IMG/VR virus record: IMGVR_UViG_3300008110_010000
Span: 124,001 to 188,000 of that record
Length of the DNA stretch: 64,000 bases
Strand: one strand, 5' to 3'
The position numbers and the translations under genes were made by a program. How positions within the stretch are numbered: the stretch's first letter is position 1; each line of letters starts with the position of its first letter. The notes under the pieces were generated by a model. That model saw nothing but the letters and a program-made list of their open reading frames with translations, was not told where the DNA came from and did not search any database. Below are positions 1 to 64,000 of this stretch, in pieces.

Positions 1-2
1 AC

Positions 3-707
3 TTGATCCTTCCCTTTTCTAGATTTCAGCTAAGAGCTGATTCCCGGGGTAAGGAATTAAGATTGAGATTTATTGATCTTGATTTTAAATATGAGGAAAC
101 ATCAAGTAGGGATATGGTTTTTACTATGGGAATGAGCGGAAATTGGAATTATTCCAACGATGTTTTCTCCATTCCAAACCACACACATCTAAGAATTGTT
201 GATTCCAAGTATGGCATTCTTGGATTACATGACGTTAGAAGATTTGCCAGATGGGACTGGAGAGGATGGAATCCGGAAAGAGGTCCGGACCCAGATACTG
301 AATTTGATTCTTTCGTTGACAACATTTACAAGAATATTCAAACGGACAGGGTTTTTAATAAACCCGTGTATGAAGTATTAATGAACCAAAAATATTTTAA
401 CGGCGTAGGAAATTACTTAAGAGCGGAGATTCTAGGAAGAATCGATTCAGATCCCACAGCTTCTGCCAGAGAATATATTCTTCTTAATGGACCTGAATTT
501 TTTGCTATTCTTTCTAAGGTTATTAAGGAATCCTATATCCTAGGAGGAGGACAATTTAAAGATTGGTACAATCAGGCAGATTTGGAAAAGAAAAAAAGTA
601 AAGAATTTCAAGCATGGATGAAATTCTATTTACATAAAGAAAGGTGTATTGCAATTAAAGATTCGTCTAAAAGAACTTTTTGGATGGATAAAAAATGGAT
701 AAAATGA
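3..707 (+). CDS. nei: Fpg/Nei-family DNA glycosylase/AP lyase, NEIL1-like zincless-finger type (5'-truncated at window edge)
   Basis: Motifs RGKELRL, GMSG, HLR, DVRRFARW, RGP and the H2TH signature LMNQKYFNGVGNYLRAEIL. No C-terminal 4-Cys zinc finger. The N-terminal catalytic PE motif lies outside the window. Confidence 0.88.
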   Translation: MILPFSRFQLRADSRGKELRLRFIDLDFKYEETSSRDMVFTMGMSGNWNYSNDVFSIPNHTHLRIVDSKYGILGLHDVRRFARWDWRGWNPERGPDPDTEFDSFVDNIYKNIQTDRVFNKPVYEVLMNQKYFNGVGNYLRAEILGRIDSDPTASAREYILLNGPEFFAILSKVIKESYILGGGQFKDWYNQADLEKKKSKEFQAWMKFYLHKERCIAIKDSSKRTFWMDKKWIK

Positions 708-1399
708 TAAGTAAAGAAGACCTTAAAAAAATTCTATATTTCGACATCGAAACTGCTGGGATAACGAATACTTTCGAAGAGCTTGAAATTGAAAATCCTA
801 GACTTGCTAAATTGTGGGAAAAAAGATCATCCTGGCTCTTGAAAAATTCAGGTGAAGAGATGAAAGATTATTCTCCAGCAGATTTTTGGAAGGTTAAATC
901 TTCGTTGCACCCGGAGTTCTCCAAAATCGTTTGCATAACTTTTGGATGCTATGATGAAGATAAATCAATCAGGCTAGTTTCTTTTTCCGGTGAAGAGGAT
1001 CAAATTCTGATGGATTCCAACAAGATCTTTAATAACGCATTTACAAAAGGATGGAAACTTGCAGGACATACGATTAAAAATTTTGACATTCCCTTTGTTG
1101 GAAAGAGAATGATAATCAATAAAATTAAGCCTTCCCATTTGGTAGCATATCTGAATAGAAAACCCTGGGAATCTCCACACCTAGACATATCTGAGATTTT
1201 TGCTTTTGGAGGATGGGGACAAACTCACACTTCACTTGATTTAATGGCTTGCGTTCTGGGTATAGAATCCCCTAAAGACGATATGGACGGATCAATGGTC
1301 CATGAATACTTCTATGAGGGAAAGATTGAGAACATTAAAAAGTACTGCGAAATGGATGTGACTGTTCTGATGAAGTGCTTTGATGCTCTTTCTTTTTAA
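695..1399 (+). CDS. 3'-5' exonuclease related to the PolB proofreading domain (DEDD); true start may be ATG 704
   Basis: ExoI YFDIET, ExoII GHTIKNFDIPF, ExoIII YCEMDV, plus SLDLMACVLGIESPK typical of stand-alone PolB-exo2 proteins. ATG 704 forms an ATGA overlap with the upstream stop. Confidence 0.88.
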   Translation: MDKMISKEDLKKILYFDIETAGITNTFEELEIENPRLAKLWEKRSSWLLKNSGEEMKDYSPADFWKVKSSLHPEFSKIVCITFGCYDEDKSIRLVSFSGEEDQILMDSNKIFNNAFTKGWKLAGHTIKNFDIPFVGKRMIINKIKPSHLVAYLNRKPWESPHLDISEIFAFGGWGQTHTSLDLMACVLGIESPKDDMDGSMVHEYFYEGKIENIKKYCEMDVTVLMKCFDALSF

Positions 1400-1420
1400 T
1401 CTAATTACAACTATAGTACT

Positions 1421-1460
1421 ACACCCTAGGATATATACTTTTAAAATATTCCTAGGGTGT
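1421..1460 (+). promoter_or_regulatory. Inverted repeat enclosing a GATATATA motif and covering the GTG start of the nucleotidyltransferase gene
   Basis: ACACCCTAGGA (1421-1431) pairs perfectly with TCCTAGGGTGT (1450-1460). GATATATA at 1430-1437, GTG start at 1457-1459. Confidence 0.6.
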
Positions 1461-2200
1461 TTCGTATACAAAATTTTAAAGACTGGTCGCTAAACGAGGA
1501 TCGTTTCTATCAAAAGGAGCTAAATACTGTTTTTTGGAAGAATGGCTCGTTCGACTCTGGGGTAAGAGAAAAACTTCTAGATATAGCCCAGGATTTCTAC
1601 TCGATCTTTAAAATAGAACTGCCGATAGATGATATTCAATTAACCGGATCTCTGGCAAATTATAACTGGACCCCAAAATCAGATCTTGATGTTCACGTTT
1701 TAATCGATTTTTCACAGATAGATTCCAATAAAGAGCTTGTAAAAAAAGCTTTTGATGGACAAAGATTCATATGGAATCTAAGGCATAACATTGTTATCAG
1801 AGGGTATGATGTTGAACTTTACCTACAAGACATAAACGAACCCCATGTAGCATCCGGACTTTTTTCCCTTAAAAACAACGAATGGATTAGAATTCCTTCT
1901 TATAATCCTCCTCAGATAGACGAAAGAGATGTGGATTTGAAATATGATGGTATTATAAACGATATAGACAGTGTGGATATAGAACTTTCTAAAACAGACT
2001 CCGAAATGGATGCCAGAGAGGTACATCAGCACGCAGAAAGGGTTAAATCCAAGATCATGAAAATGAGAAAGGAAGGCCTAGAAACCAGAGGAGAATTCTC
2101 AGTAGAGAACCTAGTCTTTAAAAAGTTGAGAAACGAAGGATATATACAGAAGTTAATCGATCTTATATCAAGATCGTACGAAAAAATTTATAGTGAATAA
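1457..2200 (+). CDS. Pol-beta-superfamily nucleotidyltransferase with capsid-targeting-like N-terminus
   Basis: hG[S]x9DxD signature LTGSLANYNWTPKSDLDVHV and third acidic strand YDVELY. N-terminus FRIQNFKDWSLNE. Confidence 0.8.
   Translation: MFRIQNFKDWSLNEDRFYQKELNTVFWKNGSFDSGVREKLLDIAQDFYSIFKIELPIDDIQLTGSLANYNWTPKSDLDVHVLIDFSQIDSNKELVKKAFDGQRFIWNLRHNIVIRGYDVELYLQDINEPHVASGLFSLKNNEWIRIPSYNPPQIDERDVDLKYDGIINDIDSVDIELSKTDSEMDAREVHQHAERVKSKIMKMRKEGLETRGEFSVENLVFKKLRNEGYIQKLIDLISRSYEKIYSE
2139..2146 (+). promoter_or_regulatory. Putative late promoter motif GATATATA (upstream of the 2212 gene)
   Basis: Exact motif about 65 nt upstream of ATG 2212, but inside the preceding CDS. Confidence 0.35.
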
Positions 2201-2211
2201 AAAACAATAAG

Positions 2212-4767
2212 ATGTCAGGAATTTACAAAGGATACAATCCAGTATACGAATCCCTAAAAAGAGAGATTTTTGAAGCAGAATCTAAAGTAGACCTAAGTGT
2301 CTTAGGAAGAACTATTTATGACACGTTCGTTAATGTTATCATGAATAGCTCAGATGAAGCAATTAAGACTCCGGATGGTTTCAAAGCTTTCATGGACAGA
2401 GTTTTACAATCTAGTTCTTTAGAAGGAATTAGAAGTGAATTTCAAAAGAAGCTAGATATGGTTGCAGCTAGTGACAAAGTTCAGGCACAATCAATCAATG
2501 CATCCAAAACTTATCTGGATCAGCTTTTTGCTCAATTGACCGAATTAGTCGGTAAAGACGCAAAGGGGATGAAAGATGTATTAGGCATGATGGGTGGCTT
2601 TGTTGGATCCACGGTTTCTGGTTTACAAGGAGTACAAGCTCAATTAGCACAAAATGAAAGTTTAGTAACTAAATATATTGCTGAAGCAGATGAAGAACTT
2701 ACCGGTGAAGAATCTAGCTCCGAGGAAGGACTGGCAGATAAATGGTATACACAATTATCTAAGAACGTTTTAGACAGTGCAACATCTTTTGCTGGTGAAA
2801 CATCCGCAGCAATGAGCAACAAAAATTTAGCAGGTGATGCTGGAATCGTTGCTTTTTCTGAGGCAGCACAAAAATACTTAGACCAAGCTAAAGATTTATC
2901 TATTACTAGCGGTAGAAGAGGAATCCTAAAATTAGGAAAACTTCAAACTGCCTCAGGCACTATGAGAGGCAAAGATTATAGAGTTAAAGCTCAGAATTTA
3001 ATAAATGAGATTATCAGACAAAGAGAGGAATTTCAGAAACTAAAATATAGACTTTCTAATGTTCCTGCTCCTCCCACTCCAGTGGTAATGTGTCCAGCAG
3101 GAATGGCGTTTGATAAGACTAAAAATGCTTGCGTTTTTGTAACCAAACCTCCTAGAATAGAAGGGGAAGGACCTACACCCTTACCTAAACCTCCGGTACC
3201 AACTCCCCCAGTTCCCCCAACAGGATGTACTTTCCCTGTTGCAATAGGAGCTAAAAAGTGTTCAGAGGTAGCAAATCTACAAAGCAAGTTAATTTCAATG
3301 GATTCCTGTATCGCTGATATTCTTAATAAAGCAGGAGGTGCTGATGGGAGATACGGAAGGGTAACTGCTAAACTTGCAAATATTACCTATGCTTACCTAA
3401 GGGGATCAAATACTTTTGACGCTTCAGGAAGTTTAACAAAGGAAATGTTTGACACCATTATGGCAGGAGGTTCAGTACCCCTACCTTATTACGATATTGC
3501 TACACCTAAAAAAGAATCAGTTGACATATCAAAAGTAATGGAAAACAAAATATTCGAGAGAGAATATCAGGTTGGACCAGTTATTTCTTTTGACGATTTT
3601 TCTGAAATAGTTTCTGAAGCAGCTTATGAGATAAGTGAGGATGGTGTCGCAACCAACGTTGCTTCACCTTCATTAGGTAGTTGTATATGTAAAACATACG
3701 CCGACGGAGTAATCGACCCCGCATGCAAATTTTCTCCAGTTCCTGTTCCAATAACAGGCGGAACAGGGGGCACCGGTGCTACCGGTGCTACCGGTGCTAC
3801 AGGAGACCAAATACCAACCAGAGAAGATTGGAAGGGTCTTAAATATGTAAATAGCGGATCTTATCCAGTTTCATTTGACGAAAGTTTATTGAGTGCATGG
3901 ACCAAAGAAGTTGCTATGGCAGTGATAGGATACTTTTCGGGAGGATCTTCATATCTCATTAGAGCAGGAGGTACCGGTCTTAAAGCCCTAGGTATTAAAG
4001 CAGCTTCTAAAGTGGGTGCGACAAAACTAGCTCAAAGAATAGGAGCAACAGCAGTTGGTAAAGTCGCAGCTCAACAGACTGCCAGAACAGCTGCTAGATT
4101 AAGTTCCCTATCTGCAGGATATTTTGCTAAATATGGAGCGATTCCTATTGCTAAAAGAGTAGCAGGGGGTTTCATCGGTGGAACTGTTGGTTCGGCGGCA
4201 TTAGATTTTCTTGCAGGAAGAAACTCTTATGTAATCACAGTGACTGAAGGCTATATAGAAAGAACTAACCTTCTAGGTGCGATAAACGGTATGGTTGATA
4301 CTATTGATGGTTACGTTAGTGACGATGATTGGGCAACAATCACTACAGTTCTTGCAATTATTAAAGGAGCATGGACTACAGACGAATCAGATAAACCAGT
4401 TTCAGCCTGGGGAGAATTAAAAAAACTATATCAAGAAGCAGAAGGTGAGGATCTAACAGCAGACATCGATAGTGTTTCGGCTAAATTTGGAGACGTTGAA
4501 GGTTATCCTAAGATTAAATCTCTTTCCCCACTTTCTTCAGTTCAAGACCTTGATTGGGACATAGCCGCTTCAGAAACCAAAAGGTTTGCAGAACTATTGG
4601 ACAGAAACGAATCTGCATTAGCAGAAAATCTAAGAAAACTCCCAGATAATTATGTTCAGGCCTTCGTAGAGCAAAATTTCGTAGAATATGATGAGGAAGG
4701 AAATATCGAAGGTGAAGAAAATACAGGAGCTCCTGCAGAAGATGCAACAAAGAAAAAGGGTCTATAA
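2212..4767 (+). CDS. Large putative virion/internal-head protein with Pro-rich linker, peptidoglycan-binding-like motif and Gly/Ala-rich hydrophobic segment
   Basis: VANLQSKL...GADGRYGRVT resembles PG_binding_1 (DGxFGxxT). Hydrophobic Gly-zipper-like stretch about 3890-4215. Adjacent to head genes. Confidence 0.5.
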   Translation: MSGIYKGYNPVYESLKREIFEAESKVDLSVLGRTIYDTFVNVIMNSSDEAIKTPDGFKAFMDRVLQSSSLEGIRSEFQKKLDMVAASDKVQAQSINASKTYLDQLFAQLTELVGKDAKGMKDVLGMMGGFVGSTVSGLQGVQAQLAQNESLVTKYIAEADEELTGEESSSEEGLADKWYTQLSKNVLDSATSFAGETSAAMSNKNLAGDAGIVAFSEAAQKYLDQAKDLSITSGRRGILKLGKLQTASGTMRGKDYRVKAQNLINEIIRQREEFQKLKYRLSNVPAPPTPVVMCPAGMAFDKTKNACVFVTKPPRIEGEGPTPLPKPPVPTPPVPPTGCTFPVAIGAKKCSEVANLQSKLISMDSCIADILNKAGGADGRYGRVTAKLANITYAYLRGSNTFDASGSLTKEMFDTIMAGGSVPLPYYDIATPKKESVDISKVMENKIFEREYQVGPVISFDDFSEIVSEAAYEISEDGVATNVASPSLGSCICKTYADGVIDPACKFSPVPVPITGGTGGTGATGATGATGDQIPTREDWKGLKYVNSGSYPVSFDESLLSAWTKEVAMAVIGYFSGGSSYLIRAGGTGLKALGIKAASKVGATKLAQRIGATAVGKVAAQQTARTAARLSSLSAGYFAKYGAIPIAKRVAGGFIGGTVGSAALDFLAGRNSYVITVTEGYIERTNLLGAINGMVDTIDGYVSDDDWATITTVLAIIKGAWTTDESDKPVSAWGELKKLYQEAEGEDLTADIDSVSAKFGDVEGYPKIKSLSPLSSVQDLDWDIAASETKRFAELLDRNESALAENLRKLPDNYVQAFVEQNFVEYDEEGNIEGEENTGAPAEDATKKKGL

Positions 4768-4772
4768 AAATA

Positions 4773-4780
4773 GATATATA
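4773..4780 (+). promoter_or_regulatory. Putative late promoter motif GATATATA
   Basis: Exact motif in the intergenic gap 20 nt upstream of the prohead protease ATG. Confidence 0.65.
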
Positions 4781-4800
4781 CAAAAATAAAATAACAAAGA

Positions 4801-6791
4801 ATGAGTCTTAATAACGAATTCGTTTTAGTCCTTGAAAAATCTTCACATAATATGAAGATGGAGAAAAACGGAAGCGATTATTTCCTAGAAGGAATCGCTG
4901 CTGTTTTTGGTAAGGAGAACTCAAATCAAAGAATCTATGAGGAAAGAGAATATCTCCCCCATCTTCAATATTTGAAAGAAAAAATAGACCAAAAAAGATT
5001 AGTAGGTGAATTAGATCACCCTAAGGAATTTGATGTGTCTCTTAAAAACATTTCTCATATCATTGAGGGACTTAACTATAATCAGGACGACAGAACACTT
5101 CGTATTAAGGTTAAACTTTTAGATACTCCAGCCGGTAAAATAGCTAAGTCTTTAGTTGATGCTGGTGTACCGGTTTCCATTTCTTCGAGAGCAGCTGGTA
5201 ACGTTCTAGAAAACAAAAAAGTGCAAATTAAAAAGATCTTTACATATGATTTAGTGGCAGATCCTGGTTTTGAAAATGCACAGCTTGAGAGAGTTTATGA
5301 AAGTCTTGGATATAACGCTGAGCAAAAAAGCATGGCAGAATCTATCATAAAAGGACTCCCTTTAGTTAACGAAAGTCTTGGATTAGAAAATGATTCAAAT
5401 TTTAAGATATATAGAATAAACGATCAGGAAAAAATAAAAAAGCTTCTAGATAAGGAGCCAAATAAGAGTTTAATCATGGAAAATAATTTCGTTACAGCGG
5501 AGGAAATGAACGGATACTCTAAACTAATTAAAAAGGAGATGGATACTATTAAAGGATCTATTGAATCTTTAAGAACTGTTAAGGGAGAGCCTGTTAAGGA
5601 ATCGAATTCCTCTCTTGAAGAAAGAGTAGCAAAATTGGAAAAGTATGCTGATTATTTGGCAGAAAATCTTGAAGCCTCTATTAAATATGGTGAATACCTA
5701 GCTGAGAATCTAGAAGATTCTGTTTCTTATTCCAAATATTTAGCAGAGAATCTTGATAAATCTATTTCTTATGCTAAGTACCTTGCAGAACATTTGGATA
5801 ACAATATTTCTTACTCTGAATACATCGCAGAAAATGTTGACAATAACATGTCAGCAGTTAAATCTATATCTGAGAGATTAGATCAAGGTATTGCTTACAC
5901 AGAATATGTAGCAGAAAGCGTAGATAAGAATATTAAGTACAGCGAGTATCTTGCTGAGAACTTAGATAAAAATATTTCTTATTCGGAATACCTTGCAGAG
6001 AACGTAGATAAGAACATNNNNNNNNNNNNNNNNNNAACCTAGACAAAGGATTAGCCTATGCTGATTATCTAGGAGAAAATCTTGATAAAACAGTTCAGTA
6101 CAGCGATTATTTAGCTGAAAAGCTTTCTAAGAATATTAGCTATGCTGAATATATTGCCGAGACAGTTAATTCTTCAAACGGCACTAAGGAAATGAAAGAA
6201 GCGGTAACTAAAGCAATTTCAGAGAACACAAATACTTCTGGATATGCTGGAGATTACAGCAAAATTTCAAACAAAATCGACAACTTATTAAATACCGTTA
6301 GTAAACAAAAAACGGAACAAATAGCAGAAGCTAAGAATTTTCCTTTCTTGGGTCTTATGAGCCAAGCAAATCAGACACAATTCTTATCCCTGCATGAGGG
6401 CCAAAAACAAAAGGTCGCTAAAGCGTTGAACGAAAGCAACTACTCATCCGAAAAAGAGGTAGTTGAAATCATGGGTAAAGCTCTGGTTGAACAAAATCAA
6501 TCTGGAGAAAAGTTCTTAGACATGATGCCAGAAAAATATAGAGGAGCTTGGGAAAGCATGAACGAGGGTCAAAAAGCCTCTATCATTGCTCAAAGCAAAT
6601 TCTATAGACTGGACACACCTTACCAAATCCAGAACTTCTGGGCTACTAGGGGTATTTCAGTTCCAAAGGCAAATGTGGAAAGAATAGACGAATCCCAAAA
6701 TCAAACAATCTCAGCTTCTCAGCCAAAGGCAGTCTCTAGAGAATATCTACAGAACCTTTCAGAGGCTTTAGAAGCTAGATTTAAAAAATAA
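4801..6791 (+). CDS. gp21: Prohead core protease (T4 gp21-like) fused to scaffolding protein; one gene split in the ORF track by an assembly gap
   Basis: N-terminal GELDHP, SISSRAAG, TYDLVADPGF are gp21-type motifs. The YxxYLAENL repeats continue after the Ns (from 6036: NLDKGLAYADYLGENL...) in frame with the 6192-6791 ORF. Directly upstream of the MCP. Confidence 0.88.
5641..6168 (+). repeat. In-frame 42-bp (14-aa) tandem repeat, at least 12 copies, consensus xYxEYLAENLDKxI
   Basis: KYADYLAENLEASI, KYGEYLAENLEDSV, SYSKYLAENLDKSI, SYAKYLAEHLDNNI, SYSEYIAENVDNNM, (degenerate SAVKSISERLDQGI), AYTEYVAESVDKNI, KYSEYLAENLDKNI, SYSEYLAENVDKN, [gap], AYADYLGENLDKTV, QYSDYLAEKLSKNI, SYAEYIAETV. Confidence 0.92.
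6018..6035. other. Assembly gap (18 N) inside the scaffold repeat
   Basis: Run of N in the sequence; the flanks are out of frame with each other, consistent with a mis-sized gap in a tandem repeat. Confidence 0.97.
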
Positions 6792-6805
6792 CATTTTTTT
6801 CAAAA

Positions 6806-8545
6806 ATGCAACTAATTAATCAACATGAAATCTATGAAACCTGGGCTCCAGTACTTGAGAGCAAAACAGGTATTCAAGAGAAAGGCAAATTAGATTGGTT
6901 AACCAAATATTGCCATTATCACTCTCTAAACGAATCTGCTGGTGCGTACAACACTCTTGGCGTACTTGGCGGTATGGGTCAAATTGCTGCTCCTTCAAAC
7001 GTAGGTCTTTCTGGCGGTCCTGCTGGCTTTTATGCTGGTGGTTCTTATGCTGGTACAGGTCTTGGTTCTGGTGACAAATTCCCTTCACTTCTTCCGCTTG
7101 CTATTCAGGTAGCTGCTAAGACAGTAGGTTTTGACATTGTTCCAGTTATCCCAATGAGCGGTCCTACAGGAGTACTTAGCTATCTTGACTATGTATATGC
7201 TGGTGGTAAGCTTTCTGGTACTGACACAGTATCTCCTTACACAGCTTCTTCCCCTGACCTTATTAAAGTTCCTTCCTCAACAGCTTCTCCAGTATCTGGT
7301 TTAACTGTAGGATCAACTTACCTTCTAGGTGCTGCAGGTCTTTCTTCAACAAAAGATCTTGATAGTGCTGGTGTTGGTGCTCTTGTAGCTGGTAAATATG
7401 TTGGTAACTCTCGTATCGATGGTTTTCCAATTTTCCAAGTAATAGCTCAAACAACTGGTTTCTCAATTGCTCAAGCAATCGATGCAGATGCAGTTATCTA
7501 CTCTGGTTCATTCAATACAGGAACAAACGTTTACACAATCTCTGCAACAGTAGGCTATGCTAACGGTGCTGCAGTATTAGTTAAGACTCTAGAAGATCAC
7601 GTACAAGGTGCTTCTGGTGCTGGTCTTGACAACACAAACGCTTGGCAAGGTCCATACGTAGACGGTACAAAAGCCTACGATCCTATGTCAAGAGGTACAG
7701 CTGAAAGTACTTATTTCAAGTCTCTTGGTTTAACTACTTTCACTAAGTTCGTAGAAGCTGGAACTTTCCAAGTTGCTGCTTCTGTGACAACTGAGCAAAT
7801 CCAAGATCTTAACAAGCAATTCGGTATCGACGTAGTTTCTATGATCGAAAACGCACTTGTTAATGAGGTTTCTCAGGCGATCAACAAGCACATCCTTTCT
7901 AGAGCATTTGCTCTTGGATGGTCTAACCACGCTGAATTCAAGAACACAGAAGGTACTAACCTTAACTTGAACTTGAAATTCACTGGAGGTGGATCTAACT
8001 TAACCTTCATCGGTAAAGATAACGCTCAGCTTGTAATTGCTGGTGGTACTGCTATCGGTACAGGTGGTTATGAGAACCAGTCAACTGTACAAAGAAGACT
8101 ATTCTCAAGAATCCTTGCTGCTGCTAACGTGGTTGCAAACAGAGGAAGAAGAGGCCCTGCTAACTTCATCGTTACTAACTCTCAAGTTGCCTCTGCTTTA
8201 CAGGATATCTCTCAGTTCACTTTCGCTCCTTTCACAAACACTCTTACTCAGAACAACGGTACACTTTACCCAGTTGGTTCTATCGCTGGTATGACAGTTT
8301 ATGTTGACCAGAACATGTCTTTCGGAGACACAAGAGTGCTAGTAGGTAGAAAAGGTGGAGACGACGAACCAGGTCTTAAGTTCATGCCTTACATGATGGC
8401 TGAGTCAATTCAGACTATCTCTGAAGGTACTATGTCACCTAAGATTGCAGTTAAATCTAGATACGCTCTAGTTGAGGCTGGTCACCATCCTCAAACAATG
8501 TACATCTGCTTCCACGTAGAAGTACCTGCAACTGGTATTGCTTAA
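6806..8545 (+). CDS. gp23: Major capsid protein, T4 gp23-like, with a large Ser/Thr/Gly/Ala-rich insertion
   Basis: VVPVIPMSGPTG-type motif (IVPVIPMSGPTGVLSYLDY), EINKHIL-like segment, RGRRGPANFIVT, FMPYM...PKIAVKSRYAL. Strong highly-expressed codon bias. Follows the protease/scaffold. Confidence 0.95.
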   Translation: MQLINQHEIYETWAPVLESKTGIQEKGKLDWLTKYCHYHSLNESAGAYNTLGVLGGMGQIAAPSNVGLSGGPAGFYAGGSYAGTGLGSGDKFPSLLPLAIQVAAKTVGFDIVPVIPMSGPTGVLSYLDYVYAGGKLSGTDTVSPYTASSPDLIKVPSSTASPVSGLTVGSTYLLGAAGLSSTKDLDSAGVGALVAGKYVGNSRIDGFPIFQVIAQTTGFSIAQAIDADAVIYSGSFNTGTNVYTISATVGYANGAAVLVKTLEDHVQGASGAGLDNTNAWQGPYVDGTKAYDPMSRGTAESTYFKSLGLTTFTKFVEAGTFQVAASVTTEQIQDLNKQFGIDVVSMIENALVNEVSQAINKHILSRAFALGWSNHAEFKNTEGTNLNLNLKFTGGGSNLTFIGKDNAQLVIAGGTAIGTGGYENQSTVQRRLFSRILAAANVVANRGRRGPANFIVTNSQVASALQDISQFTFAPFTNTLTQNNGTLYPVGSIAGMTVYVDQNMSFGDTRVLVGRKGGDDEPGLKFMPYMMAESIQTISEGTMSPKIAVKSRYALVEAGHHPQTMYICFHVEVPATGIA

Positions 8546-8567
8546 TCTTAATTAAGTACTCAATTAT

Positions 8568-8597
8568 AAAACCCTCGATGAAAATCGGGGGTTTTTT
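8568..8597 (+). terminator. Rho-independent terminator after the major capsid gene
   Basis: AAAACCCTCGAT-GAAA-ATCGGGGGTTTTTT: stem with one G-U pair, GNRA loop and U tract. Confidence 0.88.
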
Positions 8598-8619
8598 GTT
8601 GCCTTTTAATTTGTTTAGT

Positions 8620-8627
8620 GATATATA
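8620..8627 (+). promoter_or_regulatory. Putative late promoter motif GATATATA
   Basis: Exact motif between the MCP terminator and ATG 8644. Confidence 0.65.
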
Positions 8628-8643
8628 AAGAAAAAGTTGTGCT

Positions 8644-9762
8644 ATGATGATTCTAGAAAATTTCAAAGTGTATTCTGAGTGTAAAGATGCACTAATCGAA
8701 TCCTACGGAGATATAGAGATTGCTAAAAAGAAAATGCTTTCTCGGAACTCTGATCTTGATGAATATATTATTGAGGAAAATTTGATTGCAATCAAAGAAG
8801 GACTCGGTGATAAAATTCTTAATTTCTTTTCTAAGATTGTTGGAGGTGATATTAAAAAACTCAGCACAATTCTAGAAGATATGAAATCAGAAGAGACTAA
8901 GTTCATCAGAGATGAACATGAAGCTGAATCCAAATTTTACAAACTTAGCTCTGCTTTAGCACAACTTAAGAAAGATAGAGCAGACAAGACAGAGCAGGAT
9001 GCTATTTTAGTTAAACTTAACAAAGTACAAAAATTAATTAAGGATCTTGTTTCTTCACATAATTCCATAATGGACGATTTGGAAAAATCAGTAGGAATTA
9101 TAATTAAAGACAATAAAAGAAAAACTGAATATTATAATTTAAAAAGAGCTGAAGATTCTGTAGAGACCAAAAAATTAAGAGTAGATTTTAAGAAAAAATT
9201 AATCACTGACGAAGATAGCTCTGAATATCTTTCTGACATTCAAAAGATCCTAGGAAATCCTAAAGATGCTGAGAAGGATCTAGAAAAAGCTCAGGACAAT
9301 TTATCCAAGGAGAAAGACAAAATTGGTGCTTCAGATGAAGTTACCAAAATGCCTTCTAAGAAAATAGAATCAATCCTTGATACGTACCACAAAGAAATAA
9401 TGAAGTCTATCAAAGATATTAAAAGTCATTCAGATGAAAGTATTAGCGTTTTAAAAGATCTTAGAGATAAAGATTCAGCAGATAACTCAGCATATTCTAG
9501 TATGAAGGATATGTTTAACACTAAAAAGGAAAAAGCAGTGGGATTGGTAGAAGTTGCTATTTCTAAAATTGCTCAGGTTAAAACTGAGGAAAATGATAAC
9601 GTCCAAGACAAAAATAAAGCAATAGACTATCTTATAAATATTAAGAATAAGATGTCTAGAATTAGCTACATAAAATGGCCTTCAACAGATCTTGACAAGG
9701 AAAAGGAAAGGATGGATAAAGTAATTCAAAAAATATCAGAAGAATTCCAAAAAGCAGCTTAA
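8644..9762 (+). CDS. Coiled-coil protein, putative internal head protein
   Basis: K/E-rich helical sequence, N-terminus MMILENFKVYSE, internal LIES/IIEE/IKEG sites; stop overlaps the next start. Confidence 0.45.
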   Translation: MMILENFKVYSECKDALIESYGDIEIAKKKMLSRNSDLDEYIIEENLIAIKEGLGDKILNFFSKIVGGDIKKLSTILEDMKSEETKFIRDEHEAESKFYKLSSALAQLKKDRADKTEQDAILVKLNKVQKLIKDLVSSHNSIMDDLEKSVGIIIKDNKRKTEYYNLKRAEDSVETKKLRVDFKKKLITDEDSSEYLSDIQKILGNPKDAEKDLEKAQDNLSKEKDKIGASDEVTKMPSKKIESILDTYHKEIMKSIKDIKSHSDESISVLKDLRDKDSADNSAYSSMKDMFNTKKEKAVGLVEVAISKIAQVKTEENDNVQDKNKAIDYLINIKNKMSRISYIKWPSTDLDKEKERMDKVIQKISEEFQKAA

Positions 9763-10610
9763 TGAAAAAGTATTCCGAATTTATATCTGAAAGCCACATG
9801 AACGAAGGTTTTTTTAAAAATCTAGTAAACAGAGTGGGATCTTTTCTTTCCGGGAGTAAACCTAAAATTCAGGACAAGATCAATAAGATGGTGCAGATAG
9901 AAAAAGACTTTATTGATAAATCGGACGAGCTTAACTATGATATCTTTTATAGTGAATCTAAAAAGATGCAAGATCCTGTGATGATGAATAATGCCAGACA
10001 AAAGGCATTAATGAGTAAAAGAGCTTTAGATGCTATGAAAATAGCAAAAAATTCCGAAATGAATTTTATAATAAAAGAAATTAAAGAAATATGTGGTGAT
10101 GACACATCTTTAATAAACTTTTATCAGAAAAATAAAATTGCAGCGGATTCTCAAATAGCTCAATATGCATATGAAAAGGCAAGAAGATTCAAAGATTATG
10201 AATACGAGAATCAATTTTATAATCAATGGAAAGGGTTAGAAGCAGAATCTAAAAAGTACAAAACCGAAACCCCATACAGGGAAGAAACTTATCTAAGGGA
10301 TGAAGGAAATTGGGGCATGTATGATTTGCCTCTAAGGGAATTTACTAATCAAATTAGCGGACTCCCTAAAGCAGATATTGCTGAGATGCTAGAAGATATC
10401 GCAGCTTTGAAATATGAGATGGATAGGGATTACAAAAAGAAAACAGAAGAGCTTAAAGAACTAAGAGCTATTTCTTACAGATCCGGAGATATTCAAACTT
10501 TTCAAATGGCAAAAAGCAGAAATGAAGATCTGAAAGACGAATACCGCAGAAATAGTAATTCCATAAATCAAAAAATTACCATCTTAAGGAATAGGCTAAA
10601 GAATATATAG
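9762..10610 (+). CDS. Putative internal head protein with T4-type capsid-targeting sequence
   Basis: N-terminus MKKYSEFISE matches the T4 internal-protein signal MKTYQEFIAE at 7 of 10 positions. Shares the EGxxxxIxNxxxxxxxGxxxK segment with the 8644 protein. Confidence 0.55.
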   Translation: MKKYSEFISESHMNEGFFKNLVNRVGSFLSGSKPKIQDKINKMVQIEKDFIDKSDELNYDIFYSESKKMQDPVMMNNARQKALMSKRALDAMKIAKNSEMNFIIKEIKEICGDDTSLINFYQKNKIAADSQIAQYAYEKARRFKDYEYENQFYNQWKGLEAESKKYKTETPYREETYLRDEGNWGMYDLPLREFTNQISGLPKADIAEMLEDIAALKYEMDRDYKKKTEELKELRAISYRSGDIQTFQMAKSRNEDLKDEYRRNSNSINQKITILRNRLKNI

Positions 10611-10627
10611 ATAAAATAAATAAAATC

Positions 10628-12898
10628 ATGAGAAATCCTCTTTTTGAAAGCTTAGTTAATAGGGCTAATTCATATAAAAACCCGTTTCTTAACGAACAGG
10701 ACAAACCTCAACCCGGAACGGTTTTTTCTGATTATGTTAAATCCCTTGCAAAATTAGGTAACGATCTAGCTGCAAACTTTATTATTGCTGTTAATAGCTA
10801 TCCAGAGCCATCTAAGTTTAAAGATGAGTATATTGCAAATTTACCAGCAAAAATTCAAGCAGCAGTTGATGCTATTGATACTAAAAAAACAATAGGACCA
10901 CAATTAGAAGATTTTTATAATGCTTTAAGACAAGAGGTAAACAATTTTTTAAGTGCATCTAAGGGTGACACAGAATATGTTAATCTACTAGATGAATGGA
11001 GAAAAAATCTTTCCTCCGGTTTTAAAAATTACAAAGTAGCAATTGATAAAGCTATGGTTTATGTTAAACAACAGGACGAATCAGGACAAGCCAGAATGGA
11101 AGATTCTGACTGGGAGTTGTTAAAAAAACTTGTTTCTGGAGGCTTAGCAAAGCTTAAAGACGAAATGCAAACAAAGGCAACATTAGCAGGGGAAAGTAAG
11201 TCCTTTATTCCGGAAGAATTTTCAACTAGAGGCCAAGTTATGGAACAACTCATCCATAATAAAATAGCTATCGATTTTAATTCTTTTAATAGGATAGTAA
11301 ACGAGGCTAAAGAAGATAGGGTTGCTAGAAGAAATGCCAGGGCAGAATCTGCTAGAGTTGAAACCTTAGAAGGATCTGTTAAGGGGGTTCTTGAACTTAT
11401 AGCAATGAGATCTGGTGATCCCTCCAAGAAGAATTTTAAATCCCTAGCAATGAACGGAGAATTTGTCTCCCTTATAAAGAGCGTTGCCGAGGTTAGAGCA
11501 GAATTATCAGTTGATGACGAGCAGAAGAAAGATATAGATTTTAAACAGGTCGGTAAAACAATTTCGAATTTAGAATCTCTATTCAAATCTAAAAAAGATG
11601 CTTTTGATAAAGCATACGATGAGGAATCAAAGACTCTTAGAAGTTTTAAAACACTATCAATTGCAACCCCTGAAGTCGAAAAATACAAACAAGATGGTGA
11701 TAACGCTTTTAGCACACTTCCTATGCTTTCTCAAAATGCTGCCAATCAAGCTGCAATAGAAAGAAAGAAACCTAAACCAACAGGAGATTCAGGTACTGCA
11801 GGAACAGCAGGAACAGCAGGTAGCGCTGGAGCTTCAGCACCTTTTAAATTAGAAAATACTGTTAAATATGATGCTAAAAAGAGGGGGAGTGTAAATGATG
11901 ACGTTAAAAAAGTTCAACAATTAATTATCGATAAAATCGGAAAGTCAAGCAAGGGAAAAGACAGTGAACTTTATAAGAAATTTTCCAAGTATGGGGCAGA
12001 CGGAAAATTTGGACAAAACACAGGAAATCTTATATCCTCTATTAAGGCAGGATTGGGATTAAAGGATACTTCTTCTGATATTACCCAAGAATTAGTGGAT
12101 AAACTTTCCTCCGAGGTATTTGAATCACTTTACTCTGTTAGAGAGAACTTCGATTGGGATGCATATACCGCAAAATCAAATTCTTTCTCTTCGTCGGGTT
12201 CTAAATCGGGATCATCGGGATCTGGATCAGGAGGAGAAAAAAAATCCAGCACTTTTAATTGCATTAGGTCTGCAGACAACACAACAAAAATCTCGGGAGG
12301 TAAGGCAACCATAGAAAGAGAAAATAAAAACAAGCACACTTTTAATGCAGATGGGACTTATTCTTTTTTCTATGCATCAAAAAACGAAACACTTAAAGGA
12401 ACATGGAAATGCACCCCAGAGGGATTTGAAGCTTATACAGATTCCGATAAGGACACGTTCTACGGAACACCAGGAGTAATGGACTGGAAAAGTAACATGG
12501 ACCAAGCTGAGAAAGCAAAAGCAGACGCAGTGGCAAAAGCAGCTGCAGATCTTCAAGTTAAGGCGGGTGAGATATGTAAAAAGATTTTAGTTAAGATGTC
12601 CGGAGCAAACGAGAGAGAAGAAGAGGCTGCTGCAGTATTTAGAGACGAGGTCACAACTCCAGAAATGTTTAAAGCGGTCGAGACCTTTTGGAATAATAAA
12701 TGGTGGCCTTCACAAAGACAAATGATGAATGCTCCTTCTTATTATAATAAAATGTCAGTGGACGAAATAACGAAATTTATGGAATATAAAAAGGATAAAA
12801 GTGGATTCGGATTAAGAAACCTAGTTCAATTTTATTTTGACAACTCTCAAAAAGCCTTACTGAATGGATACCTTCCATCAGGGGTAAAGAAGTTCTAG
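10628..12898 (+). CDS. Large putative virion/internal protein with peptidoglycan-binding-like domain
   Basis: DDVKKVQQLI...GADGKFGQNT...IKAGLGL (PG_binding_1-like), GTAGTAGTAG and SGSSGSGSGG linkers, N-terminus MRNPLFES. AATATATA variant at 10602-10609. Confidence 0.5.
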   Translation: MRNPLFESLVNRANSYKNPFLNEQDKPQPGTVFSDYVKSLAKLGNDLAANFIIAVNSYPEPSKFKDEYIANLPAKIQAAVDAIDTKKTIGPQLEDFYNALRQEVNNFLSASKGDTEYVNLLDEWRKNLSSGFKNYKVAIDKAMVYVKQQDESGQARMEDSDWELLKKLVSGGLAKLKDEMQTKATLAGESKSFIPEEFSTRGQVMEQLIHNKIAIDFNSFNRIVNEAKEDRVARRNARAESARVETLEGSVKGVLELIAMRSGDPSKKNFKSLAMNGEFVSLIKSVAEVRAELSVDDEQKKDIDFKQVGKTISNLESLFKSKKDAFDKAYDEESKTLRSFKTLSIATPEVEKYKQDGDNAFSTLPMLSQNAANQAAIERKKPKPTGDSGTAGTAGTAGSAGASAPFKLENTVKYDAKKRGSVNDDVKKVQQLIIDKIGKSSKGKDSELYKKFSKYGADGKFGQNTGNLISSIKAGLGLKDTSSDITQELVDKLSSEVFESLYSVRENFDWDAYTAKSNSFSSSGSKSGSSGSGSGGEKKSSTFNCIRSADNTTKISGGKATIERENKNKHTFNADGTYSFFYASKNETLKGTWKCTPEGFEAYTDSDKDTFYGTPGVMDWKSNMDQAEKAKADAVAKAAADLQVKAGEICKKILVKMSGANEREEEAAAVFRDEVTTPEMFKAVETFWNNKWWPSQRQMMNAPSYYNKMSVDEITKFMEYKKDKSGFGLRNLVQFYFDNSQKALLNGYLPSGVKKF

Positions 12899-12961
12899 CT
12901 GTAATGACATTTTAATAAATACGGAATTTTTAGTACTTTTAGGGATATAAATTTAAAATTT

Positions 12962-13501
12962 ATGTCCCTTTTTGTTGTAGAGGGAGCCAGAAAGTCAGGT
13001 AAAACTTTTTTTGTCAGCTCCCAAAATACCTTTCCAGTTTTTAAGTTCGATTTTAACGGAGCTTATACAAATTTAGAACTCCCAGAGGGTGGAGAGATAA
13101 CTCATGGTATCGGATTAGGCAAGGAATTAATGGTTCATCAATTGAATAGAGATTCTTTTTTACCCGATTTAATCATGGATCGGGGGGTAATTACCAATTC
13201 CGTCTGGGGAATACTTAACAACCGGGTATCCCGCGATACAGTTTATCAGGAATTGGCTTACATGGTAAAAAATAATCTTTTTAAAGATGTCTTTTTCTTT
13301 TATGTTTATGGAACATACCAAGGAGAAAGAAAAAAAGACGTTTGGGACCACATGGATAAAATGATCCCGAAGGAAATAGAAATCTTTGATGAGATCATAG
13401 CTTATCTTTCGTTAGCCGGTGTTAAGATTCACAAGGTTGAAAACAAGTTTGATCTTGAATCGCTATCCGGATTTCAGACTATAATTAAGAACTTAAAATA
13501 A
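12962..13501 (+). CDS. P-loop nucleoside-monophosphate kinase-like protein (dNMP/thymidylate kinase fold)
   Basis: N-terminal Walker A VVEGARKSGKT and a DRG motif (IMDRGVITNSVWG) as in dTMP kinases. Confidence 0.65.
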   Translation: MSLFVVEGARKSGKTFFVSSQNTFPVFKFDFNGAYTNLELPEGGEITHGIGLGKELMVHQLNRDSFLPDLIMDRGVITNSVWGILNNRVSRDTVYQELAYMVKNNLFKDVFFFYVYGTYQGERKKDVWDHMDKMIPKEIEIFDEIIAYLSLAGVKIHKVENKFDLESLSGFQTIIKNLK

Positions 13502-14919
13502 TGTGCGGAATACTAATTGCTCATAATCCCTCAGAGGAAAGGATAAAATCCATTTCTCATAGAGGTATTGAATATTACACTCATTCAGATGCTTCTGGAC
13601 TGACTCTATGCCACCATAGATTGCCTATTCAGACTGCAGTTGGTGACGGCTGGATTCAGCCAGTAGAGTTATCTAATAACCGTTATCTCCTATTTAACGG
13701 GGAAATTTTTAATTACCCCTTACATTATGGATCAGATACAGAATACCTCAAAGATCTTTTTAGTACCTTTGAATTTTCCTCCTTGGAGATGTTTATCTCT
13801 CTATATGAACCACATATTAAAAGCTGGGATGGGTTTTGGGCTATTTGCTTGGTTGATATGTCCAAGAAAGATGTGATTTGCTTTACAGATCCTCTAGGTA
13901 AGAAGTGCCTTTATACCAACGAATTAGGTGAGATCTGTTCAGAGATGAAAGGTTTACTGAATGAAAATTCTATAATTAGCTCAGGATTTATGGGCGGTGT
14001 GAGGAAATGGGGGTATGTTGCTAACGAATCTACCCCCTTCGAAAACGTCCAAAAATTAAAACCTAATTTCATCTACAAATGGAATTTTAATGCTCCGGAC
14101 TTTAAGCAAGAATATGGTCCTTATTTCGCATTTAAACCCCCCAAATTTCAATTTGATTCTGAAGACATGTTACTAGATTGGGTTTGGAATAAACTCGAGC
14201 TGGCAACAAAAAACAGGCTATTAAGCTTGGATTATCCTATCTCCATCTTACTATCCGGTGGATTGGACTCTTCTATCATAGGAGGGTTACTTCTTAAACT
14301 TGGGGCAGATGTTAGCTGGTACACTATCAATAATGGTCCAGATGACGAATATGTTAGAGAATGCGAGGATTACTGGGGAATAAAAGTAAATCGCCTAGAA
14401 TACAACATGAATGAGGTAGATTTAGATCTAAACGAGATTTATTTTAGGTGGAACGAATCCCCCGTTGATATGGGAAGTGTGGTACCCCAATATCATCTCT
14501 TTGATGCTATTAAAAAAGGAACAAATACCAGAATAGTTTTATCCGGTGATGGGGCGGATGAAATGTTTGGGGGGTATCGGAGAATAAACGAATATGATTC
14601 CCAGCAATCCGATATTTTCCATGAACTCACATATTATCACCTTCCTAGATTAGATAAAATGAGTATGGCACATACTTTGGAGTTAAGAAACCCGTTTTTA
14701 AATTTAGAACTAATTCAGCTTGCAATGTGGCTTCCATTTGAATACCGGAAGAATAAGACAATTTTGAAAAAAACTTTCAAAGGGCTAGTTCCAGATTCTG
14801 TTATAGAAAGAAAGAAACATCCTTTAAAGAACGACAAAATAGTAAAAGATCCCAATGATTATAGGGTTGAAGCTATTAATTACTTTGTAAAGGGATACGA
14901 AAACTATCTTTTAAAATAG
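13501..14919 (+). CDS. asnB: Asparagine synthetase B-like glutamine amidotransferase
   Basis: Ntn Cys at MCGI, HRG, HHRL, FNGEIFNY; synthetase SGGLDSS, SGDGADEMFGGY, RLDKMSMAHTLELRNPFL. Confidence 0.92.
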   Translation: MCGILIAHNPSEERIKSISHRGIEYYTHSDASGLTLCHHRLPIQTAVGDGWIQPVELSNNRYLLFNGEIFNYPLHYGSDTEYLKDLFSTFEFSSLEMFISLYEPHIKSWDGFWAICLVDMSKKDVICFTDPLGKKCLYTNELGEICSEMKGLLNENSIISSGFMGGVRKWGYVANESTPFENVQKLKPNFIYKWNFNAPDFKQEYGPYFAFKPPKFQFDSEDMLLDWVWNKLELATKNRLLSLDYPISILLSGGLDSSIIGGLLLKLGADVSWYTINNGPDDEYVRECEDYWGIKVNRLEYNMNEVDLDLNEIYFRWNESPVDMGSVVPQYHLFDAIKKGTNTRIVLSGDGADEMFGGYRRINEYDSQQSDIFHELTYYHLPRLDKMSMAHTLELRNPFLNLELIQLAMWLPFEYRKNKTILKKTFKGLVPDSVIERKKHPLKNDKIVKDPNDYRVEAINYFVKGYENYLLK

Positions 14920-16377
14920 ATCTATACCTGCTGTAGAATCTCCCTTAGCTTTAAGAGGAGAATATTTCATAGGTTCTTGTGTCAGCAAGAAAGTTTTACT
15001 TGAATCTACTATTAGGCCAGCTTCCTCCATAAATGTTCTGTTAATTAACATCGGGGTGCTTTTATAGGTTCTATCCACTAGAGAAAATTTTATCTTCTTA
15101 TAGACCATTCCATTGAATTCTACATCCATGAGAATTACTGGTCTCTTCTCTGTTTGATCACCAACCTCAGCATGAGAGTAATCTACTATTCTGTTACTAA
15201 AGGATTTACCCCCAATTGTCCAATTTATAAATTCATCCTCTTGGATTGAATAGTCTGCATGTAAAGAACATGCCATTGCTCCGTTCCCGGTGTCAAGTTT
15301 ACCTATAAATTTACCAACACCTTTTACATCAAAGATCTCTCTAAATCCTGCTACTTTTCTTGGATAGTTCCAGTTCTTTTTATTTAAGATGAAATCTAAA
15401 ACTATTGATGTGACATCTAAACCTGTTGCTTTTTCTATGCCATCAGTTCCGGGAGATGCATTTACCTCTAGAACATAAGGTAAACCTGTATCCTTTTCTA
15501 TGATAATATCAACTCCACACCAGGAACATCCAGTAGCTTTTGCTGCTTCTATAGCAAGATGTTCTATTTCTGGAGATATTTCGATAGCTTCTGCTCTGCC
15601 GCCTAATGAGACATTGGTTCTAAAATCTTTTTCAATCTTGATCCTTTTCATTGCAGCTATAACCGTATAATCAGTTCCCGTTCTCTCGTTCTTGGTCCCA
15701 AGTACATGGATTCTCAGGTCGTGGTCCGCTTCAATTTTTTCTTGTACAATAAGCTCAGTATCCGGTGATAATTTCCAAATTGTTTGTAATGTAGAAAGTA
15801 AAGATTCCTGTGAATCTGCCTGAAATACACCTATTCCCTTTGTTCCGCTGAGGAGCTTTACAATTACCGGATATTTTCCTCCTATTCTAGAAACGGAGCT
15901 TTCGATATCTTCCTCCGATGATATAAGAGAAGTTTTTGGCGTTGATATTTTTTTCTCTTGAAGTTTTTGAACTGTATCTAATTTATCTTCACAAAGAAGC
16001 ACAGATTTTAATGAGTTTACTGAAACAAAGCCCAGAGATTCTAATTTCTCAAAGAATTTAACAGCAGCGGTGGAGTTTATGCTAGATCTTCTAGCAAGAA
16101 TGATGGAGCTTTTAGGTTCTATTTCATACTTGTTTTTACTTCCTTTATTTCTTATATAAAAGCTTCCAGATTCTGTTTTTTCTATTTCCCCTTGTGATGT
16201 ATCAACAACAACACATTTAAAGTTCATAGCAGAGGATTTAGCCATCATTTTTTTAACAGTTGGGGCATATGAGTTTTCTTTGGACTCTAGCTTGGTTGTT
16301 AAAATTATTAAAGATATTGGTTTCCCTTGATTTGGTTTACCCCCCTGAAATACGAATTCTTCTTGTTCTGTAATCAC
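14911..16377 (-). CDS. RimK-family ATP-grasp ligase fused to C-terminal RimK-associated aspartic-protease-like domain
   Basis: EDKLDT, YPVIVKLLSGTKGIGV, IVQEKI, DLRIHV, DFRTNVSLGG, GVDII, VLEVNASPG; C-terminal GKLDTGNG and LINRTFM. Confidence 0.88.
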   Translation of the reverse strand: MITEQEEFVFQGGKPNQGKPISLIILTTKLESKENSYAPTVKKMMAKSSAMNFKCVVVDTSQGEIEKTESGSFYIRNKGSKNKYEIEPKSSIILARRSSINSTAAVKFFEKLESLGFVSVNSLKSVLLCEDKLDTVQKLQEKKISTPKTSLISSEEDIESSVSRIGGKYPVIVKLLSGTKGIGVFQADSQESLLSTLQTIWKLSPDTELIVQEKIEADHDLRIHVLGTKNERTGTDYTVIAAMKRIKIEKDFRTNVSLGGRAEAIEISPEIEHLAIEAAKATGCSWCGVDIIIEKDTGLPYVLEVNASPGTDGIEKATGLDVTSIVLDFILNKKNWNYPRKVAGFREIFDVKGVGKFIGKLDTGNGAMACSLHADYSIQEDEFINWTIGGKSFSNRIVDYSHAEVGDQTEKRPVILMDVEFNGMVYKKIKFSLVDRTYKSTPMLINRTFMEEAGLIVDSSKTFLLTQEPMKYSPLKAKGDSTAGIDLF

Positions 16378-16394
16378 TACCTTATTTGTTTATC

Positions 16395-16431
16395 TATATA
16401 TCAACGTTTCCCCTGCAAGAAGAGATATATA
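16395..16431. promoter_or_regulatory. Back-to-back divergent GATATATA motifs
   Basis: TATATATC at 16395-16402 (minus-strand motif facing RimK) and GATATATA(AATA) at 16424-16431 facing ATG 16447. Confidence 0.7.
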
Positions 16432-16446
16432 AATAAAAAAGTAAAG

Positions 16447-17100
16447 ATGAAGGTACTAAGGTATTCGGAATTTAGTTTAAACGAATCTCATGAGGAGTAC
16501 TTTAAGCTCTTAGAAGGACTAGATGCTCATTATCAAAACATGGTTGAAAATGGATATAGTCAGAATCAGATCGATGAGGGTATATGGGATTTAGTAGGAT
16601 CACTAGGTGCAGGATTTACTGACCGAATGAAAAACTATGCTGCTGGATGGCTTTTGAAGCAATTGGGTCTTCCCTCAGATAACAACTTTTTAAGTGAATT
16701 TGCAAAGAACATTATCGAACAAGTAAGTTTTAGAAATATAGGAAGATATTTCGGAGAAGGATCCTGTAAATATTGGATAGATGCCATCGGAAAAGGACTA
16801 TTGGAGACACTAGAAGAAAAAGCGCTTGCCGTTATCTTATCCAGAGGAATTGGAATAGACATTAACATGAGCGGAGGTTTTATGGGAACACTTGCCGGAT
16901 CAATGAGAGAGGCTTTAACTAATTATATAAACTCAACACAATTTGTGGAATCTTTGAGTGATAAACTTGAGGGTGTAGTTTGTGGTCAGGGAACTTCTTT
17001 TACCAACATATTCGGAGGTAAATTCTCAGAAAAAGATATAGAAAATGCTGCTATGGGAAAAGAGAAAAGCGGCGGTATTCTGGATATATTAGGTATATAA
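16447..17100 (+). CDS. Putative internal head protein (start revised to ATG 16447)
   Basis: MKVLRYSEFSLNES N-terminus directly after the promoter motif. The longer 16327 start would overlap the divergent RimK gene. Gly-rich amphipathic segments. Confidence 0.55.
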   Translation: MKVLRYSEFSLNESHEEYFKLLEGLDAHYQNMVENGYSQNQIDEGIWDLVGSLGAGFTDRMKNYAAGWLLKQLGLPSDNNFLSEFAKNIIEQVSFRNIGRYFGEGSCKYWIDAIGKGLLETLEEKALAVILSRGIGIDINMSGGFMGTLAGSMREALTNYINSTQFVESLSDKLEGVVCGQGTSFTNIFGGKFSEKDIENAAMGKEKSGGILDILGI

Positions 17101-17110
17101 TACTTTAAAA

Positions 17111-17371
17111 ATGCATACAAAAGACATAAAAAAGAGAGAAGTATTAGACTTTAAGCAATTTCTTAAAGTTGTAAACGATCCATGGAATTCCAAAAATTTT
17201 AACAAAGAAGTTAAAAACAGGTCTCCATTTCATAAAATAAAGCCAGAACAGCCTTATGATTATGTGGGATATAAGGATGGTGTTTTTAATCAAACTTCTA
17301 AAATAGACTATCCAGGAAAAGGATCTCAGGAGTCTGGAATGGCATCCAATATGGGTGATGCAACTGAATAA
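17111..17371 (+). CDS. Small hypothetical protein (VLDFKQFL motif)
   Basis: ORF with A-rich leader between virion-type genes. Confidence 0.5.
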   Translation: MHTKDIKKREVLDFKQFLKVVNDPWNSKNFNKEVKNRSPFHKIKPEQPYDYVGYKDGVFNQTSKIDYPGKGSQESGMASNMGDATE

Positions 17372-17385
17372 TTTCCAGAAAAAAA

Positions 17386-17393
17386 GATATATA
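17386..17393 (+). promoter_or_regulatory. Putative late promoter motif GATATATA(AATA)
   Basis: Exact motif 17 nt upstream of ATG 17411; includes the T4 late consensus TATAAATA. Confidence 0.7.
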
Positions 17394-17410
17394 AATAAAA
17401 TACGAATACA

Positions 17411-17944
17411 ATGGAAAAAAAGATATTAAGTTTTGAAGAGTTTTCTAAGCGATATGCAGAAGGAACTCTCGACCAAGATCTTCCACAAGAAGAATCACCA
17501 GAAGATGATTCAATGGATTTTGACGGTGGATCTGATGATGTAATGGGAGATGAGGAAACTGAAGAAGAAAACGAAGAAACTGAAGGTGGATCCGAAGATG
17601 ATTTTGAAATAGGCGGGGAAGATACCGAATCTGAAGAAGATACCGAATCTGACGAAGACGAGGAAGATATGGGAATGGATGATGAAGAAGAGGAGCAAGA
17701 GGAAATGGAAGAGTCTGAAGAAGATGCATTCGAGAGAGAGGTTCAAGAATACAATGAAGAATACGACTTCGAAGAAGACGAGAATTTAGAAGAGGAAATG
17801 GACGAAGAAGAAATGGAAGGTGGAGATCAAGAGGATATGGATTGGGATCATGAAATGGGCATGGAGGAATCCGATGAAATGGAAGAGGAAGAAGAAGAAT
17901 CAGAGGAAATTTCAAATCCAGCTTTCAATAAATTTTTTAACTAA
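17411..17944 (+). CDS. Extremely acidic low-complexity protein, putative prohead core/internal protein
   Basis: Roughly half D/E. N-terminus MEKKILSFEEF, C-terminus NPAFNKFFN. Own promoter motif and terminator. Confidence 0.6.
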   Translation: MEKKILSFEEFSKRYAEGTLDQDLPQEESPEDDSMDFDGGSDDVMGDEETEEENEETEGGSEDDFEIGGEDTESEEDTESDEDEEDMGMDDEEEEQEEMEESEEDAFEREVQEYNEEYDFEEDENLEEEMDEEEMEGGDQEDMDWDHEMGMEESDEMEEEEEESEEISNPAFNKFFN

Positions 17945-17965
17945 TAAGCATTAATAATACAAGCG

Positions 17966-17998
17966 AAGGGATCAATTATTTGATCCCTTTTTCTTTTT
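17966..17998 (+). terminator. Rho-independent terminator
   Basis: AAGGGATCAA-TTAT-TTGATCCCTT followed by TTTCTTTTT. Confidence 0.88.
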
Positions 17999-18003
17999 AT
18001 AGT

Positions 18004-18011
18004 GATATATA
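18004..18011 (+). promoter_or_regulatory. Putative late promoter motif GATATATA
   Basis: Exact motif between the terminator and ATG 18018. Confidence 0.65.
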
Positions 18012-18017
18012 AAACAA

Positions 18018-18572
18018 ATGAGTTTAAGGCATATAAAATCTTTCAGTTCTCTTTTCGAAAGCACTTCGGCGGGATCCCACGACCGAGGATATTCTGATGT
18101 TCCCCCTTTTAAATACGCCATAAATTTTGATCACAGGATCGGTTATTCTAAAGATGATTTTGCAAAGGATCTGAATGAGATCTACCTTAGATCTTCCTCT
18201 AAGGAAAAATCCGAAATGATGGATTTTATATTTAAGAATTCAGGGATATTAAAGATCTCACAAATACCAGAGCTTTCTCAGGAAAAAATAGATACTTTAA
18301 TAAAAGACCTGGAGGGGTTTTTAGATTCTAGAGCAGAGCATAATCCTAAAATGCTTCCAGACGGTTATTTGTTATGCTACGAGAATTTGAGGAAAAAGGG
18401 AAGAAGATGCGACGTGTATTATTCCCCTTCTTTGAAATCTGTGAAGATCTGCTTTACTGACTCATATCCAGAGAAAGACGACGAAGTTATTTCCCTAGAA
18501 GATTTTATCCCAGATTCAGTGGGAATTAATCAGAAAGAATTTTCCAATTTATTGAGTAGAATGGAAGGTTAA
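18018..18572 (+). CDS. Hypothetical protein with capsid-targeting-like N-terminus
   Basis: MSLRHIKSFSSLFES; no other recognisable motif. Confidence 0.5.
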   Translation: MSLRHIKSFSSLFESTSAGSHDRGYSDVPPFKYAINFDHRIGYSKDDFAKDLNEIYLRSSSKEKSEMMDFIFKNSGILKISQIPELSQEKIDTLIKDLEGFLDSRAEHNPKMLPDGYLLCYENLRKKGRRCDVYYSPSLKSVKICFTDSYPEKDDEVISLEDFIPDSVGINQKEFSNLLSRMEG

Positions 18573-19324
18573 AAAGAGGAGAGATAGTTTTTATAATTGC
18601 TAACTATAAATTCTATAGATCTTTCTTTTATTAATTCAAAAGATATCTCATCTTCACCTTTAGATTTTTCAAGATCAACTATAATGAAGCAATCATTATA
18701 TTTAGAAAAGTTTTTTACTTCTTTCTTTACGAAATCAAATATTTTTTTATCAGATTTACTGTAAACAGGGGAGGGATCTAAAAGTTCACTTAATAGGAGA
18801 CCAACCTGCTCGGTTTCATCTACTGTTATGATTGAAAAGAGCCAGGAGTATATTTTTATCTTCTTATTTTTATTATTTCTAATTATCATGTAACCCCTAT
18901 CACTATTTAGTGATTTATCATTATGTATTTTGAATTCTAGGGATTTTTCTATTTCCTCTATATAGGGATTGATTTTTGTGATAAATTTTTCCAAAACCTC
19001 CAGACTGTTATCCAAGATATAATCAACTTCTTCATTCTCTATTAGGCTAACAGTGAGATCCTTTGTTTTTTCTATTTCCTCCTGCGTCATAGCTCTTACT
19101 GTCTTGTCACTTAGTTTTTGGAACTTTTGAAAGCTCTTAAGATCATTATAAACCCGGTTAATCTTTTGTATTTGATCTGAGTATTTTTTCTGATCTAAAT
19201 CAGATTCGACAGACTGCAAAAAATCCATTAGAACATAGTATTTGTGCTCCATATCAACAGGAGATTGTAAAAACCAGTATGGATGTAAACTCTTCATTGG
19301 TATCTGATATAATATATAACTCAA
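18569..19324 (-). CDS. Hypothetical protein resembling a conserved Bacteroidota protein (likely start at internal MKSLHPYWF)
   Basis: WFLQSPVDMEHKYYVLMDFLQ ... GYMII ... LIKERSIEFI recalls a Bacteroidota hypothetical family (from memory, unverified). Confidence 0.5.
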   Translation of the reverse strand: MSYILYQIPMKSLHPYWFLQSPVDMEHKYYVLMDFLQSVESDLDQKKYSDQIQKINRVYNDLKSFQKFQKLSDKTVRAMTQEEIEKTKDLTVSLIENEEVDYILDNSLEVLEKFITKINPYIEEIEKSLEFKIHNDKSLNSDRGYMIIRNNKNKKIKIYSWLFSIITVDETEQVGLLLSELLDPSPVYSKSDKKIFDFVKKEVKNFSKYNDCFIIVDLEKSKGEDEISFELIKERSIEFIVSNYKNYLSSF

Positions 19325-19395
19325 AACAGGAATATTTTCGGATTAAAAAATAATTTTCTCGAATCTGGAAACTTTCCTTTAAAACCCTGCTAAAA

Positions 19396-19412
19396 TTGTT
19401 ATCTGATAACAA
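19396..19412. promoter_or_regulatory. Perfect 17-bp palindrome, putative operator in a divergent intergenic region
   Basis: TTGTTATC-T-GATAACAA between the 19324(-) gene and the first glycan gene. Confidence 0.45.
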
Positions 19413-19442
19413 CCCGGGGTATGAATATATCTATAGTATCTA

Positions 19443-20027
19443 ATGAGCCCCTTTCTTGTAATAGCTTATTTTACCAAAGGAAACCAATACGAAGCACTCT
19501 CGGAAAATCTTAGCAGATCCTGTTCAGAGTTTGGTATACCCCTTCACTTAAGCCCCATCCAAAATCTAGGAACCTGGGAAAAGAACACGCACTTTAAAGC
19601 AAACTTTATTTTAGATTGTTTATCAGGATTCTCCCAAAATTTAGTTTATGTTGATGTCGACGCAGTCTTTAGAAGTTACCCAACTTTATTCCAAACAATA
19701 GATTGCGATATTGCATATCGAACTGAGAATTTTAGATGGAGAAGAAACGAGGCATTAAGTGGAACTATCTTCCTTGCCAACAACGAAAGAACTAAAAGAC
19801 TGGTTGAAAAATGGATAGAGATCAATAATGTCATAAAATCGAATAGAATGGACCCAGAAACATGGGAACAGAAAAATATGCAAAGAGCTCTCGAAGTGTG
19901 TGATGACGTGTCTTACCAGAACTTGCCACCCGAATACACATTTATCTTTGATCATTCTAAAAGATTGCATCCTGGGGTCTCTCCTGTTATTGAGCATTTT
20001 CAGGCTTCTAGAAAAGCTGATATATAA
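19443..20027 (+). CDS. GT-A fold glycosyltransferase (nucleotide-diphospho-sugar transferase-like)
   Basis: KANFILDCL...LVYVDVDAVF (DxD), SGTIFL, EQKNM, LPPEY, VIEHFQASR. Confidence 0.78.
   Translation: MSPFLVIAYFTKGNQYEALSENLSRSCSEFGIPLHLSPIQNLGTWEKNTHFKANFILDCLSGFSQNLVYVDVDAVFRSYPTLFQTIDCDIAYRTENFRWRRNEALSGTIFLANNERTKRLVEKWIEINNVIKSNRMDPETWEQKNMQRALEVCDDVSYQNLPPEYTFIFDHSKRLHPGVSPVIEHFQASRKADI
20019..20026 (+). promoter_or_regulatory. Putative late promoter motif GATATATA inside the glycan cluster
   Basis: Exact motif 19 nt upstream of ATG 20046, overlapping the end of the preceding gene. Confidence 0.55.
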
Positions 20028-20045
20028 AAAAAACACGATTTATAG

Positions 20046-21239
20046 ATGTCTTTTGAAAAATTTAGAAGGTTAAGAAAACCTATTGAAGATCTATTTGGAA
20101 AGATTGGAAATACTCCAGCTCCTCCAGATGGGCCTTTTCGAAGGCCTCCCACTGTTTCCATGTCAACCGAGGAAAAGTTAGCTCTTATGGAAAAAGAAAG
20201 TAATGAAGCGAACATCCCTGTTGATTACCCTAAAATGACTACTACCATTTATAGTTATTACGCAGACTTCCAACAAAATAATTATTACAAAAATTACGCC
20301 CTCAATTTAATTGATAGATGTAAAAAATTCGGTGTAGCATATAATATTTCGGAAAGAACTTCGAGGGGTAGCTACGGAGCAAATTGCTTAATGAAGCCAG
20401 AGTTTGTCCTTGAAAAATTAAAAGAAAGTAAAGCACCTTTAATCTGGATGGACTGTGACACTGATTTTAAATCTTCATTTTCAGAGTTTAATAATATATC
20501 TGAGGATATTGGAATGGCAACACATAGCGGGGATTTATCCGGAATAAAAGCTTCGCCTCTTTTTTTCAACTATACTGCAGGATCCTTCAAGATAATAAGG
20601 GAATGGGTAGTTCATTGCAGATCTGCTTTTTTAAAAGGAATCCCTGAATTAGATCATGATGCTTTAAAACACTACGTTTTGCCGCATCTTAGGGGAAATT
20701 ATTCGGTTTTTCTACTTTCTCAGAATTGGAATGATTTTGTACATGGAAAATATATTCATAACGGCAATTCTAGGGTTGATGGGAAAATGGAGACCCATAG
20801 GCAAGTGGGGGTAGACGATGATACTAGGGCAAGATACAGTCGAGATGTAAAAACATTTCACGTTTATTTTGAAGAAAAGTCTGAAATAGTCTTTTCTAGT
20901 GCTTTAAAATTTCTAAATAATTTTTCAGATTATGCTCGTCTTAAATTTCATTTCGACCAGGGTTTAGAAAAAATCTCCTGTTCATCCCTAGAATTTCACA
21001 AACTCTATACAGAAAGCGGAGGCAATACAACATTTAGCGAAAACCACTTTACCGATCATAGCCCCTTGAATGGTGAAATAATTCTAGGAGTATCTGGGGT
21101 AAAAGATATAGAAAAAGACTGGGACTCTAAAATATCAGGTGAAATACAGGGAGGGAAAAATCCTCTCTATGTTTTAAATTATAAAGATGACGGACTAGGA
21201 AAAATAACAATAAAGGAGGGATTTAGTTTATGGAATTAA
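20046..21239 (+). CDS. GT-A glycosyltransferase-like protein with unknown C-terminal domain
   Basis: KPEFVLEKL...LIWMDCDT (DxD), ASPLFF, DHDAL; paralogous layout to the 19443 protein. Confidence 0.68.
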   Translation: MSFEKFRRLRKPIEDLFGKIGNTPAPPDGPFRRPPTVSMSTEEKLALMEKESNEANIPVDYPKMTTTIYSYYADFQQNNYYKNYALNLIDRCKKFGVAYNISERTSRGSYGANCLMKPEFVLEKLKESKAPLIWMDCDTDFKSSFSEFNNISEDIGMATHSGDLSGIKASPLFFNYTAGSFKIIREWVVHCRSAFLKGIPELDHDALKHYVLPHLRGNYSVFLLSQNWNDFVHGKYIHNGNSRVDGKMETHRQVGVDDDTRARYSRDVKTFHVYFEEKSEIVFSSALKFLNNFSDYARLKFHFDQGLEKISCSSLEFHKLYTESGGNTTFSENHFTDHSPLNGEIILGVSGVKDIEKDWDSKISGEIQGGKNPLYVLNYKDDGLGKITIKEGFSLWN

Positions 21240-22084
21240 TCAAAGGATTCGGTTTACCGTTCCCCGCGGAGTACTCTTCGTGTTCTAATTTACCCCCTAA
21301 ATCTTTTTCATGGACAACAGGTGATGCTGATATTCACGTTTATATAGACAATAGAATTTTTGACGGACTAGAAACCCCTAGGCATGAATTTAAATTCGGT
21401 TGGTTGTGTGAATCTCGAGAAATTGCTATAGAAATTTATAGTGCTGTTTATCAGAATCCAGGAAGATATAAAAACAAGTACGCTGGCATTTTTACCTGCG
21501 AGGAGTTTTTAATTCAGTCGGATCCTGAATTTTTCTTTTATGCCCCACCGGGATCTAATCTTCCTTGGACTAAACCGGATGAAATGCGAATTTATCAGAA
21601 GAGCAAAAAATGCTCAATGATATGTTCACCTAAAGCAAGAACTGATGGACATAAATTCAGATTAGAGGTAGCTGACAAGTTAAAAGAATCTCTCGATCTT
21701 TTTGGGGGAGCACACAACTCGCCTAGAATTGGTGATGGCTCTGGACCAAATGGGGATTGGTGGCGATCGAAACTTCCAGCTTTGAAAGATTACATGTTTT
21801 CCGTGGTTTTTGAGAATGCTGTCTATGAAAAATATTACACCGAAAAAATAACCGATTGTTTTGCTACCGGGACAATCCCTGTTTACTGGGGGTCTAGAAA
21901 AGTTTGCGAGGATTTTAATCCCGATGGTATAATTTTCTATAACGATTTAAAATCATTAGATGATTTAACCCACGATCTTTACAATTCGATGTTAGATAGT
22001 GTTATTGATAATTTAGAGAGAGTTAAAAAGTTAGAATCTGCTGACGATATCATATTTAATAAAATAAAATCTATTTGTGGATAA
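21230..22084 (+). CDS. GT10-family (alpha-1,3/1,4-fucosyltransferase-like) glycosyltransferase
   Basis: YMFSVVFENAVYEKYYTEKITDCFATGTIPVYWG is the GT10 GDP-fucose-binding motif. Confidence 0.85.
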   Translation: MELIKGFGLPFPAEYSSCSNLPPKSFSWTTGDADIHVYIDNRIFDGLETPRHEFKFGWLCESREIAIEIYSAVYQNPGRYKNKYAGIFTCEEFLIQSDPEFFFYAPPGSNLPWTKPDEMRIYQKSKKCSMICSPKARTDGHKFRLEVADKLKESLDLFGGAHNSPRIGDGSGPNGDWWRSKLPALKDYMFSVVFENAVYEKYYTEKITDCFATGTIPVYWGSRKVCEDFNPDGIIFYNDLKSLDDLTHDLYNSMLDSVIDNLERVKKLESADDIIFNKIKSICG

Positions 22085-22910
22085 GTCGTTAAAATTAAAT
22101 TGGCATAAAAGTTCAAATTTTGGGGATCAGCTTAATCCGTATTTAGTTAAAAAAATGTGGGGATTCAATTCTTTTAAAATTAATGAAGGAAGTAAGGACC
22201 CACACGTCATGATGATAGGATCGATATTAAACGAAGCAAATTCTCAGACCCTAGTTTTAGGATCAGGATTCGTAGGGGTTAATAGGTTTTTTGAGGGTGT
22301 TCCTAGGATAATTACTGTGAGAGGAAAAAAGACCCTCCAGATGGTTAATGACGTAGGGGTAAAAACTGACGAAATTAGTTTAGGTGATCCAGCAATTCTT
22401 ATACCTGATTACTTTACACCATCCCCAGGAATCGACAAATACGATATAGGTATAATTCCCCATATAATAGACATGGAGTATGCTCAAAAAATATTCGGAA
22501 GAAAAAGAGGTTCTAGGATAATAGATTTAAGACTAGTTGGAGAAACGTTTGATGAAATGGAATCAATCATAAATCAAATATGCTCATGTCGATGTATTAT
22601 TTCCAGCAGCTTACATGGATTAATCATAGCGCATACTTACGGAATACCAGGGATTTGGTGTGAATTTTCTGATATGGTTATAGGGGAGGGATTTAAATTC
22701 AAAGATTATATGTCAGCCCATGGTGTGGATGAAGATTCTGTGCCTTATTTAAATCTAAAAGAACCTAATAGCTTTCTCACTATACCGGAAATTAAAACCC
22801 TTGCTAAAAATGTTATAGTAGATTCCAATCACGAAAGAGAAAAAATGAGAGCTATCATTAGCAACGTTTATGATATTATTTGTTCTAATAAAAAAATGTA
22901 CCTTCTATAG
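22077..22910 (+). CDS. Polysaccharide pyruvyl transferase
   Basis: NFGDQL, IGSIL, VRGKKT, GDPAIL, GIIPH, SSSLHGLIIAHTYGIP, FKFKDY. Confidence 0.9.
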   Translation: MDKSLKLNWHKSSNFGDQLNPYLVKKMWGFNSFKINEGSKDPHVMMIGSILNEANSQTLVLGSGFVGVNRFFEGVPRIITVRGKKTLQMVNDVGVKTDEISLGDPAILIPDYFTPSPGIDKYDIGIIPHIIDMEYAQKIFGRKRGSRIIDLRLVGETFDEMESIINQICSCRCIISSSLHGLIIAHTYGIPGIWCEFSDMVIGEGFKFKDYMSAHGVDEDSVPYLNLKEPNSFLTIPEIKTLAKNVIVDSNHEREKMRAIISNVYDIICSNKKMYLL

Positions 22911-23564
22911 ATGGAAAAACTAGATCTTAAAAAAATAACAGCCGTTGTGATAGATGGAAGGGGTTATTTAGAAGAGAGATATAACAGATTTAAAGAGATA
23001 GTTTCCTTTATGCAAAAGCATATAGAATTTGATTCTATAAAGATGTTTTTGGTTGAAGATCCTAAAATTCCCGGAATTGAATTTAATAAGATAAACAGAT
23101 TTGGAATTTCGGATTATTCTAAATTTTGTTTGCACGAATTGACAAATTATATTAGCACTGATTTCTGTTTAATATTTCAAGACGATGGTTTTGTTTTAAA
23201 TCCTGGTTACTGGAGTGATGAATTTTATATGTATGATTATATTGGATCCCCTTGGCCTCTTTATATAGGATGGCCAGAGGAGGGAAAGCAAGTAGGAAAC
23301 GGAGGATTCTCATTAAGGAGTAAAAGGTTATTAGAATATTCAAAAACATTAACACACCACACGACGGAAAATGAGGACACATTCTTACTTGATGATAGAA
23401 AGGCATTAGATGATGCTGGTATTAAAATAGCTCCTGTGGAGATAGCAAGAAAATTTTCCATAGAAAATCATATGGATAGTGATCACAGTATTCATAATTG
23501 TTTTGGATTTCATGCTAAGCATTTATTAGAGGAGTGTTTGGAAATAATTAGAAAAGAAAAATGA
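22911..23564 (+). CDS. DUF5672-like GT-A protein
   Basis: LIFQDDGFVLNP, YDYIGSPW, VGNGGFSLRSK, EDTF, FGFH. Confidence 0.78.
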   Translation: MEKLDLKKITAVVIDGRGYLEERYNRFKEIVSFMQKHIEFDSIKMFLVEDPKIPGIEFNKINRFGISDYSKFCLHELTNYISTDFCLIFQDDGFVLNPGYWSDEFYMYDYIGSPWPLYIGWPEEGKQVGNGGFSLRSKRLLEYSKTLTHHTTENEDTFLLDDRKALDDAGIKIAPVEIARKFSIENHMDSDHSIHNCFGFHAKHLLEECLEIIRKEK

Positions 23565-24289
23565 AAGTAATGGCATATTATCCCATTCATTATGGGACTG
23601 AGTATTTAGAATCTTCTATAAAATCTATAGACGATCAGGTAGATAAAATATTAATTTTATATTCTGCTACCCCCAGCTATGGACACTTAACTGATATAGA
23701 ATGTCCAGAATCTGAAAATGATATAAAAGATGTTGCATTTTCAGCTTCTTCTAAAATAGTATGGAAGAAGATAGAAGCTTATAACGAGGGAAATCATAGA
23801 AATATTGGATTTCAAGAATCTAATGATTATGATATAATGTTAACATTAGATTCTGATGAGGTATGGAATCCAACATCCCTTGATAAATGTATAAAAGAAA
23901 CATATGACGGCGAAGCTTGGAGAAGAAATATTACGGGATTTGTACATTTTTGGAAATCCTTTAACTGGGTATGTAGGGATGGATTTCAGCCTGGTAGAAT
24001 TTTCAATCTTAGGAGAAATAACAATATAGAGGTTCCTATTGAAGGGACAATATATCATTTTGGATATGCTCAGTCTAATAAAATCATAGATTATAAATTT
24101 GAAATTCATGGCCATAAGAATGAAATAAAACCCGGATGGCTAGAAAACACGTATTATAAATGGGAGCCAGGAATGAGGGATTTACATCCTACTGGCGGTG
24201 CATGGGATCAAGCTATTCCTTTTGATAAGAATTCATTACCAGATATACTTAAATCCCATCCTAATTACGATAAAGAAATAATAAAATAA
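23561..24289 (+). CDS. GT2-like glycosyltransferase
   Basis: YLESSIKSI, EGNHRN, LTLDSDEVW (DxD), IYHFGY. Confidence 0.7.
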   Translation: MKVMAYYPIHYGTEYLESSIKSIDDQVDKILILYSATPSYGHLTDIECPESENDIKDVAFSASSKIVWKKIEAYNEGNHRNIGFQESNDYDIMLTLDSDEVWNPTSLDKCIKETYDGEAWRRNITGFVHFWKSFNWVCRDGFQPGRIFNLRRNNNIEVPIEGTIYHFGYAQSNKIIDYKFEIHGHKNEIKPGWLENTYYKWEPGMRDLHPTGGAWDQAIPFDKNSLPDILKSHPNYDKEIIK

Positions 24290-24294
24290 AAAAT

Positions 24295-24873
24295 ATGGAC
24301 ATGGAAAAAATTTTATCAGAGATACTCAAAGTTGGTAAAGATCAATTAGATTCTATTGATTTAAATGATTACAGAAAGATTACGGATTCTATTAACACCC
24401 CTAAAGAGTGGTTTTATATGCAATCCGGGGTAGAGCATTACAGATTGCTCGCATTTATAAGTGGACTTTTTGAAAACGAAAGCTTATTAGATATAGGAAC
24501 ATACCAGGGGAGTTCTTCCATAGCAATGTCATATAATTCTAAAAATTCAATAACTTCTTTTGATGTTAATCATCAACCTGAAATTTCTAAAATTAAAATA
24601 CCAAATATTAATTATAAAATAGGTAACGTTTTGGAATTTACTGATTTAATTATCAAATCTCCTTTTATATTATTAGATACCTATCACGATGGTTCTTTTG
24701 AGGCTGAGTTCATGGAAGAAATGATAAAAATTAATTACAGAGGAATTGTTTTATTCGATGACATACACCTTAGCGGACCTATGGAAACATTTTGGAATTC
24801 TATTGATTCTGAAAAGTATGATTTAACTAGTAAGGGTCATTATACAGGTACAGGTTTAGTTTATTTTAAATAA
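24295..24873 (+). CDS. Class I SAM-dependent O-methyltransferase
   Basis: LLDIGTYQGSSS, ILLDTYHDG, VLFDDIH. Confidence 0.8.
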   Translation: MDMEKILSEILKVGKDQLDSIDLNDYRKITDSINTPKEWFYMQSGVEHYRLLAFISGLFENESLLDIGTYQGSSSIAMSYNSKNSITSFDVNHQPEISKIKIPNINYKIGNVLEFTDLIIKSPFILLDTYHDGSFEAEFMEEMIKINYRGIVLFDDIHLSGPMETFWNSIDSEKYDLTSKGHYTGTGLVYFK

Positions 24874-24884
24874 AATTCATTTAT

Positions 24885-25397
24885 ATGGGAGAATTAACAA
24901 TGGGGCATAGATCATACGGGAATGTTACAAGAAGGGGAGTTCATAATTCGGTTATTATTGGAAAATACTGCTCGATAGCTTCAGGATTGATAGTCGATGG
25001 AGGATTTGGACATAATACCGAGTTTATATCAACTTATCCATTTAGTGTAATGTTTGATAAATGTGGACATTTAACGGGTCATCCTGTTTGGAAAGGAGAT
25101 GTCATAATAGGAAACGATGTTTGGATAGGGGAGGACTGCTTAATAATGAGCGGGGTAACAATCGGTGATGGTGCAGTTATAGGAGCAAGATCTATCGTAA
25201 CAAAAGATATTGACCCATATTCTATAAATGTAGGATCACCTTCTCGCAGGGTAAAAAAAAGATTTACGGAAGAACAAATATCGGATCTTTTAAAAATAAA
25301 ATGGTGGGATTGGGATGAGGATAAAATTTTAGAAAATTCACATCTTTTAATGGGCAAAGAAATAAACCATTTTATAGATAAACATAAAATATATTAA
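24885..25397 (+). CDS. Hexapeptide-repeat (CatB/XAT-like) O-acetyltransferase
   Basis: IIGKYCSIA, STYPF, GDVIIGNDVWIG, GVTIGDGAVIGARSIVTKD, IKWWDW. Confidence 0.9.
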   Translation: MGELTMGHRSYGNVTRRGVHNSVIIGKYCSIASGLIVDGGFGHNTEFISTYPFSVMFDKCGHLTGHPVWKGDVIIGNDVWIGEDCLIMSGVTIGDGAVIGARSIVTKDIDPYSINVGSPSRRVKKRFTEEQISDLLKIKWWDWDEDKILENSHLLMGKEINHFIDKHKIY

Positions 25398-25410
25398 TAA
25401 AAAAAAGTAT

Positions 25411-26109
25411 ATGCAAGAATCACAAAACAAAGATGTTCAATTGATAAAATATCTTGATATCGAAATAATCATTACTGAACAAAGTGCTAAATACCACGGA
25501 AGCTTTACCGGGGGAAAAGTCTACGAAAGCGATGTTGTGGAAAGATTTTTAAATGATATACCAGAAAATGGCACCGTATTAGATATTGGAGCCTGCACAG
25601 GTTCGTATGCCATGTTGGATTTAATAAAATCTGGTATAAAAATACATTCATTTGAACCTTCTAGGGTATATCACGAGCTGGTTAAAAACATATCTATAAA
25701 CGGAAGTAAAACTATGTGTTATAACTATGCGGTGTCTGATAAAGAGGGTATATTTGACTTTAATGAAATAGTAGAAGACTTACCCATTGCACTATCTATG
25801 CTAGGTGGTAAACCTGCTTCCCATAAAAATTATAGAACGTTTGAGGTTAAAACTGTTACGATTGATAGTTTAAATTTAAACCCTGATATCATTAAAATAG
25901 ATACAGAGGGTCATGAGCTTATGGTTTTAAAGGGAGGAGAAAAAACAATTAACACTTTACATCCTATTATTTATTGCGAATATAGTCAGGAAAATACATC
26001 TCAATATGGATACAATGCTGACGATTCTTTAAATCTATTAAAAGAATGGGGTTATGAGATTGAATTAATTAATGGTAACATTATAGCCAAATACCCAGTA
26101 CATAATTAA
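25411..26109 (+). CDS. FkbM-family methyltransferase
   Basis: VLDIGACTG, HSFEP, NYAVSD, TIDSL, IIKIDTEGHELMVLKG. Confidence 0.9.
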   Translation: MQESQNKDVQLIKYLDIEIIITEQSAKYHGSFTGGKVYESDVVERFLNDIPENGTVLDIGACTGSYAMLDLIKSGIKIHSFEPSRVYHELVKNISINGSKTMCYNYAVSDKEGIFDFNEIVEDLPIALSMLGGKPASHKNYRTFEVKTVTIDSLNLNPDIIKIDTEGHELMVLKGGEKTINTLHPIIYCEYSQENTSQYGYNADDSLNLLKEWGYEIELINGNIIAKYPVHN

Positions 26110-26123
26110 ATCGTTAATATTTT

Positions 26124-27059
26124 ATGAAGTATAAATTAGCATTATTTGGATCCTCTGGTTTAGTTGGTTCAAATATTTTAAAAAAAATAGACACGGATAA
26201 GTATGAAGTGCTATCACCAATAAGAAAGGATTTAGATCTCTTGGATGAGAAAAAGGTACTAGATTGGTTTTTAAAAAATCGTGTAGATTATGTTATTCTA
26301 GCTGCTGCCAGAGTTGGAGGTATAGTTGCAAATGCAACATATCCCACAGAATATCTTTACGAGAATCTAACTATCCAGAATAATGTGATTATGTCTGCTT
26401 TTAAAAGTGGTGTTGATAATCTTGTTTTTCTTGGATCATCTTGCATTTATCCTAGAGAATGTCAACAACCAATAAAGGAAGAGTATTTGTTAACTGGGCC
26501 ATTAGAAAAGACCAATAAATCATATGCTCTAGCAAAGATAGCTGGCATTCAATTGTGCGATTCAATTAGAGAGCAGTATGGTAAAAAATATTATTCTTTA
26601 ATGCCTTGTAATTTATATGGACCTGGTGATAATTTTAATCATGAAGCTTCCCACGTAATCCCTGGGATGATGATTAAAATTGATAGAGCTAAAGAAGCTG
26701 GATCTGAAGAATTAAATCTGCTGGGTACAGGTAGACCATTTAGGGAATTCTTATTCATAGAGGATTTAGCAGATGGTGTAATTTTTGTGATGGAAAATCA
26801 TAAAGGAGAGGATGGAATCATTAACTTAGGTTCAGGTGAGGAAGTTACCATCAAACAACTTGCGGAAATACTAGTTAAAGAAATGGATTACGAGGGAAAA
26901 ATAATTTTTAATACAAACGGACCAGACGGAACCCCTAGAAAGGTTTTGGATAATTCTAAGATAAACTCAATTGGATGGAAATCTAAAATAAAACTAGAAG
27001 ATGGTATAAAAAGAACTGTTAAGTGGTTCTATGAAAATAAGGAATCAATAAGAATATGA
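26124..27059 (+). CDS. fcl: GDP-L-fucose synthase (GDP-4-keto-6-deoxymannose epimerase/reductase)
   Basis: [50 protein letters not shown]. Confidence 0.95.
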
Positions 27060-28063
27060 AAGTAGCATTAATAACGGGGGTAAATGGACAGGATGGATCT
27101 TACCTAGCAGAACTCCTCCTAGAGAAAGGATATTTTGTTCACGGAACTATTAGAAGATCTTCTTCTTTTAATTCTTCCAGAATTGAACATTTTAGAGATC
27201 ATCCTAATTTTAAAAGACATTATATAGATTTAACAGATTACGGGAGTGTTTCCAGTGTTATTTCGAAAATACAACCGGAAGAGGTTTATAATTTAGGTGC
27301 ACAAAGTCATGTTAAAATTTCTTTCGAGATTCCTAATTACACTGGACAGGTTGATGCAATAGGAACATTGAATGTGTTAGAAGCGATTCGCACTCATTCC
27401 CCGAGTTCCAAACTTTATCAAGCTTCGACCTCTGAGCTTTATGGTAAGGTTCAGGAAACTCCTCAAAAAGAAACTACCCCCTTTTATCCAAGATCTCCCT
27501 ATGGAGTAGCAAAGCTCTATGGTTTTTGGATTATTAAAAACTATAGAGAATCCTATGATATGTTTGCATGCAATGGAATTCTGTTCAACCACACATCTCC
27601 TAGAAGAGGAGAAAACTTCGTAGAGAAAAAAATAATTCAAACTCTTTGTGATATCAAAAGAGGAAGAACTGAAATATTAACTTTAGGCAATTTATCTGCC
27701 AAAAGAGATATAGGGCATGCTAAAGAATATGTTGAGGGAATGTGGAGAATGCTACAGCAAGAGAAGCCTGATGATTTTGTTTTAGCCACTGGAGTAACAT
27801 ACTCTATTAAGGAAATGGTGGAAATGGTTTGTAAAAAAATAGGGATAGAAATTTACTGGGAGCCGCAAGAAGTAGGGGAGATAGGCATTGACAGAAAAAC
27901 TAACAAGATAATTGTTGGAGTAGATCCTAAATATTATAGACCAGCTGAAGTTGAACTACTCTTAGGCGATGCTACAAAGGCAAAGGATATTTTAGGATGG
28001 GAACCTAAACTGGATCTTTCACAGATATTTGATGAGATGATAGAAGAAACTATGAAAAGCTAA
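27056..28063 (+). CDS. gmd: GDP-mannose 4,6-dehydratase
   Basis: [66 protein letters not shown]. Confidence 0.97.
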
Positions 28064-28288
28064 TTATTTAGATACTATTTCATTAGCTTTAAGAAGCTGA
28101 TCCAGATCCTTCATTTTATAGCTAGTTTGTCCTGGTGAGCCCCATTTATTTTGATCTCCCCAATTAATGAATCCCTGATTATTTAAATGCTTTCCTGAAT
28201 TATAAGAAAAATCGTATTTTCCCTCTGCTTTGGCAGCCTCTGAAAATTCGTCCATGTTAGATATATTTTTGTAACCGTATTTTTCCAT
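28064..28288 (-). CDS. Small hypothetical protein
   Basis: ORF following 28291(-) by 2 nt; its stop abuts the gmd stop. Confidence 0.5.
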   Translation of the reverse strand: MEKYGYKNISNMDEFSEAAKAEGKYDFSYNSGKHLNNQGFINWGDQNKWGSPGQTSYKMKDLDQLLKANEIVSK

Positions 28289-28290
28289 TA

Positions 28291-28866
28291 TTATTTCTTT
28301 TTCTTTCTATTTGCCTTAGCTCTTTGGTAAAGCTTTTTGTCATGCATTTTAGTTGTTTTACCCCCCGTTACAAAAGAATTAACTCTAGCCATTGCCCATT
28401 GTTGAGGCGTAGTTCCAGGCACGTGTCCGGTTTTCCATGCTGCATAACCCTTTCTCCAGACCTGCTTTAATATTCCTAACGGAAATCCTGTTTTGTCGGA
28501 CTTGTTCTTTAGTGCCTTGTGAACCGGACTTGTAATCTTATCAACGGATTCATTGATAAAATCCTCGTTTTCGTTGATTAATTCCATGAATGCCTCGAGA
28601 AATAATTCCTCCCCCTCGTTCATAGCTTCATCAAACTGGTTGAAATTTTTTAGTAGCTTACTTTCTCCAAACATTTTCTTGTATTTACTTGTATATTTAC
28701 TAGGCTTTGTGTCAACCTTTTTACCAACTCCAGCTTTTCTTGACTTATAATCAGCGTCCCATTCCTGATATGCGCTAGAGTCGTCGTCAGCTTTTTTCCC
28801 ATGTTTTTTGATTTCCTTCTTCATCACATTGGGATTCTTTGTCAAATATTTTTTAGGAAGCTTCAT
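28291..28866 (-). CDS. Two-part basic protein with DUF5824-like domain (LKQVWRKGYAAWKTGH...QWAMARVNSF)
   Basis: C-terminal motif recalled from a family found in large phages and prasinoviruses (unverified). TKPSKYT motif; internal MNE/INE sites. Confidence 0.55.
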   Translation of the reverse strand: MKLPKKYLTKNPNVMKKEIKKHGKKADDDSSAYQEWDADYKSRKAGVGKKVDTKPSKYTSKYKKMFGESKLLKNFNQFDEAMNEGEELFLEAFMELINENEDFINESVDKITSPVHKALKNKSDKTGFPLGILKQVWRKGYAAWKTGHVPGTTPQQWAMARVNSFVTGGKTTKMHDKKLYQRAKANRKKKK

Positions 28867-28872
28867 AATATT

Positions 28873-28880
28873 TATATATC
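28873..28880 (-). promoter_or_regulatory. Putative late promoter motif GATATATA(AATA), minus strand
   Basis: TATATATC on the + strand, 6 nt upstream of the 28866 ATG. Confidence 0.65.
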
Positions 28881-28984
28881 CACAGGGTCGGAATCAAATC
28901 GGGTGATTGGTCTATAATTAATTGCAGAGAAATGTAAAGAATCATGCCTCCATGTTCAATAAGCTCAAAAAAATAATAAACATC

Positions 28985-29572
28985 ATGACGGAAAAGGAAA
29001 CCCCCGAACTAAAGGAAGATTATAGCCAATTTTCCTATCAATGGATTAAAGGAGATCTACTTTCTAAAGTCCAGCACTATCAAGATATAGTTGAAGAAGG
29101 GGATAGAAAATATATAGTTTTTACCGATAAAAGCAGAATTCTATTGGATCTACTTGATGAATATATGATCAGAGTGGATAAGGGATTTGAAGAGATCAGT
29201 GCTCCTTCCCAGGATTTACCAATTTTCCAAGAAGACCCATTAACTCACAAGGGGGTAAAAACGAGGGATACGAAATATGAACCTAAGATTCAGCAAGATG
29301 AAAGTCCTATTTTTTCTCTTTTATCTAAACAGAAAGAAAACTGGGTTGATGTAGATCTCCAATTAAGTATAAATCTGCCTCCAAAAAGTTTATGGGATGT
29401 CTTAGTTTCTTCTTTTGATGATGCTGAAAAAGACATCTTAGAATACGTAACAAAGGATTTAGACATCGAGGTAGTGAGACAATCCCTCAGAAATTCCATA
29501 AAAGATATATATAAAAAGCAAAAGAATATCCCAACTAAAAATGTCAGAACCCAAGATTCTTCTCCAGAATGA
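28985..29572 (+). CDS. Hypothetical protein (start revised to ATG 28985)
   Basis: A-rich leader AAAAATAATAAACATC precedes ATG 28985, in frame with the track ORF 28922. Confidence 0.55.
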   Translation: MTEKETPELKEDYSQFSYQWIKGDLLSKVQHYQDIVEEGDRKYIVFTDKSRILLDLLDEYMIRVDKGFEEISAPSQDLPIFQEDPLTHKGVKTRDTKYEPKIQQDESPIFSLLSKQKENWVDVDLQLSINLPPKSLWDVLVSSFDDAEKDILEYVTKDLDIEVVRQSLRNSIKDIYKKQKNIPTKNVRTQDSSPE

Positions 29573-30059
29573 TCATATAGAGGTTATCGAGATAGGTAAT
29601 AGGGTTGGGATCCAGCAAAAAAATCCTTCCGTTATTATTTTACCATATACAACTGATGAATCCGGTAACCCAAAATCACTAGGACTTATTTCAGAGCCTA
29701 ACTCCCTAAAGGAAGGAGGAATGTCTCTAACTGTGATAACAGGATCCCCCGAAGACTCTGACGAGGATATTTTAGAAACAGCTAAGAGGGAATTGAAGGA
29801 AGAAGCTGGATACGAGATTAATGATATAGAAAAATGGGAATATCTTGGGAACATTAAGACCTCAAAAATTGTAATCAATGGTAATCCTGCATTTGGTGTA
29901 GATGTAACTGGGATGGAAAGAGGACAAAAATCTGGGGACGGATCTAAAAATGAAGAGAATTCCAAGTTTTCATTAGTTAATCTTAGTGATGCTATTAATC
30001 TGGATGATGCTCTAGTTTCCTGTTTATTTTTAAAAATATTTCAAAACAAACTAATTTAA
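29541..30059 (+). CDS. Nudix hydrolase
   Basis: Nudix box GSPEDSDEDILETAKRELKEEAGY. GATATATA at 29504-29511 upstream. Confidence 0.85.
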   Translation: MSEPKILLQNDHIEVIEIGNRVGIQQKNPSVIILPYTTDESGNPKSLGLISEPNSLKEGGMSLTVITGSPEDSDEDILETAKRELKEEAGYEINDIEKWEYLGNIKTSKIVINGNPAFGVDVTGMERGQKSGDGSKNEENSKFSLVNLSDAINLDDALVSCLFLKIFQNKLI

Positions 30060-30060
30060 T

Positions 30061-30342
30061 ATGTATTTACCTTCTAGAAAAGAAAGAAAAGCGCTAGCAA
30101 AAAAATTAGGATTAAAAAAGAAAAAAGAATCATTTAAAGAAATGGTAGAGAGATTCGGAAGATCTCAAGAATATGGAAAAATGATTCATCTTCAACACCT
30201 ACAAAATCAAGAAAATTCTAGGATCAATTTAGAAGAAAACATTGAAACCAATTTAGAAGTAAACCCTCCTATCCAACAAACCCAAGAATGGGAAAAGGAC
30301 GAACTGAAAAAAATTATAAGTGGAGAAACTCCTCAAGCCTAA
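30061..30342 (+). CDS. Small basic hypothetical protein
   Basis: PSRKERKALAKKLG N-terminus; operon-like spacing. Confidence 0.55.
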   Translation: MYLPSRKERKALAKKLGLKKKKESFKEMVERFGRSQEYGKMIHLQHLQNQENSRINLEENIETNLEVNPPIQQTQEWEKDELKKIISGETPQA

Positions 30343-30661
30343 AAAGGATCCCCTCAAGATATATTTAACCTCCCTCTCCTACCGAGAAATCAAAAAGAAT
30401 CTGTCAGACGTAGAGAAGGTACCCTATATTGATGTGACTAAAATAATCACGGAAAATTTTGGAGGTGATAAGGACCTGAATGACATCCAAAATTGGATTC
30501 TAAATCAAATGGTGGTAAAAAAAATTGAATCCTTAAAGGGGGCTAATACCTCTAAAATTTTTGTAATTATAAAGGATCCTAGTAAATCTTCAGCTAAATC
30601 GTTTAAAGAAGTACTTAGAGAATCGGAAATTGGCCCGGTTTCTATAGAGCTGTATCCATAG
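30320..30661 (+). CDS. Hypothetical protein
   Basis: ORF overlapping the previous gene; no motif recognised. Confidence 0.5.
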   Translation: MEKLLKPKKDPLKIYLTSLSYREIKKNLSDVEKVPYIDVTKIITENFGGDKDLNDIQNWILNQMVVKKIESLKGANTSKIFVIIKDPSKSSAKSFKEVLRESEIGPVSIELYP

Positions 30662-30711
30662 CAAATTGTTCACGTCTCTTTTATTGGAATATATAATGTT
30701 AAGATAATGTA

Positions 30712-32556
30712 TTGTATATGTCCAATCACACAAAGGATAATGTATCTAATTTAAGAAATACCTCCTCACAGCTTGCTGACAATCCCCCGATTGTTGGAAG
30801 TAACAAGAAATTCCAGGATTCGATGATTGATAGATCCTCGTATCTTGAAAAATCAATATACTCTTTTAATTCGGATCAAGAGTATGGAGTTTTTGAGAAT
30901 GTTAATGATGCTGTCTCTACACTTCCTAGTTCTCTGTTTTACGAGGCGCAATCTTCAGAGGATGGTAGAAGTGGACTTTTTAATTACCATGTGATAGGAG
31001 ACAGTAGAATGTCTAAGGGTGGGGCAAAGATTACATATATTAAATCTGAAACCTACGAGATGAATCAATCCATCACCCCGGAGATTTCTAGAAATCCTAC
31101 TGCCCATGCGATCATTAAGGAAACCACAGCAAGCGGAAATTACCTTAATCCAAGTAGTAAGTATGTTTCTCAGCCTTTCAACGTGAAAGATTTTATATTC
31201 TGTAAGCATTATGGGGTAATCCCTAATAATAGAATGATAACTCTGAGAAGATTTCCAACTCCAGTAATGGACAACTTAAGGGTACCTACTCCTGGTAAAA
31301 GAGCCCAGTTAACCGACGAGGGAGGAAGGGTAAAAGGAAGTTTTGTAGATGGGGAAGGAATCACACCAAGTCAAATGATAAGAGAAGGAGCAGCACTTCC
31401 TATGGCACAGGCTGTTACTTTTTTTGGAACAGATACCGGAAATAATCTTGAAACAATATTAGGAATAGACACGGGTTTAAAATGGGATCAACCGCAACAG
31501 AAATCAAGAGTAGATCTTCAGGGAAATGATAGAGGATTATTAAATAGCACTTTAGGAAAATATATTGAAGGGATTCTTTCCACTGAAGCAAATGATAATC
31601 TCAGAGGAATTAGTAATTTGCTTGGAACTTTTACAGATCCAGATAACCAAGAACTCCAATTAAGAAGACAATTATTCGATAAATTAACATCTGGTGATGG
31701 TCCACTAAGTAGAAAGATTTTTGTCGACGTTAACACAGTTAATAAAATGTGGGTAAGAGATGTTGGACTTTCAGGAGGAGAGCAATCTTTCACACTTAAG
31801 TTTACTTACAGTTTAACTAGTGTAGGTGAAGTAAACAGCAGAATGTTATTTTTAGATTTATTTGCTAATTTATTAGCACTTGGAACGGATTATGGAAAAT
31901 TTTTAACACCGCAGCTTTTAGTTAATTCTAATAGACAGGGGCTAGGATTTCCTATGGGTAACAAAGGTTATATTCAGCACCTAACACATCCTGTTGAATT
32001 TATAAATTCGATGCTGAAACTCAATTTTAGTGCAGAGGTTAAATCCAAAATAGAAAGTTTAAAAGGTGACGTTGAAAAAGCAAAGGAAGAGTTGGAAGGA
32101 ATAAAAAAAGGAACACCATTAAGTAAGGATGGGAAAATTTATAAGACCCTAACAGCTATGCTTACTAGTGACCTGATAAATCAATTGTATTATGAACCCA
32201 TTATGCTTTCTGGATATCCCACCGGTGAATGGCACGTAACAGTAGGAAATCCACTCAATCCTATTGCTATGATGGGTAACATGATCTGCGATACCGTAAA
32301 GATACGCCTTAATAATGTTTTAGGACCTGATGATTTTCCTACAGAGTTAACTGCTGAATATTCTATGAAATCTGCTAGACAAAAACATAGGGGTGATTTT
32401 GAAAGTATGTTTAACAGAGGAAACGGAAGACTTTATCTTGGTAAATTTGAAATTTCTGACGCTTCTAAAGGAGCACAGATAGGTGCAAAAAGCGGACTGG
32501 ATATTAACACACCAACGGGAGATTCTAGAGATTCATCTGCAGCATTTGCGTCTTGA
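30712..32556 (+). CDS. Putative baseplate/tail-tube-associated protein (likely start ATG 30718)
   Basis: First gene of the baseplate run; IPNNRMITLRRF and GEWHVTVGNPLNPI...GPDDFPTEL motifs. AATATATA at 30688-30695. Confidence 0.5.
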   Translation: MYMSNHTKDNVSNLRNTSSQLADNPPIVGSNKKFQDSMIDRSSYLEKSIYSFNSDQEYGVFENVNDAVSTLPSSLFYEAQSSEDGRSGLFNYHVIGDSRMSKGGAKITYIKSETYEMNQSITPEISRNPTAHAIIKETTASGNYLNPSSKYVSQPFNVKDFIFCKHYGVIPNNRMITLRRFPTPVMDNLRVPTPGKRAQLTDEGGRVKGSFVDGEGITPSQMIREGAALPMAQAVTFFGTDTGNNLETILGIDTGLKWDQPQQKSRVDLQGNDRGLLNSTLGKYIEGILSTEANDNLRGISNLLGTFTDPDNQELQLRRQLFDKLTSGDGPLSRKIFVDVNTVNKMWVRDVGLSGGEQSFTLKFTYSLTSVGEVNSRMLFLDLFANLLALGTDYGKFLTPQLLVNSNRQGLGFPMGNKGYIQHLTHPVEFINSMLKLNFSAEVKSKIESLKGDVEKAKEELEGIKKGTPLSKDGKIYKTLTAMLTSDLINQLYYEPIMLSGYPTGEWHVTVGNPLNPIAMMGNMICDTVKIRLNNVLGPDDFPTELTAEYSMKSARQKHRGDFESMFNRGNGRLYLGKFEISDASKGAQIGAKSGLDINTPTGDSRDSSAAFAS

Positions 32557-32570
32557 TATAATGGAATGAT

Positions 32571-33158
32571 ATGATAACAATAGACACCTTAGAAAATAAA
32601 CCAGTTAAACTAGTTAGAGGTGAAGAAATAGTAGATTTTACTTATAAGTCAATTAACAGTGACACTATCCCTGGATATTCTAGAGTTATTCTAGTTACCA
32701 GGGAAATGACTATGAGGCCAGATCTAATTGCTCATATGTATTGTGGATCACAGAACAAGGTAGGAAGTCTTTTAAAGATAAATTCTATTTCCAATCCTTT
32801 TTCCCTAGATGAGGGAGACATACTTTATATTCCAGATTCTGAAACGATGAGCAATATTATTGCTAAACCAATAGAGGCTGATGCTTCGGAAGCTAGAAAA
32901 TCCTTTAGAAAACAATTACAAGAAAGAATATCCAAGGTTTCTGATCAAAGAAAAGAGTATTTAAATTCAGTAGATATCAGTGCTTCTACCATACTACCTC
33001 CCAACGTAGTAAAAGATGGAGACGAACAATTTAAAGTACTAGACGGAAAATTAATATTCGGATCTGATATTGGAGTATGTAGAACAAAAATTCAGCAGAA
33101 TAAATCTGTTGCAACAATAAAATCAAGATTTGCTCAAAGACAAATTTTTGAAACATGA
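32571..33158 (+). CDS. Baseplate wedge protein, gp53/LysM-like
   Basis: RPDLIAHMYCG...LLKINSISNPFSLDEGDILYIP. Confidence 0.75.
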   Translation: MITIDTLENKPVKLVRGEEIVDFTYKSINSDTIPGYSRVILVTREMTMRPDLIAHMYCGSQNKVGSLLKINSISNPFSLDEGDILYIPDSETMSNIIAKPIEADASEARKSFRKQLQERISKVSDQRKEYLNSVDISASTILPPNVVKDGDEQFKVLDGKLIFGSDIGVCRTKIQQNKSVATIKSRFAQRQIFET

Positions 33159-34681
33159 TAGATCCTAAAAAAACAATTCTCCAGCTTGAAAAGGAAACAA
33201 TAGTATTAGACGAACTTTCTGTTGTTGATGAGATGAATGCTGGGGACAGTTCAAGTGTAAATGCATCACAAAGTAGGGAAGAAATTGATATAGGATACGG
33301 ATTACCCCTGATTAAAATAAACTCTTATGTTGTAAAGAATTTAAAATTTTTCAGACTGGATTTATCAAATAAAATTCCAGATCTAATATTCAGATTTACA
33401 ACAGAGGATGAAACATTTCTTTATACTTCATTTCCTAAGGATGGAGATATTGTTTGTCTTTATATAAGATCAACATCTGAACTCTATAAACCGATAAGAA
33501 TGGATTTATTAGTTACTGAAGTAATAAACTCTTTTCCCATGCTAGAGGACGAAATAGGCGGTGAAGATAATAGAGCTAATGCTACTAGCACAACTTTTAC
33601 TATAAAGGCTCAGATGAGAATTCCTGGAATTTATCAGCACCAATCCAAATCTTACAAAGATCTGACATCTTTTGAGGTTCTAAGATCTGTTGCCAAAGAT
33701 CTAGGTTTAGGATTTGCATCTAACGAGAGTGGAACCGATGATAAGATGAGTTGGATCTGTCCTAACAAAACCTTTTATAAATTCATAGATGATGTTGCTA
33801 ATAGCTCATGGAAGGGTGAAGAAGATTTTTTTGATTGGTGGATAGATCAATATTATGTTTTAAATTTTATCAATCTAAGAAAACAACTTCTAGAAAAAAG
33901 TAAAGACGAAACAAAGATATTAACTGCAATTGGACCGGAGAGGGGAATAGCGGGAGGATTAACTAGTGATGTAAAACCCTCTGAAATCGATTTACCGCTT
34001 TTCTTTACCAATGATTTCTATTATAAAAAATATCCATTTTTTATTAACGCTTATTCTGTTAAGAATGAATCTGGTTATATTGTGAGTAGATTCGGATATT
34101 CCAGGGATCTTCAATTTTACGACACAAAATTAGTTAGTGATAGACCAATTAATAAGTATGTTAGCTATAAAGTTGAATATGTAACCGAGAAAGATTTAGG
34201 TCCTAGTAGCATATTGTTTAAAGGGAGGGTAAACGAAGAGGTTTATAAAAAGGAGAACAAGAAAACATGGATAGGAACTCAATATGGAGAAAATCAGCAT
34301 AAAAATATTCAACAGGCTCAGATACAAAACAAGATAAACAAATATGAGAATTTTAAAGTTTATCTGGAAACCCAAATGCATTCTTATGTTCCGTGGGTCT
34401 ATAGAGGACAGAATGTACCAACTAAGATCGTACATGCTAGTGCTAGACAAGCAGCAGTAAATTCTCAGGAGTATAAAGGAGGTGGACAGAAAGATCCAGA
34501 CCAGTTCCGAGCAGGTGCAAAGGTTGACAATAAATTTCTAAGTGGTGTTTATATGGTCATGGGATCGTATATTGAGTATATAGAGGGTAGGATCAAGCAG
34601 TCGTTTATCCTAGGAAAGAGAGAATGGGTATTAAACGACGGAAGAGGATCAGACCCAGAACCTAAAGTATCTAAAACGTAA
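33155..34681 (+). CDS. Baseplate hub protein, gp27/late-control-D-like
   Basis: TSFEVLRSVAKDLGLGF, MSWICPN, C-terminal SGVYMV; lies between the gp53-like and gp5-like genes. Confidence 0.6.
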   Translation: MIDPKKTILQLEKETIVLDELSVVDEMNAGDSSSVNASQSREEIDIGYGLPLIKINSYVVKNLKFFRLDLSNKIPDLIFRFTTEDETFLYTSFPKDGDIVCLYIRSTSELYKPIRMDLLVTEVINSFPMLEDEIGGEDNRANATSTTFTIKAQMRIPGIYQHQSKSYKDLTSFEVLRSVAKDLGLGFASNESGTDDKMSWICPNKTFYKFIDDVANSSWKGEEDFFDWWIDQYYVLNFINLRKQLLEKSKDETKILTAIGPERGIAGGLTSDVKPSEIDLPLFFTNDFYYKKYPFFINAYSVKNESGYIVSRFGYSRDLQFYDTKLVSDRPINKYVSYKVEYVTEKDLGPSSILFKGRVNEEVYKKENKKTWIGTQYGENQHKNIQQAQIQNKINKYENFKVYLETQMHSYVPWVYRGQNVPTKIVHASARQAAVNSQEYKGGGQKDPDQFRAGAKVDNKFLSGVYMVMGSYIEYIEGRIKQSFILGKREWVLNDGRGSDPEPKVSKT

Positions 34682-36810
34682 TGGCCTTTTTAAGCGATAT
34701 AAAAGATAATGCTACATCGATAGGTAATTCTTCGGATATCCTAAATAGAGGCGTAGACAAAATGAGAACCCAGTTTTTAAGTGGGTTAAAAACAACTACG
34801 TCAGGGCAAAAGGAGGATCCAACTTATACTGGATTTAGACTTATGTTTGATATGGGATATGGAGGATTAGTTGATCCAGAAACATTTTTACCCGTGAGTC
34901 CTTTATTGTCTAAAGGAAGTCTCCAGGTTAGCCCCGGAGGACCTAGAGGTATGAAGCTAGATTCCCCTGTAGATTTTTTCCATCTTTCTAGAAATAAAAT
35001 GATGCCTTTTCCAAACTACACTGAAAGACTTCATTATATGACCGCGGAAGCTTTTTTAAGAGAAAGAAGAAGTGCAGCAGAAAATGGTTTAAATGGTCCT
35101 TTTACTGACAACACTGGAAAAGAGATTCCTTTTGATTCATCCCAACTTTCATCAGGAACAGTTTCCCACAGAGCTGACTCGTTATCAGGATTTAGAAATA
35201 TTCTAACCTCGATCAATGAAAAAAGTCCTTGGTTTATTCAATCAATAGACGGATTGGATCAAATTCTTAAAGTTCCCCTAGCTAGACAAATAGGGGGTGG
35301 TACAGGAAGGGATCAAAGATCTGGTGTTTTAACTTTTGATTGTTTGGATTCAATAGATCTTAGAGTTAATGCTATGGCTGAACTCTATAGAAAAGCGACA
35401 TATGATTTTCAGTATCACAGGGAAATGCTACCTGCGAATCTTAGAAAATTTAGAATGTGGATAATAGTAACAGAGATTAGACAAATGGATTTGCAGAGAA
35501 ATCTTGCAGATGTTCTAAATCCTTTTAATCTATCTGGTGTTAGAAGCGCAGCTCAAACTATATCTCAAATTGCTCAATCTGCAGGAATTTTAAAAAATAG
35601 TGCGACAGAATCAGAAAATCCTAGGAGAGATTTAGAATCTTTGGTTAAATCCTTTGAAAGATTACAACCCTATGTTTTAATTTATCAATTAGATTTATGC
35701 GAATTTAATTTTGACGAAACCTATGCTTTTAGTAGGCTCACAAACAGTAGAAATGAATCTGCTGTGAATGCTAAATTTAAAATTCATGTTGGAGCTGCTA
35801 AGGAGTATAAATTACAGTATAATATTTTATCAGATTTAATTAAAAACCAGTCAAGTCTTTCTCCTATTTTAATTCAGGATAGCTGGAATTTATTAGGATC
35901 TAAAATTCTAATGGAAGGAGTAACATTGGACAATAATCCAAACCTTTTTTCTAGACTTGCTAATAACTTCATAAACAATTCTATTGCTTCGGTTATTCAA
36001 CAAAAAGTAAGTCCTTTGGTGACCGGAGCTCAGTTAGGAAATGCCTACGGATTTAGATTAAGTGATGCAGTTAGATCCTTAAATTCACTTCCTGATATGA
36101 TAAACGGGATCAAGACCATAAAAAGTCCTTTTCAAGATTATCGTCCGCAATCTAAAGGTTTAGGTGGTCCGGAGGAACGACAGTATCCAACTATAAAAGA
36201 GGATCTTTATCCTAACACAAGGGTCGCTCCTGGACAGGTTATAGATAACGTGTTTGGAGAAACCCCAGGGAGAGGTGAGATTCTAAGGGGTGATGTGTAT
36301 CCGGATAATCCGGGAAAAGATCTCGGTTTGCCTACTAGGATGTATCCTACGATAAAGGATGACGAATACAGAAACACCGGTGGAGATTTAAGTAATCAAG
36401 ATTTAGGGGTTCCTGATAGGGTTTATCAAAAAGTAAACGATGACATATACAAAGAATCTCCAGGTTTAGATCTTGGATTACCCAAAAGAGTTTATCAAAA
36501 AGTAGATGACGACGTCTATACCGGGGTACCAGGGAATGATTTAGGAGTACCTGAAAGAGTTTATAGAACTAATGATGGAGAGAAAGATGTTTATAACGAT
36601 GTTCCCGGAAGAGACTTAGGTTTACCCCAAAGAACTTATGCTAGAAACAATGATGATGTCTATCCGAATGTATCTGGTTCTGATTTAGGTGCACCTGAGA
36701 GGGTTTATCCGAATCTAGACGGTGTTGACACATACAATAATGTTCCTGGATCAGATTTAGGACTTCCAAAAAGAAACTATCCAAGTATAGACGAAAACGT
36801 TTACAAATAG
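34681..36810 (+). CDS. Tail-tube-fold baseplate protein (gp54/gp48-like) with C-terminal 23-aa repeat tail
   Basis: DPTYTGF, WFIQSIDGLD, LTFDCLDSIDLRV...LYRKATYD, FRMWIIVTEIR; repeats at the C-terminus. Confidence 0.45.
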   Translation: MAFLSDIKDNATSIGNSSDILNRGVDKMRTQFLSGLKTTTSGQKEDPTYTGFRLMFDMGYGGLVDPETFLPVSPLLSKGSLQVSPGGPRGMKLDSPVDFFHLSRNKMMPFPNYTERLHYMTAEAFLRERRSAAENGLNGPFTDNTGKEIPFDSSQLSSGTVSHRADSLSGFRNILTSINEKSPWFIQSIDGLDQILKVPLARQIGGGTGRDQRSGVLTFDCLDSIDLRVNAMAELYRKATYDFQYHREMLPANLRKFRMWIIVTEIRQMDLQRNLADVLNPFNLSGVRSAAQTISQIAQSAGILKNSATESENPRRDLESLVKSFERLQPYVLIYQLDLCEFNFDETYAFSRLTNSRNESAVNAKFKIHVGAAKEYKLQYNILSDLIKNQSSLSPILIQDSWNLLGSKILMEGVTLDNNPNLFSRLANNFINNSIASVIQQKVSPLVTGAQLGNAYGFRLSDAVRSLNSLPDMINGIKTIKSPFQDYRPQSKGLGGPEERQYPTIKEDLYPNTRVAPGQVIDNVFGETPGRGEILRGDVYPDNPGKDLGLPTRMYPTIKDDEYRNTGGDLSNQDLGVPDRVYQKVNDDIYKESPGLDLGLPKRVYQKVDDDVYTGVPGNDLGVPERVYRTNDGEKDVYNDVPGRDLGLPQRTYARNNDDVYPNVSGSDLGAPERVYPNLDGVDTYNNVPGSDLGLPKRNYPSIDENVYK
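36319..36807 (+). repeat. About 69-bp (23-aa) in-frame repeat, 7 copies, DLG[LVA]PxRxYxxxxDDxYxxxPGx
   Basis: DLGLPTRMY, DLGVPDRVY, DLGLPKRVY, DLGVPERVY, DLGLPQRTY, DLGAPERVY, DLGLPKRNY. Confidence 0.9.
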
Positions 36811-36849
36811 GGTTTTTATATACTCAGATAAATAGAAAAAACCCTTTTT

Positions 36850-37635
36850 ATGTCTGTACAGAATATTCAAGAATCAAATATTGAAAGAGCCCAGCATTTC
36901 TTGGGTGTTGTTGTGGATAACAAAGATCCGGAATTTAGGGCAAGATGTAAAGTTAAGGTTTTTGGAGTATTTGACGATGTTGCAGATACGGATCTACCAT
37001 GGGCGTTCCAAAGATTTGATATTTCATTTGGTGACAATGGTGGATCTGGAAGGGTTAGTATACCTAAATTAGGTGCAGTTGTCCATGTCCAATTCAATAA
37101 CGGGAACTACTATGCCCCCGAATACAAAGCAGTACAAGAATTATCTTCCGATTTAATAGAAGAAATAAAAGCATCTTATGAAGGTGCTCATTCTCTAATC
37201 TATGACGGAATAGAACAGCTAAAAATATATTACACTGTTGCTAAAGGACTCGTAATAGATTTAAAAGAGTCAACTGTGGTAATTTCTAATGATAATTCAA
37301 TAACAATAACACATGCTGGCCAAACATCTACCCTTGAATTTAGAGGTGGTAAAATTACAGAGTATGCAAATTCTGAAATAGAAAGCACTGCAGTAACTAG
37401 AATTAAACAAAGCAGCAACGAAGTTTGGGCAGACGGTAAAACAACAAAGCTTGGTCATTCCCCTGTTTATTCTGCAGTTTTAGCGGAACCTTTATGGATG
37501 TTTTTAAAACAACTCGCAGCAGCGGTAGATGCTAAAGTTCCTTCCTGTCCTGGGTGTATGGCTACCCTTGCAGAAAGCTACGAACAGCTCTCTACGTCCG
37601 ATGTGGTTAAGTTAACTAAGAGTAATGAGCAATAA
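36850..37635 (+). CDS. gp5: Baseplate central spike, gp5 N-terminal OB-fold type, no lysozyme domain
   Basis: FLGVVVDNKDPEFRARCKVKVFG...LPWA...IPKLGAVVHVQFNNGNYYAPEY followed by beta-strand repeats. Confidence 0.85.
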   Translation: MSVQNIQESNIERAQHFLGVVVDNKDPEFRARCKVKVFGVFDDVADTDLPWAFQRFDISFGDNGGSGRVSIPKLGAVVHVQFNNGNYYAPEYKAVQELSSDLIEEIKASYEGAHSLIYDGIEQLKIYYTVAKGLVIDLKESTVVISNDNSITITHAGQTSTLEFRGGKITEYANSEIESTAVTRIKQSSNEVWADGKTTKLGHSPVYSAVLAEPLWMFLKQLAAAVDAKVPSCPGCMATLAESYEQLSTSDVVKLTKSNEQ

Positions 37636-40600
37636 TTTAGAAAACCTTGATAAGTGGGTAAAAGATCTCGAAAACGGTACTATAACTGTTGAAGAGTTAG
37701 CTGCAAGATTGTCTTCCATTCCTGATCCTCTCGGGAAGGAGGAAGATATAATTAACGCTGGGGAAGAAATTAATAATTCATTAAATCCTGAAGATTTAAT
37801 ACTTACTGATAATGAGATAAATGATATTATATGTAAATACGAGGGCGAGGAATTAGGAAATAGATTAATCTGGAAAATTTTAGAAAAACTTAATTTAACT
37901 TCAGATCTTAAAGAAATTCCGGATTTTTCTAATAATGACTCATTTGAGAAATATTTTGAAAGAATTTCTTTGCAAGATAGATTACAAAGAGCCAAGGAAA
38001 TGCTTTTTGATAATCTTGATTTAGATCTTATAGGCATCAAAGTTAAAAGCCCTAATTTAAAAAAAAGAAATTTTAAAATTCTAGGCTTTAATTTTCCTCT
38101 CAATATCATAACATATAAGGGTAAGCCCTTGTTTTTTCATATAGCTCCTCCTAAGGTCAACCTCTCCAAAATACTTCAAAGACTAAGAGACAGAATAAAA
38201 TCTAAAAAGGTAAAGAGCTGCGAAAAGAAAGGAACTTATATAGATGAGGATGATCTTTTAAAAAAGTTAGAGAATCTTCTAAACGACGAAAAGGAAGAAT
38301 ATAACAATGTATTTGAAATCGCTGATGAGGTTTTTTGTGAGCCTGATATTCCAATTAATCCTGAAACGGGGGAATCGCTTTTCACAAAAAACGACTTAAC
38401 TCAGTTTTTGAAAGAAATATGTGAGCCCGAAATTCCTTCTCCAGAAACACCTATCGATCCTGAACCTGATATAGAAGATATTTCAGACACTATTAATTCG
38501 TGCTTAAAGCAAACTAAATCCATATTTAATGAAGTTAGGGAAAAGAATGAAGAAAAAGCTAGACTTCAAAAAGCAGAAAAAGAGCTGGAGGAGGTTTTGT
38601 TTTATTATAAAATAATTCATAATTATTATGACGAATTATATTCCCAATTTGAAAAGAAAAGCAAAGCGGGTAAAAAAGGAGATCCATTAAAATTAGCAAT
38701 CAATTTAGTACTTGGAACCGGAGCTGACGATTATATAAAGAAATTAAATCAATTTTCTTCAAGATTTCAGTCTACTAAAAAAATAATACTTCCTGGTAGT
38801 AAATACATTGGAATATCATTTGGAATAGATTTTCCACACGGCTTAGGGAAAAAAATTCCGTATGAGAGAGTAAAAATGGAGGTTAATAACGATCTGATGA
38901 GTCAAGATTATCAAAAGGTCGACACATCTAAACTCCAGGTAGGAATGGAGTACAGCAAGGGTGGATTATTAGGAGGGCAGGATACCTCATTTTTCAAAGA
39001 TTTTGAATCTTTTTTAAAAATCAAGGATGAAAATCCTAAGAATAAAACAGACTACTATAGTTTCGTTAGCGATATAGAAAACTCTAACAAAAGCAAGGGT
39101 CAAATTATTAAATCAATAGAATCTGATCATGGATTTTTATTTTCCAATCTAATAGAGACATCTGCAAGTCCTTGGATATTTTTTACTGCTCAGGAAAGAG
39201 GAGATAATGATGCTAGAAAATCTGCCGATATAAAACCAGCAAAAACCGACAAGGAAGGAAATCCAAACAAGGAATTTGAAGAATTCTGGCAAGACTTTAA
39301 AACAAAATGGGACCAAAAGTATAACGATAGAAAGAAAACAATAGAGGATAAAATACTGGATTTAAAAAAATCTTCGGATGCCTTAGCAGAAAAAATAGCG
39401 GATTATTATTTTACGATCAGCGTGTCTTCTGTAAAGAAAAATAGTGAACTTCTTAAAGAAGCTTCAGATGGAATAAAATCAAGGGTTACTGCAATTGAAA
39501 ATTCTTTAATGTCAATAGCTGAGAAGATAACTAAGTTAGATCAGGAGAATTCTCCAGAGGGACTTTCCACCAAAGCTAATTCCATAAGTTGTGCCACTAA
39601 AAAAGAAGAGAAATGCCCAACAGAATGTTGCGGTCCTGCTGGGCAGAGTTTAAAATTAAAAGATACATGTGCTTCACATCGATCTCCGGATTGTCCAAAT
39701 CTTTTTACCAAATGCTATTGGAAAGAGTTTTGTAAAAATTTAAATAAAGTGGGATTACTCCCCCTCCCTGCTGGTCTTCCCCCTATAGAAAATCCCGCAA
39801 ATTTTTTACCGAATCTGGGTTTAAAATATTGGCCGGTAGGTTATCTTCCGCCATCTTTTATACCTTTACCTCCACCGATAGTGAATCCATTAGACGGGTT
39901 ACCTTTTATTAGAATTCCTATGCCAATGGTATGGACGAAGGTAGATCCTGTTGTTATTCCGATAGGAATTGGGGTCATAGTTATATTCGTTCCTTTCATC
40001 GGGGGATTCATGCCTAGCCCCCTAGTTTTTTTCCATGATTTTTTAACTGGGAATAGTATGTTTCTTCTTGGACTCAGAGGGTTTAGGTTCATTCCTAGAA
40101 AATCTGATCCTGTTGCTAACGATCCTCTCGAAAATTACAAAAAGATGCTTTCTAAAGGAATACCAAACTTTCTTTTTCCTTTTTCCAACCTTGGAAAAGA
40201 TGACGTTGATGATCCTAAAAGACTTTTCGGAGAAGTTGTTTCGAATCTTGAAAAGAGACTTGCAAATTATAGCAAGCCTGTAAACATGGAGAAAATCCAA
40301 AAATTACAAGACAAGATAACAAAAAAGAAAGAGGAGTCTCAATCTAAGATACTAGAAAAGAAAAGAAAAATGGCTTTAGAGGGTGGAGATATTAAAAAAG
40401 AGAAGGAGGAAATAGACAACTTTCTAAAATCTATAGACGGTGAAAAAATATCAGCCTTAAAAGATATTATGAAAGAATATTTGACGGGAGCGGTAGACAT
40501 TCCAGATATTCAGTTCCCTAAAAAATCAAAAAATCTTTTAGTTGATCTGCCCCAGCCTATAAAATCTTTAAGGGATTTAGATGCTAAAAGAAAACTTGGT

Positions 40601-41929
40601 GTTATCCCGGATAAAATTCCCAAGATAAATCTTTTATCTAGGATCCTTAGAGGAGTAGATTCTATAAAAATTCCTACCCCAAAAGAATTAGACGATTTAA
40701 ACAAAAATCTTCCTAATAATTCTAAGATAGTTGCTAAATTTAATAATAAACTGAAGGATCTTTCTAGTTCTCCCGAGGACGTAAAAAAATTAGAAGATTT
40801 AGTTAAGAAAAGTGCAACTGAGGTTTTTGAAGGTGAGGATTCTCCTTTAAGTAGTAAAAAACTTCTTTCGTTTAAAGCTAAAATAACACCCGCCCCTAGA
40901 ATTTTAGGTGCAGGTGTACCTTTGCCTTCTGGAATAGAAGAAATACCAAATCCTGTTATTTCTCAATTAAAAAACTTTGCCACAAGTAGTATAAAATTAA
41001 ATACAGATCAACTAACATCTATAGTAAGTAATTTAGCAATTTCTGAGAATAAGATTATAAGACAGCGGGATCTTAAAATGATCACAAAGAACGTAATTAA
41101 TAGTTCGCTATCAAAATTTCCTGTTGATTTAAAAAACTTTTCCATTCCTGATACTGCAAGCATGAAAAACATGCAGAAATCATTTACTAATTTGTCTTCT
41201 TCGTTAAACCTCCCTTCCATTCCTCCTAAGAAAAGCGCTTCACCTGTTTCTCCGATTGGCCCTGGAGGTATTCCCCCTATAATCATTCCAGGAAAAGTGA
41301 TTAGTAAATTCTTGGTTGATGGAGCAATGTCTTCTGTAAATCCTGAAATGATCACTAAATTATTGCCAGGGGTTCTTGAAAACTTCGAAACGTTATCAGA
41401 TAGTGACATTAAAACAATGTCAGATAATATTGTTAAGAATTTTACTAAAACAGCTAAGATACCTGCTTTGGATTCTATTCCAAAGATACCCATCCCTGCA
41501 AGGAATCAGGATTATATAGAATTCACTATGAATTTCTTACCAACTCATCCAGCCTCTGATATAGCATTTACCCAACTTTGGGATAAATTTAAAACCCCTC
41601 CAAGAATTCCTATCCCTGGTGAATTTCTTCAAAAGTATCTGGATATACAGGATGCAATATTCTCTAAGGTCCCTTGGCCTGTGGTAGTTGTACTGGGTAG
41701 AAATATTATTAATATCTTAAATCCTTTATGGAACAACGAAGATATCCCACGCTGGGACAGAATGAGTTTAAAGAATCCTTTTTATGTTGTTTTCATGGAC
41801 GAGTTCTTAAGATCTGCTGTTGATATCTCAGGAGGCTTTAAATTCTTTGCCGGTGCGGGAAAATTATTTTATCCTCTGCCAGATTCTGAAATCTATCTAG
41901 GGTTTGGGACTAAAATATCAATAAATTAA
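37625..41929 (+). CDS. 1434-aa hypothetical protein, probably baseplate-associated; Cys cluster and Pro-rich hydrophobic core
   Basis: Overlaps the gp5 stop. CPTECC...C...C...C...C segment followed by PLPAGLPP...IPIGIGVIVIFVPF. Confidence 0.45.
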   Translation: MSNNLENLDKWVKDLENGTITVEELAARLSSIPDPLGKEEDIINAGEEINNSLNPEDLILTDNEINDIICKYEGEELGNRLIWKILEKLNLTSDLKEIPDFSNNDSFEKYFERISLQDRLQRAKEMLFDNLDLDLIGIKVKSPNLKKRNFKILGFNFPLNIITYKGKPLFFHIAPPKVNLSKILQRLRDRIKSKKVKSCEKKGTYIDEDDLLKKLENLLNDEKEEYNNVFEIADEVFCEPDIPINPETGESLFTKNDLTQFLKEICEPEIPSPETPIDPEPDIEDISDTINSCLKQTKSIFNEVREKNEEKARLQKAEKELEEVLFYYKIIHNYYDELYSQFEKKSKAGKKGDPLKLAINLVLGTGADDYIKKLNQFSSRFQSTKKIILPGSKYIGISFGIDFPHGLGKKIPYERVKMEVNNDLMSQDYQKVDTSKLQVGMEYSKGGLLGGQDTSFFKDFESFLKIKDENPKNKTDYYSFVSDIENSNKSKGQIIKSIESDHGFLFSNLIETSASPWIFFTAQERGDNDARKSADIKPAKTDKEGNPNKEFEEFWQDFKTKWDQKYNDRKKTIEDKILDLKKSSDALAEKIADYYFTISVSSVKKNSELLKEASDGIKSRVTAIENSLMSIAEKITKLDQENSPEGLSTKANSISCATKKEEKCPTECCGPAGQSLKLKDTCASHRSPDCPNLFTKCYWKEFCKNLNKVGLLPLPAGLPPIENPANFLPNLGLKYWPVGYLPPSFIPLPPPIVNPLDGLPFIRIPMPMVWTKVDPVVIPIGIGVIVIFVPFIGGFMPSPLVFFHDFLTGNSMFLLGLRGFRFIPRKSDPVANDPLENYKKMLSKGIPNFLFPFSNLGKDDVDDPKRLFGEVVSNLEKRLANYSKPVNMEKIQKLQDKITKKKEESQSKILEKKRKMALEGGDIKKEKEEIDNFLKSIDGEKISALKDIMKEYLTGAVDIPDIQFPKKSKNLLVDLPQPIKSLRDLDAKRKLGVIPDKIPKINLLSRILRGVDSIKIPTPKELDDLNKNLPNNSKIVAKFNNKLKDLSSSPEDVKKLEDLVKKSATEVFEGEDSPLSSKKLLSFKAKITPAPRILGAGVPLPSGIEEIPNPVISQLKNFATSSIKLNTDQLTSIVSNLAISENKIIRQRDLKMITKNVINSSLSKFPVDLKNFSIPDTASMKNMQKSFTNLSSSLNLPSIPPKKSASPVSPIGPGGIPPIIIPGKVISKFLVDGAMSSVNPEMITKLLPGVLENFETLSDSDIKTMSDNIVKNFTKTAKIPALDSIPKIPIPARNQDYIEFTMNFLPTHPASDIAFTQLWDKFKTPPRIPIPGEFLQKYLDIQDAIFSKVPWPVVVVLGRNIINILNPLWNNEDIPRWDRMSLKNPFYVVFMDEFLRSAVDISGGFKFFAGAGKLFYPLPDSEIYLGFGTKISIN

Positions 41930-41951
41930 TTCATCTTTTAAAAAACAACTA

Positions 41952-43076
41952 ATGGCTAAAAAAAGAACCTATACTAGAGAAGAATACTCTCCAGAGGAAA
42001 GAGCAATAATGGATGCTTTGTATGAAGGTCATTTCAATTCAAATTTCACACAAAAATCAATTCCATTCACATCAAAAGAACTTGAAGAAAATCAAGTTTT
42101 AAGAGTAAAGATAACAAGAATCAGAGACAACAGTGCAATTGGTGAATCCGTAAATGGACAATCAGTTTCTATCGATATTCTTAAGGAAGAAAAAGCAATT
42201 AGGAGATTAGGTTATCCCCCTATGGATATCATGGAAGGAACCGAAATTGACGTTGTTGTATTCAAAGACCGCAGCGGCATTTATAATGGATCTCTTGCTG
42301 CAGGATATGAAAACTCCCTTAAGAATGAACTTTCTAAATCTATCAAAGATGAGAAGAGCGCATACACTGTAAGAATCGAATCAACTTGTCCTGGAGGATT
42401 TATGGTTAATCTCTCAGGAATTAAGTGTTTCTTACCTGGATCACTTGCAGCTGCAAATAGAATTATTGACTTCCAATCTTTTGTAGGGAAAACCATCAAT
42501 GTGATGATTGAGACTTATGATGAAAGAAGAGATATTTTTGTAGTATCTTTCAAAAAATATCTAAAACACATCATAGATCAAAAAGTAGAGGAACTTTCGA
42601 TAACACAGCAATACAGTGGAACCGTTACTGGAACATCACCTGCAGGAGTTTTTGTTGAATGGGACGAATATTACACAGGGTTAATTCCGGCGGAAGAATT
42701 TGAATCTGCGGGTTTAAAAATGCATATGGAACCAGGAAGCTCAGTTTCCTTCTATGTTTCAGATTTTAGAAATCCAAACAGAATAGTTTTAAAATTAAAC
42801 CCACCAGAGGGGAAAGAAAGGGAACTTCAGGAATTAAGGGACATATCTTTATCGGAAGACAAAGAAAATAAAATATATAGAGGAACCGTCTCTAAGATCA
42901 AGAATTTTGGAGTTTTTGTAAAACTCGAAAATGGGATCCCGGGACTGGTGGAAAAGGACAATTTAGCTAAGCCACCTAAAGAGTACGAAGTCGGTTCCGA
43001 AATTCTCTGTACTGTTTTAGATGTTGAGCTACAAAGTTCTAAATTATATCTAAAACAGAAAATTGAGAATACTTGA
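41952..43076 (+). CDS. Ribosomal protein bS1-like protein with four S1 (OB-fold) domains
   Basis: GGFMVNLSGIKCFLPGSL, GTVTGTSPAGVFVEWDEYYTGLIP, GTVSKIKNFGVFVKLENGIPGLV plus a degenerate first domain. Confidence 0.85.
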   Translation: MAKKRTYTREEYSPEERAIMDALYEGHFNSNFTQKSIPFTSKELEENQVLRVKITRIRDNSAIGESVNGQSVSIDILKEEKAIRRLGYPPMDIMEGTEIDVVVFKDRSGIYNGSLAAGYENSLKNELSKSIKDEKSAYTVRIESTCPGGFMVNLSGIKCFLPGSLAAANRIIDFQSFVGKTINVMIETYDERRDIFVVSFKKYLKHIIDQKVEELSITQQYSGTVTGTSPAGVFVEWDEYYTGLIPAEEFESAGLKMHMEPGSSVSFYVSDFRNPNRIVLKLNPPEGKERELQELRDISLSEDKENKIYRGTVSKIKNFGVFVKLENGIPGLVEKDNLAKPPKEYEVGSEILCTVLDVELQSSKLYLKQKIENT

Positions 43077-44523
43077 TCAAAATTTCTTCTACGCAGCAAA
43101 AATTGGATTTGAATTTGAGTTCATGTCCAATTTTTCGCGTTCGGAGATGGTGCAAAGAATAGGCGACGAGATTGGGAAGGAAATTAAGCTTTTCAAGAGA
43201 TACCACTCCAGATTTAAGCCAACAAGGGACGTTTTTAAATTAGAACCAGATTTTTCTGGCGGTACCAAGATGGTAGAGCTAATTACTGGTCCGATGGATT
43301 ACTTCGAGGCAATCCCCGTTTTAATTAGAATTCTAAAATGGATAGAAGAAAACGGATACACGAATGAAAAATGCGCACTGCAATTTGGATTAAGCTTCGA
43401 TCGTCTTAAATACCCAGATCTAATAGACCTTAAAAATTTAAATGCTTTAAAATTTGTTTTAGGGTATGATGAAGAGTATGTGTGGAGCAGATTTCCTGAA
43501 AGAAGAGGATCTCTCTATGCTAAATCTATAAAAAGAATAATTCCGGCTAACAAGTTCATTAGAAAATATGACGGAACTATTGCTGATAGAAATTCTTATG
43601 TTGTATACACTGAAAAAAACATGGGAATCAACCTTACTAAATTAGAAGAGGGTTATATCGAGGTGAGATACATGGGAGGGACTGATTACCAGAAAAAATA
43701 CACTGAGATAAAAGAAATTATAGATCACACCATAACTCATACTTTTAAAACCCTTTTACAGAACGACACCTTAAATCAAAAAGAAACATCGGATCTAAGC
43801 GCTCTAATTTCCAAATTATATAAAGAAACTGAGAGCTTTATTGACCCTGAAACGTTTGTTAGAAACTATCCAGATCTTCATGTAACTGTTGATTTAAGAG
43901 AAGATTTACAGATTATTAAAACATATTTTCACGACATTAGAGACATTCTTTACAATTTAATAGTAGAGAATGAAATTACCTCTGGATTCCTAAATTATGA
44001 CACACAAATTTCAAGATATCAGCTAAAAGACGGAAAAACTACAAGAGCTAATATTATAAAAAATTTAGATCTTGTTGAGTGTGAAATTGAAGGAAACGTA
44101 GCTAAGTGTAGAGCTTTTGGATGTAAATTCAAAAATTGTCAAATAGAGGACACTGATTTGGTAATGAATAATGAAATTGAAGATTCTAAAATTCTAGATT
44201 GTGATCTGGGTCTGGGAAACACTGTTAATAACTCTTATATAGATGCCAAAGATAAAGAAATAAGTTGTGAAATTACTGGGGGTATAATTAGATCAGGGTA
44301 CATCACATCTCTTGCTCAGGTTTCTTCCACTACAGAAATTATAACAAATGATGCGGATGGAAAAAGCAAAGGCAAAGGCAAGGGGGAAAAATTCTTAAAG
44401 AATGTAGTATTTCCTGATCGTAATATTGAAGGACAAGTTGGCCCAAGCGACGATTTCAATAACCTTAATAATACAATTCCTTCTATTTCGATAAATAGAT
44501 TGTATAAAAATAATGATCAATAA
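43063..44523 (+). CDS. Putative amidoligase (COOH-NH2 ligase / glutamine-synthetase-like) with C-terminal beta-helix-like region
   Basis: IGFEFEF, LEPDFS, VELITGPM, GYTNEKCALQF, YIEVRYMGG follow the Amidoligase_2 motif order; the usual HxH is not conserved. Confidence 0.6.
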   Translation: MRILDQNFFYAAKIGFEFEFMSNFSRSEMVQRIGDEIGKEIKLFKRYHSRFKPTRDVFKLEPDFSGGTKMVELITGPMDYFEAIPVLIRILKWIEENGYTNEKCALQFGLSFDRLKYPDLIDLKNLNALKFVLGYDEEYVWSRFPERRGSLYAKSIKRIIPANKFIRKYDGTIADRNSYVVYTEKNMGINLTKLEEGYIEVRYMGGTDYQKKYTEIKEIIDHTITHTFKTLLQNDTLNQKETSDLSALISKLYKETESFIDPETFVRNYPDLHVTVDLREDLQIIKTYFHDIRDILYNLIVENEITSGFLNYDTQISRYQLKDGKTTRANIIKNLDLVECEIEGNVAKCRAFGCKFKNCQIEDTDLVMNNEIEDSKILDCDLGLGNTVNNSYIDAKDKEISCEITGGIIRSGYITSLAQVSSTTEIITNDADGKSKGKGKGEKFLKNVVFPDRNIEGQVGPSDDFNNLNNTIPSISINRLYKNNDQ

Positions 44524-45296
44524 TGGCTAATACTACGGAAGACCAATTAGTTCAAGAAATAAAGGATGATATCTCACATTCTTGCGCTTTACCATACGCT
44601 CTGAATGACGGGGAAATTAAAAGAATCATCAAAAGGGCCAAAGCATATTTTTATGACAACTATCAATATGCTGTAGAGGATAGAATTTTTATTTTAGGTA
44701 AAGAACTTTTTTCACATCAATCATTTAGAGCAACTAGACAGGTTCAGCTACCTGAATGCGTGATAAGTGTTTATGATGTAAGGGAGGTTGGTGGATCTGG
44801 TATAGTTGGAACACCCGATAAAGATTTTGGAGATTCCAAGCTATTAGGATCTGAACTTATGTTAAGTCCCTTCGTGGGAGACAACCTTGTGTATAGAACC
44901 GTTTTATACTCATTTTTTGACCTCGCAAAAGCATACCTATTAGAAACATATGCTTTCAATTATAACAAGAATACGAAGAAGCTAACCATCCTAGGACGCG
45001 ATCCTAGCCGAACATCCAGCACAGGTTTAGCCCTTGGAGGTAAGGATGTGGGAATTAAGGCATGTATTGCCATTCCCGAGGAAAATCTATATTCTGATGA
45101 GCTTTTCGTTAGATATTGCCTTGCAGAAGCAAAAATTAATATCGGGAGACTTTTAGGAACTTTTGGTTACCAATTACCTGGTGGGGTTACCATAAACGCT
45201 AGTGCTATTTCAGCACAGGGAACCACAGAAAAGACTGAGGTAATGGATATGATTAAATCGGAAAACACCCCAAGCTATTTCTTACAGTGGAATTAA
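44523..45296 (+). CDS. gp13: Neck/head-completion protein, T4 gp13-like
   Basis: YCLAEAKINIGRLLGTFGYQLPGGVTINASAI...EVMDMIK C-terminal signature. Confidence 0.8.
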   Translation: MANTTEDQLVQEIKDDISHSCALPYALNDGEIKRIIKRAKAYFYDNYQYAVEDRIFILGKELFSHQSFRATRQVQLPECVISVYDVREVGGSGIVGTPDKDFGDSKLLGSELMLSPFVGDNLVYRTVLYSFFDLAKAYLLETYAFNYNKNTKKLTILGRDPSRTSSTGLALGGKDVGIKACIAIPEENLYSDELFVRYCLAEAKINIGRLLGTFGYQLPGGVTINASAISAQGTTEKTEVMDMIKSENTPSYFLQWN

Positions 45297-45323
45297 TCCT
45301 TAAATTATCTTCTGCTTATATTT

Positions 45324-45335
45324 TATAAATATATA
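45324..45335 (+). promoter_or_regulatory. Putative late promoter (TATAAATA overlapping AATATATA)
   Basis: Exact T4 late consensus TATAAATA at 45324-45331, 13 nt upstream of the gp25-like ATG. Confidence 0.55.
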
Positions 45336-45344
45336 AGGGAGATA

Positions 45345-45716
45345 ATGATAAAGATCACTGACATATACCCTAGAAATCCTGACGATCCCTTATACGTCCC
45401 GGACAAATTAGAAACCGACGATGTTGTGGAATCCTCTATAGGAATGATAAAGCAGATCATGTTAACTAAACCTGGTTCTGTTTTAGGAGACCCATTCTTT
45501 GGTATAGATCTAGAATCTTTAATTTTCGATTTTGAGGTCAATCAGCAAGAATTAGAAGAGGCAATCAGCTTACAGCTTTATACCTACTGTCCTTTTGCTA
45601 GAGGAATACTCAAAATTGATTTTCAGGTGGGTTTTTTCAGAGGAGAAACCAGAGATAGCTGTGTTATTGAATTCGCTATCAAAGGTAATCCTGTATTGGG
45701 AATAAAGGTAATTTAA
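45345..45716 (+). CDS. gp25: Baseplate wedge protein gp25-like
   Basis: IKQIMLTKPGSVLGDPFFGIDLESLIFD...ISLQLYTY. Confidence 0.85.
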   Translation: MIKITDIYPRNPDDPLYVPDKLETDDVVESSIGMIKQIMLTKPGSVLGDPFFGIDLESLIFDFEVNQQELEEAISLQLYTYCPFARGILKIDFQVGFFRGETRDSCVIEFAIKGNPVLGIKVI

Positions 45717-45717
45717 A

Positions 45718-47442
45718 ATGGATTTATTCAAAAAAAATCGGGCTAAAATTCAGGATCTTCTTCAGGATACTCTTGAGATCATCCAGAAAAGATATAATCA
45801 AGCCAATCAATTATTTACAGTAGCTTCTGCTTGGGGACAAATATTATTTGTTCTGCAGAACCTTTCTCAGCTAATCCTTTACTTTATTGAGGATTCTATT
45901 ACTGAGCTTGATATTAGAAAAGCAAGTAGGGAAAGTTCAATTTATGGACTTGCTGCTCTTGCTGGACATAACGCTTCCAGAAGTACTGCTGCAAGGGGCC
46001 AGGTGGAAATTATATGGAACGGAACAGATGCAACAACTGTAGGCGGTGGAGCAATTCTAATTCCTAGATATGCTCAAATTAAATTTTCTAACGGTGGCGT
46101 TTCTTATGTTTTAAACTTTCCCCAGGAATATACTAGGATTAATCTAAATTCTTCTTCCAAGGTTTCTTGTGAAATATTAGAGGGAAGCATTAAAACTTCG
46201 ACATTCACAGGAAACGGAAGATCACTACAAAGTTACAACGTGTCTGACAGGATTACTTCCGCCATTGACAACTTTCAAGTTAAAGTTTTTGTAGACAGTG
46301 ACGAATGGAAGGTTTATGATTCTTTATATGATATTCCATTTAATGCAGAGGGTGTTTTGGTTAGAACCGGTATCAGTAGTGGTATAGACGTAATTTTTGG
46401 AAATTTAAATTTTGGAAAAATCCCTCCTACTGGATCCACAATACAGGTACAATATCTGGAAACCCTAGGGTCTGGAGGAAATATCAGTTCTCTTGAACCT
46501 GGAAAAATAGCATTTGAATTTAGCGACGACGGAACGGATTCTTTCGGTAATTCAGTTTCCCTTCAGGAGTATTTAAAAATAAACTGCACCGTTGCACCTC
46601 AGTTAGGAACCGATAAAGAATCCATAGAACTTACAAGAATTCTTGCTCCTAAAACCTCAAGATCTTTTGTTTTAGCAAATCCCGATAATTATATTACATA
46701 CTTTGAAAAATTTGGTATATTCTCAATTATTGAGGCTTTTTCAACCTTTGATGATCAATATCTGGATGATGATAATATTATTTATGTTCTTTTAGTACCT
46801 GATATAACTCAGAAATTAAAAACTAATGAAACGTATTTTGATATTGCAGAGACAGAATTCAAGCTGACAGAATTCCAAAAAAATAGACTTCTTCAAGCAA
46901 TCGAAGATAGCGGACAGAAAATTGTTACTACTGAAGTAAGAATATTAGATCCTAAAATTTCTAGGTATGTTTTAAATATACTCATAACTGTTTTTGAAGG
47001 TTATGATCCTGATACTATAAAAGGACAAATCATTGATTCTATTAGCAATTACTTTATAGGTATTAGAAGAAGAGACAAAATCCCTAGATCTGATTTAATT
47101 TCAATTGTAGAATCTGTTCCGGGGGTAGATTCAGTTACTTTATTTTTTATATCTGAAAAAAATGAACTGTATGCTAAAAGTGTAGAATCTCTTCCTGATA
47201 CAGATCCTAAAAAGAAAACGGTTTTAGGTTTAGATGATTTTGGAGATATTCTTTTTGATAAGGATGAAATAGTAATACTTACTGGCGGATGGTCAGACAG
47301 AGCTGGTTTATTTTATGATAAAGGAGCGGATTTAAACAAGTTATCTTCAATCAATATAGATATTAGAAAAACAGTTCCTGTTACCTACAACACAGAGGTA
47401 AATATGAAGAACAAGCAATTCATAAGAAATAGTAATTCATAA
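45718..47442 (+). CDS. gp6: Baseplate wedge protein gp6-like
   Basis: LAALAGHN, VIFGNLNFGKIP, IQVQYLETLGSGGN, GTDKESIELTRILAP...RSFVLANPDNY; follows gp25. Confidence 0.85.
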   Translation: MDLFKKNRAKIQDLLQDTLEIIQKRYNQANQLFTVASAWGQILFVLQNLSQLILYFIEDSITELDIRKASRESSIYGLAALAGHNASRSTAARGQVEIIWNGTDATTVGGGAILIPRYAQIKFSNGGVSYVLNFPQEYTRINLNSSSKVSCEILEGSIKTSTFTGNGRSLQSYNVSDRITSAIDNFQVKVFVDSDEWKVYDSLYDIPFNAEGVLVRTGISSGIDVIFGNLNFGKIPPTGSTIQVQYLETLGSGGNISSLEPGKIAFEFSDDGTDSFGNSVSLQEYLKINCTVAPQLGTDKESIELTRILAPKTSRSFVLANPDNYITYFEKFGIFSIIEAFSTFDDQYLDDDNIIYVLLVPDITQKLKTNETYFDIAETEFKLTEFQKNRLLQAIEDSGQKIVTTEVRILDPKISRYVLNILITVFEGYDPDTIKGQIIDSISNYFIGIRRRDKIPRSDLISIVESVPGVDSVTLFFISEKNELYAKSVESLPDTDPKKKTVLGLDDFGDILFDKDEIVILTGGWSDRAGLFYDKGADLNKLSSINIDIRKTVPVTYNTEVNMKNKQFIRNSNS

Positions 47443-47443
47443 A

Positions 47444-47698
47444 ATGTTTAATACTGAAAGAAAAAGTTATTATGACTACATAAATTCAACAAGAGATAAT
47501 AGATCAAATGTTGGATTCAACTACGAGGGGCAGATATTTGAAAAAACCCTGTCCTCTATAACACTTGAAGGCGACAAAAACAGGAAAAGTATAATGTCGT
47601 ATATCGAGAGGGTAGTTTATAGATTAATCGAGGCAACTAAGGGAATTAGAAATTTTGTTAACTACAGAGTTCCTAAAAATAATAAGTACGTTAGGTAA
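47444..47698 (+). CDS. Small baseplate-associated hypothetical protein
   Basis: Tightly coupled between the gp6-like and gp7-like genes. Confidence 0.55.
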   Translation: MFNTERKSYYDYINSTRDNRSNVGFNYEGQIFEKTLSSITLEGDKNRKSIMSYIERVVYRLIEATKGIRNFVNYRVPKNNKYVR

Positions 47699-50600
47699 TG
47701 AATTATAAAAATCTTCTATTTTTTAATAAAACTGGGCACCAATCAAATTTTGTTTGGAACGGAGAATTCTGGGAAACTAGATTAATGCTTCCTCAGGTAT
47801 CTGTGGATCTTTTTGAAATAGAACACCTGTTTATAATTGAAAAATTTGAAGATCTAAACGGAAACACTGTTTATGGATATCCTCATATAACCCCAGAAAT
47901 AAGTTCAACCTCTGCATCTGGAATATATGGATCTTTTAATTCTGGATCTAGAAAGGTTACATTAAACTCTGAACCTGTTGTGGATTTTATAGGATCTAAG
48001 GTTTTTTGTCAGCAGTTCCCTAACGGAAATCTTGTAACTGGTGTTAGTGTGGTGGATAAGACAATTGAGCTTGAAAATGCTGCAACGTTTTCAGAAAATT
48101 CCGTCCCTTTGTTTTTTAATTTATGGAGAGTTAGTTTCGAGACAACTAGAAACGTTTTAGATTTTGATGCTTTTGATCCTATTAGAGCGAGTATAACTAA
48201 GGGATTAGATTATATCACGACTTCCTCTGATGTAAGTGCTATTTCGGAGAATGACGAATTTTTAATGATTTTAGGAGACGGAATTCCTAAAGATGCTAGA
48301 ATTACAAAAGTTTCTGGAAATAAAATATACTTAAACAAGAAGTGCGAAGTTACTCTTAATAACATCACGGTTTTTGTATATCCTGTCGAGGAAAGAAATA
48401 ACATTTCTTCTTACATATATCAATACATCCTCACCGAAGATGGAACTCTGGATGCTCCTGTTTTAGAATCAATCAATACTAATTATTTAAAAATCGATTA
48501 TGATCCAAATGAAACTGTAAATGATTACTTAAGAAGCTCGGGTGAAATATATTCGGGAAGTGCCTCTGTTAACATAGCTCTTAATTCTAAAGAGGAGGGA
48601 ATATTCGGTAGAACATTAGTAATAGAGGATCTTTCATTAGGGTACCCAAAAACTGTAGCAAGGATAGAGATACACGGGGAAACAATAGGTGAAGATGAAA
48701 GATATAAAACAATTTTAAATAATTTTGGGAGAAGGTTAAATGCGGAAGACGCTTATATATTAAGAGATTCTGATCCCAAAGAGCCATTCACAGATTATGA
48801 GATTTTAAATGATAAGAGAAAAGAGCTTTTATTAGAAGGACATGAAATATACTCTTATTTAGGATCTTATAAGGGTCTTGTTAATGCTATTAAATTTTTT
48901 GGGTACCAAGATCTAAGAATTAAAGAATATTGGTTAAATATTAAAAAATCTGAATCTGAAACATCCGCTCTCAAACAAAATACGGATTTTTTAGAGAGGT
49001 GGAATGCTTTACCCGGAGGTCAACAAAATTTAATATCCAGTATAATTGACGATGAAAATTCTGGTAAGTATAAACAGGTAGAAATTTACGGAAAAAGAAA
49101 CGACGGAACTTTTGGTTTAAAATCCTCGATGGAAAAATTATTTCCATCCTCAAGTTTTAAGAAAACTGCACTCTTTGGTTTATTCTATGATATCAACAGG
49201 GTAGTTGAGAACCAAGAGGACATTTATGAATATCCCGTTGTGGAAAATGCTTTTGTTTTTTCTCCGGAGGAGGTACTTATAAAACTGTTTGGCTTAAAAG
49301 AAAAATTAAAAAAAGATTATCTTCCTTTAAATGCGAGGATTATTGATATAACAGGAGAAGGTGTCTATTTTGGAATCTACAAAACCAGAGCATGGACAGA
49401 TAATTTAAAGATAGATGAGTTAAATCAGGGAATTGACCTAGAGCTAGGATTTACCCCAGAATATGGTTACATAGAGGATTTAAGGCCCTTTTCAGTAAGA
49501 CCCAATTCTGATATTCCGTATGTTCCTTATGTTGGGGTGGAACCTAACACCTACGATTTTTCAACTTATGGAAATCTAGTAGATTTACCCCAGAACAATT
49601 TAAAACTCCCAGGTAAACAGTCCAAAGCTTTAGCTGATGCAATAAAGCTATTTTATGATGAAAGAAACACGAAGGGAATAAAACCTTACAGACTAGGTGA
49701 CGGAGATAATAAAAACGGGGGATACCGAAAACTATATGACGGGAAAGTTTATGATGTCCCCGCAGGATTTCCGGTTACGATGGAAATAACATCTTTTGTT
49801 TTAACATGGGACGAAGTAAATAATCAGTGGGATTCTTTAGATAGAAATATTTCAACATATTCTTCAACACTAGCATCTATTTCAGATGTTTCCGGATATA
49901 ACGATCAGACCCTAATAGACTCTAGCTTAAATTTTGAATTTAATCTTTCTACCATATTTGGAACCTTGTTCAATATTAATCTCCAAACTGGTATATCAAT
50001 TTTAAACCCAGCATCTGGTAAGGTTCAACTTAAATTTACTTCTAACACAGATTCCGATTGTCAGTTTCTATGTGAGGTTCAAAGCTATAGTACTCTCACT
50101 GGAATAGCTAATGTTAAACTTTTATGGGTTAAAAATGAAGGAATATTCGATGACTGGAAAGTAGAAATCGTTAACATTTTTAAAGACAATCTCGATTTAT
50201 CCTATTATGATTATTCTTTCAATCCCGACGGATTTTATTCTTGGGATAATCTTAGATTCGCGGGATTTTATGAGGTTGAATGGAAGATCACAAAGAAAGA
50301 TGATAGACCTTATTATTATGATCTAAGAGGTAAAATAACTGATTATTATAAACTTCCCCTTGTTCTTCCATATGATGGAATATATTCGGTTCAATGCAGG
50401 GTTTGGGATGGATTTAACGACATCTGTTCTACACACTATGAGAATTGCTTGGAAGTTAAGAAGAGGGAAGTTGAAATTGTTAGTGTTTCTAGATTCAGAG
50501 AAGCTGAAGTTTATACCTGGGATCAGACAAAACAGCCTTGGGATAATTTTGAATCGATGTGGGTTTTTCCCGTTGAAAGAAGACCAGAAGAACCTAAACC

Positions 50601-53600
50601 ATCTAATTTAATCCTAAATCCTGCTGAATATGGAAATCAATTTAACGAGGGTCAAAAATGCAAGATTTTAAAAGATTTTCCAGAAACTATAGGATCTTCT
50701 TTAGTTAGATTCGGTCTACAAAAAATACCTATGTCTAGCTTTACCAGTTCTTATAGTGGAACAGGTTCTGGTCCAGTGATTGCAACTTTAAATTCATCAT
50801 ATCTTCCACATTCTTTTATAAACGGGGAGAGAGTAACATTAATAGATGGATACAACACTGGGGCAGGAAATCTTTCCGGGACTTATCTAATAAGTAACGT
50901 TACAGCTACAGGTTTCACCCTTCCGATTATACTCTCAGGTTCAGTAACACCTTCCCTTATAAGTGTGGTTAAATCCGGGAGCATTACTGTAAAGTACGAG
51001 GGATCTAATTATCATACTGTTGATTTTAATGGAAGATTGGATACTACACTGGGCAATTTGATGAGTAAATTCAATGGGTTCACGAAAGATCCTGCTTTCG
51101 GGATTGATACTATAACTACTTCTCTTATTTCCACAGCTAACGTTCAAGAATGGATGGATGTTGTTTTTAAAACACCGATAGGGAGGGGAGCATTATACAA
51201 TGGTAAATCCCTCGAGTTTACTACGACCGGTGGCCTTTATCTATACGATGGAAGTTCTGCAGTTAAATCATATTCTTCACAATTCTCTGGAGGAATTAAT
51301 GCTTACTCTGATTATGTTGATTATAATTTTGAAGGAGATCTTCCAACGGAAAATACCAGATACTATGGAACCAAGGGATTAAACTGGGACTCTTTTGATT
51401 CTCTTTCTTGGAATAATTTATATTCTCAAACCTGGGGAATGTATGATTTTCATAATGACTGGTTAGGTGGATTTTCCCTTTATAATCTACAAAGTGGAGA
51501 TAAAATAAGGGTTAGTCAAAAGTCTAAAGGAATAATTCTAGGGAATGTTTCTTCCCCTGATGCAAGTCCAAATTATCTAGATTTAAGGGAAGCTGCTGAT
51601 CAATTAAATGCGTCAACAGATCCGAATATTTCTAGATTCTATTATGAAGTTAGGGGATTTTCAAAATTGCCGGAATATTTTAAGAACACTGGGGATGTTA
51701 TTTCCCCGGGTCTTACGTGTATAGCTAGGCCTTACAAAGAGGAAACCTTATCATATGATTTACAAGTTGGATCGCCTGCAATGGGTGCTCCTTTATCTAT
51801 AAAGCAAGATAGAGACGGTGATATAATCATGGGAGGAGTTACCTCTGTCAAGGTAATGAAATCCCCAACAGATATAGATTATTATTATATAGGTACTGAA
51901 TATCCCGGGTCTGTTCCAAGAAAAGTTTTACCTGATGAATATGGAAATTGGTGGTGTTATGGAGAAAGATGTGCTGTACCTCTAGTTATTTATAATAGAC
52001 AAAAACCAGAGGAGACAATACTAGTTAGTTCTGTTCTCGTATCCGGATTCTCCAGACCAGATCTCAATTATTTAGCTCCTGTCCCTGATTCTCAATTTCA
52101 AACAATATGCTTAGCCGTAGATGATAGGACTGAAAACTTTGTGATGTATGTTAAGTACATACAATCATATTCTGTTGGATCTCCAGAAGATTCCTATAGA
52201 TTAATAGAGTTTAATGCTTCTTCTAAAGAATTCGTTGTTATTTCAACTCTAGGTCCTTCATGGAATGCTAGTAGAACATATAATGTTGGAAGTATTGTTA
52301 GTAAGAATGGATTATCATATAGATCCCTAGTTGGTAGTAATCTTTCTCAAAATCCGGAATCATCCACAGGATATTGGGAATTAATTCCTCAAGAAAATAT
52401 TGGAATTATTGATACTACTCTGTATAGTATCAGACAGTTAAAGTATGAATATATTGGAAAGAAATCTAAACTTTGGATTGTTACTAATGGTGGATTAAAA
52501 ACATACAACGGGATTAAAATTGATACACTGGATATCAGTAACAGTGGTCTCCATACTAACGATCTTTATTCATTGGAAATAGATGAATCTGGAAGTAAGT
52601 GGATAGGAAGTTCTAATGGAATATGTTATTATGATAATATAAGATGGGGATGTTGGACGCCAACTACCAATCCAGAATTACCAGTCGGTAAAAGTAGAAA
52701 CATAGTAAATCTTGGAAGTGGAAGGATATTCTTTATAGTACAAACAGGAACAGAAATCTATGAATTAGTTTATTTTAACGGAATAACTTTTGTAGTTTAT
52801 TCAGATGATCCTGGAACCATAAACACATTTGGACCTATCTACAGTTTAGATTATGATTATGAAGATATTTATTTCTTTAAAAATAATGTAAAGTATATTG
52901 ACGGGAATTTTACTAGGAACGTAGGTGATTTATTTTATTTGGGGGATGAACCAAGAATAGGATCTCCTTATGTTAATGCTAATTATTGGGATCAATCCAG
53001 CGTTGGGTCTTATCCAACACCGCAAAACATCCACGCGAGAAAAATTTCTTTTGTTATTCCCTATATTCATGCATCGGCAAAAACCCCTGGAATTTCTGGA
53101 TGGGATTTTATTTATCATTTATCATATAGACCAGTTCCAGATCCTATTTATGTAAGAGAAAAAGGTATCGGAGAAACAGAAGTAAATTTCAACTTTATTG
53201 TTGGTCCTTTATACACTTCTTCAATAAATATCGGTAAAGATCCCCAACTTCCTTACGTTGATAGCAAATCGTGGAAAATCCCTAGCTGGATTAATTATGA
53301 TTTTAGAGATGTAACAGATTCACATCCTGGAATTGATATTGACAATCTTTTCCTCGATGCACCGCTTAGAGATATTGCTTCTGGTGTTGCATTAAAGGAG
53401 TCATATTGGAGAAACAGCAATGTTATTAGAAGCTCCGATAGGGAGATTGGAAATCTTCTTGATAGATTTGAATGGGTTATTAAAATAGGAGATACCCAGG
53501 ATGATAGAGGGATAAAAACATTTGTGGATGAAGAAGGGTATGTTTATGTTACTGGATTTTTCTCAGGAACTATAAGTTTTGGATCTAAGAATAACCTACC

Positions 53601-55227
53601 AATAGGTGCAAATACAACTCTTGCTTCTAATAGCTGTAGATCAATATTTGTTGCTAAGTATAACCAATTTGGTGTTGTACAATGGGCGAGAAAATATGGA
53701 GATGCAAGCTTTAGTGGATTTGCGGATTATGATTTTACCCCAACCGGAATCAAGGTTGATAGGGTAGGTAACGTAGTTGTTGTCGGGTATAAGGAAAAAA
53801 ATAGAAATAACACAACATCAGAACTTCCTACCAATATCTACTTAAAATGGAATTGGAATGCTGTTTTTGTTAGTGGTACTAATTTATTTTCGCCTTCCAG
53901 TGATACTGCTAGAGATTTGATAAAAGATCTTGCTATAGACCAGGTTGGTAACGTTTATGTTGCTGGAATATTTAGTGGAACACTTTCTGCTGGAAACTTC
54001 TCAATATCCAGTTCTGGATCAGACCCTGAAGTCTTTGTAGCTAGGATCGAGGGTGACGGGAACGTAAAATGGCTTTATAAAGCAAATAGCGGAGGAATTG
54101 AAGAAAATCCTTCTATTCAAATAGGAAAGGATTATGAAGATCTTTATTTGGCATACAGTTCCAGAGTAGGATCTGTTCAGAATTTAATTCTCTCAAAATT
54201 CATTAGCTATGATTTTCATATAGAGTGGACAAGATCCTATAGAAATAGTGATCATTCGAATTATCACATAAGTCCAAGAATTAAAGTCTCAGGGAACGGA
54301 GAAATTGCTCTTGGTGCTACTTTTTCTGGATTTATCGAAGTAGAGGGTAACGTTATATCTTCTAACGGGGACAAAGATATAGCAATCATGAAATTTAACG
54401 GATACAGAAATCTTTGGGCAAAATCTGTAGGATCTAAGGATGCAGATTATTGCCAGGACGTAGAAATAGATTCTGAAGGTAACCTTTATATTTTGGGATC
54501 ATACGACGGACCTTTAATAGCTTCACCGGAATTTTCTTCCCCTAGCTATTATCCATCCCCCGAAGGAAATAGCGACATTGTTTTATTTAAATATGATCAT
54601 CACGGAATACTTCTTGATATAGTTGATGCTGGGGGTATTAATAGAGATGAGGGTATATCTCTTTCACTAGATAAAGAAGATAATATTTATTTAACCGGAT
54701 ATATTTCAGGAGAATCGGAATTTTCAAACTGGATTGCTTCACCAAGTGGAGGAGAGGATGCATTTATTGGAAAAATTACAAATCTAAAATATAGAACCGG
54801 TAAAAATATAGGAGGAGTATATTCTTGGTTTGGTACTGGATCTTGGACATCTGGCGAAAGAAAAATCTCAAATAAAGAATTTGAAGTTCCTATGGGAACT
54901 ACCGTTATTTTTAACCCGATAGATTCTTTAATACCTGGTCAGAAGAATATAGTTTACACCCTAATTAACGATGATGATGACGAAAATCTGATTGAAATAA
55001 AAGATGCTCATGCTTTCATCTGGACATTTAATCAGCCAGGATTTTATACCCTACGAGCTAAGATCGAAGATACTAATGGAAATATTTATATCCACGATAA
55101 AAAAGGATACATTAGAGTTATAGATCACAAGAACCCACCCCCAGGAGAAATAGTTGAATACGTAAACAGCGAAACCTTTAGGAAAAGAGCGATCTACGAG
55201 AAAAAGACTATGCCTCAGATAATTTAA
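47698..55227 (+). CDS. 2509-aa baseplate wedge protein (gp7-like) carrying CBM5/12-like, beta-propeller and PKD-like modules
   Basis: YSYLGSYKGLVNAIKFFGY (gp7/gpI-type). WNASRTYNVGSIVSKNGLSYRS...PESSTGYW (CBM5/12-like); SGLHTNDLYSLEIDESGSKWIG (Reg_prop-like); repeated D..GNVYVxG.FSGT (SBBP-like); WTFNQPGFYTL. Confidence 0.7.
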   Translation: MNYKNLLFFNKTGHQSNFVWNGEFWETRLMLPQVSVDLFEIEHLFIIEKFEDLNGNTVYGYPHITPEISSTSASGIYGSFNSGSRKVTLNSEPVVDFIGSKVFCQQFPNGNLVTGVSVVDKTIELENAATFSENSVPLFFNLWRVSFETTRNVLDFDAFDPIRASITKGLDYITTSSDVSAISENDEFLMILGDGIPKDARITKVSGNKIYLNKKCEVTLNNITVFVYPVEERNNISSYIYQYILTEDGTLDAPVLESINTNYLKIDYDPNETVNDYLRSSGEIYSGSASVNIALNSKEEGIFGRTLVIEDLSLGYPKTVARIEIHGETIGEDERYKTILNNFGRRLNAEDAYILRDSDPKEPFTDYEILNDKRKELLLEGHEIYSYLGSYKGLVNAIKFFGYQDLRIKEYWLNIKKSESETSALKQNTDFLERWNALPGGQQNLISSIIDDENSGKYKQVEIYGKRNDGTFGLKSSMEKLFPSSSFKKTALFGLFYDINRVVENQEDIYEYPVVENAFVFSPEEVLIKLFGLKEKLKKDYLPLNARIIDITGEGVYFGIYKTRAWTDNLKIDELNQGIDLELGFTPEYGYIEDLRPFSVRPNSDIPYVPYVGVEPNTYDFSTYGNLVDLPQNNLKLPGKQSKALADAIKLFYDERNTKGIKPYRLGDGDNKNGGYRKLYDGKVYDVPAGFPVTMEITSFVLTWDEVNNQWDSLDRNISTYSSTLASISDVSGYNDQTLIDSSLNFEFNLSTIFGTLFNINLQTGISILNPASGKVQLKFTSNTDSDCQFLCEVQSYSTLTGIANVKLLWVKNEGIFDDWKVEIVNIFKDNLDLSYYDYSFNPDGFYSWDNLRFAGFYEVEWKITKKDDRPYYYDLRGKITDYYKLPLVLPYDGIYSVQCRVWDGFNDICSTHYENCLEVKKREVEIVSVSRFREAEVYTWDQTKQPWDNFESMWVFPVERRPEEPKPSNLILNPAEYGNQFNEGQKCKILKDFPETIGSSLVRFGLQKIPMSSFTSSYSGTGSGPVIATLNSSYLPHSFINGERVTLIDGYNTGAGNLSGTYLISNVTATGFTLPIILSGSVTPSLISVVKSGSITVKYEGSNYHTVDFNGRLDTTLGNLMSKFNGFTKDPAFGIDTITTSLISTANVQEWMDVVFKTPIGRGALYNGKSLEFTTTGGLYLYDGSSAVKSYSSQFSGGINAYSDYVDYNFEGDLPTENTRYYGTKGLNWDSFDSLSWNNLYSQTWGMYDFHNDWLGGFSLYNLQSGDKIRVSQKSKGIILGNVSSPDASPNYLDLREAADQLNASTDPNISRFYYEVRGFSKLPEYFKNTGDVISPGLTCIARPYKEETLSYDLQVGSPAMGAPLSIKQDRDGDIIMGGVTSVKVMKSPTDIDYYYIGTEYPGSVPRKVLPDEYGNWWCYGERCAVPLVIYNRQKPEETILVSSVLVSGFSRPDLNYLAPVPDSQFQTICLAVDDRTENFVMYVKYIQSYSVGSPEDSYRLIEFNASSKEFVVISTLGPSWNASRTYNVGSIVSKNGLSYRSLVGSNLSQNPESSTGYWELIPQENIGIIDTTLYSIRQLKYEYIGKKSKLWIVTNGGLKTYNGIKIDTLDISNSGLHTNDLYSLEIDESGSKWIGSSNGICYYDNIRWGCWTPTTNPELPVGKSRNIVNLGSGRIFFIVQTGTEIYELVYFNGITFVVYSDDPGTINTFGPIYSLDYDYEDIYFFKNNVKYIDGNFTRNVGDLFYLGDEPRIGSPYVNANYWDQSSVGSYPTPQNIHARKISFVIPYIHASAKTPGISGWDFIYHLSYRPVPDPIYVREKGIGETEVNFNFIVGPLYTSSINIGKDPQLPYVDSKSWKIPSWINYDFRDVTDSHPGIDIDNLFLDAPLRDIASGVALKESYWRNSNVIRSSDREIGNLLDRFEWVIKIGDTQDDRGIKTFVDEEGYVYVTGFFSGTISFGSKNNLPIGANTTLASNSCRSIFVAKYNQFGVVQWARKYGDASFSGFADYDFTPTGIKVDRVGNVVVVGYKEKNRNNTTSELPTNIYLKWNWNAVFVSGTNLFSPSSDTARDLIKDLAIDQVGNVYVAGIFSGTLSAGNFSISSSGSDPEVFVARIEGDGNVKWLYKANSGGIEENPSIQIGKDYEDLYLAYSSRVGSVQNLILSKFISYDFHIEWTRSYRNSDHSNYHISPRIKVSGNGEIALGATFSGFIEVEGNVISSNGDKDIAIMKFNGYRNLWAKSVGSKDADYCQDVEIDSEGNLYILGSYDGPLIASPEFSSPSYYPSPEGNSDIVLFKYDHHGILLDIVDAGGINRDEGISLSLDKEDNIYLTGYISGESEFSNWIASPSGGEDAFIGKITNLKYRTGKNIGGVYSWFGTGSWTSGERKISNKEFEVPMGTTVIFNPIDSLIPGQKNIVYTLINDDDDENLIEIKDAHAFIWTFNQPGFYTLRAKIEDTNGNIYIHDKKGYIRVIDHKNPPPGEIVEYVNSETFRKRAIYEKKTMPQII

Positions 55228-55908
55228 TTATCTGTCTCTGTATTCAGTATAAACCCCAAGAATTTCTGGAACAATAGGATGCCTGTGATTTTTCTTGAGA
55301 GAAATGACTTTAACCCCATCTACCCTAGAAGACACTGTATTTAAAAAATCCAATCCAGAGTCTTTTTTGATTTTTAAGTCTATTTGGGAAATATCACCAC
55401 AGATCATAATTTTAGAAGCTATACCAAGTCTTCCCAAAACCATTTCCATTTGTGAGTTAGTAACGTTTTGAGCTTCGTCAACAATGACACAGGCATGAAG
55501 AAATGTTCTACCTCTCATAAAAGGGAAGGGAAGAATTTCAATTATCTCGTCAGCAACCATTTTATCTATTTTTTCTTTATCGTATAAAAGATAAAGATTG
55601 GAATAAATTGGAGCTAGCCAAGGGTCCATTTTTTCTTTAAGATCTCCGGGAAGAAATCCTATATCTTCCTTAGCTACCGTTGGTCTTGTTATTATAACCT
55701 TTTCAACTTCCCGGTTAAAAAGAAGATCTAGAGCTATCTGACAAGCTAGAAGTGTTTTTCCCGATCCTGCCATACCCCTGATAACTGTTACTGGGTTTTC
55801 TAAAATTATAGATTTAGCTTCCTTTTGTTCCTCGTTAAGCTGAAGTTTAAACTTAATAGGGCCCTTCACTTTCCCCTTGATAGGAGATTCCTTTGTTGTT
55901 TTTTCCAT
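55228..55908 (-). CDS. phoH: PhoH-family ATPase
   Basis: GMAGSGKT, ITRPTV, GFLPGDLKEKMDPW, FMRGRTF, DEAQN, GDISQID, NHRHPIV. Confidence 0.95.
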   Translation of the reverse strand: MEKTTKESPIKGKVKGPIKFKLQLNEEQKEAKSIILENPVTVIRGMAGSGKTLLACQIALDLLFNREVEKVIITRPTVAKEDIGFLPGDLKEKMDPWLAPIYSNLYLLYDKEKIDKMVADEIIEILPFPFMRGRTFLHACVIVDEAQNVTNSQMEMVLGRLGIASKIMICGDISQIDLKIKKDSGLDFLNTVSSRVDGVKVISLKKNHRHPIVPEILGVYTEYRDR

Positions 55909-55997
55909 AAAATTTGGGATTAATTTGTGAGAAACTTAAGAATTTTTTACCGTATGATCTAAGCATGCAAGAATTATTTCTTCGTTCGGTCTTGTAT

Positions 55998-56005
55998 GAT
56001 ATATA
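55998..56005 (+). promoter_or_regulatory. Putative late promoter motif GATATATA
   Basis: Exact motif 22 nt upstream of ATG 56028 in the divergent phoH intergenic region. Confidence 0.65.
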
Positions 56006-56027
56006 TATTCAGAATAAAAAATAACAA

Positions 56028-56972
56028 ATGATTACTATTCAGGAGATATTAGGCACTGACTCGATCGCAGCCTCGAGACTTACCATTAATTCAAATTTCC
56101 TACTGGTTGAGAATGAAATAAATGATCTAGAGAACACATTCAATATTAATGTGGTAACGGGATCTATGGACATTTCTCAGGCCACCAGTGGACAATTAAA
56201 AGCCAAAACGTTTTTTGCTAACCAGGCAACTTTTCCAGCTTCTGGAACTGCTACTGTTAGTATTTACGGAACTGGTGCTAGCGCAGGAAATGCTTCATTT
56301 TCTGGAATCGTTTCATCCGGGCAAATTTCAGTTTCTGGAACAGGAACATTTAATCAGATCAATGCATCAGGAGCAGCAGTTTTTGGTTCCACTGCCAGAT
56401 TTGATGGAGATGTTACTTTCAATGGATCTGTAATAATCGGAGCTACTGGATCTTATATTGATAGAAATGCAACAGGTGCATCAGGGGCAACAAATGCTTT
56501 TCTTTCTCCTGGTAACGGAGGCGGCGGCATAACAGGTACATTTAGTAATCCCTATGTTCTAACTTTTGATGAAAGCGTGGTCTTTGCAAATTGTAGCTAT
56601 GTTAGTGGAGCAACAGGAGATTCCAGTAATCAAACAGGATTCTATTTTAGAGTTGCTACTGGGGACGGAGGATCTCTTAATCTACCAGCAGTTCCACAAG
56701 GTTTTAGACTTACTGTAGTAAATACCGGTCTTTATGCTGGATTAATAGGAACGGGGGTAAAAACACCTTTCACCGGTAATTATTATACTGGATTCAATAC
56801 TGATAATAACGCAGGAAGATTCCCTTCTGAAATTACTGTACCGGCTAGTTTACCTTATAAAGCTTCAGTAACCCTACAGTGGGAAAATAGATTGGGAAAG
56901 GGATCAGCAACACAGAACGGATCTTGGGTAGTAATATCAACTGCTGGACTTAGCGCTAGTGATCTAAGTTAA
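56028..56972 (+). CDS. Putative virion structural/fibre-like protein, Gly/Ser/Thr-rich
   Basis: SRLTINSNF N-terminal motif, beta-rich GATG-containing repeats, C-terminal SWVVI. Confidence 0.5.
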   Translation: MITIQEILGTDSIAASRLTINSNFLLVENEINDLENTFNINVVTGSMDISQATSGQLKAKTFFANQATFPASGTATVSIYGTGASAGNASFSGIVSSGQISVSGTGTFNQINASGAAVFGSTARFDGDVTFNGSVIIGATGSYIDRNATGASGATNAFLSPGNGGGGITGTFSNPYVLTFDESVVFANCSYVSGATGDSSNQTGFYFRVATGDGGSLNLPAVPQGFRLTVVNTGLYAGLIGTGVKTPFTGNYYTGFNTDNNAGRFPSEITVPASLPYKASVTLQWENRLGKGSATQNGSWVVISTAGLSASDLS

Positions 56973-56991
56973 AAATAAATTATAAAGCTGG

Positions 56992-59175
56992 ATGGCAAAA
57001 ACTCCATTTATTAGACCTCTTCAGACACAGGGCGGAACATTTTACACATTTAGCTCTGCGGCGGAAGATCTTGCCCTTACTTTTAACAACACTGTTAATA
57101 AGTTTAGATTTTCTAAGTATGTACTGTTAAACATCCCTGAATTTAGAGATCCTTTATATGGAGAGAATTCTATCCAATTTGATACTGTAGATTCTTCTTT
57201 TCTAGATGTTGCGGAGGGAAGTTTTGATTTGGTCGATCCAAATAATTTAAGTCCTAATTTGGAGGTGTCTTTTCAAAACTATTGTCTTAACCTAGAGTCA
57301 AGATTATTGTCTGATGAGAATTATAATCCAACACTGAAAAGAAACGTTTCTGAAAGAGTATTTTGGAAATGGATGAAAGAGCTTGGAGCTGTTAGATTTA
57401 GACCAGCTAACTCTAATGAAGTAGCTCCTGGATTAAATCAGAACGCAACTGGATTATCAGGGGGATTTCCTTTTTCTGACAAAAGATGGGTAGAGGAAGA
57501 TGACTATTCCATAGGAAACGGATCAGTTAAACCTAGATATTCTAGAATAGTTAAGTATATTGGAGAATGTGATATTGTAAACTCTGTACAGCATAAAAAT
57601 AATTCATACTCTGAAGTTTACATTCATGTTCCAACTGAGGATGGTCACACACCTCTTGTAATGTTTAAAACAACTGCGGATCAGAATTATTATCCTGGAC
57701 AAATATTAACACACAAACCAACCGATCCTTTAGATACAGAATATCTTCAAGGAAGAAGTCATAATGACGGAAATTACGGTCCTAATACTCTTCCAACTTT
57801 TGCCATTTATGATCAGGATGTTTTAGGTCAACCTGGAATAACTGGAACGTCTGCTACTGGAGCAACCTTTACTAATCAATGGTACTATCCAAGAAATACT
57901 GCAAACTCTTATTACACCGAATCATCATTCTTTGATTCAGATACTAATAGAATTACGAAGTATTTAAAAAATGGGACATACCAGACAAATTATAGAAGAT
58001 CTAATCTTGATGGTATTCAATTAGACTTTAATCCTGATAACTATAAACCTATTATCGACAATCCTTCTATATCAACTATAGAAGAATTCAATTCTGTTTC
58101 AGATTCAGGTTCTTTTGATTTTAATGCTGTTTTAATTTATTATGATGTATACGATCCTAATAATCCTGTCGATGCTGAAACTAATTTATATGGAATTTTA
58201 TTTTTAGAAGATGTAGAACCTATTTCCAACTCTGCTGGTAAAATTCCAACGTTCAAAAAGTACAAGCCGGATCCTATTACCAAACTAAATGGTAATTCGT
58301 ATGGCCTTAAAATTAACATTAAGTTTGATACTGATGTTGATAATACAGGAGTAGAATTAGCAGTAAATGACTATTCTTCTTTCTCCCTTTCCATGTTTAT
58401 GGATGCTGTAAATGTTTTACAGGATGCATCTAAAGCTTTAAATGATCAAACAACAGAGATCATTTCAATGAATACCAGAGTTACAACGCTTGAAGATTTA
58501 GTTGTCACTATGGATGACAATACATCTCTTTCTGCAAGGATTAAAGCTCTAGAAGATGCAATGGTAGCTAATCAATCATTATTTAAAAATACACAGGATA
58601 TCCTAGGATTAATTGAAAGAAATTACTTAATGGTTCAAAATATTCTAAACGGGACTACCAACATCAAGCTTTCTTATGATCTGGATCTAATTAAAAGCGG
58701 AACGGGAATAAATGTAGATAGATCTACACCCAATAGATTGGTTTTAAACAATTCAGTTCAGGGATATTCTTTACCTGAGGAAAATGGGTATAATTTTACC
58801 ATAAACCCAACTAACGGTAACACATTAGTTCTTAATCCTTTTAATAACTATTATAAGCATAAGAATTTTGGACTAACTATAAATTTAAATAACGATCTGG
58901 TATTTAAAATTGATGACACTAACAGTCACTGGAAAAAGGGACAATCATTTAGAATTGTCTTTGATGACAAATTGGTTTTAAATGGAAATAATCTTCTAAT
59001 ATACACTGATGCAAAAGGCTCTTATCCTCTTAGTGCACCAGGGGGAATTCCTTATGGAATATTAATTGGAGGATTCACCCAAACAAGTTTTAATTCATCA
59101 GACAATAAACCTATATTCGATATAGTTTGTGTTGACGAGAAAAACTTAGTTTTTGAAATAGATCAAATAAGATAA
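56992..59175 (+). CDS. Putative virion structural protein
   Basis: GGTFYTFSSAAEDL, FDFNAVLIYYD, NLYGILFL, NGNSYGLKINIKFD; coiled coil near the C-terminus; in the late structural run. Confidence 0.5.
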   Translation: MAKTPFIRPLQTQGGTFYTFSSAAEDLALTFNNTVNKFRFSKYVLLNIPEFRDPLYGENSIQFDTVDSSFLDVAEGSFDLVDPNNLSPNLEVSFQNYCLNLESRLLSDENYNPTLKRNVSERVFWKWMKELGAVRFRPANSNEVAPGLNQNATGLSGGFPFSDKRWVEEDDYSIGNGSVKPRYSRIVKYIGECDIVNSVQHKNNSYSEVYIHVPTEDGHTPLVMFKTTADQNYYPGQILTHKPTDPLDTEYLQGRSHNDGNYGPNTLPTFAIYDQDVLGQPGITGTSATGATFTNQWYYPRNTANSYYTESSFFDSDTNRITKYLKNGTYQTNYRRSNLDGIQLDFNPDNYKPIIDNPSISTIEEFNSVSDSGSFDFNAVLIYYDVYDPNNPVDAETNLYGILFLEDVEPISNSAGKIPTFKKYKPDPITKLNGNSYGLKINIKFDTDVDNTGVELAVNDYSSFSLSMFMDAVNVLQDASKALNDQTTEIISMNTRVTTLEDLVVTMDDNTSLSARIKALEDAMVANQSLFKNTQDILGLIERNYLMVQNILNGTTNIKLSYDLDLIKSGTGINVDRSTPNRLVLNNSVQGYSLPEENGYNFTINPTNGNTLVLNPFNNYYKHKNFGLTINLNNDLVFKIDDTNSHWKKGQSFRIVFDDKLVLNGNNLLIYTDAKGSYPLSAPGGIPYGILIGGFTQTSFNSSDNKPIFDIVCVDEKNLVFEIDQIR

Positions 59176-59176
59176 A

Positions 59177-62100
59177 ATGGCAGGTACTAAAAATTCAATA
59201 AGTTCACTACTAGCTCAATTTCTAAGACTTCAAAAAAACTCTTTAGAAATTATCAATAAGTTGAGTAACGCTACAACTTCGAAAGAAGATATTGTCAGCG
59301 TTGAATTTATTGATGAAAATAATAATGCTAGTACGATCTCGATTCCTTCTTGGGGTTATATTATAAACGAAATTAAGAGATTAGATTCTAATATTAAAAG
59401 ATTAAGTGGATTAGAAGACGGTGATGCAAATGTTAGAAATGCAGACGGGACTGTTTCTAGAATTTACGAAGCTAAACCTCTATTAGATCCTATAGCCCCT
59501 GCTAATTTGCAGGTTCCCTCTAATTTTAAATTTAGAAGCAATCATTTTTTTGAAAGCTTTTTAAATCCCCTTCTATTTGTATCTTTCAATCTGGATGGAC
59601 AGGTTGATTCTGAAACGAAAAGAGTTTTTGTAAAAAGAATTATAGCAAATACTTTTACTGACGCCCAAAAAAATTGGTTCGATACCAATTTAAAGGGTAG
59701 AAATGATATCAGTGACTCTGATTTAATGAGTGCTCTTACCGGGGAGGGAATAACTTACACTATAGACGAATCCCCAGAAGACTTACCTCTTAGGGTAATT
59801 AGATACAAGGGAAACTTTGCTGTTTTAAGAGTATTTGATACGATAGTTCCTGTGACAATTGGTGGACAAGTTGTTAATCAAACTGTAAGGAAATATAAAT
59901 TAGATACTATCACATACAAGGATCTAATTTCATCTGGATTAAATTCTGACCGACAAATTAAAGTAGGGGATCAATTAATGACTAAAGGAGGAAGTAAGCT
60001 AGAGGTTACTTCCATAGATCTTTCTGAATTAACCGTTGTATTAAAAAGAATTAGCGGATATGATCCAGTTCCAATTGGTGAGGGTGCACTAACCCTATCT
60101 TCTGATATACTTTCACCCCTTCAAGTTAATGTTAACATTGGACACGATGAAAGACAGGGGGTTTTTATTAAAGCCATTAACGATAATCACCATGTTACCG
60201 GTTCTACGTATAGTAACGGCGTTATTTTTTATTCCAATGAAATGATTATCGGAACTTCAAACGGAAACATGACACTTGATGAGTTTTATAAAACTCAAGT
60301 TGCAGATTTCGGGTCTCAATTTTTATCTAACACCAAAGAAAAGGTAATACCTTCGGTATATGGTTTAGTCCCAAATGTTCCAGTACTTAATTCTTCTAAT
60401 TTTAAAGTTGTACAAATTAACAAGCAGATCACTCAGTCTACAACATCTGAAAAATTTGCTGCAGCGGTTCAAAATAAGGTTAAGCTTCAAAACGAAATTG
60501 ATGCAATTAATAAATCTATAGATCAAACAAGAAGTGAGCTTGCAGATTTAACTATAACATCAGTCACAAAATCTACTGCATCATCTAGAGAAAGTTTAAT
60601 AGCAAAAATTGACAGTTTAACTAGAGAAAAATCTACTAAGACCTCTTTGTTACAAACTGTGATACAGGATCTAAATAATCTTTCTAGTGCTGCACCAGAA
60701 GTTACAGAAGCTCCTAAATATAGAGTAAGAGGATTTTGGCCAATTCCTTCCCCAATAGAGGATGGAAAATCAGGATCTCAAAGTGTTATACAATTCAGAG
60801 TAAGATACAGATATTTAACTAAGCAGGGTAACGCTACTAATGCGGAAGAGATTAAATTTTCGGATAACGACGGAACTGAAAGAAGAGCAACGTACAGTAA
60901 CTGGATAGAGTATAAAACAGATATTAGAAAAAAGTCCTATGACTCTGTAACTAAAAAATATTTCTGGAAAGACGAAGATGTTCAAGATGCTGATCTTCCT
61001 AACATTAATCAAATAGATATTCCTGTAACATCTGGAGAAAAAGTTGAAATTAAGGTATCATCTATTTCTGAAGCTGGCTGGCCTATGAATCCTTTAGAAT
61101 CTGATTTTTCTGGATCTGTTATAATAGATTTTCCAGAAGAGCTTTCTGTCGGAAACACTAACGAACAGTATGTTACACAAAACTCGAATGACCAGGTTTT
61201 AGTTTCCCTTCAGCAGGATTTAACTTCTAGAGGATTAGATTCGCATCTATCAACAGCATTTAATAGTGGAGATAAATATTTTGCCCACGTAGCTGATACC
61301 ATATCTTCAGGATTTTTTGATAGTACAGGAAGATCTCTGGATTTATATCAAAAAATATTAGCTATGGATAAAGAGATAGCTTCATTAAAAGCATTAATAT
61401 CTGTAGCTAAAGGAGTACTTACTGTTTATATTAAGAGCGGAAGCGATCTAATAAAAGTTAATAGAGGATCAGTTGTTGAACTATTTGCTGGATATTATGA
61501 CGAGCTAATAGATTTAACTAACTTTTCAAATTATGGAAAAATAGTTTCTGTTCTGTATTCTATAGAACTTAGAAATGAAACTGCTTCACCATTAGAGCTT
61601 GCATCTATTATTCCAGGAGGTCAAAATGTTATGTCTCTTGATAACACTAGTACTACTGCAACTCCGGATTATGCTACTAACAGAAAATATGATTTATCTC
61701 CTATTTCTTTAACAAGCATAAAACCCCTTGATGTAAGACCAAACCTAACAGGAAGAAATTCTTATATTCACGCATCTCCTTTCCAATCTGCGAATGCAAA
61801 TTCTCAATTCATTTATCCTAGATTTAAATCGGTAGGATTTGATGATGATTTATATTTCACTCCAAAAACAGGATTAACTTGGAATTCTGAAAGCGGGGTT
61901 AGTGGTGTTCCGGTAGATGGAGGAAGTTTAATTCCGTTTAAGCCCGGAGGTACTTCCACTCCTGGAACAGCTAATGCTAATATTTGGAACGGATCTTATG
62001 CATCCGGATCTCCTGTTGGAAACGGAAAGTTAAATGAGTTTTGCGTTCATATTTCGCATCCTACAATCGTGAATGAAGCTACAACAACATCTAAAAGTTT

Positions 62101-62710
62101 TGAGAATTTAATTCGTCCAATACAAGGAACCAGTGGATTTAATTACCCATCTTTTAGACATTCACTAGGATTTGAAGCTTCTTCTACCGATACATTGTTT
62201 GTTAATACAGTAACAAACCAGACCAAAAATTATCAGCAGCTTTCTTATAACCAGATTGCTACAAACTCTTATGGAGCTACTGGTGCAAATACCTCATATC
62301 CAGAAAAGCTAGGATTTAGTTCAGATGATGAATATTTGGTCGGAAAATATTCTTGCGGATCATATCTATTTATGTCTCCTTCAAGTCACTCTACGATCCA
62401 AGTTGAGGGTTCAACAACTCTAGCAACAAAAACGCTTTCTTCTGGTGAAGAAAATTCTATAGTTATACCCGTCTTATTCCAAATGAGATGTCAGGATAAA
62501 CTTGGCTATATAGGAGGATTTAGAAATAGCGGAGCGATAAGAAATATTACCTACACTAAAAAGATAGGGATAGATATAAAAGTAAATAATGAAGAGTTAT
62601 TTTCTTTTGACTTGTCAGTCTCAGGAAGCTATACTAAATCAGCATTAGCTTCTCCAACATATTCAAGTTTTAGAGACAGACTAGGAATAAGAAGACTCAT
62701 CGAGGCATAA
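59177..62710 (+). CDS. Large putative virion structural protein
   Basis: Coiled coil followed by KYRVRGFWPIP...QFRVRYRYL and NQIDIP...EIKVSSISEAGWP (FN3-like beta region). Confidence 0.5.
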   Translation: MAGTKNSISSLLAQFLRLQKNSLEIINKLSNATTSKEDIVSVEFIDENNNASTISIPSWGYIINEIKRLDSNIKRLSGLEDGDANVRNADGTVSRIYEAKPLLDPIAPANLQVPSNFKFRSNHFFESFLNPLLFVSFNLDGQVDSETKRVFVKRIIANTFTDAQKNWFDTNLKGRNDISDSDLMSALTGEGITYTIDESPEDLPLRVIRYKGNFAVLRVFDTIVPVTIGGQVVNQTVRKYKLDTITYKDLISSGLNSDRQIKVGDQLMTKGGSKLEVTSIDLSELTVVLKRISGYDPVPIGEGALTLSSDILSPLQVNVNIGHDERQGVFIKAINDNHHVTGSTYSNGVIFYSNEMIIGTSNGNMTLDEFYKTQVADFGSQFLSNTKEKVIPSVYGLVPNVPVLNSSNFKVVQINKQITQSTTSEKFAAAVQNKVKLQNEIDAINKSIDQTRSELADLTITSVTKSTASSRESLIAKIDSLTREKSTKTSLLQTVIQDLNNLSSAAPEVTEAPKYRVRGFWPIPSPIEDGKSGSQSVIQFRVRYRYLTKQGNATNAEEIKFSDNDGTERRATYSNWIEYKTDIRKKSYDSVTKKYFWKDEDVQDADLPNINQIDIPVTSGEKVEIKVSSISEAGWPMNPLESDFSGSVIIDFPEELSVGNTNEQYVTQNSNDQVLVSLQQDLTSRGLDSHLSTAFNSGDKYFAHVADTISSGFFDSTGRSLDLYQKILAMDKEIASLKALISVAKGVLTVYIKSGSDLIKVNRGSVVELFAGYYDELIDLTNFSNYGKIVSVLYSIELRNETASPLELASIIPGGQNVMSLDNTSTTATPDYATNRKYDLSPISLTSIKPLDVRPNLTGRNSYIHASPFQSANANSQFIYPRFKSVGFDDDLYFTPKTGLTWNSESGVSGVPVDGGSLIPFKPGGTSTPGTANANIWNGSYASGSPVGNGKLNEFCVHISHPTIVNEATTTSKSFENLIRPIQGTSGFNYPSFRHSLGFEASSTDTLFVNTVTNQTKNYQQLSYNQIATNSYGATGANTSYPEKLGFSSDDEYLVGKYSCGSYLFMSPSSHSTIQVEGSTTLATKTLSSGEENSIVIPVLFQMRCQDKLGYIGGFRNSGAIRNITYTKKIGIDIKVNNEELFSFDLSVSGSYTKSALASPTYSSFRDRLGIRRLIEA

Positions 62711-62716
62711 CTATAA

Positions 62717-64000
62717 ATGGCTACAAAAAAAGGAAAATATAAGTCATCGTTCGGGGTACTTAGATCTAATCCTAGGATTTCTGGTAACCTGAAGATCAGC
62801 GTTGATTCATCAGGAAATCTATGGTTTAATTCTATAGATTCAAATGATGAAATGTCTAAAAACCAATACAAAGGATATAGAATATCCCCCGATGGAGATT
62901 TTGCTCAGGATGTTTATAATTTCTTTGATGAAGGAAAAACCCCCGGGGATTTTGTTTTTGGTCTAAAAAACGAAAAAAGCCCAAAAGATACTTATACCTC
63001 CACATTAAGCGATCAATTTGATGGATTTTATCACGCAGGAGCGAACCCCTTAATATCTAATCTATACGAGGAAGAATTTTCATTCCTTGCTCCAATCAGA
63101 GTACAGAGGGATTTGCCTAAGTATTTTGTAATATTTAGAATAACCGATCCGATAGATTTTTCATATCTAATACCGGTTACATCTTTAACAGTTGGAAAAA
63201 CCTATAAGGTAGTTGAAAAATATGGACTTGATAAAAACTCTAATTCTTATCTTCCATATAAAATAAAATCTAGCGGTACGGAATATTCCTCCGGGGAGAT
63301 TTTTGTTGCTAGTTCTACTGGGTTTGATTTAGTTCAGGGTCAAGGCGATGTCATCCTTTTGGATTCAAATTATAACATACAATTCATAGGTGATGAGCAG
63401 GACCATTTTATAGAAAACATCTTACCAAAGTCCAGAATAGTTGCAACATATTCATTGCAGGAAGATTCTAAATTGGGAAAATATCTTTCTAAAATAAGGT
63501 CTAATATAAACTATACCCAGTCATTAATCGATGTTAAATTTGAGAAAGATTCCCTAACTACATACAATGGGGTCTCTATAAAGGACGGGGTTTTCTGTAA
63601 AAAGGGAGAGTATCTAAATTCTGTTTTTTCTGCTGATGCACCCATTATTGAAACTGATGAACTAATAACTGATGGATTTAAAAGAAATGGGGTTATTTCC
63701 CATAGTATATTAAATCTAGAGTTTCTTTTTAATGATCCTGATGCAGACCTATACAGTATCAATAGATATTATGGATTTTACGTCGATGATATAAAAACGG
63801 GTACGTTTAGATTATCAGCGGATTTATTTTTTAATAATTCCGCATCTGTTAATAATTTTCCGGAGCCAAAGTCACCTTATCAGATATCTGATAAAATGAC
63901 ATCTTCTTATTATCAGCAGAATGATAATGGATTAAGACTTTTCGTTGATCCTGATTCTATATGGGGTTACGTTCCTACATCAGACGATGTTCACACAAAC
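62717..64000 (+). CDS. Putative virion structural protein, 3'-truncated at window edge (absent from the ORF track)
   Basis: ATG 62717: MATKKGKYKSSFGVLRSNPRISGNLKISVDSSGNLWFNSID...; the frame appears open to the window end. Confidence 0.65.
   Translation, partial: MATKKGKYKSSFGVLRSNPRISGNLKISVDSSGNLWFNSIDSNDEMSKNQYKGYRISPDGDFAQDVYNFFDEGKTPGDFVFGLKNEKSPKDTYTSTLSDQFDGFYHAGANPLISNLYEEEFSFLAPIRVQRDLPKYFVIFRITDPIDFSYLIPVTSLTVGKTYKVVEKYGLDKNSNSYLPYKIKSSGTEYSSGEIFVASSTGFDLVQGQGDVILLDSNYNIQFIGDEQDHFIENILPKSRIVATYSLQEDSKLGKYLSKIRSNINYTQSLIDVKFEKDSLTTYNGVSIKDGVFCKKGEYLNSVFSADAPIIETDELITDGFKRNGVISHSILNLEFLFNDPDADLYSINRYYGFYVDDIKTGTFRLSADLFFNNSASVNNFPEPKSPYQISDKMTSSYYQQNDNGLRLFVDPDSIWGYVPTSDDVHTN

What the first reader, a model, noticed from the sequence alone, without database searches (positions are those of the whole stretch)
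19443..28063. Phage-encoded 11-gene pathway for a fucosylated, pyruvylated, acetylated and methylated glycan, wired into the late regulon
Seen: contiguous or overlapping genes for four GT-A-type proteins (19443, 20046, 22911, 23561), a GT10 fucosyltransferase, a pyruvyl transferase, two methyltransferases, an O-acetyltransferase, Fcl and Gmd. None shows an obvious multi-pass membrane pattern, and there is no Wzx/Wzy/ABC exporter or undecaprenyl priming transferase in the window. The cluster lies between head and baseplate modules and carries the GATATATA motif (20019; variant at 19423). Known: Gmd plus Fcl make GDP-L-fucose, the GT10 donor. Chloroviruses and mimiviruses build their own capsid/fibril glycans, and some mycobacteriophages glycosylate virions, but with far simpler gene sets. 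Inference: a self-contained cytoplasmic system decorating virion proteins with a complex capped glycan (shielding, host-capsule mimicry, adhesion). Alternatives are sugar hypermodification of DNA or remodelling of host surface glycans for superinfection exclusion.
Basis: partly seen in the sequence, partly recalled or inferred. Interest (0 to 1): 0.88.

Follow-up and report, generated by a model that had tools for sequence, protein, structure and literature searches.

The report
Jumbo-phage fucose glycan gene cluster
A large freshwater phage carries a real 11-gene operon of soluble enzymes that make GDP-fucose and build a fucosylated, pyruvylated, acetylated and methylated sugar chain. Its core is kept across a whole phage lineage while the tailoring genes are swapped, but what the sugar is attached to (most likely virion proteins) is still unproven.

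Summary
Window 19443-28063 is a tightly packed, same-strand run of 11 genes:
- four GT-A glycosyltransferases (two shown by predicted fold, one by Pfam, one only by a weak GT2 match plus motif);
- a GT10 fucosyltransferase with the family motif;
- a pyruvyl transferase;
- an XAT-class acetyltransferase;
- one FkbM and one CCoAOMT-like methyltransferase;
- Fcl and Gmd.

None has a membrane segment. The window has no flippase, polymerase or priming transferase.

The element is a phage contig of at least 219 kb, distantly related to Lak and Flavobacteriia jumbo phages. Two other metagenome assemblies span both junctions at 99.85% identity, so this is not a chimera.

New here: relatives keep the locus in the same place with a conserved core (g1-g2-GT10-DUF5672-GT2-like, usually with Fcl and Gmd). 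The tailoring genes differ between phages. One cassette is 84-92% identical between phages whose core genes are only 49-63% identical.

g2 is a family seen only in metagenomes, on contigs of up to 189 kb. A GATATATA motif before g2 is conserved in relatives and also precedes head genes.

The virion-glycosylation reading is the best fit, at about 0.5. It is inference only: comparable cyanophage clusters exist and are read as host-envelope genes.

Verdict: a new variant of a known kind, with interest about 0.6.

The parts
19325..19442 (.). Divergent intergenic control region between the 251-aa gene (18569-19324, minus strand) and g1. It holds a unique 8+1+8 palindrome, TTGTTATC-T-GATAACAA, at 19396-19412, and the motif variant GAATATATC at 19423-19431.
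   Evidence: The palindrome occurs once in the window, against 0.09 expected. The block is conserved in relatives L139-L143, although the proteins on either side are only 64-72% identical.
19443..20027 (+). g1: small GT-A glycosyltransferase (Nucleotid_trans, GT77-like) with a DVD motif.
   Evidence: PF03407, E 1e-5, above cutoff. It is 64-65% identical in L139-L143 and 60% in L191. It is a paralogue of the g2 N-terminal part.
20019..20026 (+). GATATATA promoter-like motif, 27 nt before the g2 start, overlapping the g1 stop codon.
   Evidence: It sits at the same place in L139, L140, L141, L142 and L143.
20046..21239 (+). g2: 397-aa glycosyltransferase known only from metagenomes. It has a disordered N-terminus (residues 1-38), a GT-A core (about 60-265, with invariant W-x-D-x-D-T) and an extra alpha/beta C-terminal domain (270-397). 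It is the candidate initiating or acceptor-recognising enzyme (inference).
   Evidence: 81 homologues, all from metagenomes and none with a Pfam domain. The only GenBank-phage match is one weak partial hit, and there is none in the bacterial GT10 loci. AF2 pLDDT is 85. Foldseek matches GlyE, PBCV-1 A64R, LH3 and the Skp1 GalT, and giant-virus GTs.
21230..22084 (+). g3: short (284-aa) GT10 alpha-1,3/4-type fucosyltransferase.
   Evidence: PF00852 above cutoff. PDB H. pylori FucT at 1.6e-12. R144, E195-N196, Y202, T204-E205-K206 are invariant in 28 relatives. There are 601 metagenome relatives.
22077..22910 (+). g4: polysaccharide pyruvyl transferase (variable gene).
   Evidence: PF04230 at 2.6e-13, above cutoff. 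Among the fetched loci it is found only in this phage and, at 47%, in L093.
22911..23564 (+). g5: DUF5672 protein, a GT-A glycosyltransferase (core gene).
   Evidence: PF18922 at 5.7e-21. AF2 pLDDT 97. All Foldseek matches listed are GT-A enzymes, with TMq up to 0.59. The family has 3380 representative relatives.
23561..24289 (+). g6: probable GT2-like glycosyltransferase (core gene in most relatives).
   Evidence: Only a weak PF00535 hit, E 0.0096, below cutoff. It has a conserved D-A-D-E motif and a GT2-like N-terminal motif. It is 59-72% identical in L141, L144 and L147. The fold was not tested.
24295..24873 (+). g7: probable SAM-dependent O-methyltransferase, CCoAOMT/YrrM-like (variable gene).
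   Evidence: The single sequence is weak. A profile of 27 relatives hits PDB O-methyltransferases at 1.4e-6 to 3e-5. One relative is named 'predicted O-methyltransferase YrrM' by JGI.
24885..25397 (+). g8: left-handed beta-helix acetyltransferase of the xenobiotic (CatB/Vat) class, taken as a sugar O-acetyltransferase (variable gene).
   Evidence: Hexapep at 1.3e-11. Vat and CatB models at 4e-44 and 2e-43, far below their cutoffs of 300 and 350. PDB CatB at 8.5e-39.
25411..26109 (+). g9: FkbM-family methyltransferase (variable gene).
   Evidence: TIGR01444, 80.6 bits against 37.7. PF05050 at 2.4e-19.
26124..27059 (+). g10: GDP-L-fucose synthase (Fcl/GMER).
   Evidence: NF047922 at 1.6e-120, positions 6-308 of 308, 402 bits, below the cutoff of 500. 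It is 70-72% identical in close relatives.
27056..28063 (+). g11: GDP-mannose 4,6-dehydratase (Gmd).
   Evidence: TIGR01472, 493.6 bits against 415. PF16363 at 1.3e-138. It is 79-81% identical in close relatives.
28064..28288 (-). 74-aa hydrophilic protein next to the cluster. It is a speculative acceptor or decoration candidate, at low confidence.
   Evidence: It abuts the cluster in L139-L143 and lies inside it, on the same strand, in L191. In other relatives it sits in the head module instead, so the link is not exclusive.

Best explanation
This is a phage-owned operon of soluble cytoplasmic enzymes that builds a decorated, fucose-containing oligosaccharide.

Proposed pathway:
1. Gmd (g11) and Fcl (g10) turn host GDP-mannose into GDP-L-fucose.
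2. The GT10 enzyme (g3) adds fucose.
3. Four GT-A enzymes (g1, g2, g5, g6) add other sugars from host nucleotide sugars.
4. In this strain the chain is then capped by a pyruvate ketal (g4), O-acetyl (g8) and O-methyl groups (g7, g9).

The enzyme assignments are shown by sequence or predicted fold. The order of the steps is inferred.

The most likely acceptor is one or more virion proteins made in the same cytoplasm. This would parallel chlorovirus capsid, mimivirus fibril and mycobacteriophage capsid/tail-tube glycosylation. The metagenome-only enzyme g2, a GT-A core with an extra C-terminal domain, is the candidate for the first, protein-directed step.

The locus behaves like a serotype locus: a conserved core with exchangeable tailoring cassettes.
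For: Enzyme identities.

All 11 products are soluble, and the window has no multi-pass protein. The cluster and its flanks have no Bac_transf, Wzx, Wzy or ABC hit.

It belongs to the phage:
- Head protease and MCP lie upstream and baseplate genes downstream.
- GC of 0.31-0.36 matches the rest of the window.
- Two other assemblies span both junctions at 99.85% identity.

The locus has stayed in the lineage:
- It lies between the same flanking genes in L139-L143 and L191.
- The g2-GT10-DUF5672-g6 block also sits next to head genes in phages whose MCP is only 41% identical (L144-L146).

Other support:
- g2 is known only from metagenomes, on contigs of up to 189 kb.
- The tailoring genes vary: GT17-like, GT11, GT2, GT1-like, MT_24, FkbM, an extra SDR and a cytidylyltransferase.
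- One cassette is 84-92% identical between phages whose core genes are 49-63% identical.
- The GATATATA motif before g2 is conserved in relatives and also precedes the head protease and putative internal head proteins.
- Top structural matches of g2 and g5 include protein-directed GTs (GlyE, A64R, LH3, Skp1 GalT, glycogenin, UGGT).
- Precedents: giant-virus glycogene clusters with pyruvyl-, methyl- and glycosyltransferases, and soluble GTs with GMD/GMER in PBCV-1 (PMC9614988); mycobacteriophage capsid and tail-tube glycans (as cited in PMC12619734).
Against: - There is no direct evidence for any acceptor.
- No Ser/Thr-rich or repeat-bearing structural protein stands out near the cluster.
- GT-A fold matches say little about the acceptor, and the TM-scores are modest (0.3-0.6).
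- The 'structural module' also holds non-structural enzymes (AsnB-like, RimK-like, NUDIX, DUF5824), so position is weak evidence.
- The motif's timing is unknown.
- Cyanophage clusters with homologous GT10 and DUF5672 genes are conventionally read as host-envelope genes.
- Bacterial homologues of g3 sit in ordinary polysaccharide loci, whose soluble GTs act on lipid-linked acceptors.
Confidence: 0.5

Rival explanations
1. Host-envelope remodelling. The soluble enzymes act at the inner face of the membrane on the host's own undecaprenyl-linked LPS, capsule or O-glycan intermediates. The host's priming transferase, flippase and ligase then display an altered surface glycan. The benefit would be to block superinfection or to stop progeny sticking to debris.
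For: Most bacterial O-antigen and capsule GTs, pyruvyl, acetyl and methyl transferases are also soluble or peripheral. Full-length g3 relatives lie in bacterial sugar loci, some with Gmd and Fcl. Homologous GT10 and DUF5672 genes occur in cyanomyovirus clusters annotated as cell-wall or LPS genes. Strain-to-strain variation in the tailoring genes would fit matching to a variable host glycan.
Against: The core has been kept for a long time in a lineage with no sign of lysogeny in this window. g2 has no relative in the bacterial loci examined. The cluster shares its promoter-like motif with head genes, and late expression leaves little time to renew an outer surface. It has no initiating transferase of its own, so it would depend on one particular host intermediate while the cassettes move between phages.
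Confidence: 0.27
2. DNA hypermodification. The glycan is built on hydroxymethylated bases of the phage genome to evade restriction and CRISPR.
For: Phage GT-A and GT-B enzymes are known to put mono- to oligosaccharides on 5hmC (bioRxiv 10.1101/2023.12.21.572611). g5 carries DD and ED acidic motifs, as many GT-A enzymes do.
Against: Known DNA GTs sit beside C5-methyltransferase/5mYOX or ThyS-like genes. None was found in the ORFs scanned. That paper reports no fucose or GDP-sugar, and its GT-A class matches TarP best in the PDB, which is absent from the top 50 matches of g2 and g5. Pyruvyl, acetyl and methyl caps are typical of surface glycans.
Confidence: 0.05
3. Another acceptor: a free or lipid-bound intracellular glycan, a small molecule, or a non-virion phage or host protein (for example, modifying a host defence or surface-assembly protein).
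For: Nothing in the sequence fixes the acceptor. The neighbours include other protein- or metabolite-modifying enzymes: RimK-like ligase, AsnB-like amidotransferase and NUDIX.
Against: An 11-gene pathway with terminal caps and exchangeable cassettes is hard to explain for a purely internal target. No precedent was found in the literature searches.
Confidence: 0.13

Closest known systems
Mimivirus clade-specific fibril glycogene clusters (6-12 genes)
   Same: Both are virus-encoded clusters that combine nucleotide-sugar synthesis with several GTs plus pyruvyl and methyl transferases, and the content differs between clades (PMC9614988). g2 matches giant-virus GTs best in BFVD.
   Different: The host domain and virion type differ. 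The sugars differ too (Rha, Vio4NAc and bacillosamine-type against fucose). In mimivirus the glycans are shown on fibrils; here nothing is shown.
Chlorovirus PBCV-1 capsid (Vp54) glycosylation: A064R, A111/114R, A075L with GMD A118R and GMER A295L
   Same: The virus makes its own GDP-fucose, uses soluble cytoplasmic GTs without signal peptides, and methylates sugars. The A64R GT domain is among the top PDB matches of g2 and g5.
   Different: The PBCV-1 genes are scattered and multidomain. Here there are single-domain genes in one operon, with pyruvylation and acetylation added. Sequence identity is about 12%.
Mycobacteriophage virion glycosylation (Che8/Corndog/Myrna type; Freeman et al. 2023)
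   Same: It is the only tailed-phage case with glycans shown on capsid and tail-tube subunits made by phage GTs (cited in PMC12619734).
   Different: The primary paper could not be read here. From my own knowledge, it involves far fewer genes and no nucleotide-sugar synthesis. No sequence comparison with those GTs was made.
Cyanomyovirus 'cell-wall/LPS' gene clusters (S-SCSM1, S-SM2, S-SSM7, S-SCSM2R)
   Same: These are large phages with gmd, fcl, several fucosyltransferases and many GTs (PMC9602691; PMC12801897). Their GT10 is 36-39% identical to g3, and DUF5672 proteins in other cyanophages (S-B05, S-H68) are about 34% identical to g5.
   Different: The phage backbone is different (T4-like). 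There is no g2. The function is untested and usually assigned to the host envelope.
Bacterial O-antigen and colanic-acid type loci (gmd-fcl plus GTs plus WcaK-like pyruvyl and WcaB/F-like acetyl transferases)
   Same: The enzyme families and operon logic are the same. Bacterial g3 relatives sit in such loci.
   Different: This cluster has no initiating phosphoglycosyl transferase, Wzx, Wzy, Wzz, ABC transporter or ligase, and it sits in a phage genome.
'Moraphages' (200-307 kb freshwater jumbo phages of Bacteroidota; Arch Virol 2025)
   Same: The habitat, size range and predicted host phylum match. Four of their core orthologous groups are putative GTs, and the authors mention virion glycosylation as one option (PMC12619734).
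   Different: Whether this phage belongs to that lineage could not be checked. That paper does not mention fucose or GDP-sugars (0 hits), and the passages read describe no pathway or variable cassettes.

Membership tests
GT10 alpha-1,3/4-fucosyltransferase (g3) | Pfam PF00852 above its gathering score | tested here: met
   38.5 bits against 23.9.
GT10 alpha-1,3/4-fucosyltransferase (g3) | Conserved donor-binding motif F-E-N-x(5)-Y-x-T-E-K and the upstream Arg | tested here: met
   E195, N196, Y202, T204, E205, K206 and R144 are invariant in 28 relatives. The motif region aligns to H. pylori FucT residues 207-291. The role of these residues rests on my own knowledge of H. pylori FucT.
GT10 alpha-1,3/4-fucosyltransferase (g3) | Two-domain GT-B fold and GDP-fucose transfer | not tested
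   No model was made. The protein is short (284 aa against 371-420 aa in the solved enzymes), and its N-terminal half has no PDB sequence match.
GDP-mannose 4,6-dehydratase (g11) | NCBIfam equivalog TIGR01472 above cutoff, full length | tested here: met
   493.6 bits against 415, residues 2-334.
GDP-L-fucose synthase (g10) | NCBIfam equivalog NF047922 above cutoff | tested here: inconclusive
   E 1.6e-120 over positions 6-308 of 308, but 402 bits is below the cutoff of 500. It is adjacent to gmd.
Polysaccharide pyruvyl transferase (g4) | PF04230 above its gathering score | tested here: met
   51 bits against 25.3, covering profile positions 80-277 of 280. The CsaB equivalog is not met (16.8 against 213).
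Vat/CatB antibiotic acetyltransferases (g8) | NCBIfam equivalog score for Vat or CatB | tested here: not met
   150.6 against 300 and 148.1 against 350. The protein lacks about 50 N-terminal residues. It shares the fold class but should not be filed as a resistance enzyme.
GT-A glycosyltransferases (g1, g2, g5, g6) | GT-A fold or model match, plus a DxD-type motif | tested here: met
   g1 by Pfam. g2 and g5 by AF2 and Foldseek. The DVD, DCD, DD and DAD motifs are conserved. g6 alone is inconclusive.
Autonomous viral virion-glycosylation system (chlorovirus, mimivirus or mycobacteriophage type) | Virus-encoded nucleotide-sugar synthesis and soluble GTs | tested here: met
Autonomous viral virion-glycosylation system (chlorovirus, mimivirus or mycobacteriophage type) | The glycan is covalently attached to virion proteins | not testable with these tools
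   This needs virions or recombinant co-expression with mass spectrometry.
Autonomous viral virion-glycosylation system (chlorovirus, mimivirus or mycobacteriophage type) | Expression together with structural genes | tested here: inconclusive
   The GATATATA motif is shared with head genes and conserved in relatives, but there are no expression data.
Wzx/Wzy- or ABC-dependent surface polysaccharide locus | Initiating phosphoglycosyl transferase plus flippase/polymerase or ABC exporter | tested here: not met
   There is no such Pfam hit in the cluster or its flanks, and no multi-pass protein among 51 window ORFs.
Phage DNA sugar-hypermodification gene cluster | A GT adjacent to C5-MT/5mYOX or a ThyS-like hydroxymethylase; a GT-A of the TarP/JGT-like class | tested here: not met
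   No such domain was found in the scanned ORFs. TarP is not among the top 50 PDB matches of g2 or g5. The rest of the 219 kb genome was not seen, and JGT in AFDB could not be searched.

The most novel reading that the evidence does not exclude
A widespread lineage of freshwater jumbo phages, probably of Bacteroidota, carries an O-antigen-like 'virion serotype' locus. A conserved core is initiated on a structural protein by the metagenome-only transferase g2 and always involves a GT10 enzyme. Tailoring cassettes move between phages, giving each strain a different capped glycan coat made entirely in the cytoplasm. This would be the first surface-glycan diversity system of tailed-phage particles.
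Probability: 0.35. Interest if true: 0.85.

Novelty: new variant of a known kind. Interest (0 to 1): 0.6.

Why it matters
Virion glycosylation in tailed phages has been demonstrated only for a few mycobacteriophages. The large sugar-gene clusters of cyanophages have never been assigned a target.

This locus offers a compact test case:
- the donor pathway is clear (GDP-fucose);
- one transferase is known only from metagenomes;
- the locus sits at a fixed position;
- natural variants differ only in the tailoring genes.

If the glycan sits on the particle, phages would have a serotype-like surface layer. That could affect adsorption, aggregation, grazing, recognition by host defences and lectin-based capture of environmental viruses. 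If the glycan is instead put on the host, this would be the first worked example of how lytic jumbo phages rewrite the host surface. Either way the enzymes (a short GT10, DUF5672 as a GT-A, g2) are new glycoengineering parts.

Tried and rejected
- Megablast of the cluster against 50,697 GenBank phages found nothing. The lineage has no sequenced isolate; the best MCP matches are LR756500.1 at 45% and Lak phages at 39%.
- Profile-profile comparison of g5 and g6 with g2 gave no link (probability 0.1). PDB profile searches for g5 and g6 gave nothing. g5 was settled by structure prediction instead, and g6 stays weak.
- Sigma-70 promoter and intrinsic terminator scans over 18500-29600 were at the chance level (48 against 47.5; 6 against 7.0), so they say nothing about operon limits.
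- I looked for an obvious acceptor (Ser/Thr-rich or repeat-bearing proteins) among the neighbours and found none.
- The 74-aa neighbour looked cluster-linked, but it sits in the head module in other relatives. I kept it only as a low-confidence candidate.
- The mis-assembled bacterial fragment idea is rejected. Two other assemblies match across both junctions, the composition is phage-like, and the locus is syntenic in relatives.
- The idea that the window is a giant-virus fragment (DUF5824, giant-virus-like GTs) is rejected. It has an HK97-type MCP, a prohead protease and baseplate genes.
- The mycobacteriophage primary paper was not available.
- Membership in the 'moraphage' lineage could not be verified.

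Full report
**What is there**

The interval 19443-28063 holds eleven ORFs on the + strand. Their starts and stops overlap or lie at most 18 nt apart. Their identities are as follows.

| Gene | Coordinates | Identity | Evidence |
|---|---|---|---|
| g1 | 19443-20027 | GT-A, nucleotide-diphospho-sugar transferase | PF03407 above cutoff |
| g2 | 20046-21239 | GT-A core plus extra C-terminal domain | No Pfam hit; N-terminal part is a paralogue of g1; AF2 and Foldseek, see below |
| g3 | 21230-22084 | GT10 fucosyltransferase | PF00852 above cutoff; H. pylori FucT 1.6e-12; FEN..Y.TEK motif and upstream Arg invariant in 28 relatives |
| g4 | 22077-22910 | Polysaccharide pyruvyl transferase | PF04230 |
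| g5 | 22911-23564 | DUF5672, GT-A fold | AF2 pLDDT 97; all 50 Foldseek PDB matches listed are GT-A enzymes |
| g6 | 23561-24289 | Probable GT2-like | Sub-threshold GT2 hit plus a conserved DADE motif |
| g7 | 24295-24873 | Probable O-methyltransferase | Weak alone; a 27-sequence profile reaches O-methyltransferases at 1.4e-6 |
| g8 | 24885-25397 | CatB/Vat-class hexapeptide acetyltransferase | Far below the resistance-enzyme cutoffs |
| g9 | 25411-26109 | FkbM methyltransferase | |
| g10 | 26124-27059 | Fcl | 1.6e-120, full length, 402 bits against a 500 cutoff |
| g11 | 27056-28063 | Gmd | Above the equivalog cutoff |

For g2, an AlphaFold2 model built on 40 homologues (pLDDT 85, pTM 0.82) has a GT-A core and an extra alpha/beta C-terminal domain. 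In the PDB it matches GlyE, the PBCV-1 A64R capsid-glycosylation domain, LH3 and the Skp1 galactosyltransferase. In BFVD it matches giant-virus GTs.

No protein of the cluster has a hydrophobic 19-residue window of 1.6 or more, and the window contains no multi-pass protein. No priming transferase, flippase, polymerase or ABC-exporter domain was found in the cluster or its flanks. Only g6 is still weakly supported.

**What it sits in**

The window is part of IMG/VR contig IMGVR_UViG_3300008110_010000 (219,355 bp), at positions 124001-188000.

- It encodes a prohead protease and an HK97-type major capsid protein upstream.
- It encodes baseplate hub and wedge proteins downstream.
- The capsid protein is 45% identical to the 462 kb uncultured phage LR756500.1, 39% to Lak megaphages and about 31% to Tenacibaculum, Flavobacterium and Chryseobacterium jumbo phages. 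A Bacteroidota host is therefore likely but not shown.
- The stretch between the head and baseplate genes is not purely structural. It also holds an AsnB-like amidotransferase, a RimK-family ligase, a NUDIX protein and a DUF5824 protein.
- Composition across the cluster (GC 0.31-0.36, positive GC skew) matches the rest of the window.
- Contigs from two other metagenomes span both junctions at 99.85% identity. That disposes of the mis-assembly alternative.

**Comparative evidence (new)**

*Close relatives.* In relatives with MCP about 87% identical (L139-L143, L089-L093), the locus lies between the same flanking genes. It keeps g1, g2, g3, usually g5 and g6, and Fcl and Gmd at 52-81% identity.

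*Variable middle.* g7, g8 and g9 occur only in this phage, and g4 occurs only here and in L093. Relatives carry instead a GT17-like, GT2, GT11 or GT1-like enzyme, MT_24 or FkbM methyltransferases, a further SDR sugar enzyme or a cytidylyltransferase.

*Cassette exchange.* A three-gene cassette in L141 is 84-92% identical to one in L147. The core genes of the same two phages are only 49-63% identical. This points to recent exchange between phages.

*More distant relatives.*
- Phages whose MCP is only 41% identical (L144-L146) keep the g2-g3-g5-g6 block next to their head genes. L147 and L148 keep the same block, but their fetched stretches show no head genes.
- One relative (L191) keeps g1, g2, g3 and g5 at the same locus, without detectable g6, and replaces Gmd and Fcl with a fused double SDR.

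*Distribution of the families.*
- g2 has 81 homologues, all from metagenomes and none annotated. Apart from one weak partial hit it is absent from GenBank phages, and it is absent from the bacterial loci that carry g3 relatives.
- The short GT10 family has 601 metagenome members, on contigs of up to 474 kb. It has 36-39% relatives in T4-like cyanophages.
- Its full-length relatives in diverse bacterial genomes are at most 43% identical and sit in sugar loci.

**Regulation**

GATATATA occurs 13 times against 4.9 expected. Eleven copies lie 14-37 nt upstream of a start on the same strand. These starts include the head protease gene, several probable internal head protein genes and g2.

The copy before g2 is conserved in five relatives. 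The g1 upstream region is also conserved. It contains a palindrome that is unique in the window (19396-19412) and the GAATATATC variant. This supports co-regulation with neighbouring phage genes. It does not establish late timing.

**Mechanism**

*Shown by sequence or fold:* Gmd and Fcl give GDP-L-fucose, a GT10 enzyme uses it, four GT-A enzymes extend the chain, and pyruvyl, acetyl and methyl transferases tailor it. All are soluble.

*Inferred:* the order of the steps and the acceptor.

I favour virion proteins as the acceptor, at about 0.5, for these reasons:
- the core is an old, lineage-specific phage trait that includes a transferase not found in the bacterial loci examined;
- it shares its promoter-like motif with head genes;
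- it has no export route of its own;
- it mirrors the proven giant-virus and mycobacteriophage systems.

The main rival, at about 0.27, is action on host lipid-linked glycans. This is how the homologous cyanophage clusters are usually read.

DNA glycosylation is unlikely, at about 0.05:
- no C5-MT, 5mYOX or ThyS neighbour was found;
- fucose is not reported in that system;
- neither g2 nor g5 shows the TarP-like top match typical of the DNA GT-A class.

**Novelty**

Phage sugar clusters with gmd, fcl and fucosyltransferases are known in cyanophages. A 2025 paper on freshwater Bacteroidota jumbo phages lists four core GTs and mentions virion glycosylation as one option. Giant-virus glycogene clusters are a close organisational parallel.

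Three things are new:
- the conserved-core, swappable-cassette architecture at a fixed locus;
- the g2 family;
- the fold assignment of DUF5672.

I rate it a new variant of a known kind, with interest 0.6. Neither is established.

Noticed in passing
window 9762-10610, 16447-17100, 17411-17944, 18018-18572: Four proteins just upstream of the cluster begin with a similar N-terminal motif, roughly (K/R)-x-(Y/F)-S-E-F-(S/I)-x-x. This may be a capsid-targeting or propeptide signal of internal head proteins.
   Followed up: no
window 17411-17944: A 177-aa protein with 51% Asp+Glu and almost no basic residues. It could be an internal head, scaffold or DNA-mimic protein.
   Followed up: no
window 13501-14919 (+) and 14911-16377 (-): A convergent pair, overlapping at their 3' ends, conserved at 75-84% in close relatives. 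One member is an asparagine-synthase-like glutamine amidotransferase (PF00733, 2.5e-38). The other is a RimK-family ATP-grasp glutamate ligase (TIGR00768, above cutoff) with a C-terminal retropepsin-like stretch. This may be a second protein-modification system inside the head region.
   Followed up: partly
window 16327-17100: The listed TTG start is probably wrong. An ATG at 16447 is preceded by GATATATA at -23 and gives the shared N-terminal motif.
   Followed up: partly
window 19396-19412: A perfect 8+1+8 palindrome, TTGTTATC-T-GATAACAA, 31 nt before g1. It is unique in the window and partly conserved in relatives, so it is a candidate operator.
   Followed up: partly
L141 14880-17070 vs L147 13147-16016: A three-gene sugar cassette (MT_24-like, 344-aa SDR, 209-aa unknown) is 84-92% identical between two phages whose shared core genes are only 49-63% identical. 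This indicates recent cassette transfer between phages.
   Followed up: partly
L191 7019-7246 and 8548-10371: In a more distant relative the 74-aa neighbour gene lies inside the glycan cluster on the coding strand. Gmd and Fcl are replaced by one 607-aa protein with two SDR domains.
   Followed up: partly
L147 4273-19077: A relative with a much larger sugar locus of about 18 genes. It includes three more GT2-type enzymes, a rhamnosyl-O-methyltransferase-like protein, a cytidylyltransferase and a GT25-like protein, preceded by PhoH.
   Followed up: partly
window 24885-25397: The acetyltransferase is closest to the CatB/Vat antibiotic-acetylating class (E about 1e-44) but scores at half their cutoffs and lacks the N-terminal region. 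It should not be annotated as a resistance gene.
   Followed up: yes
window 3-707, 695-1399, 1457-2200, 55228-55908: Non-structural genes flank the head and tail modules: an Fpg/Nei-like DNA glycosylase (at the window edge), a PolB-exo-like 3'-5' exonuclease, a nucleotidyltransferase, and a homologue (37% identical) of the PhoH-domain protein of L147.
   Followed up: no
window 37625-41929: A 1434-aa protein with the only strong hydrophobic stretch in the window (residues 768-804) and no family match. It is a tape-measure candidate. The moraphage paper reports not finding a tape-measure protein in its lineage.
   Followed up: no
MH319729.1 2319-3550: A 5.4 kb marine single-cell-associated viral contig carries adjacent GT10 and DUF5672 genes, so this pair also travels together outside the lineage.
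   Followed up: no
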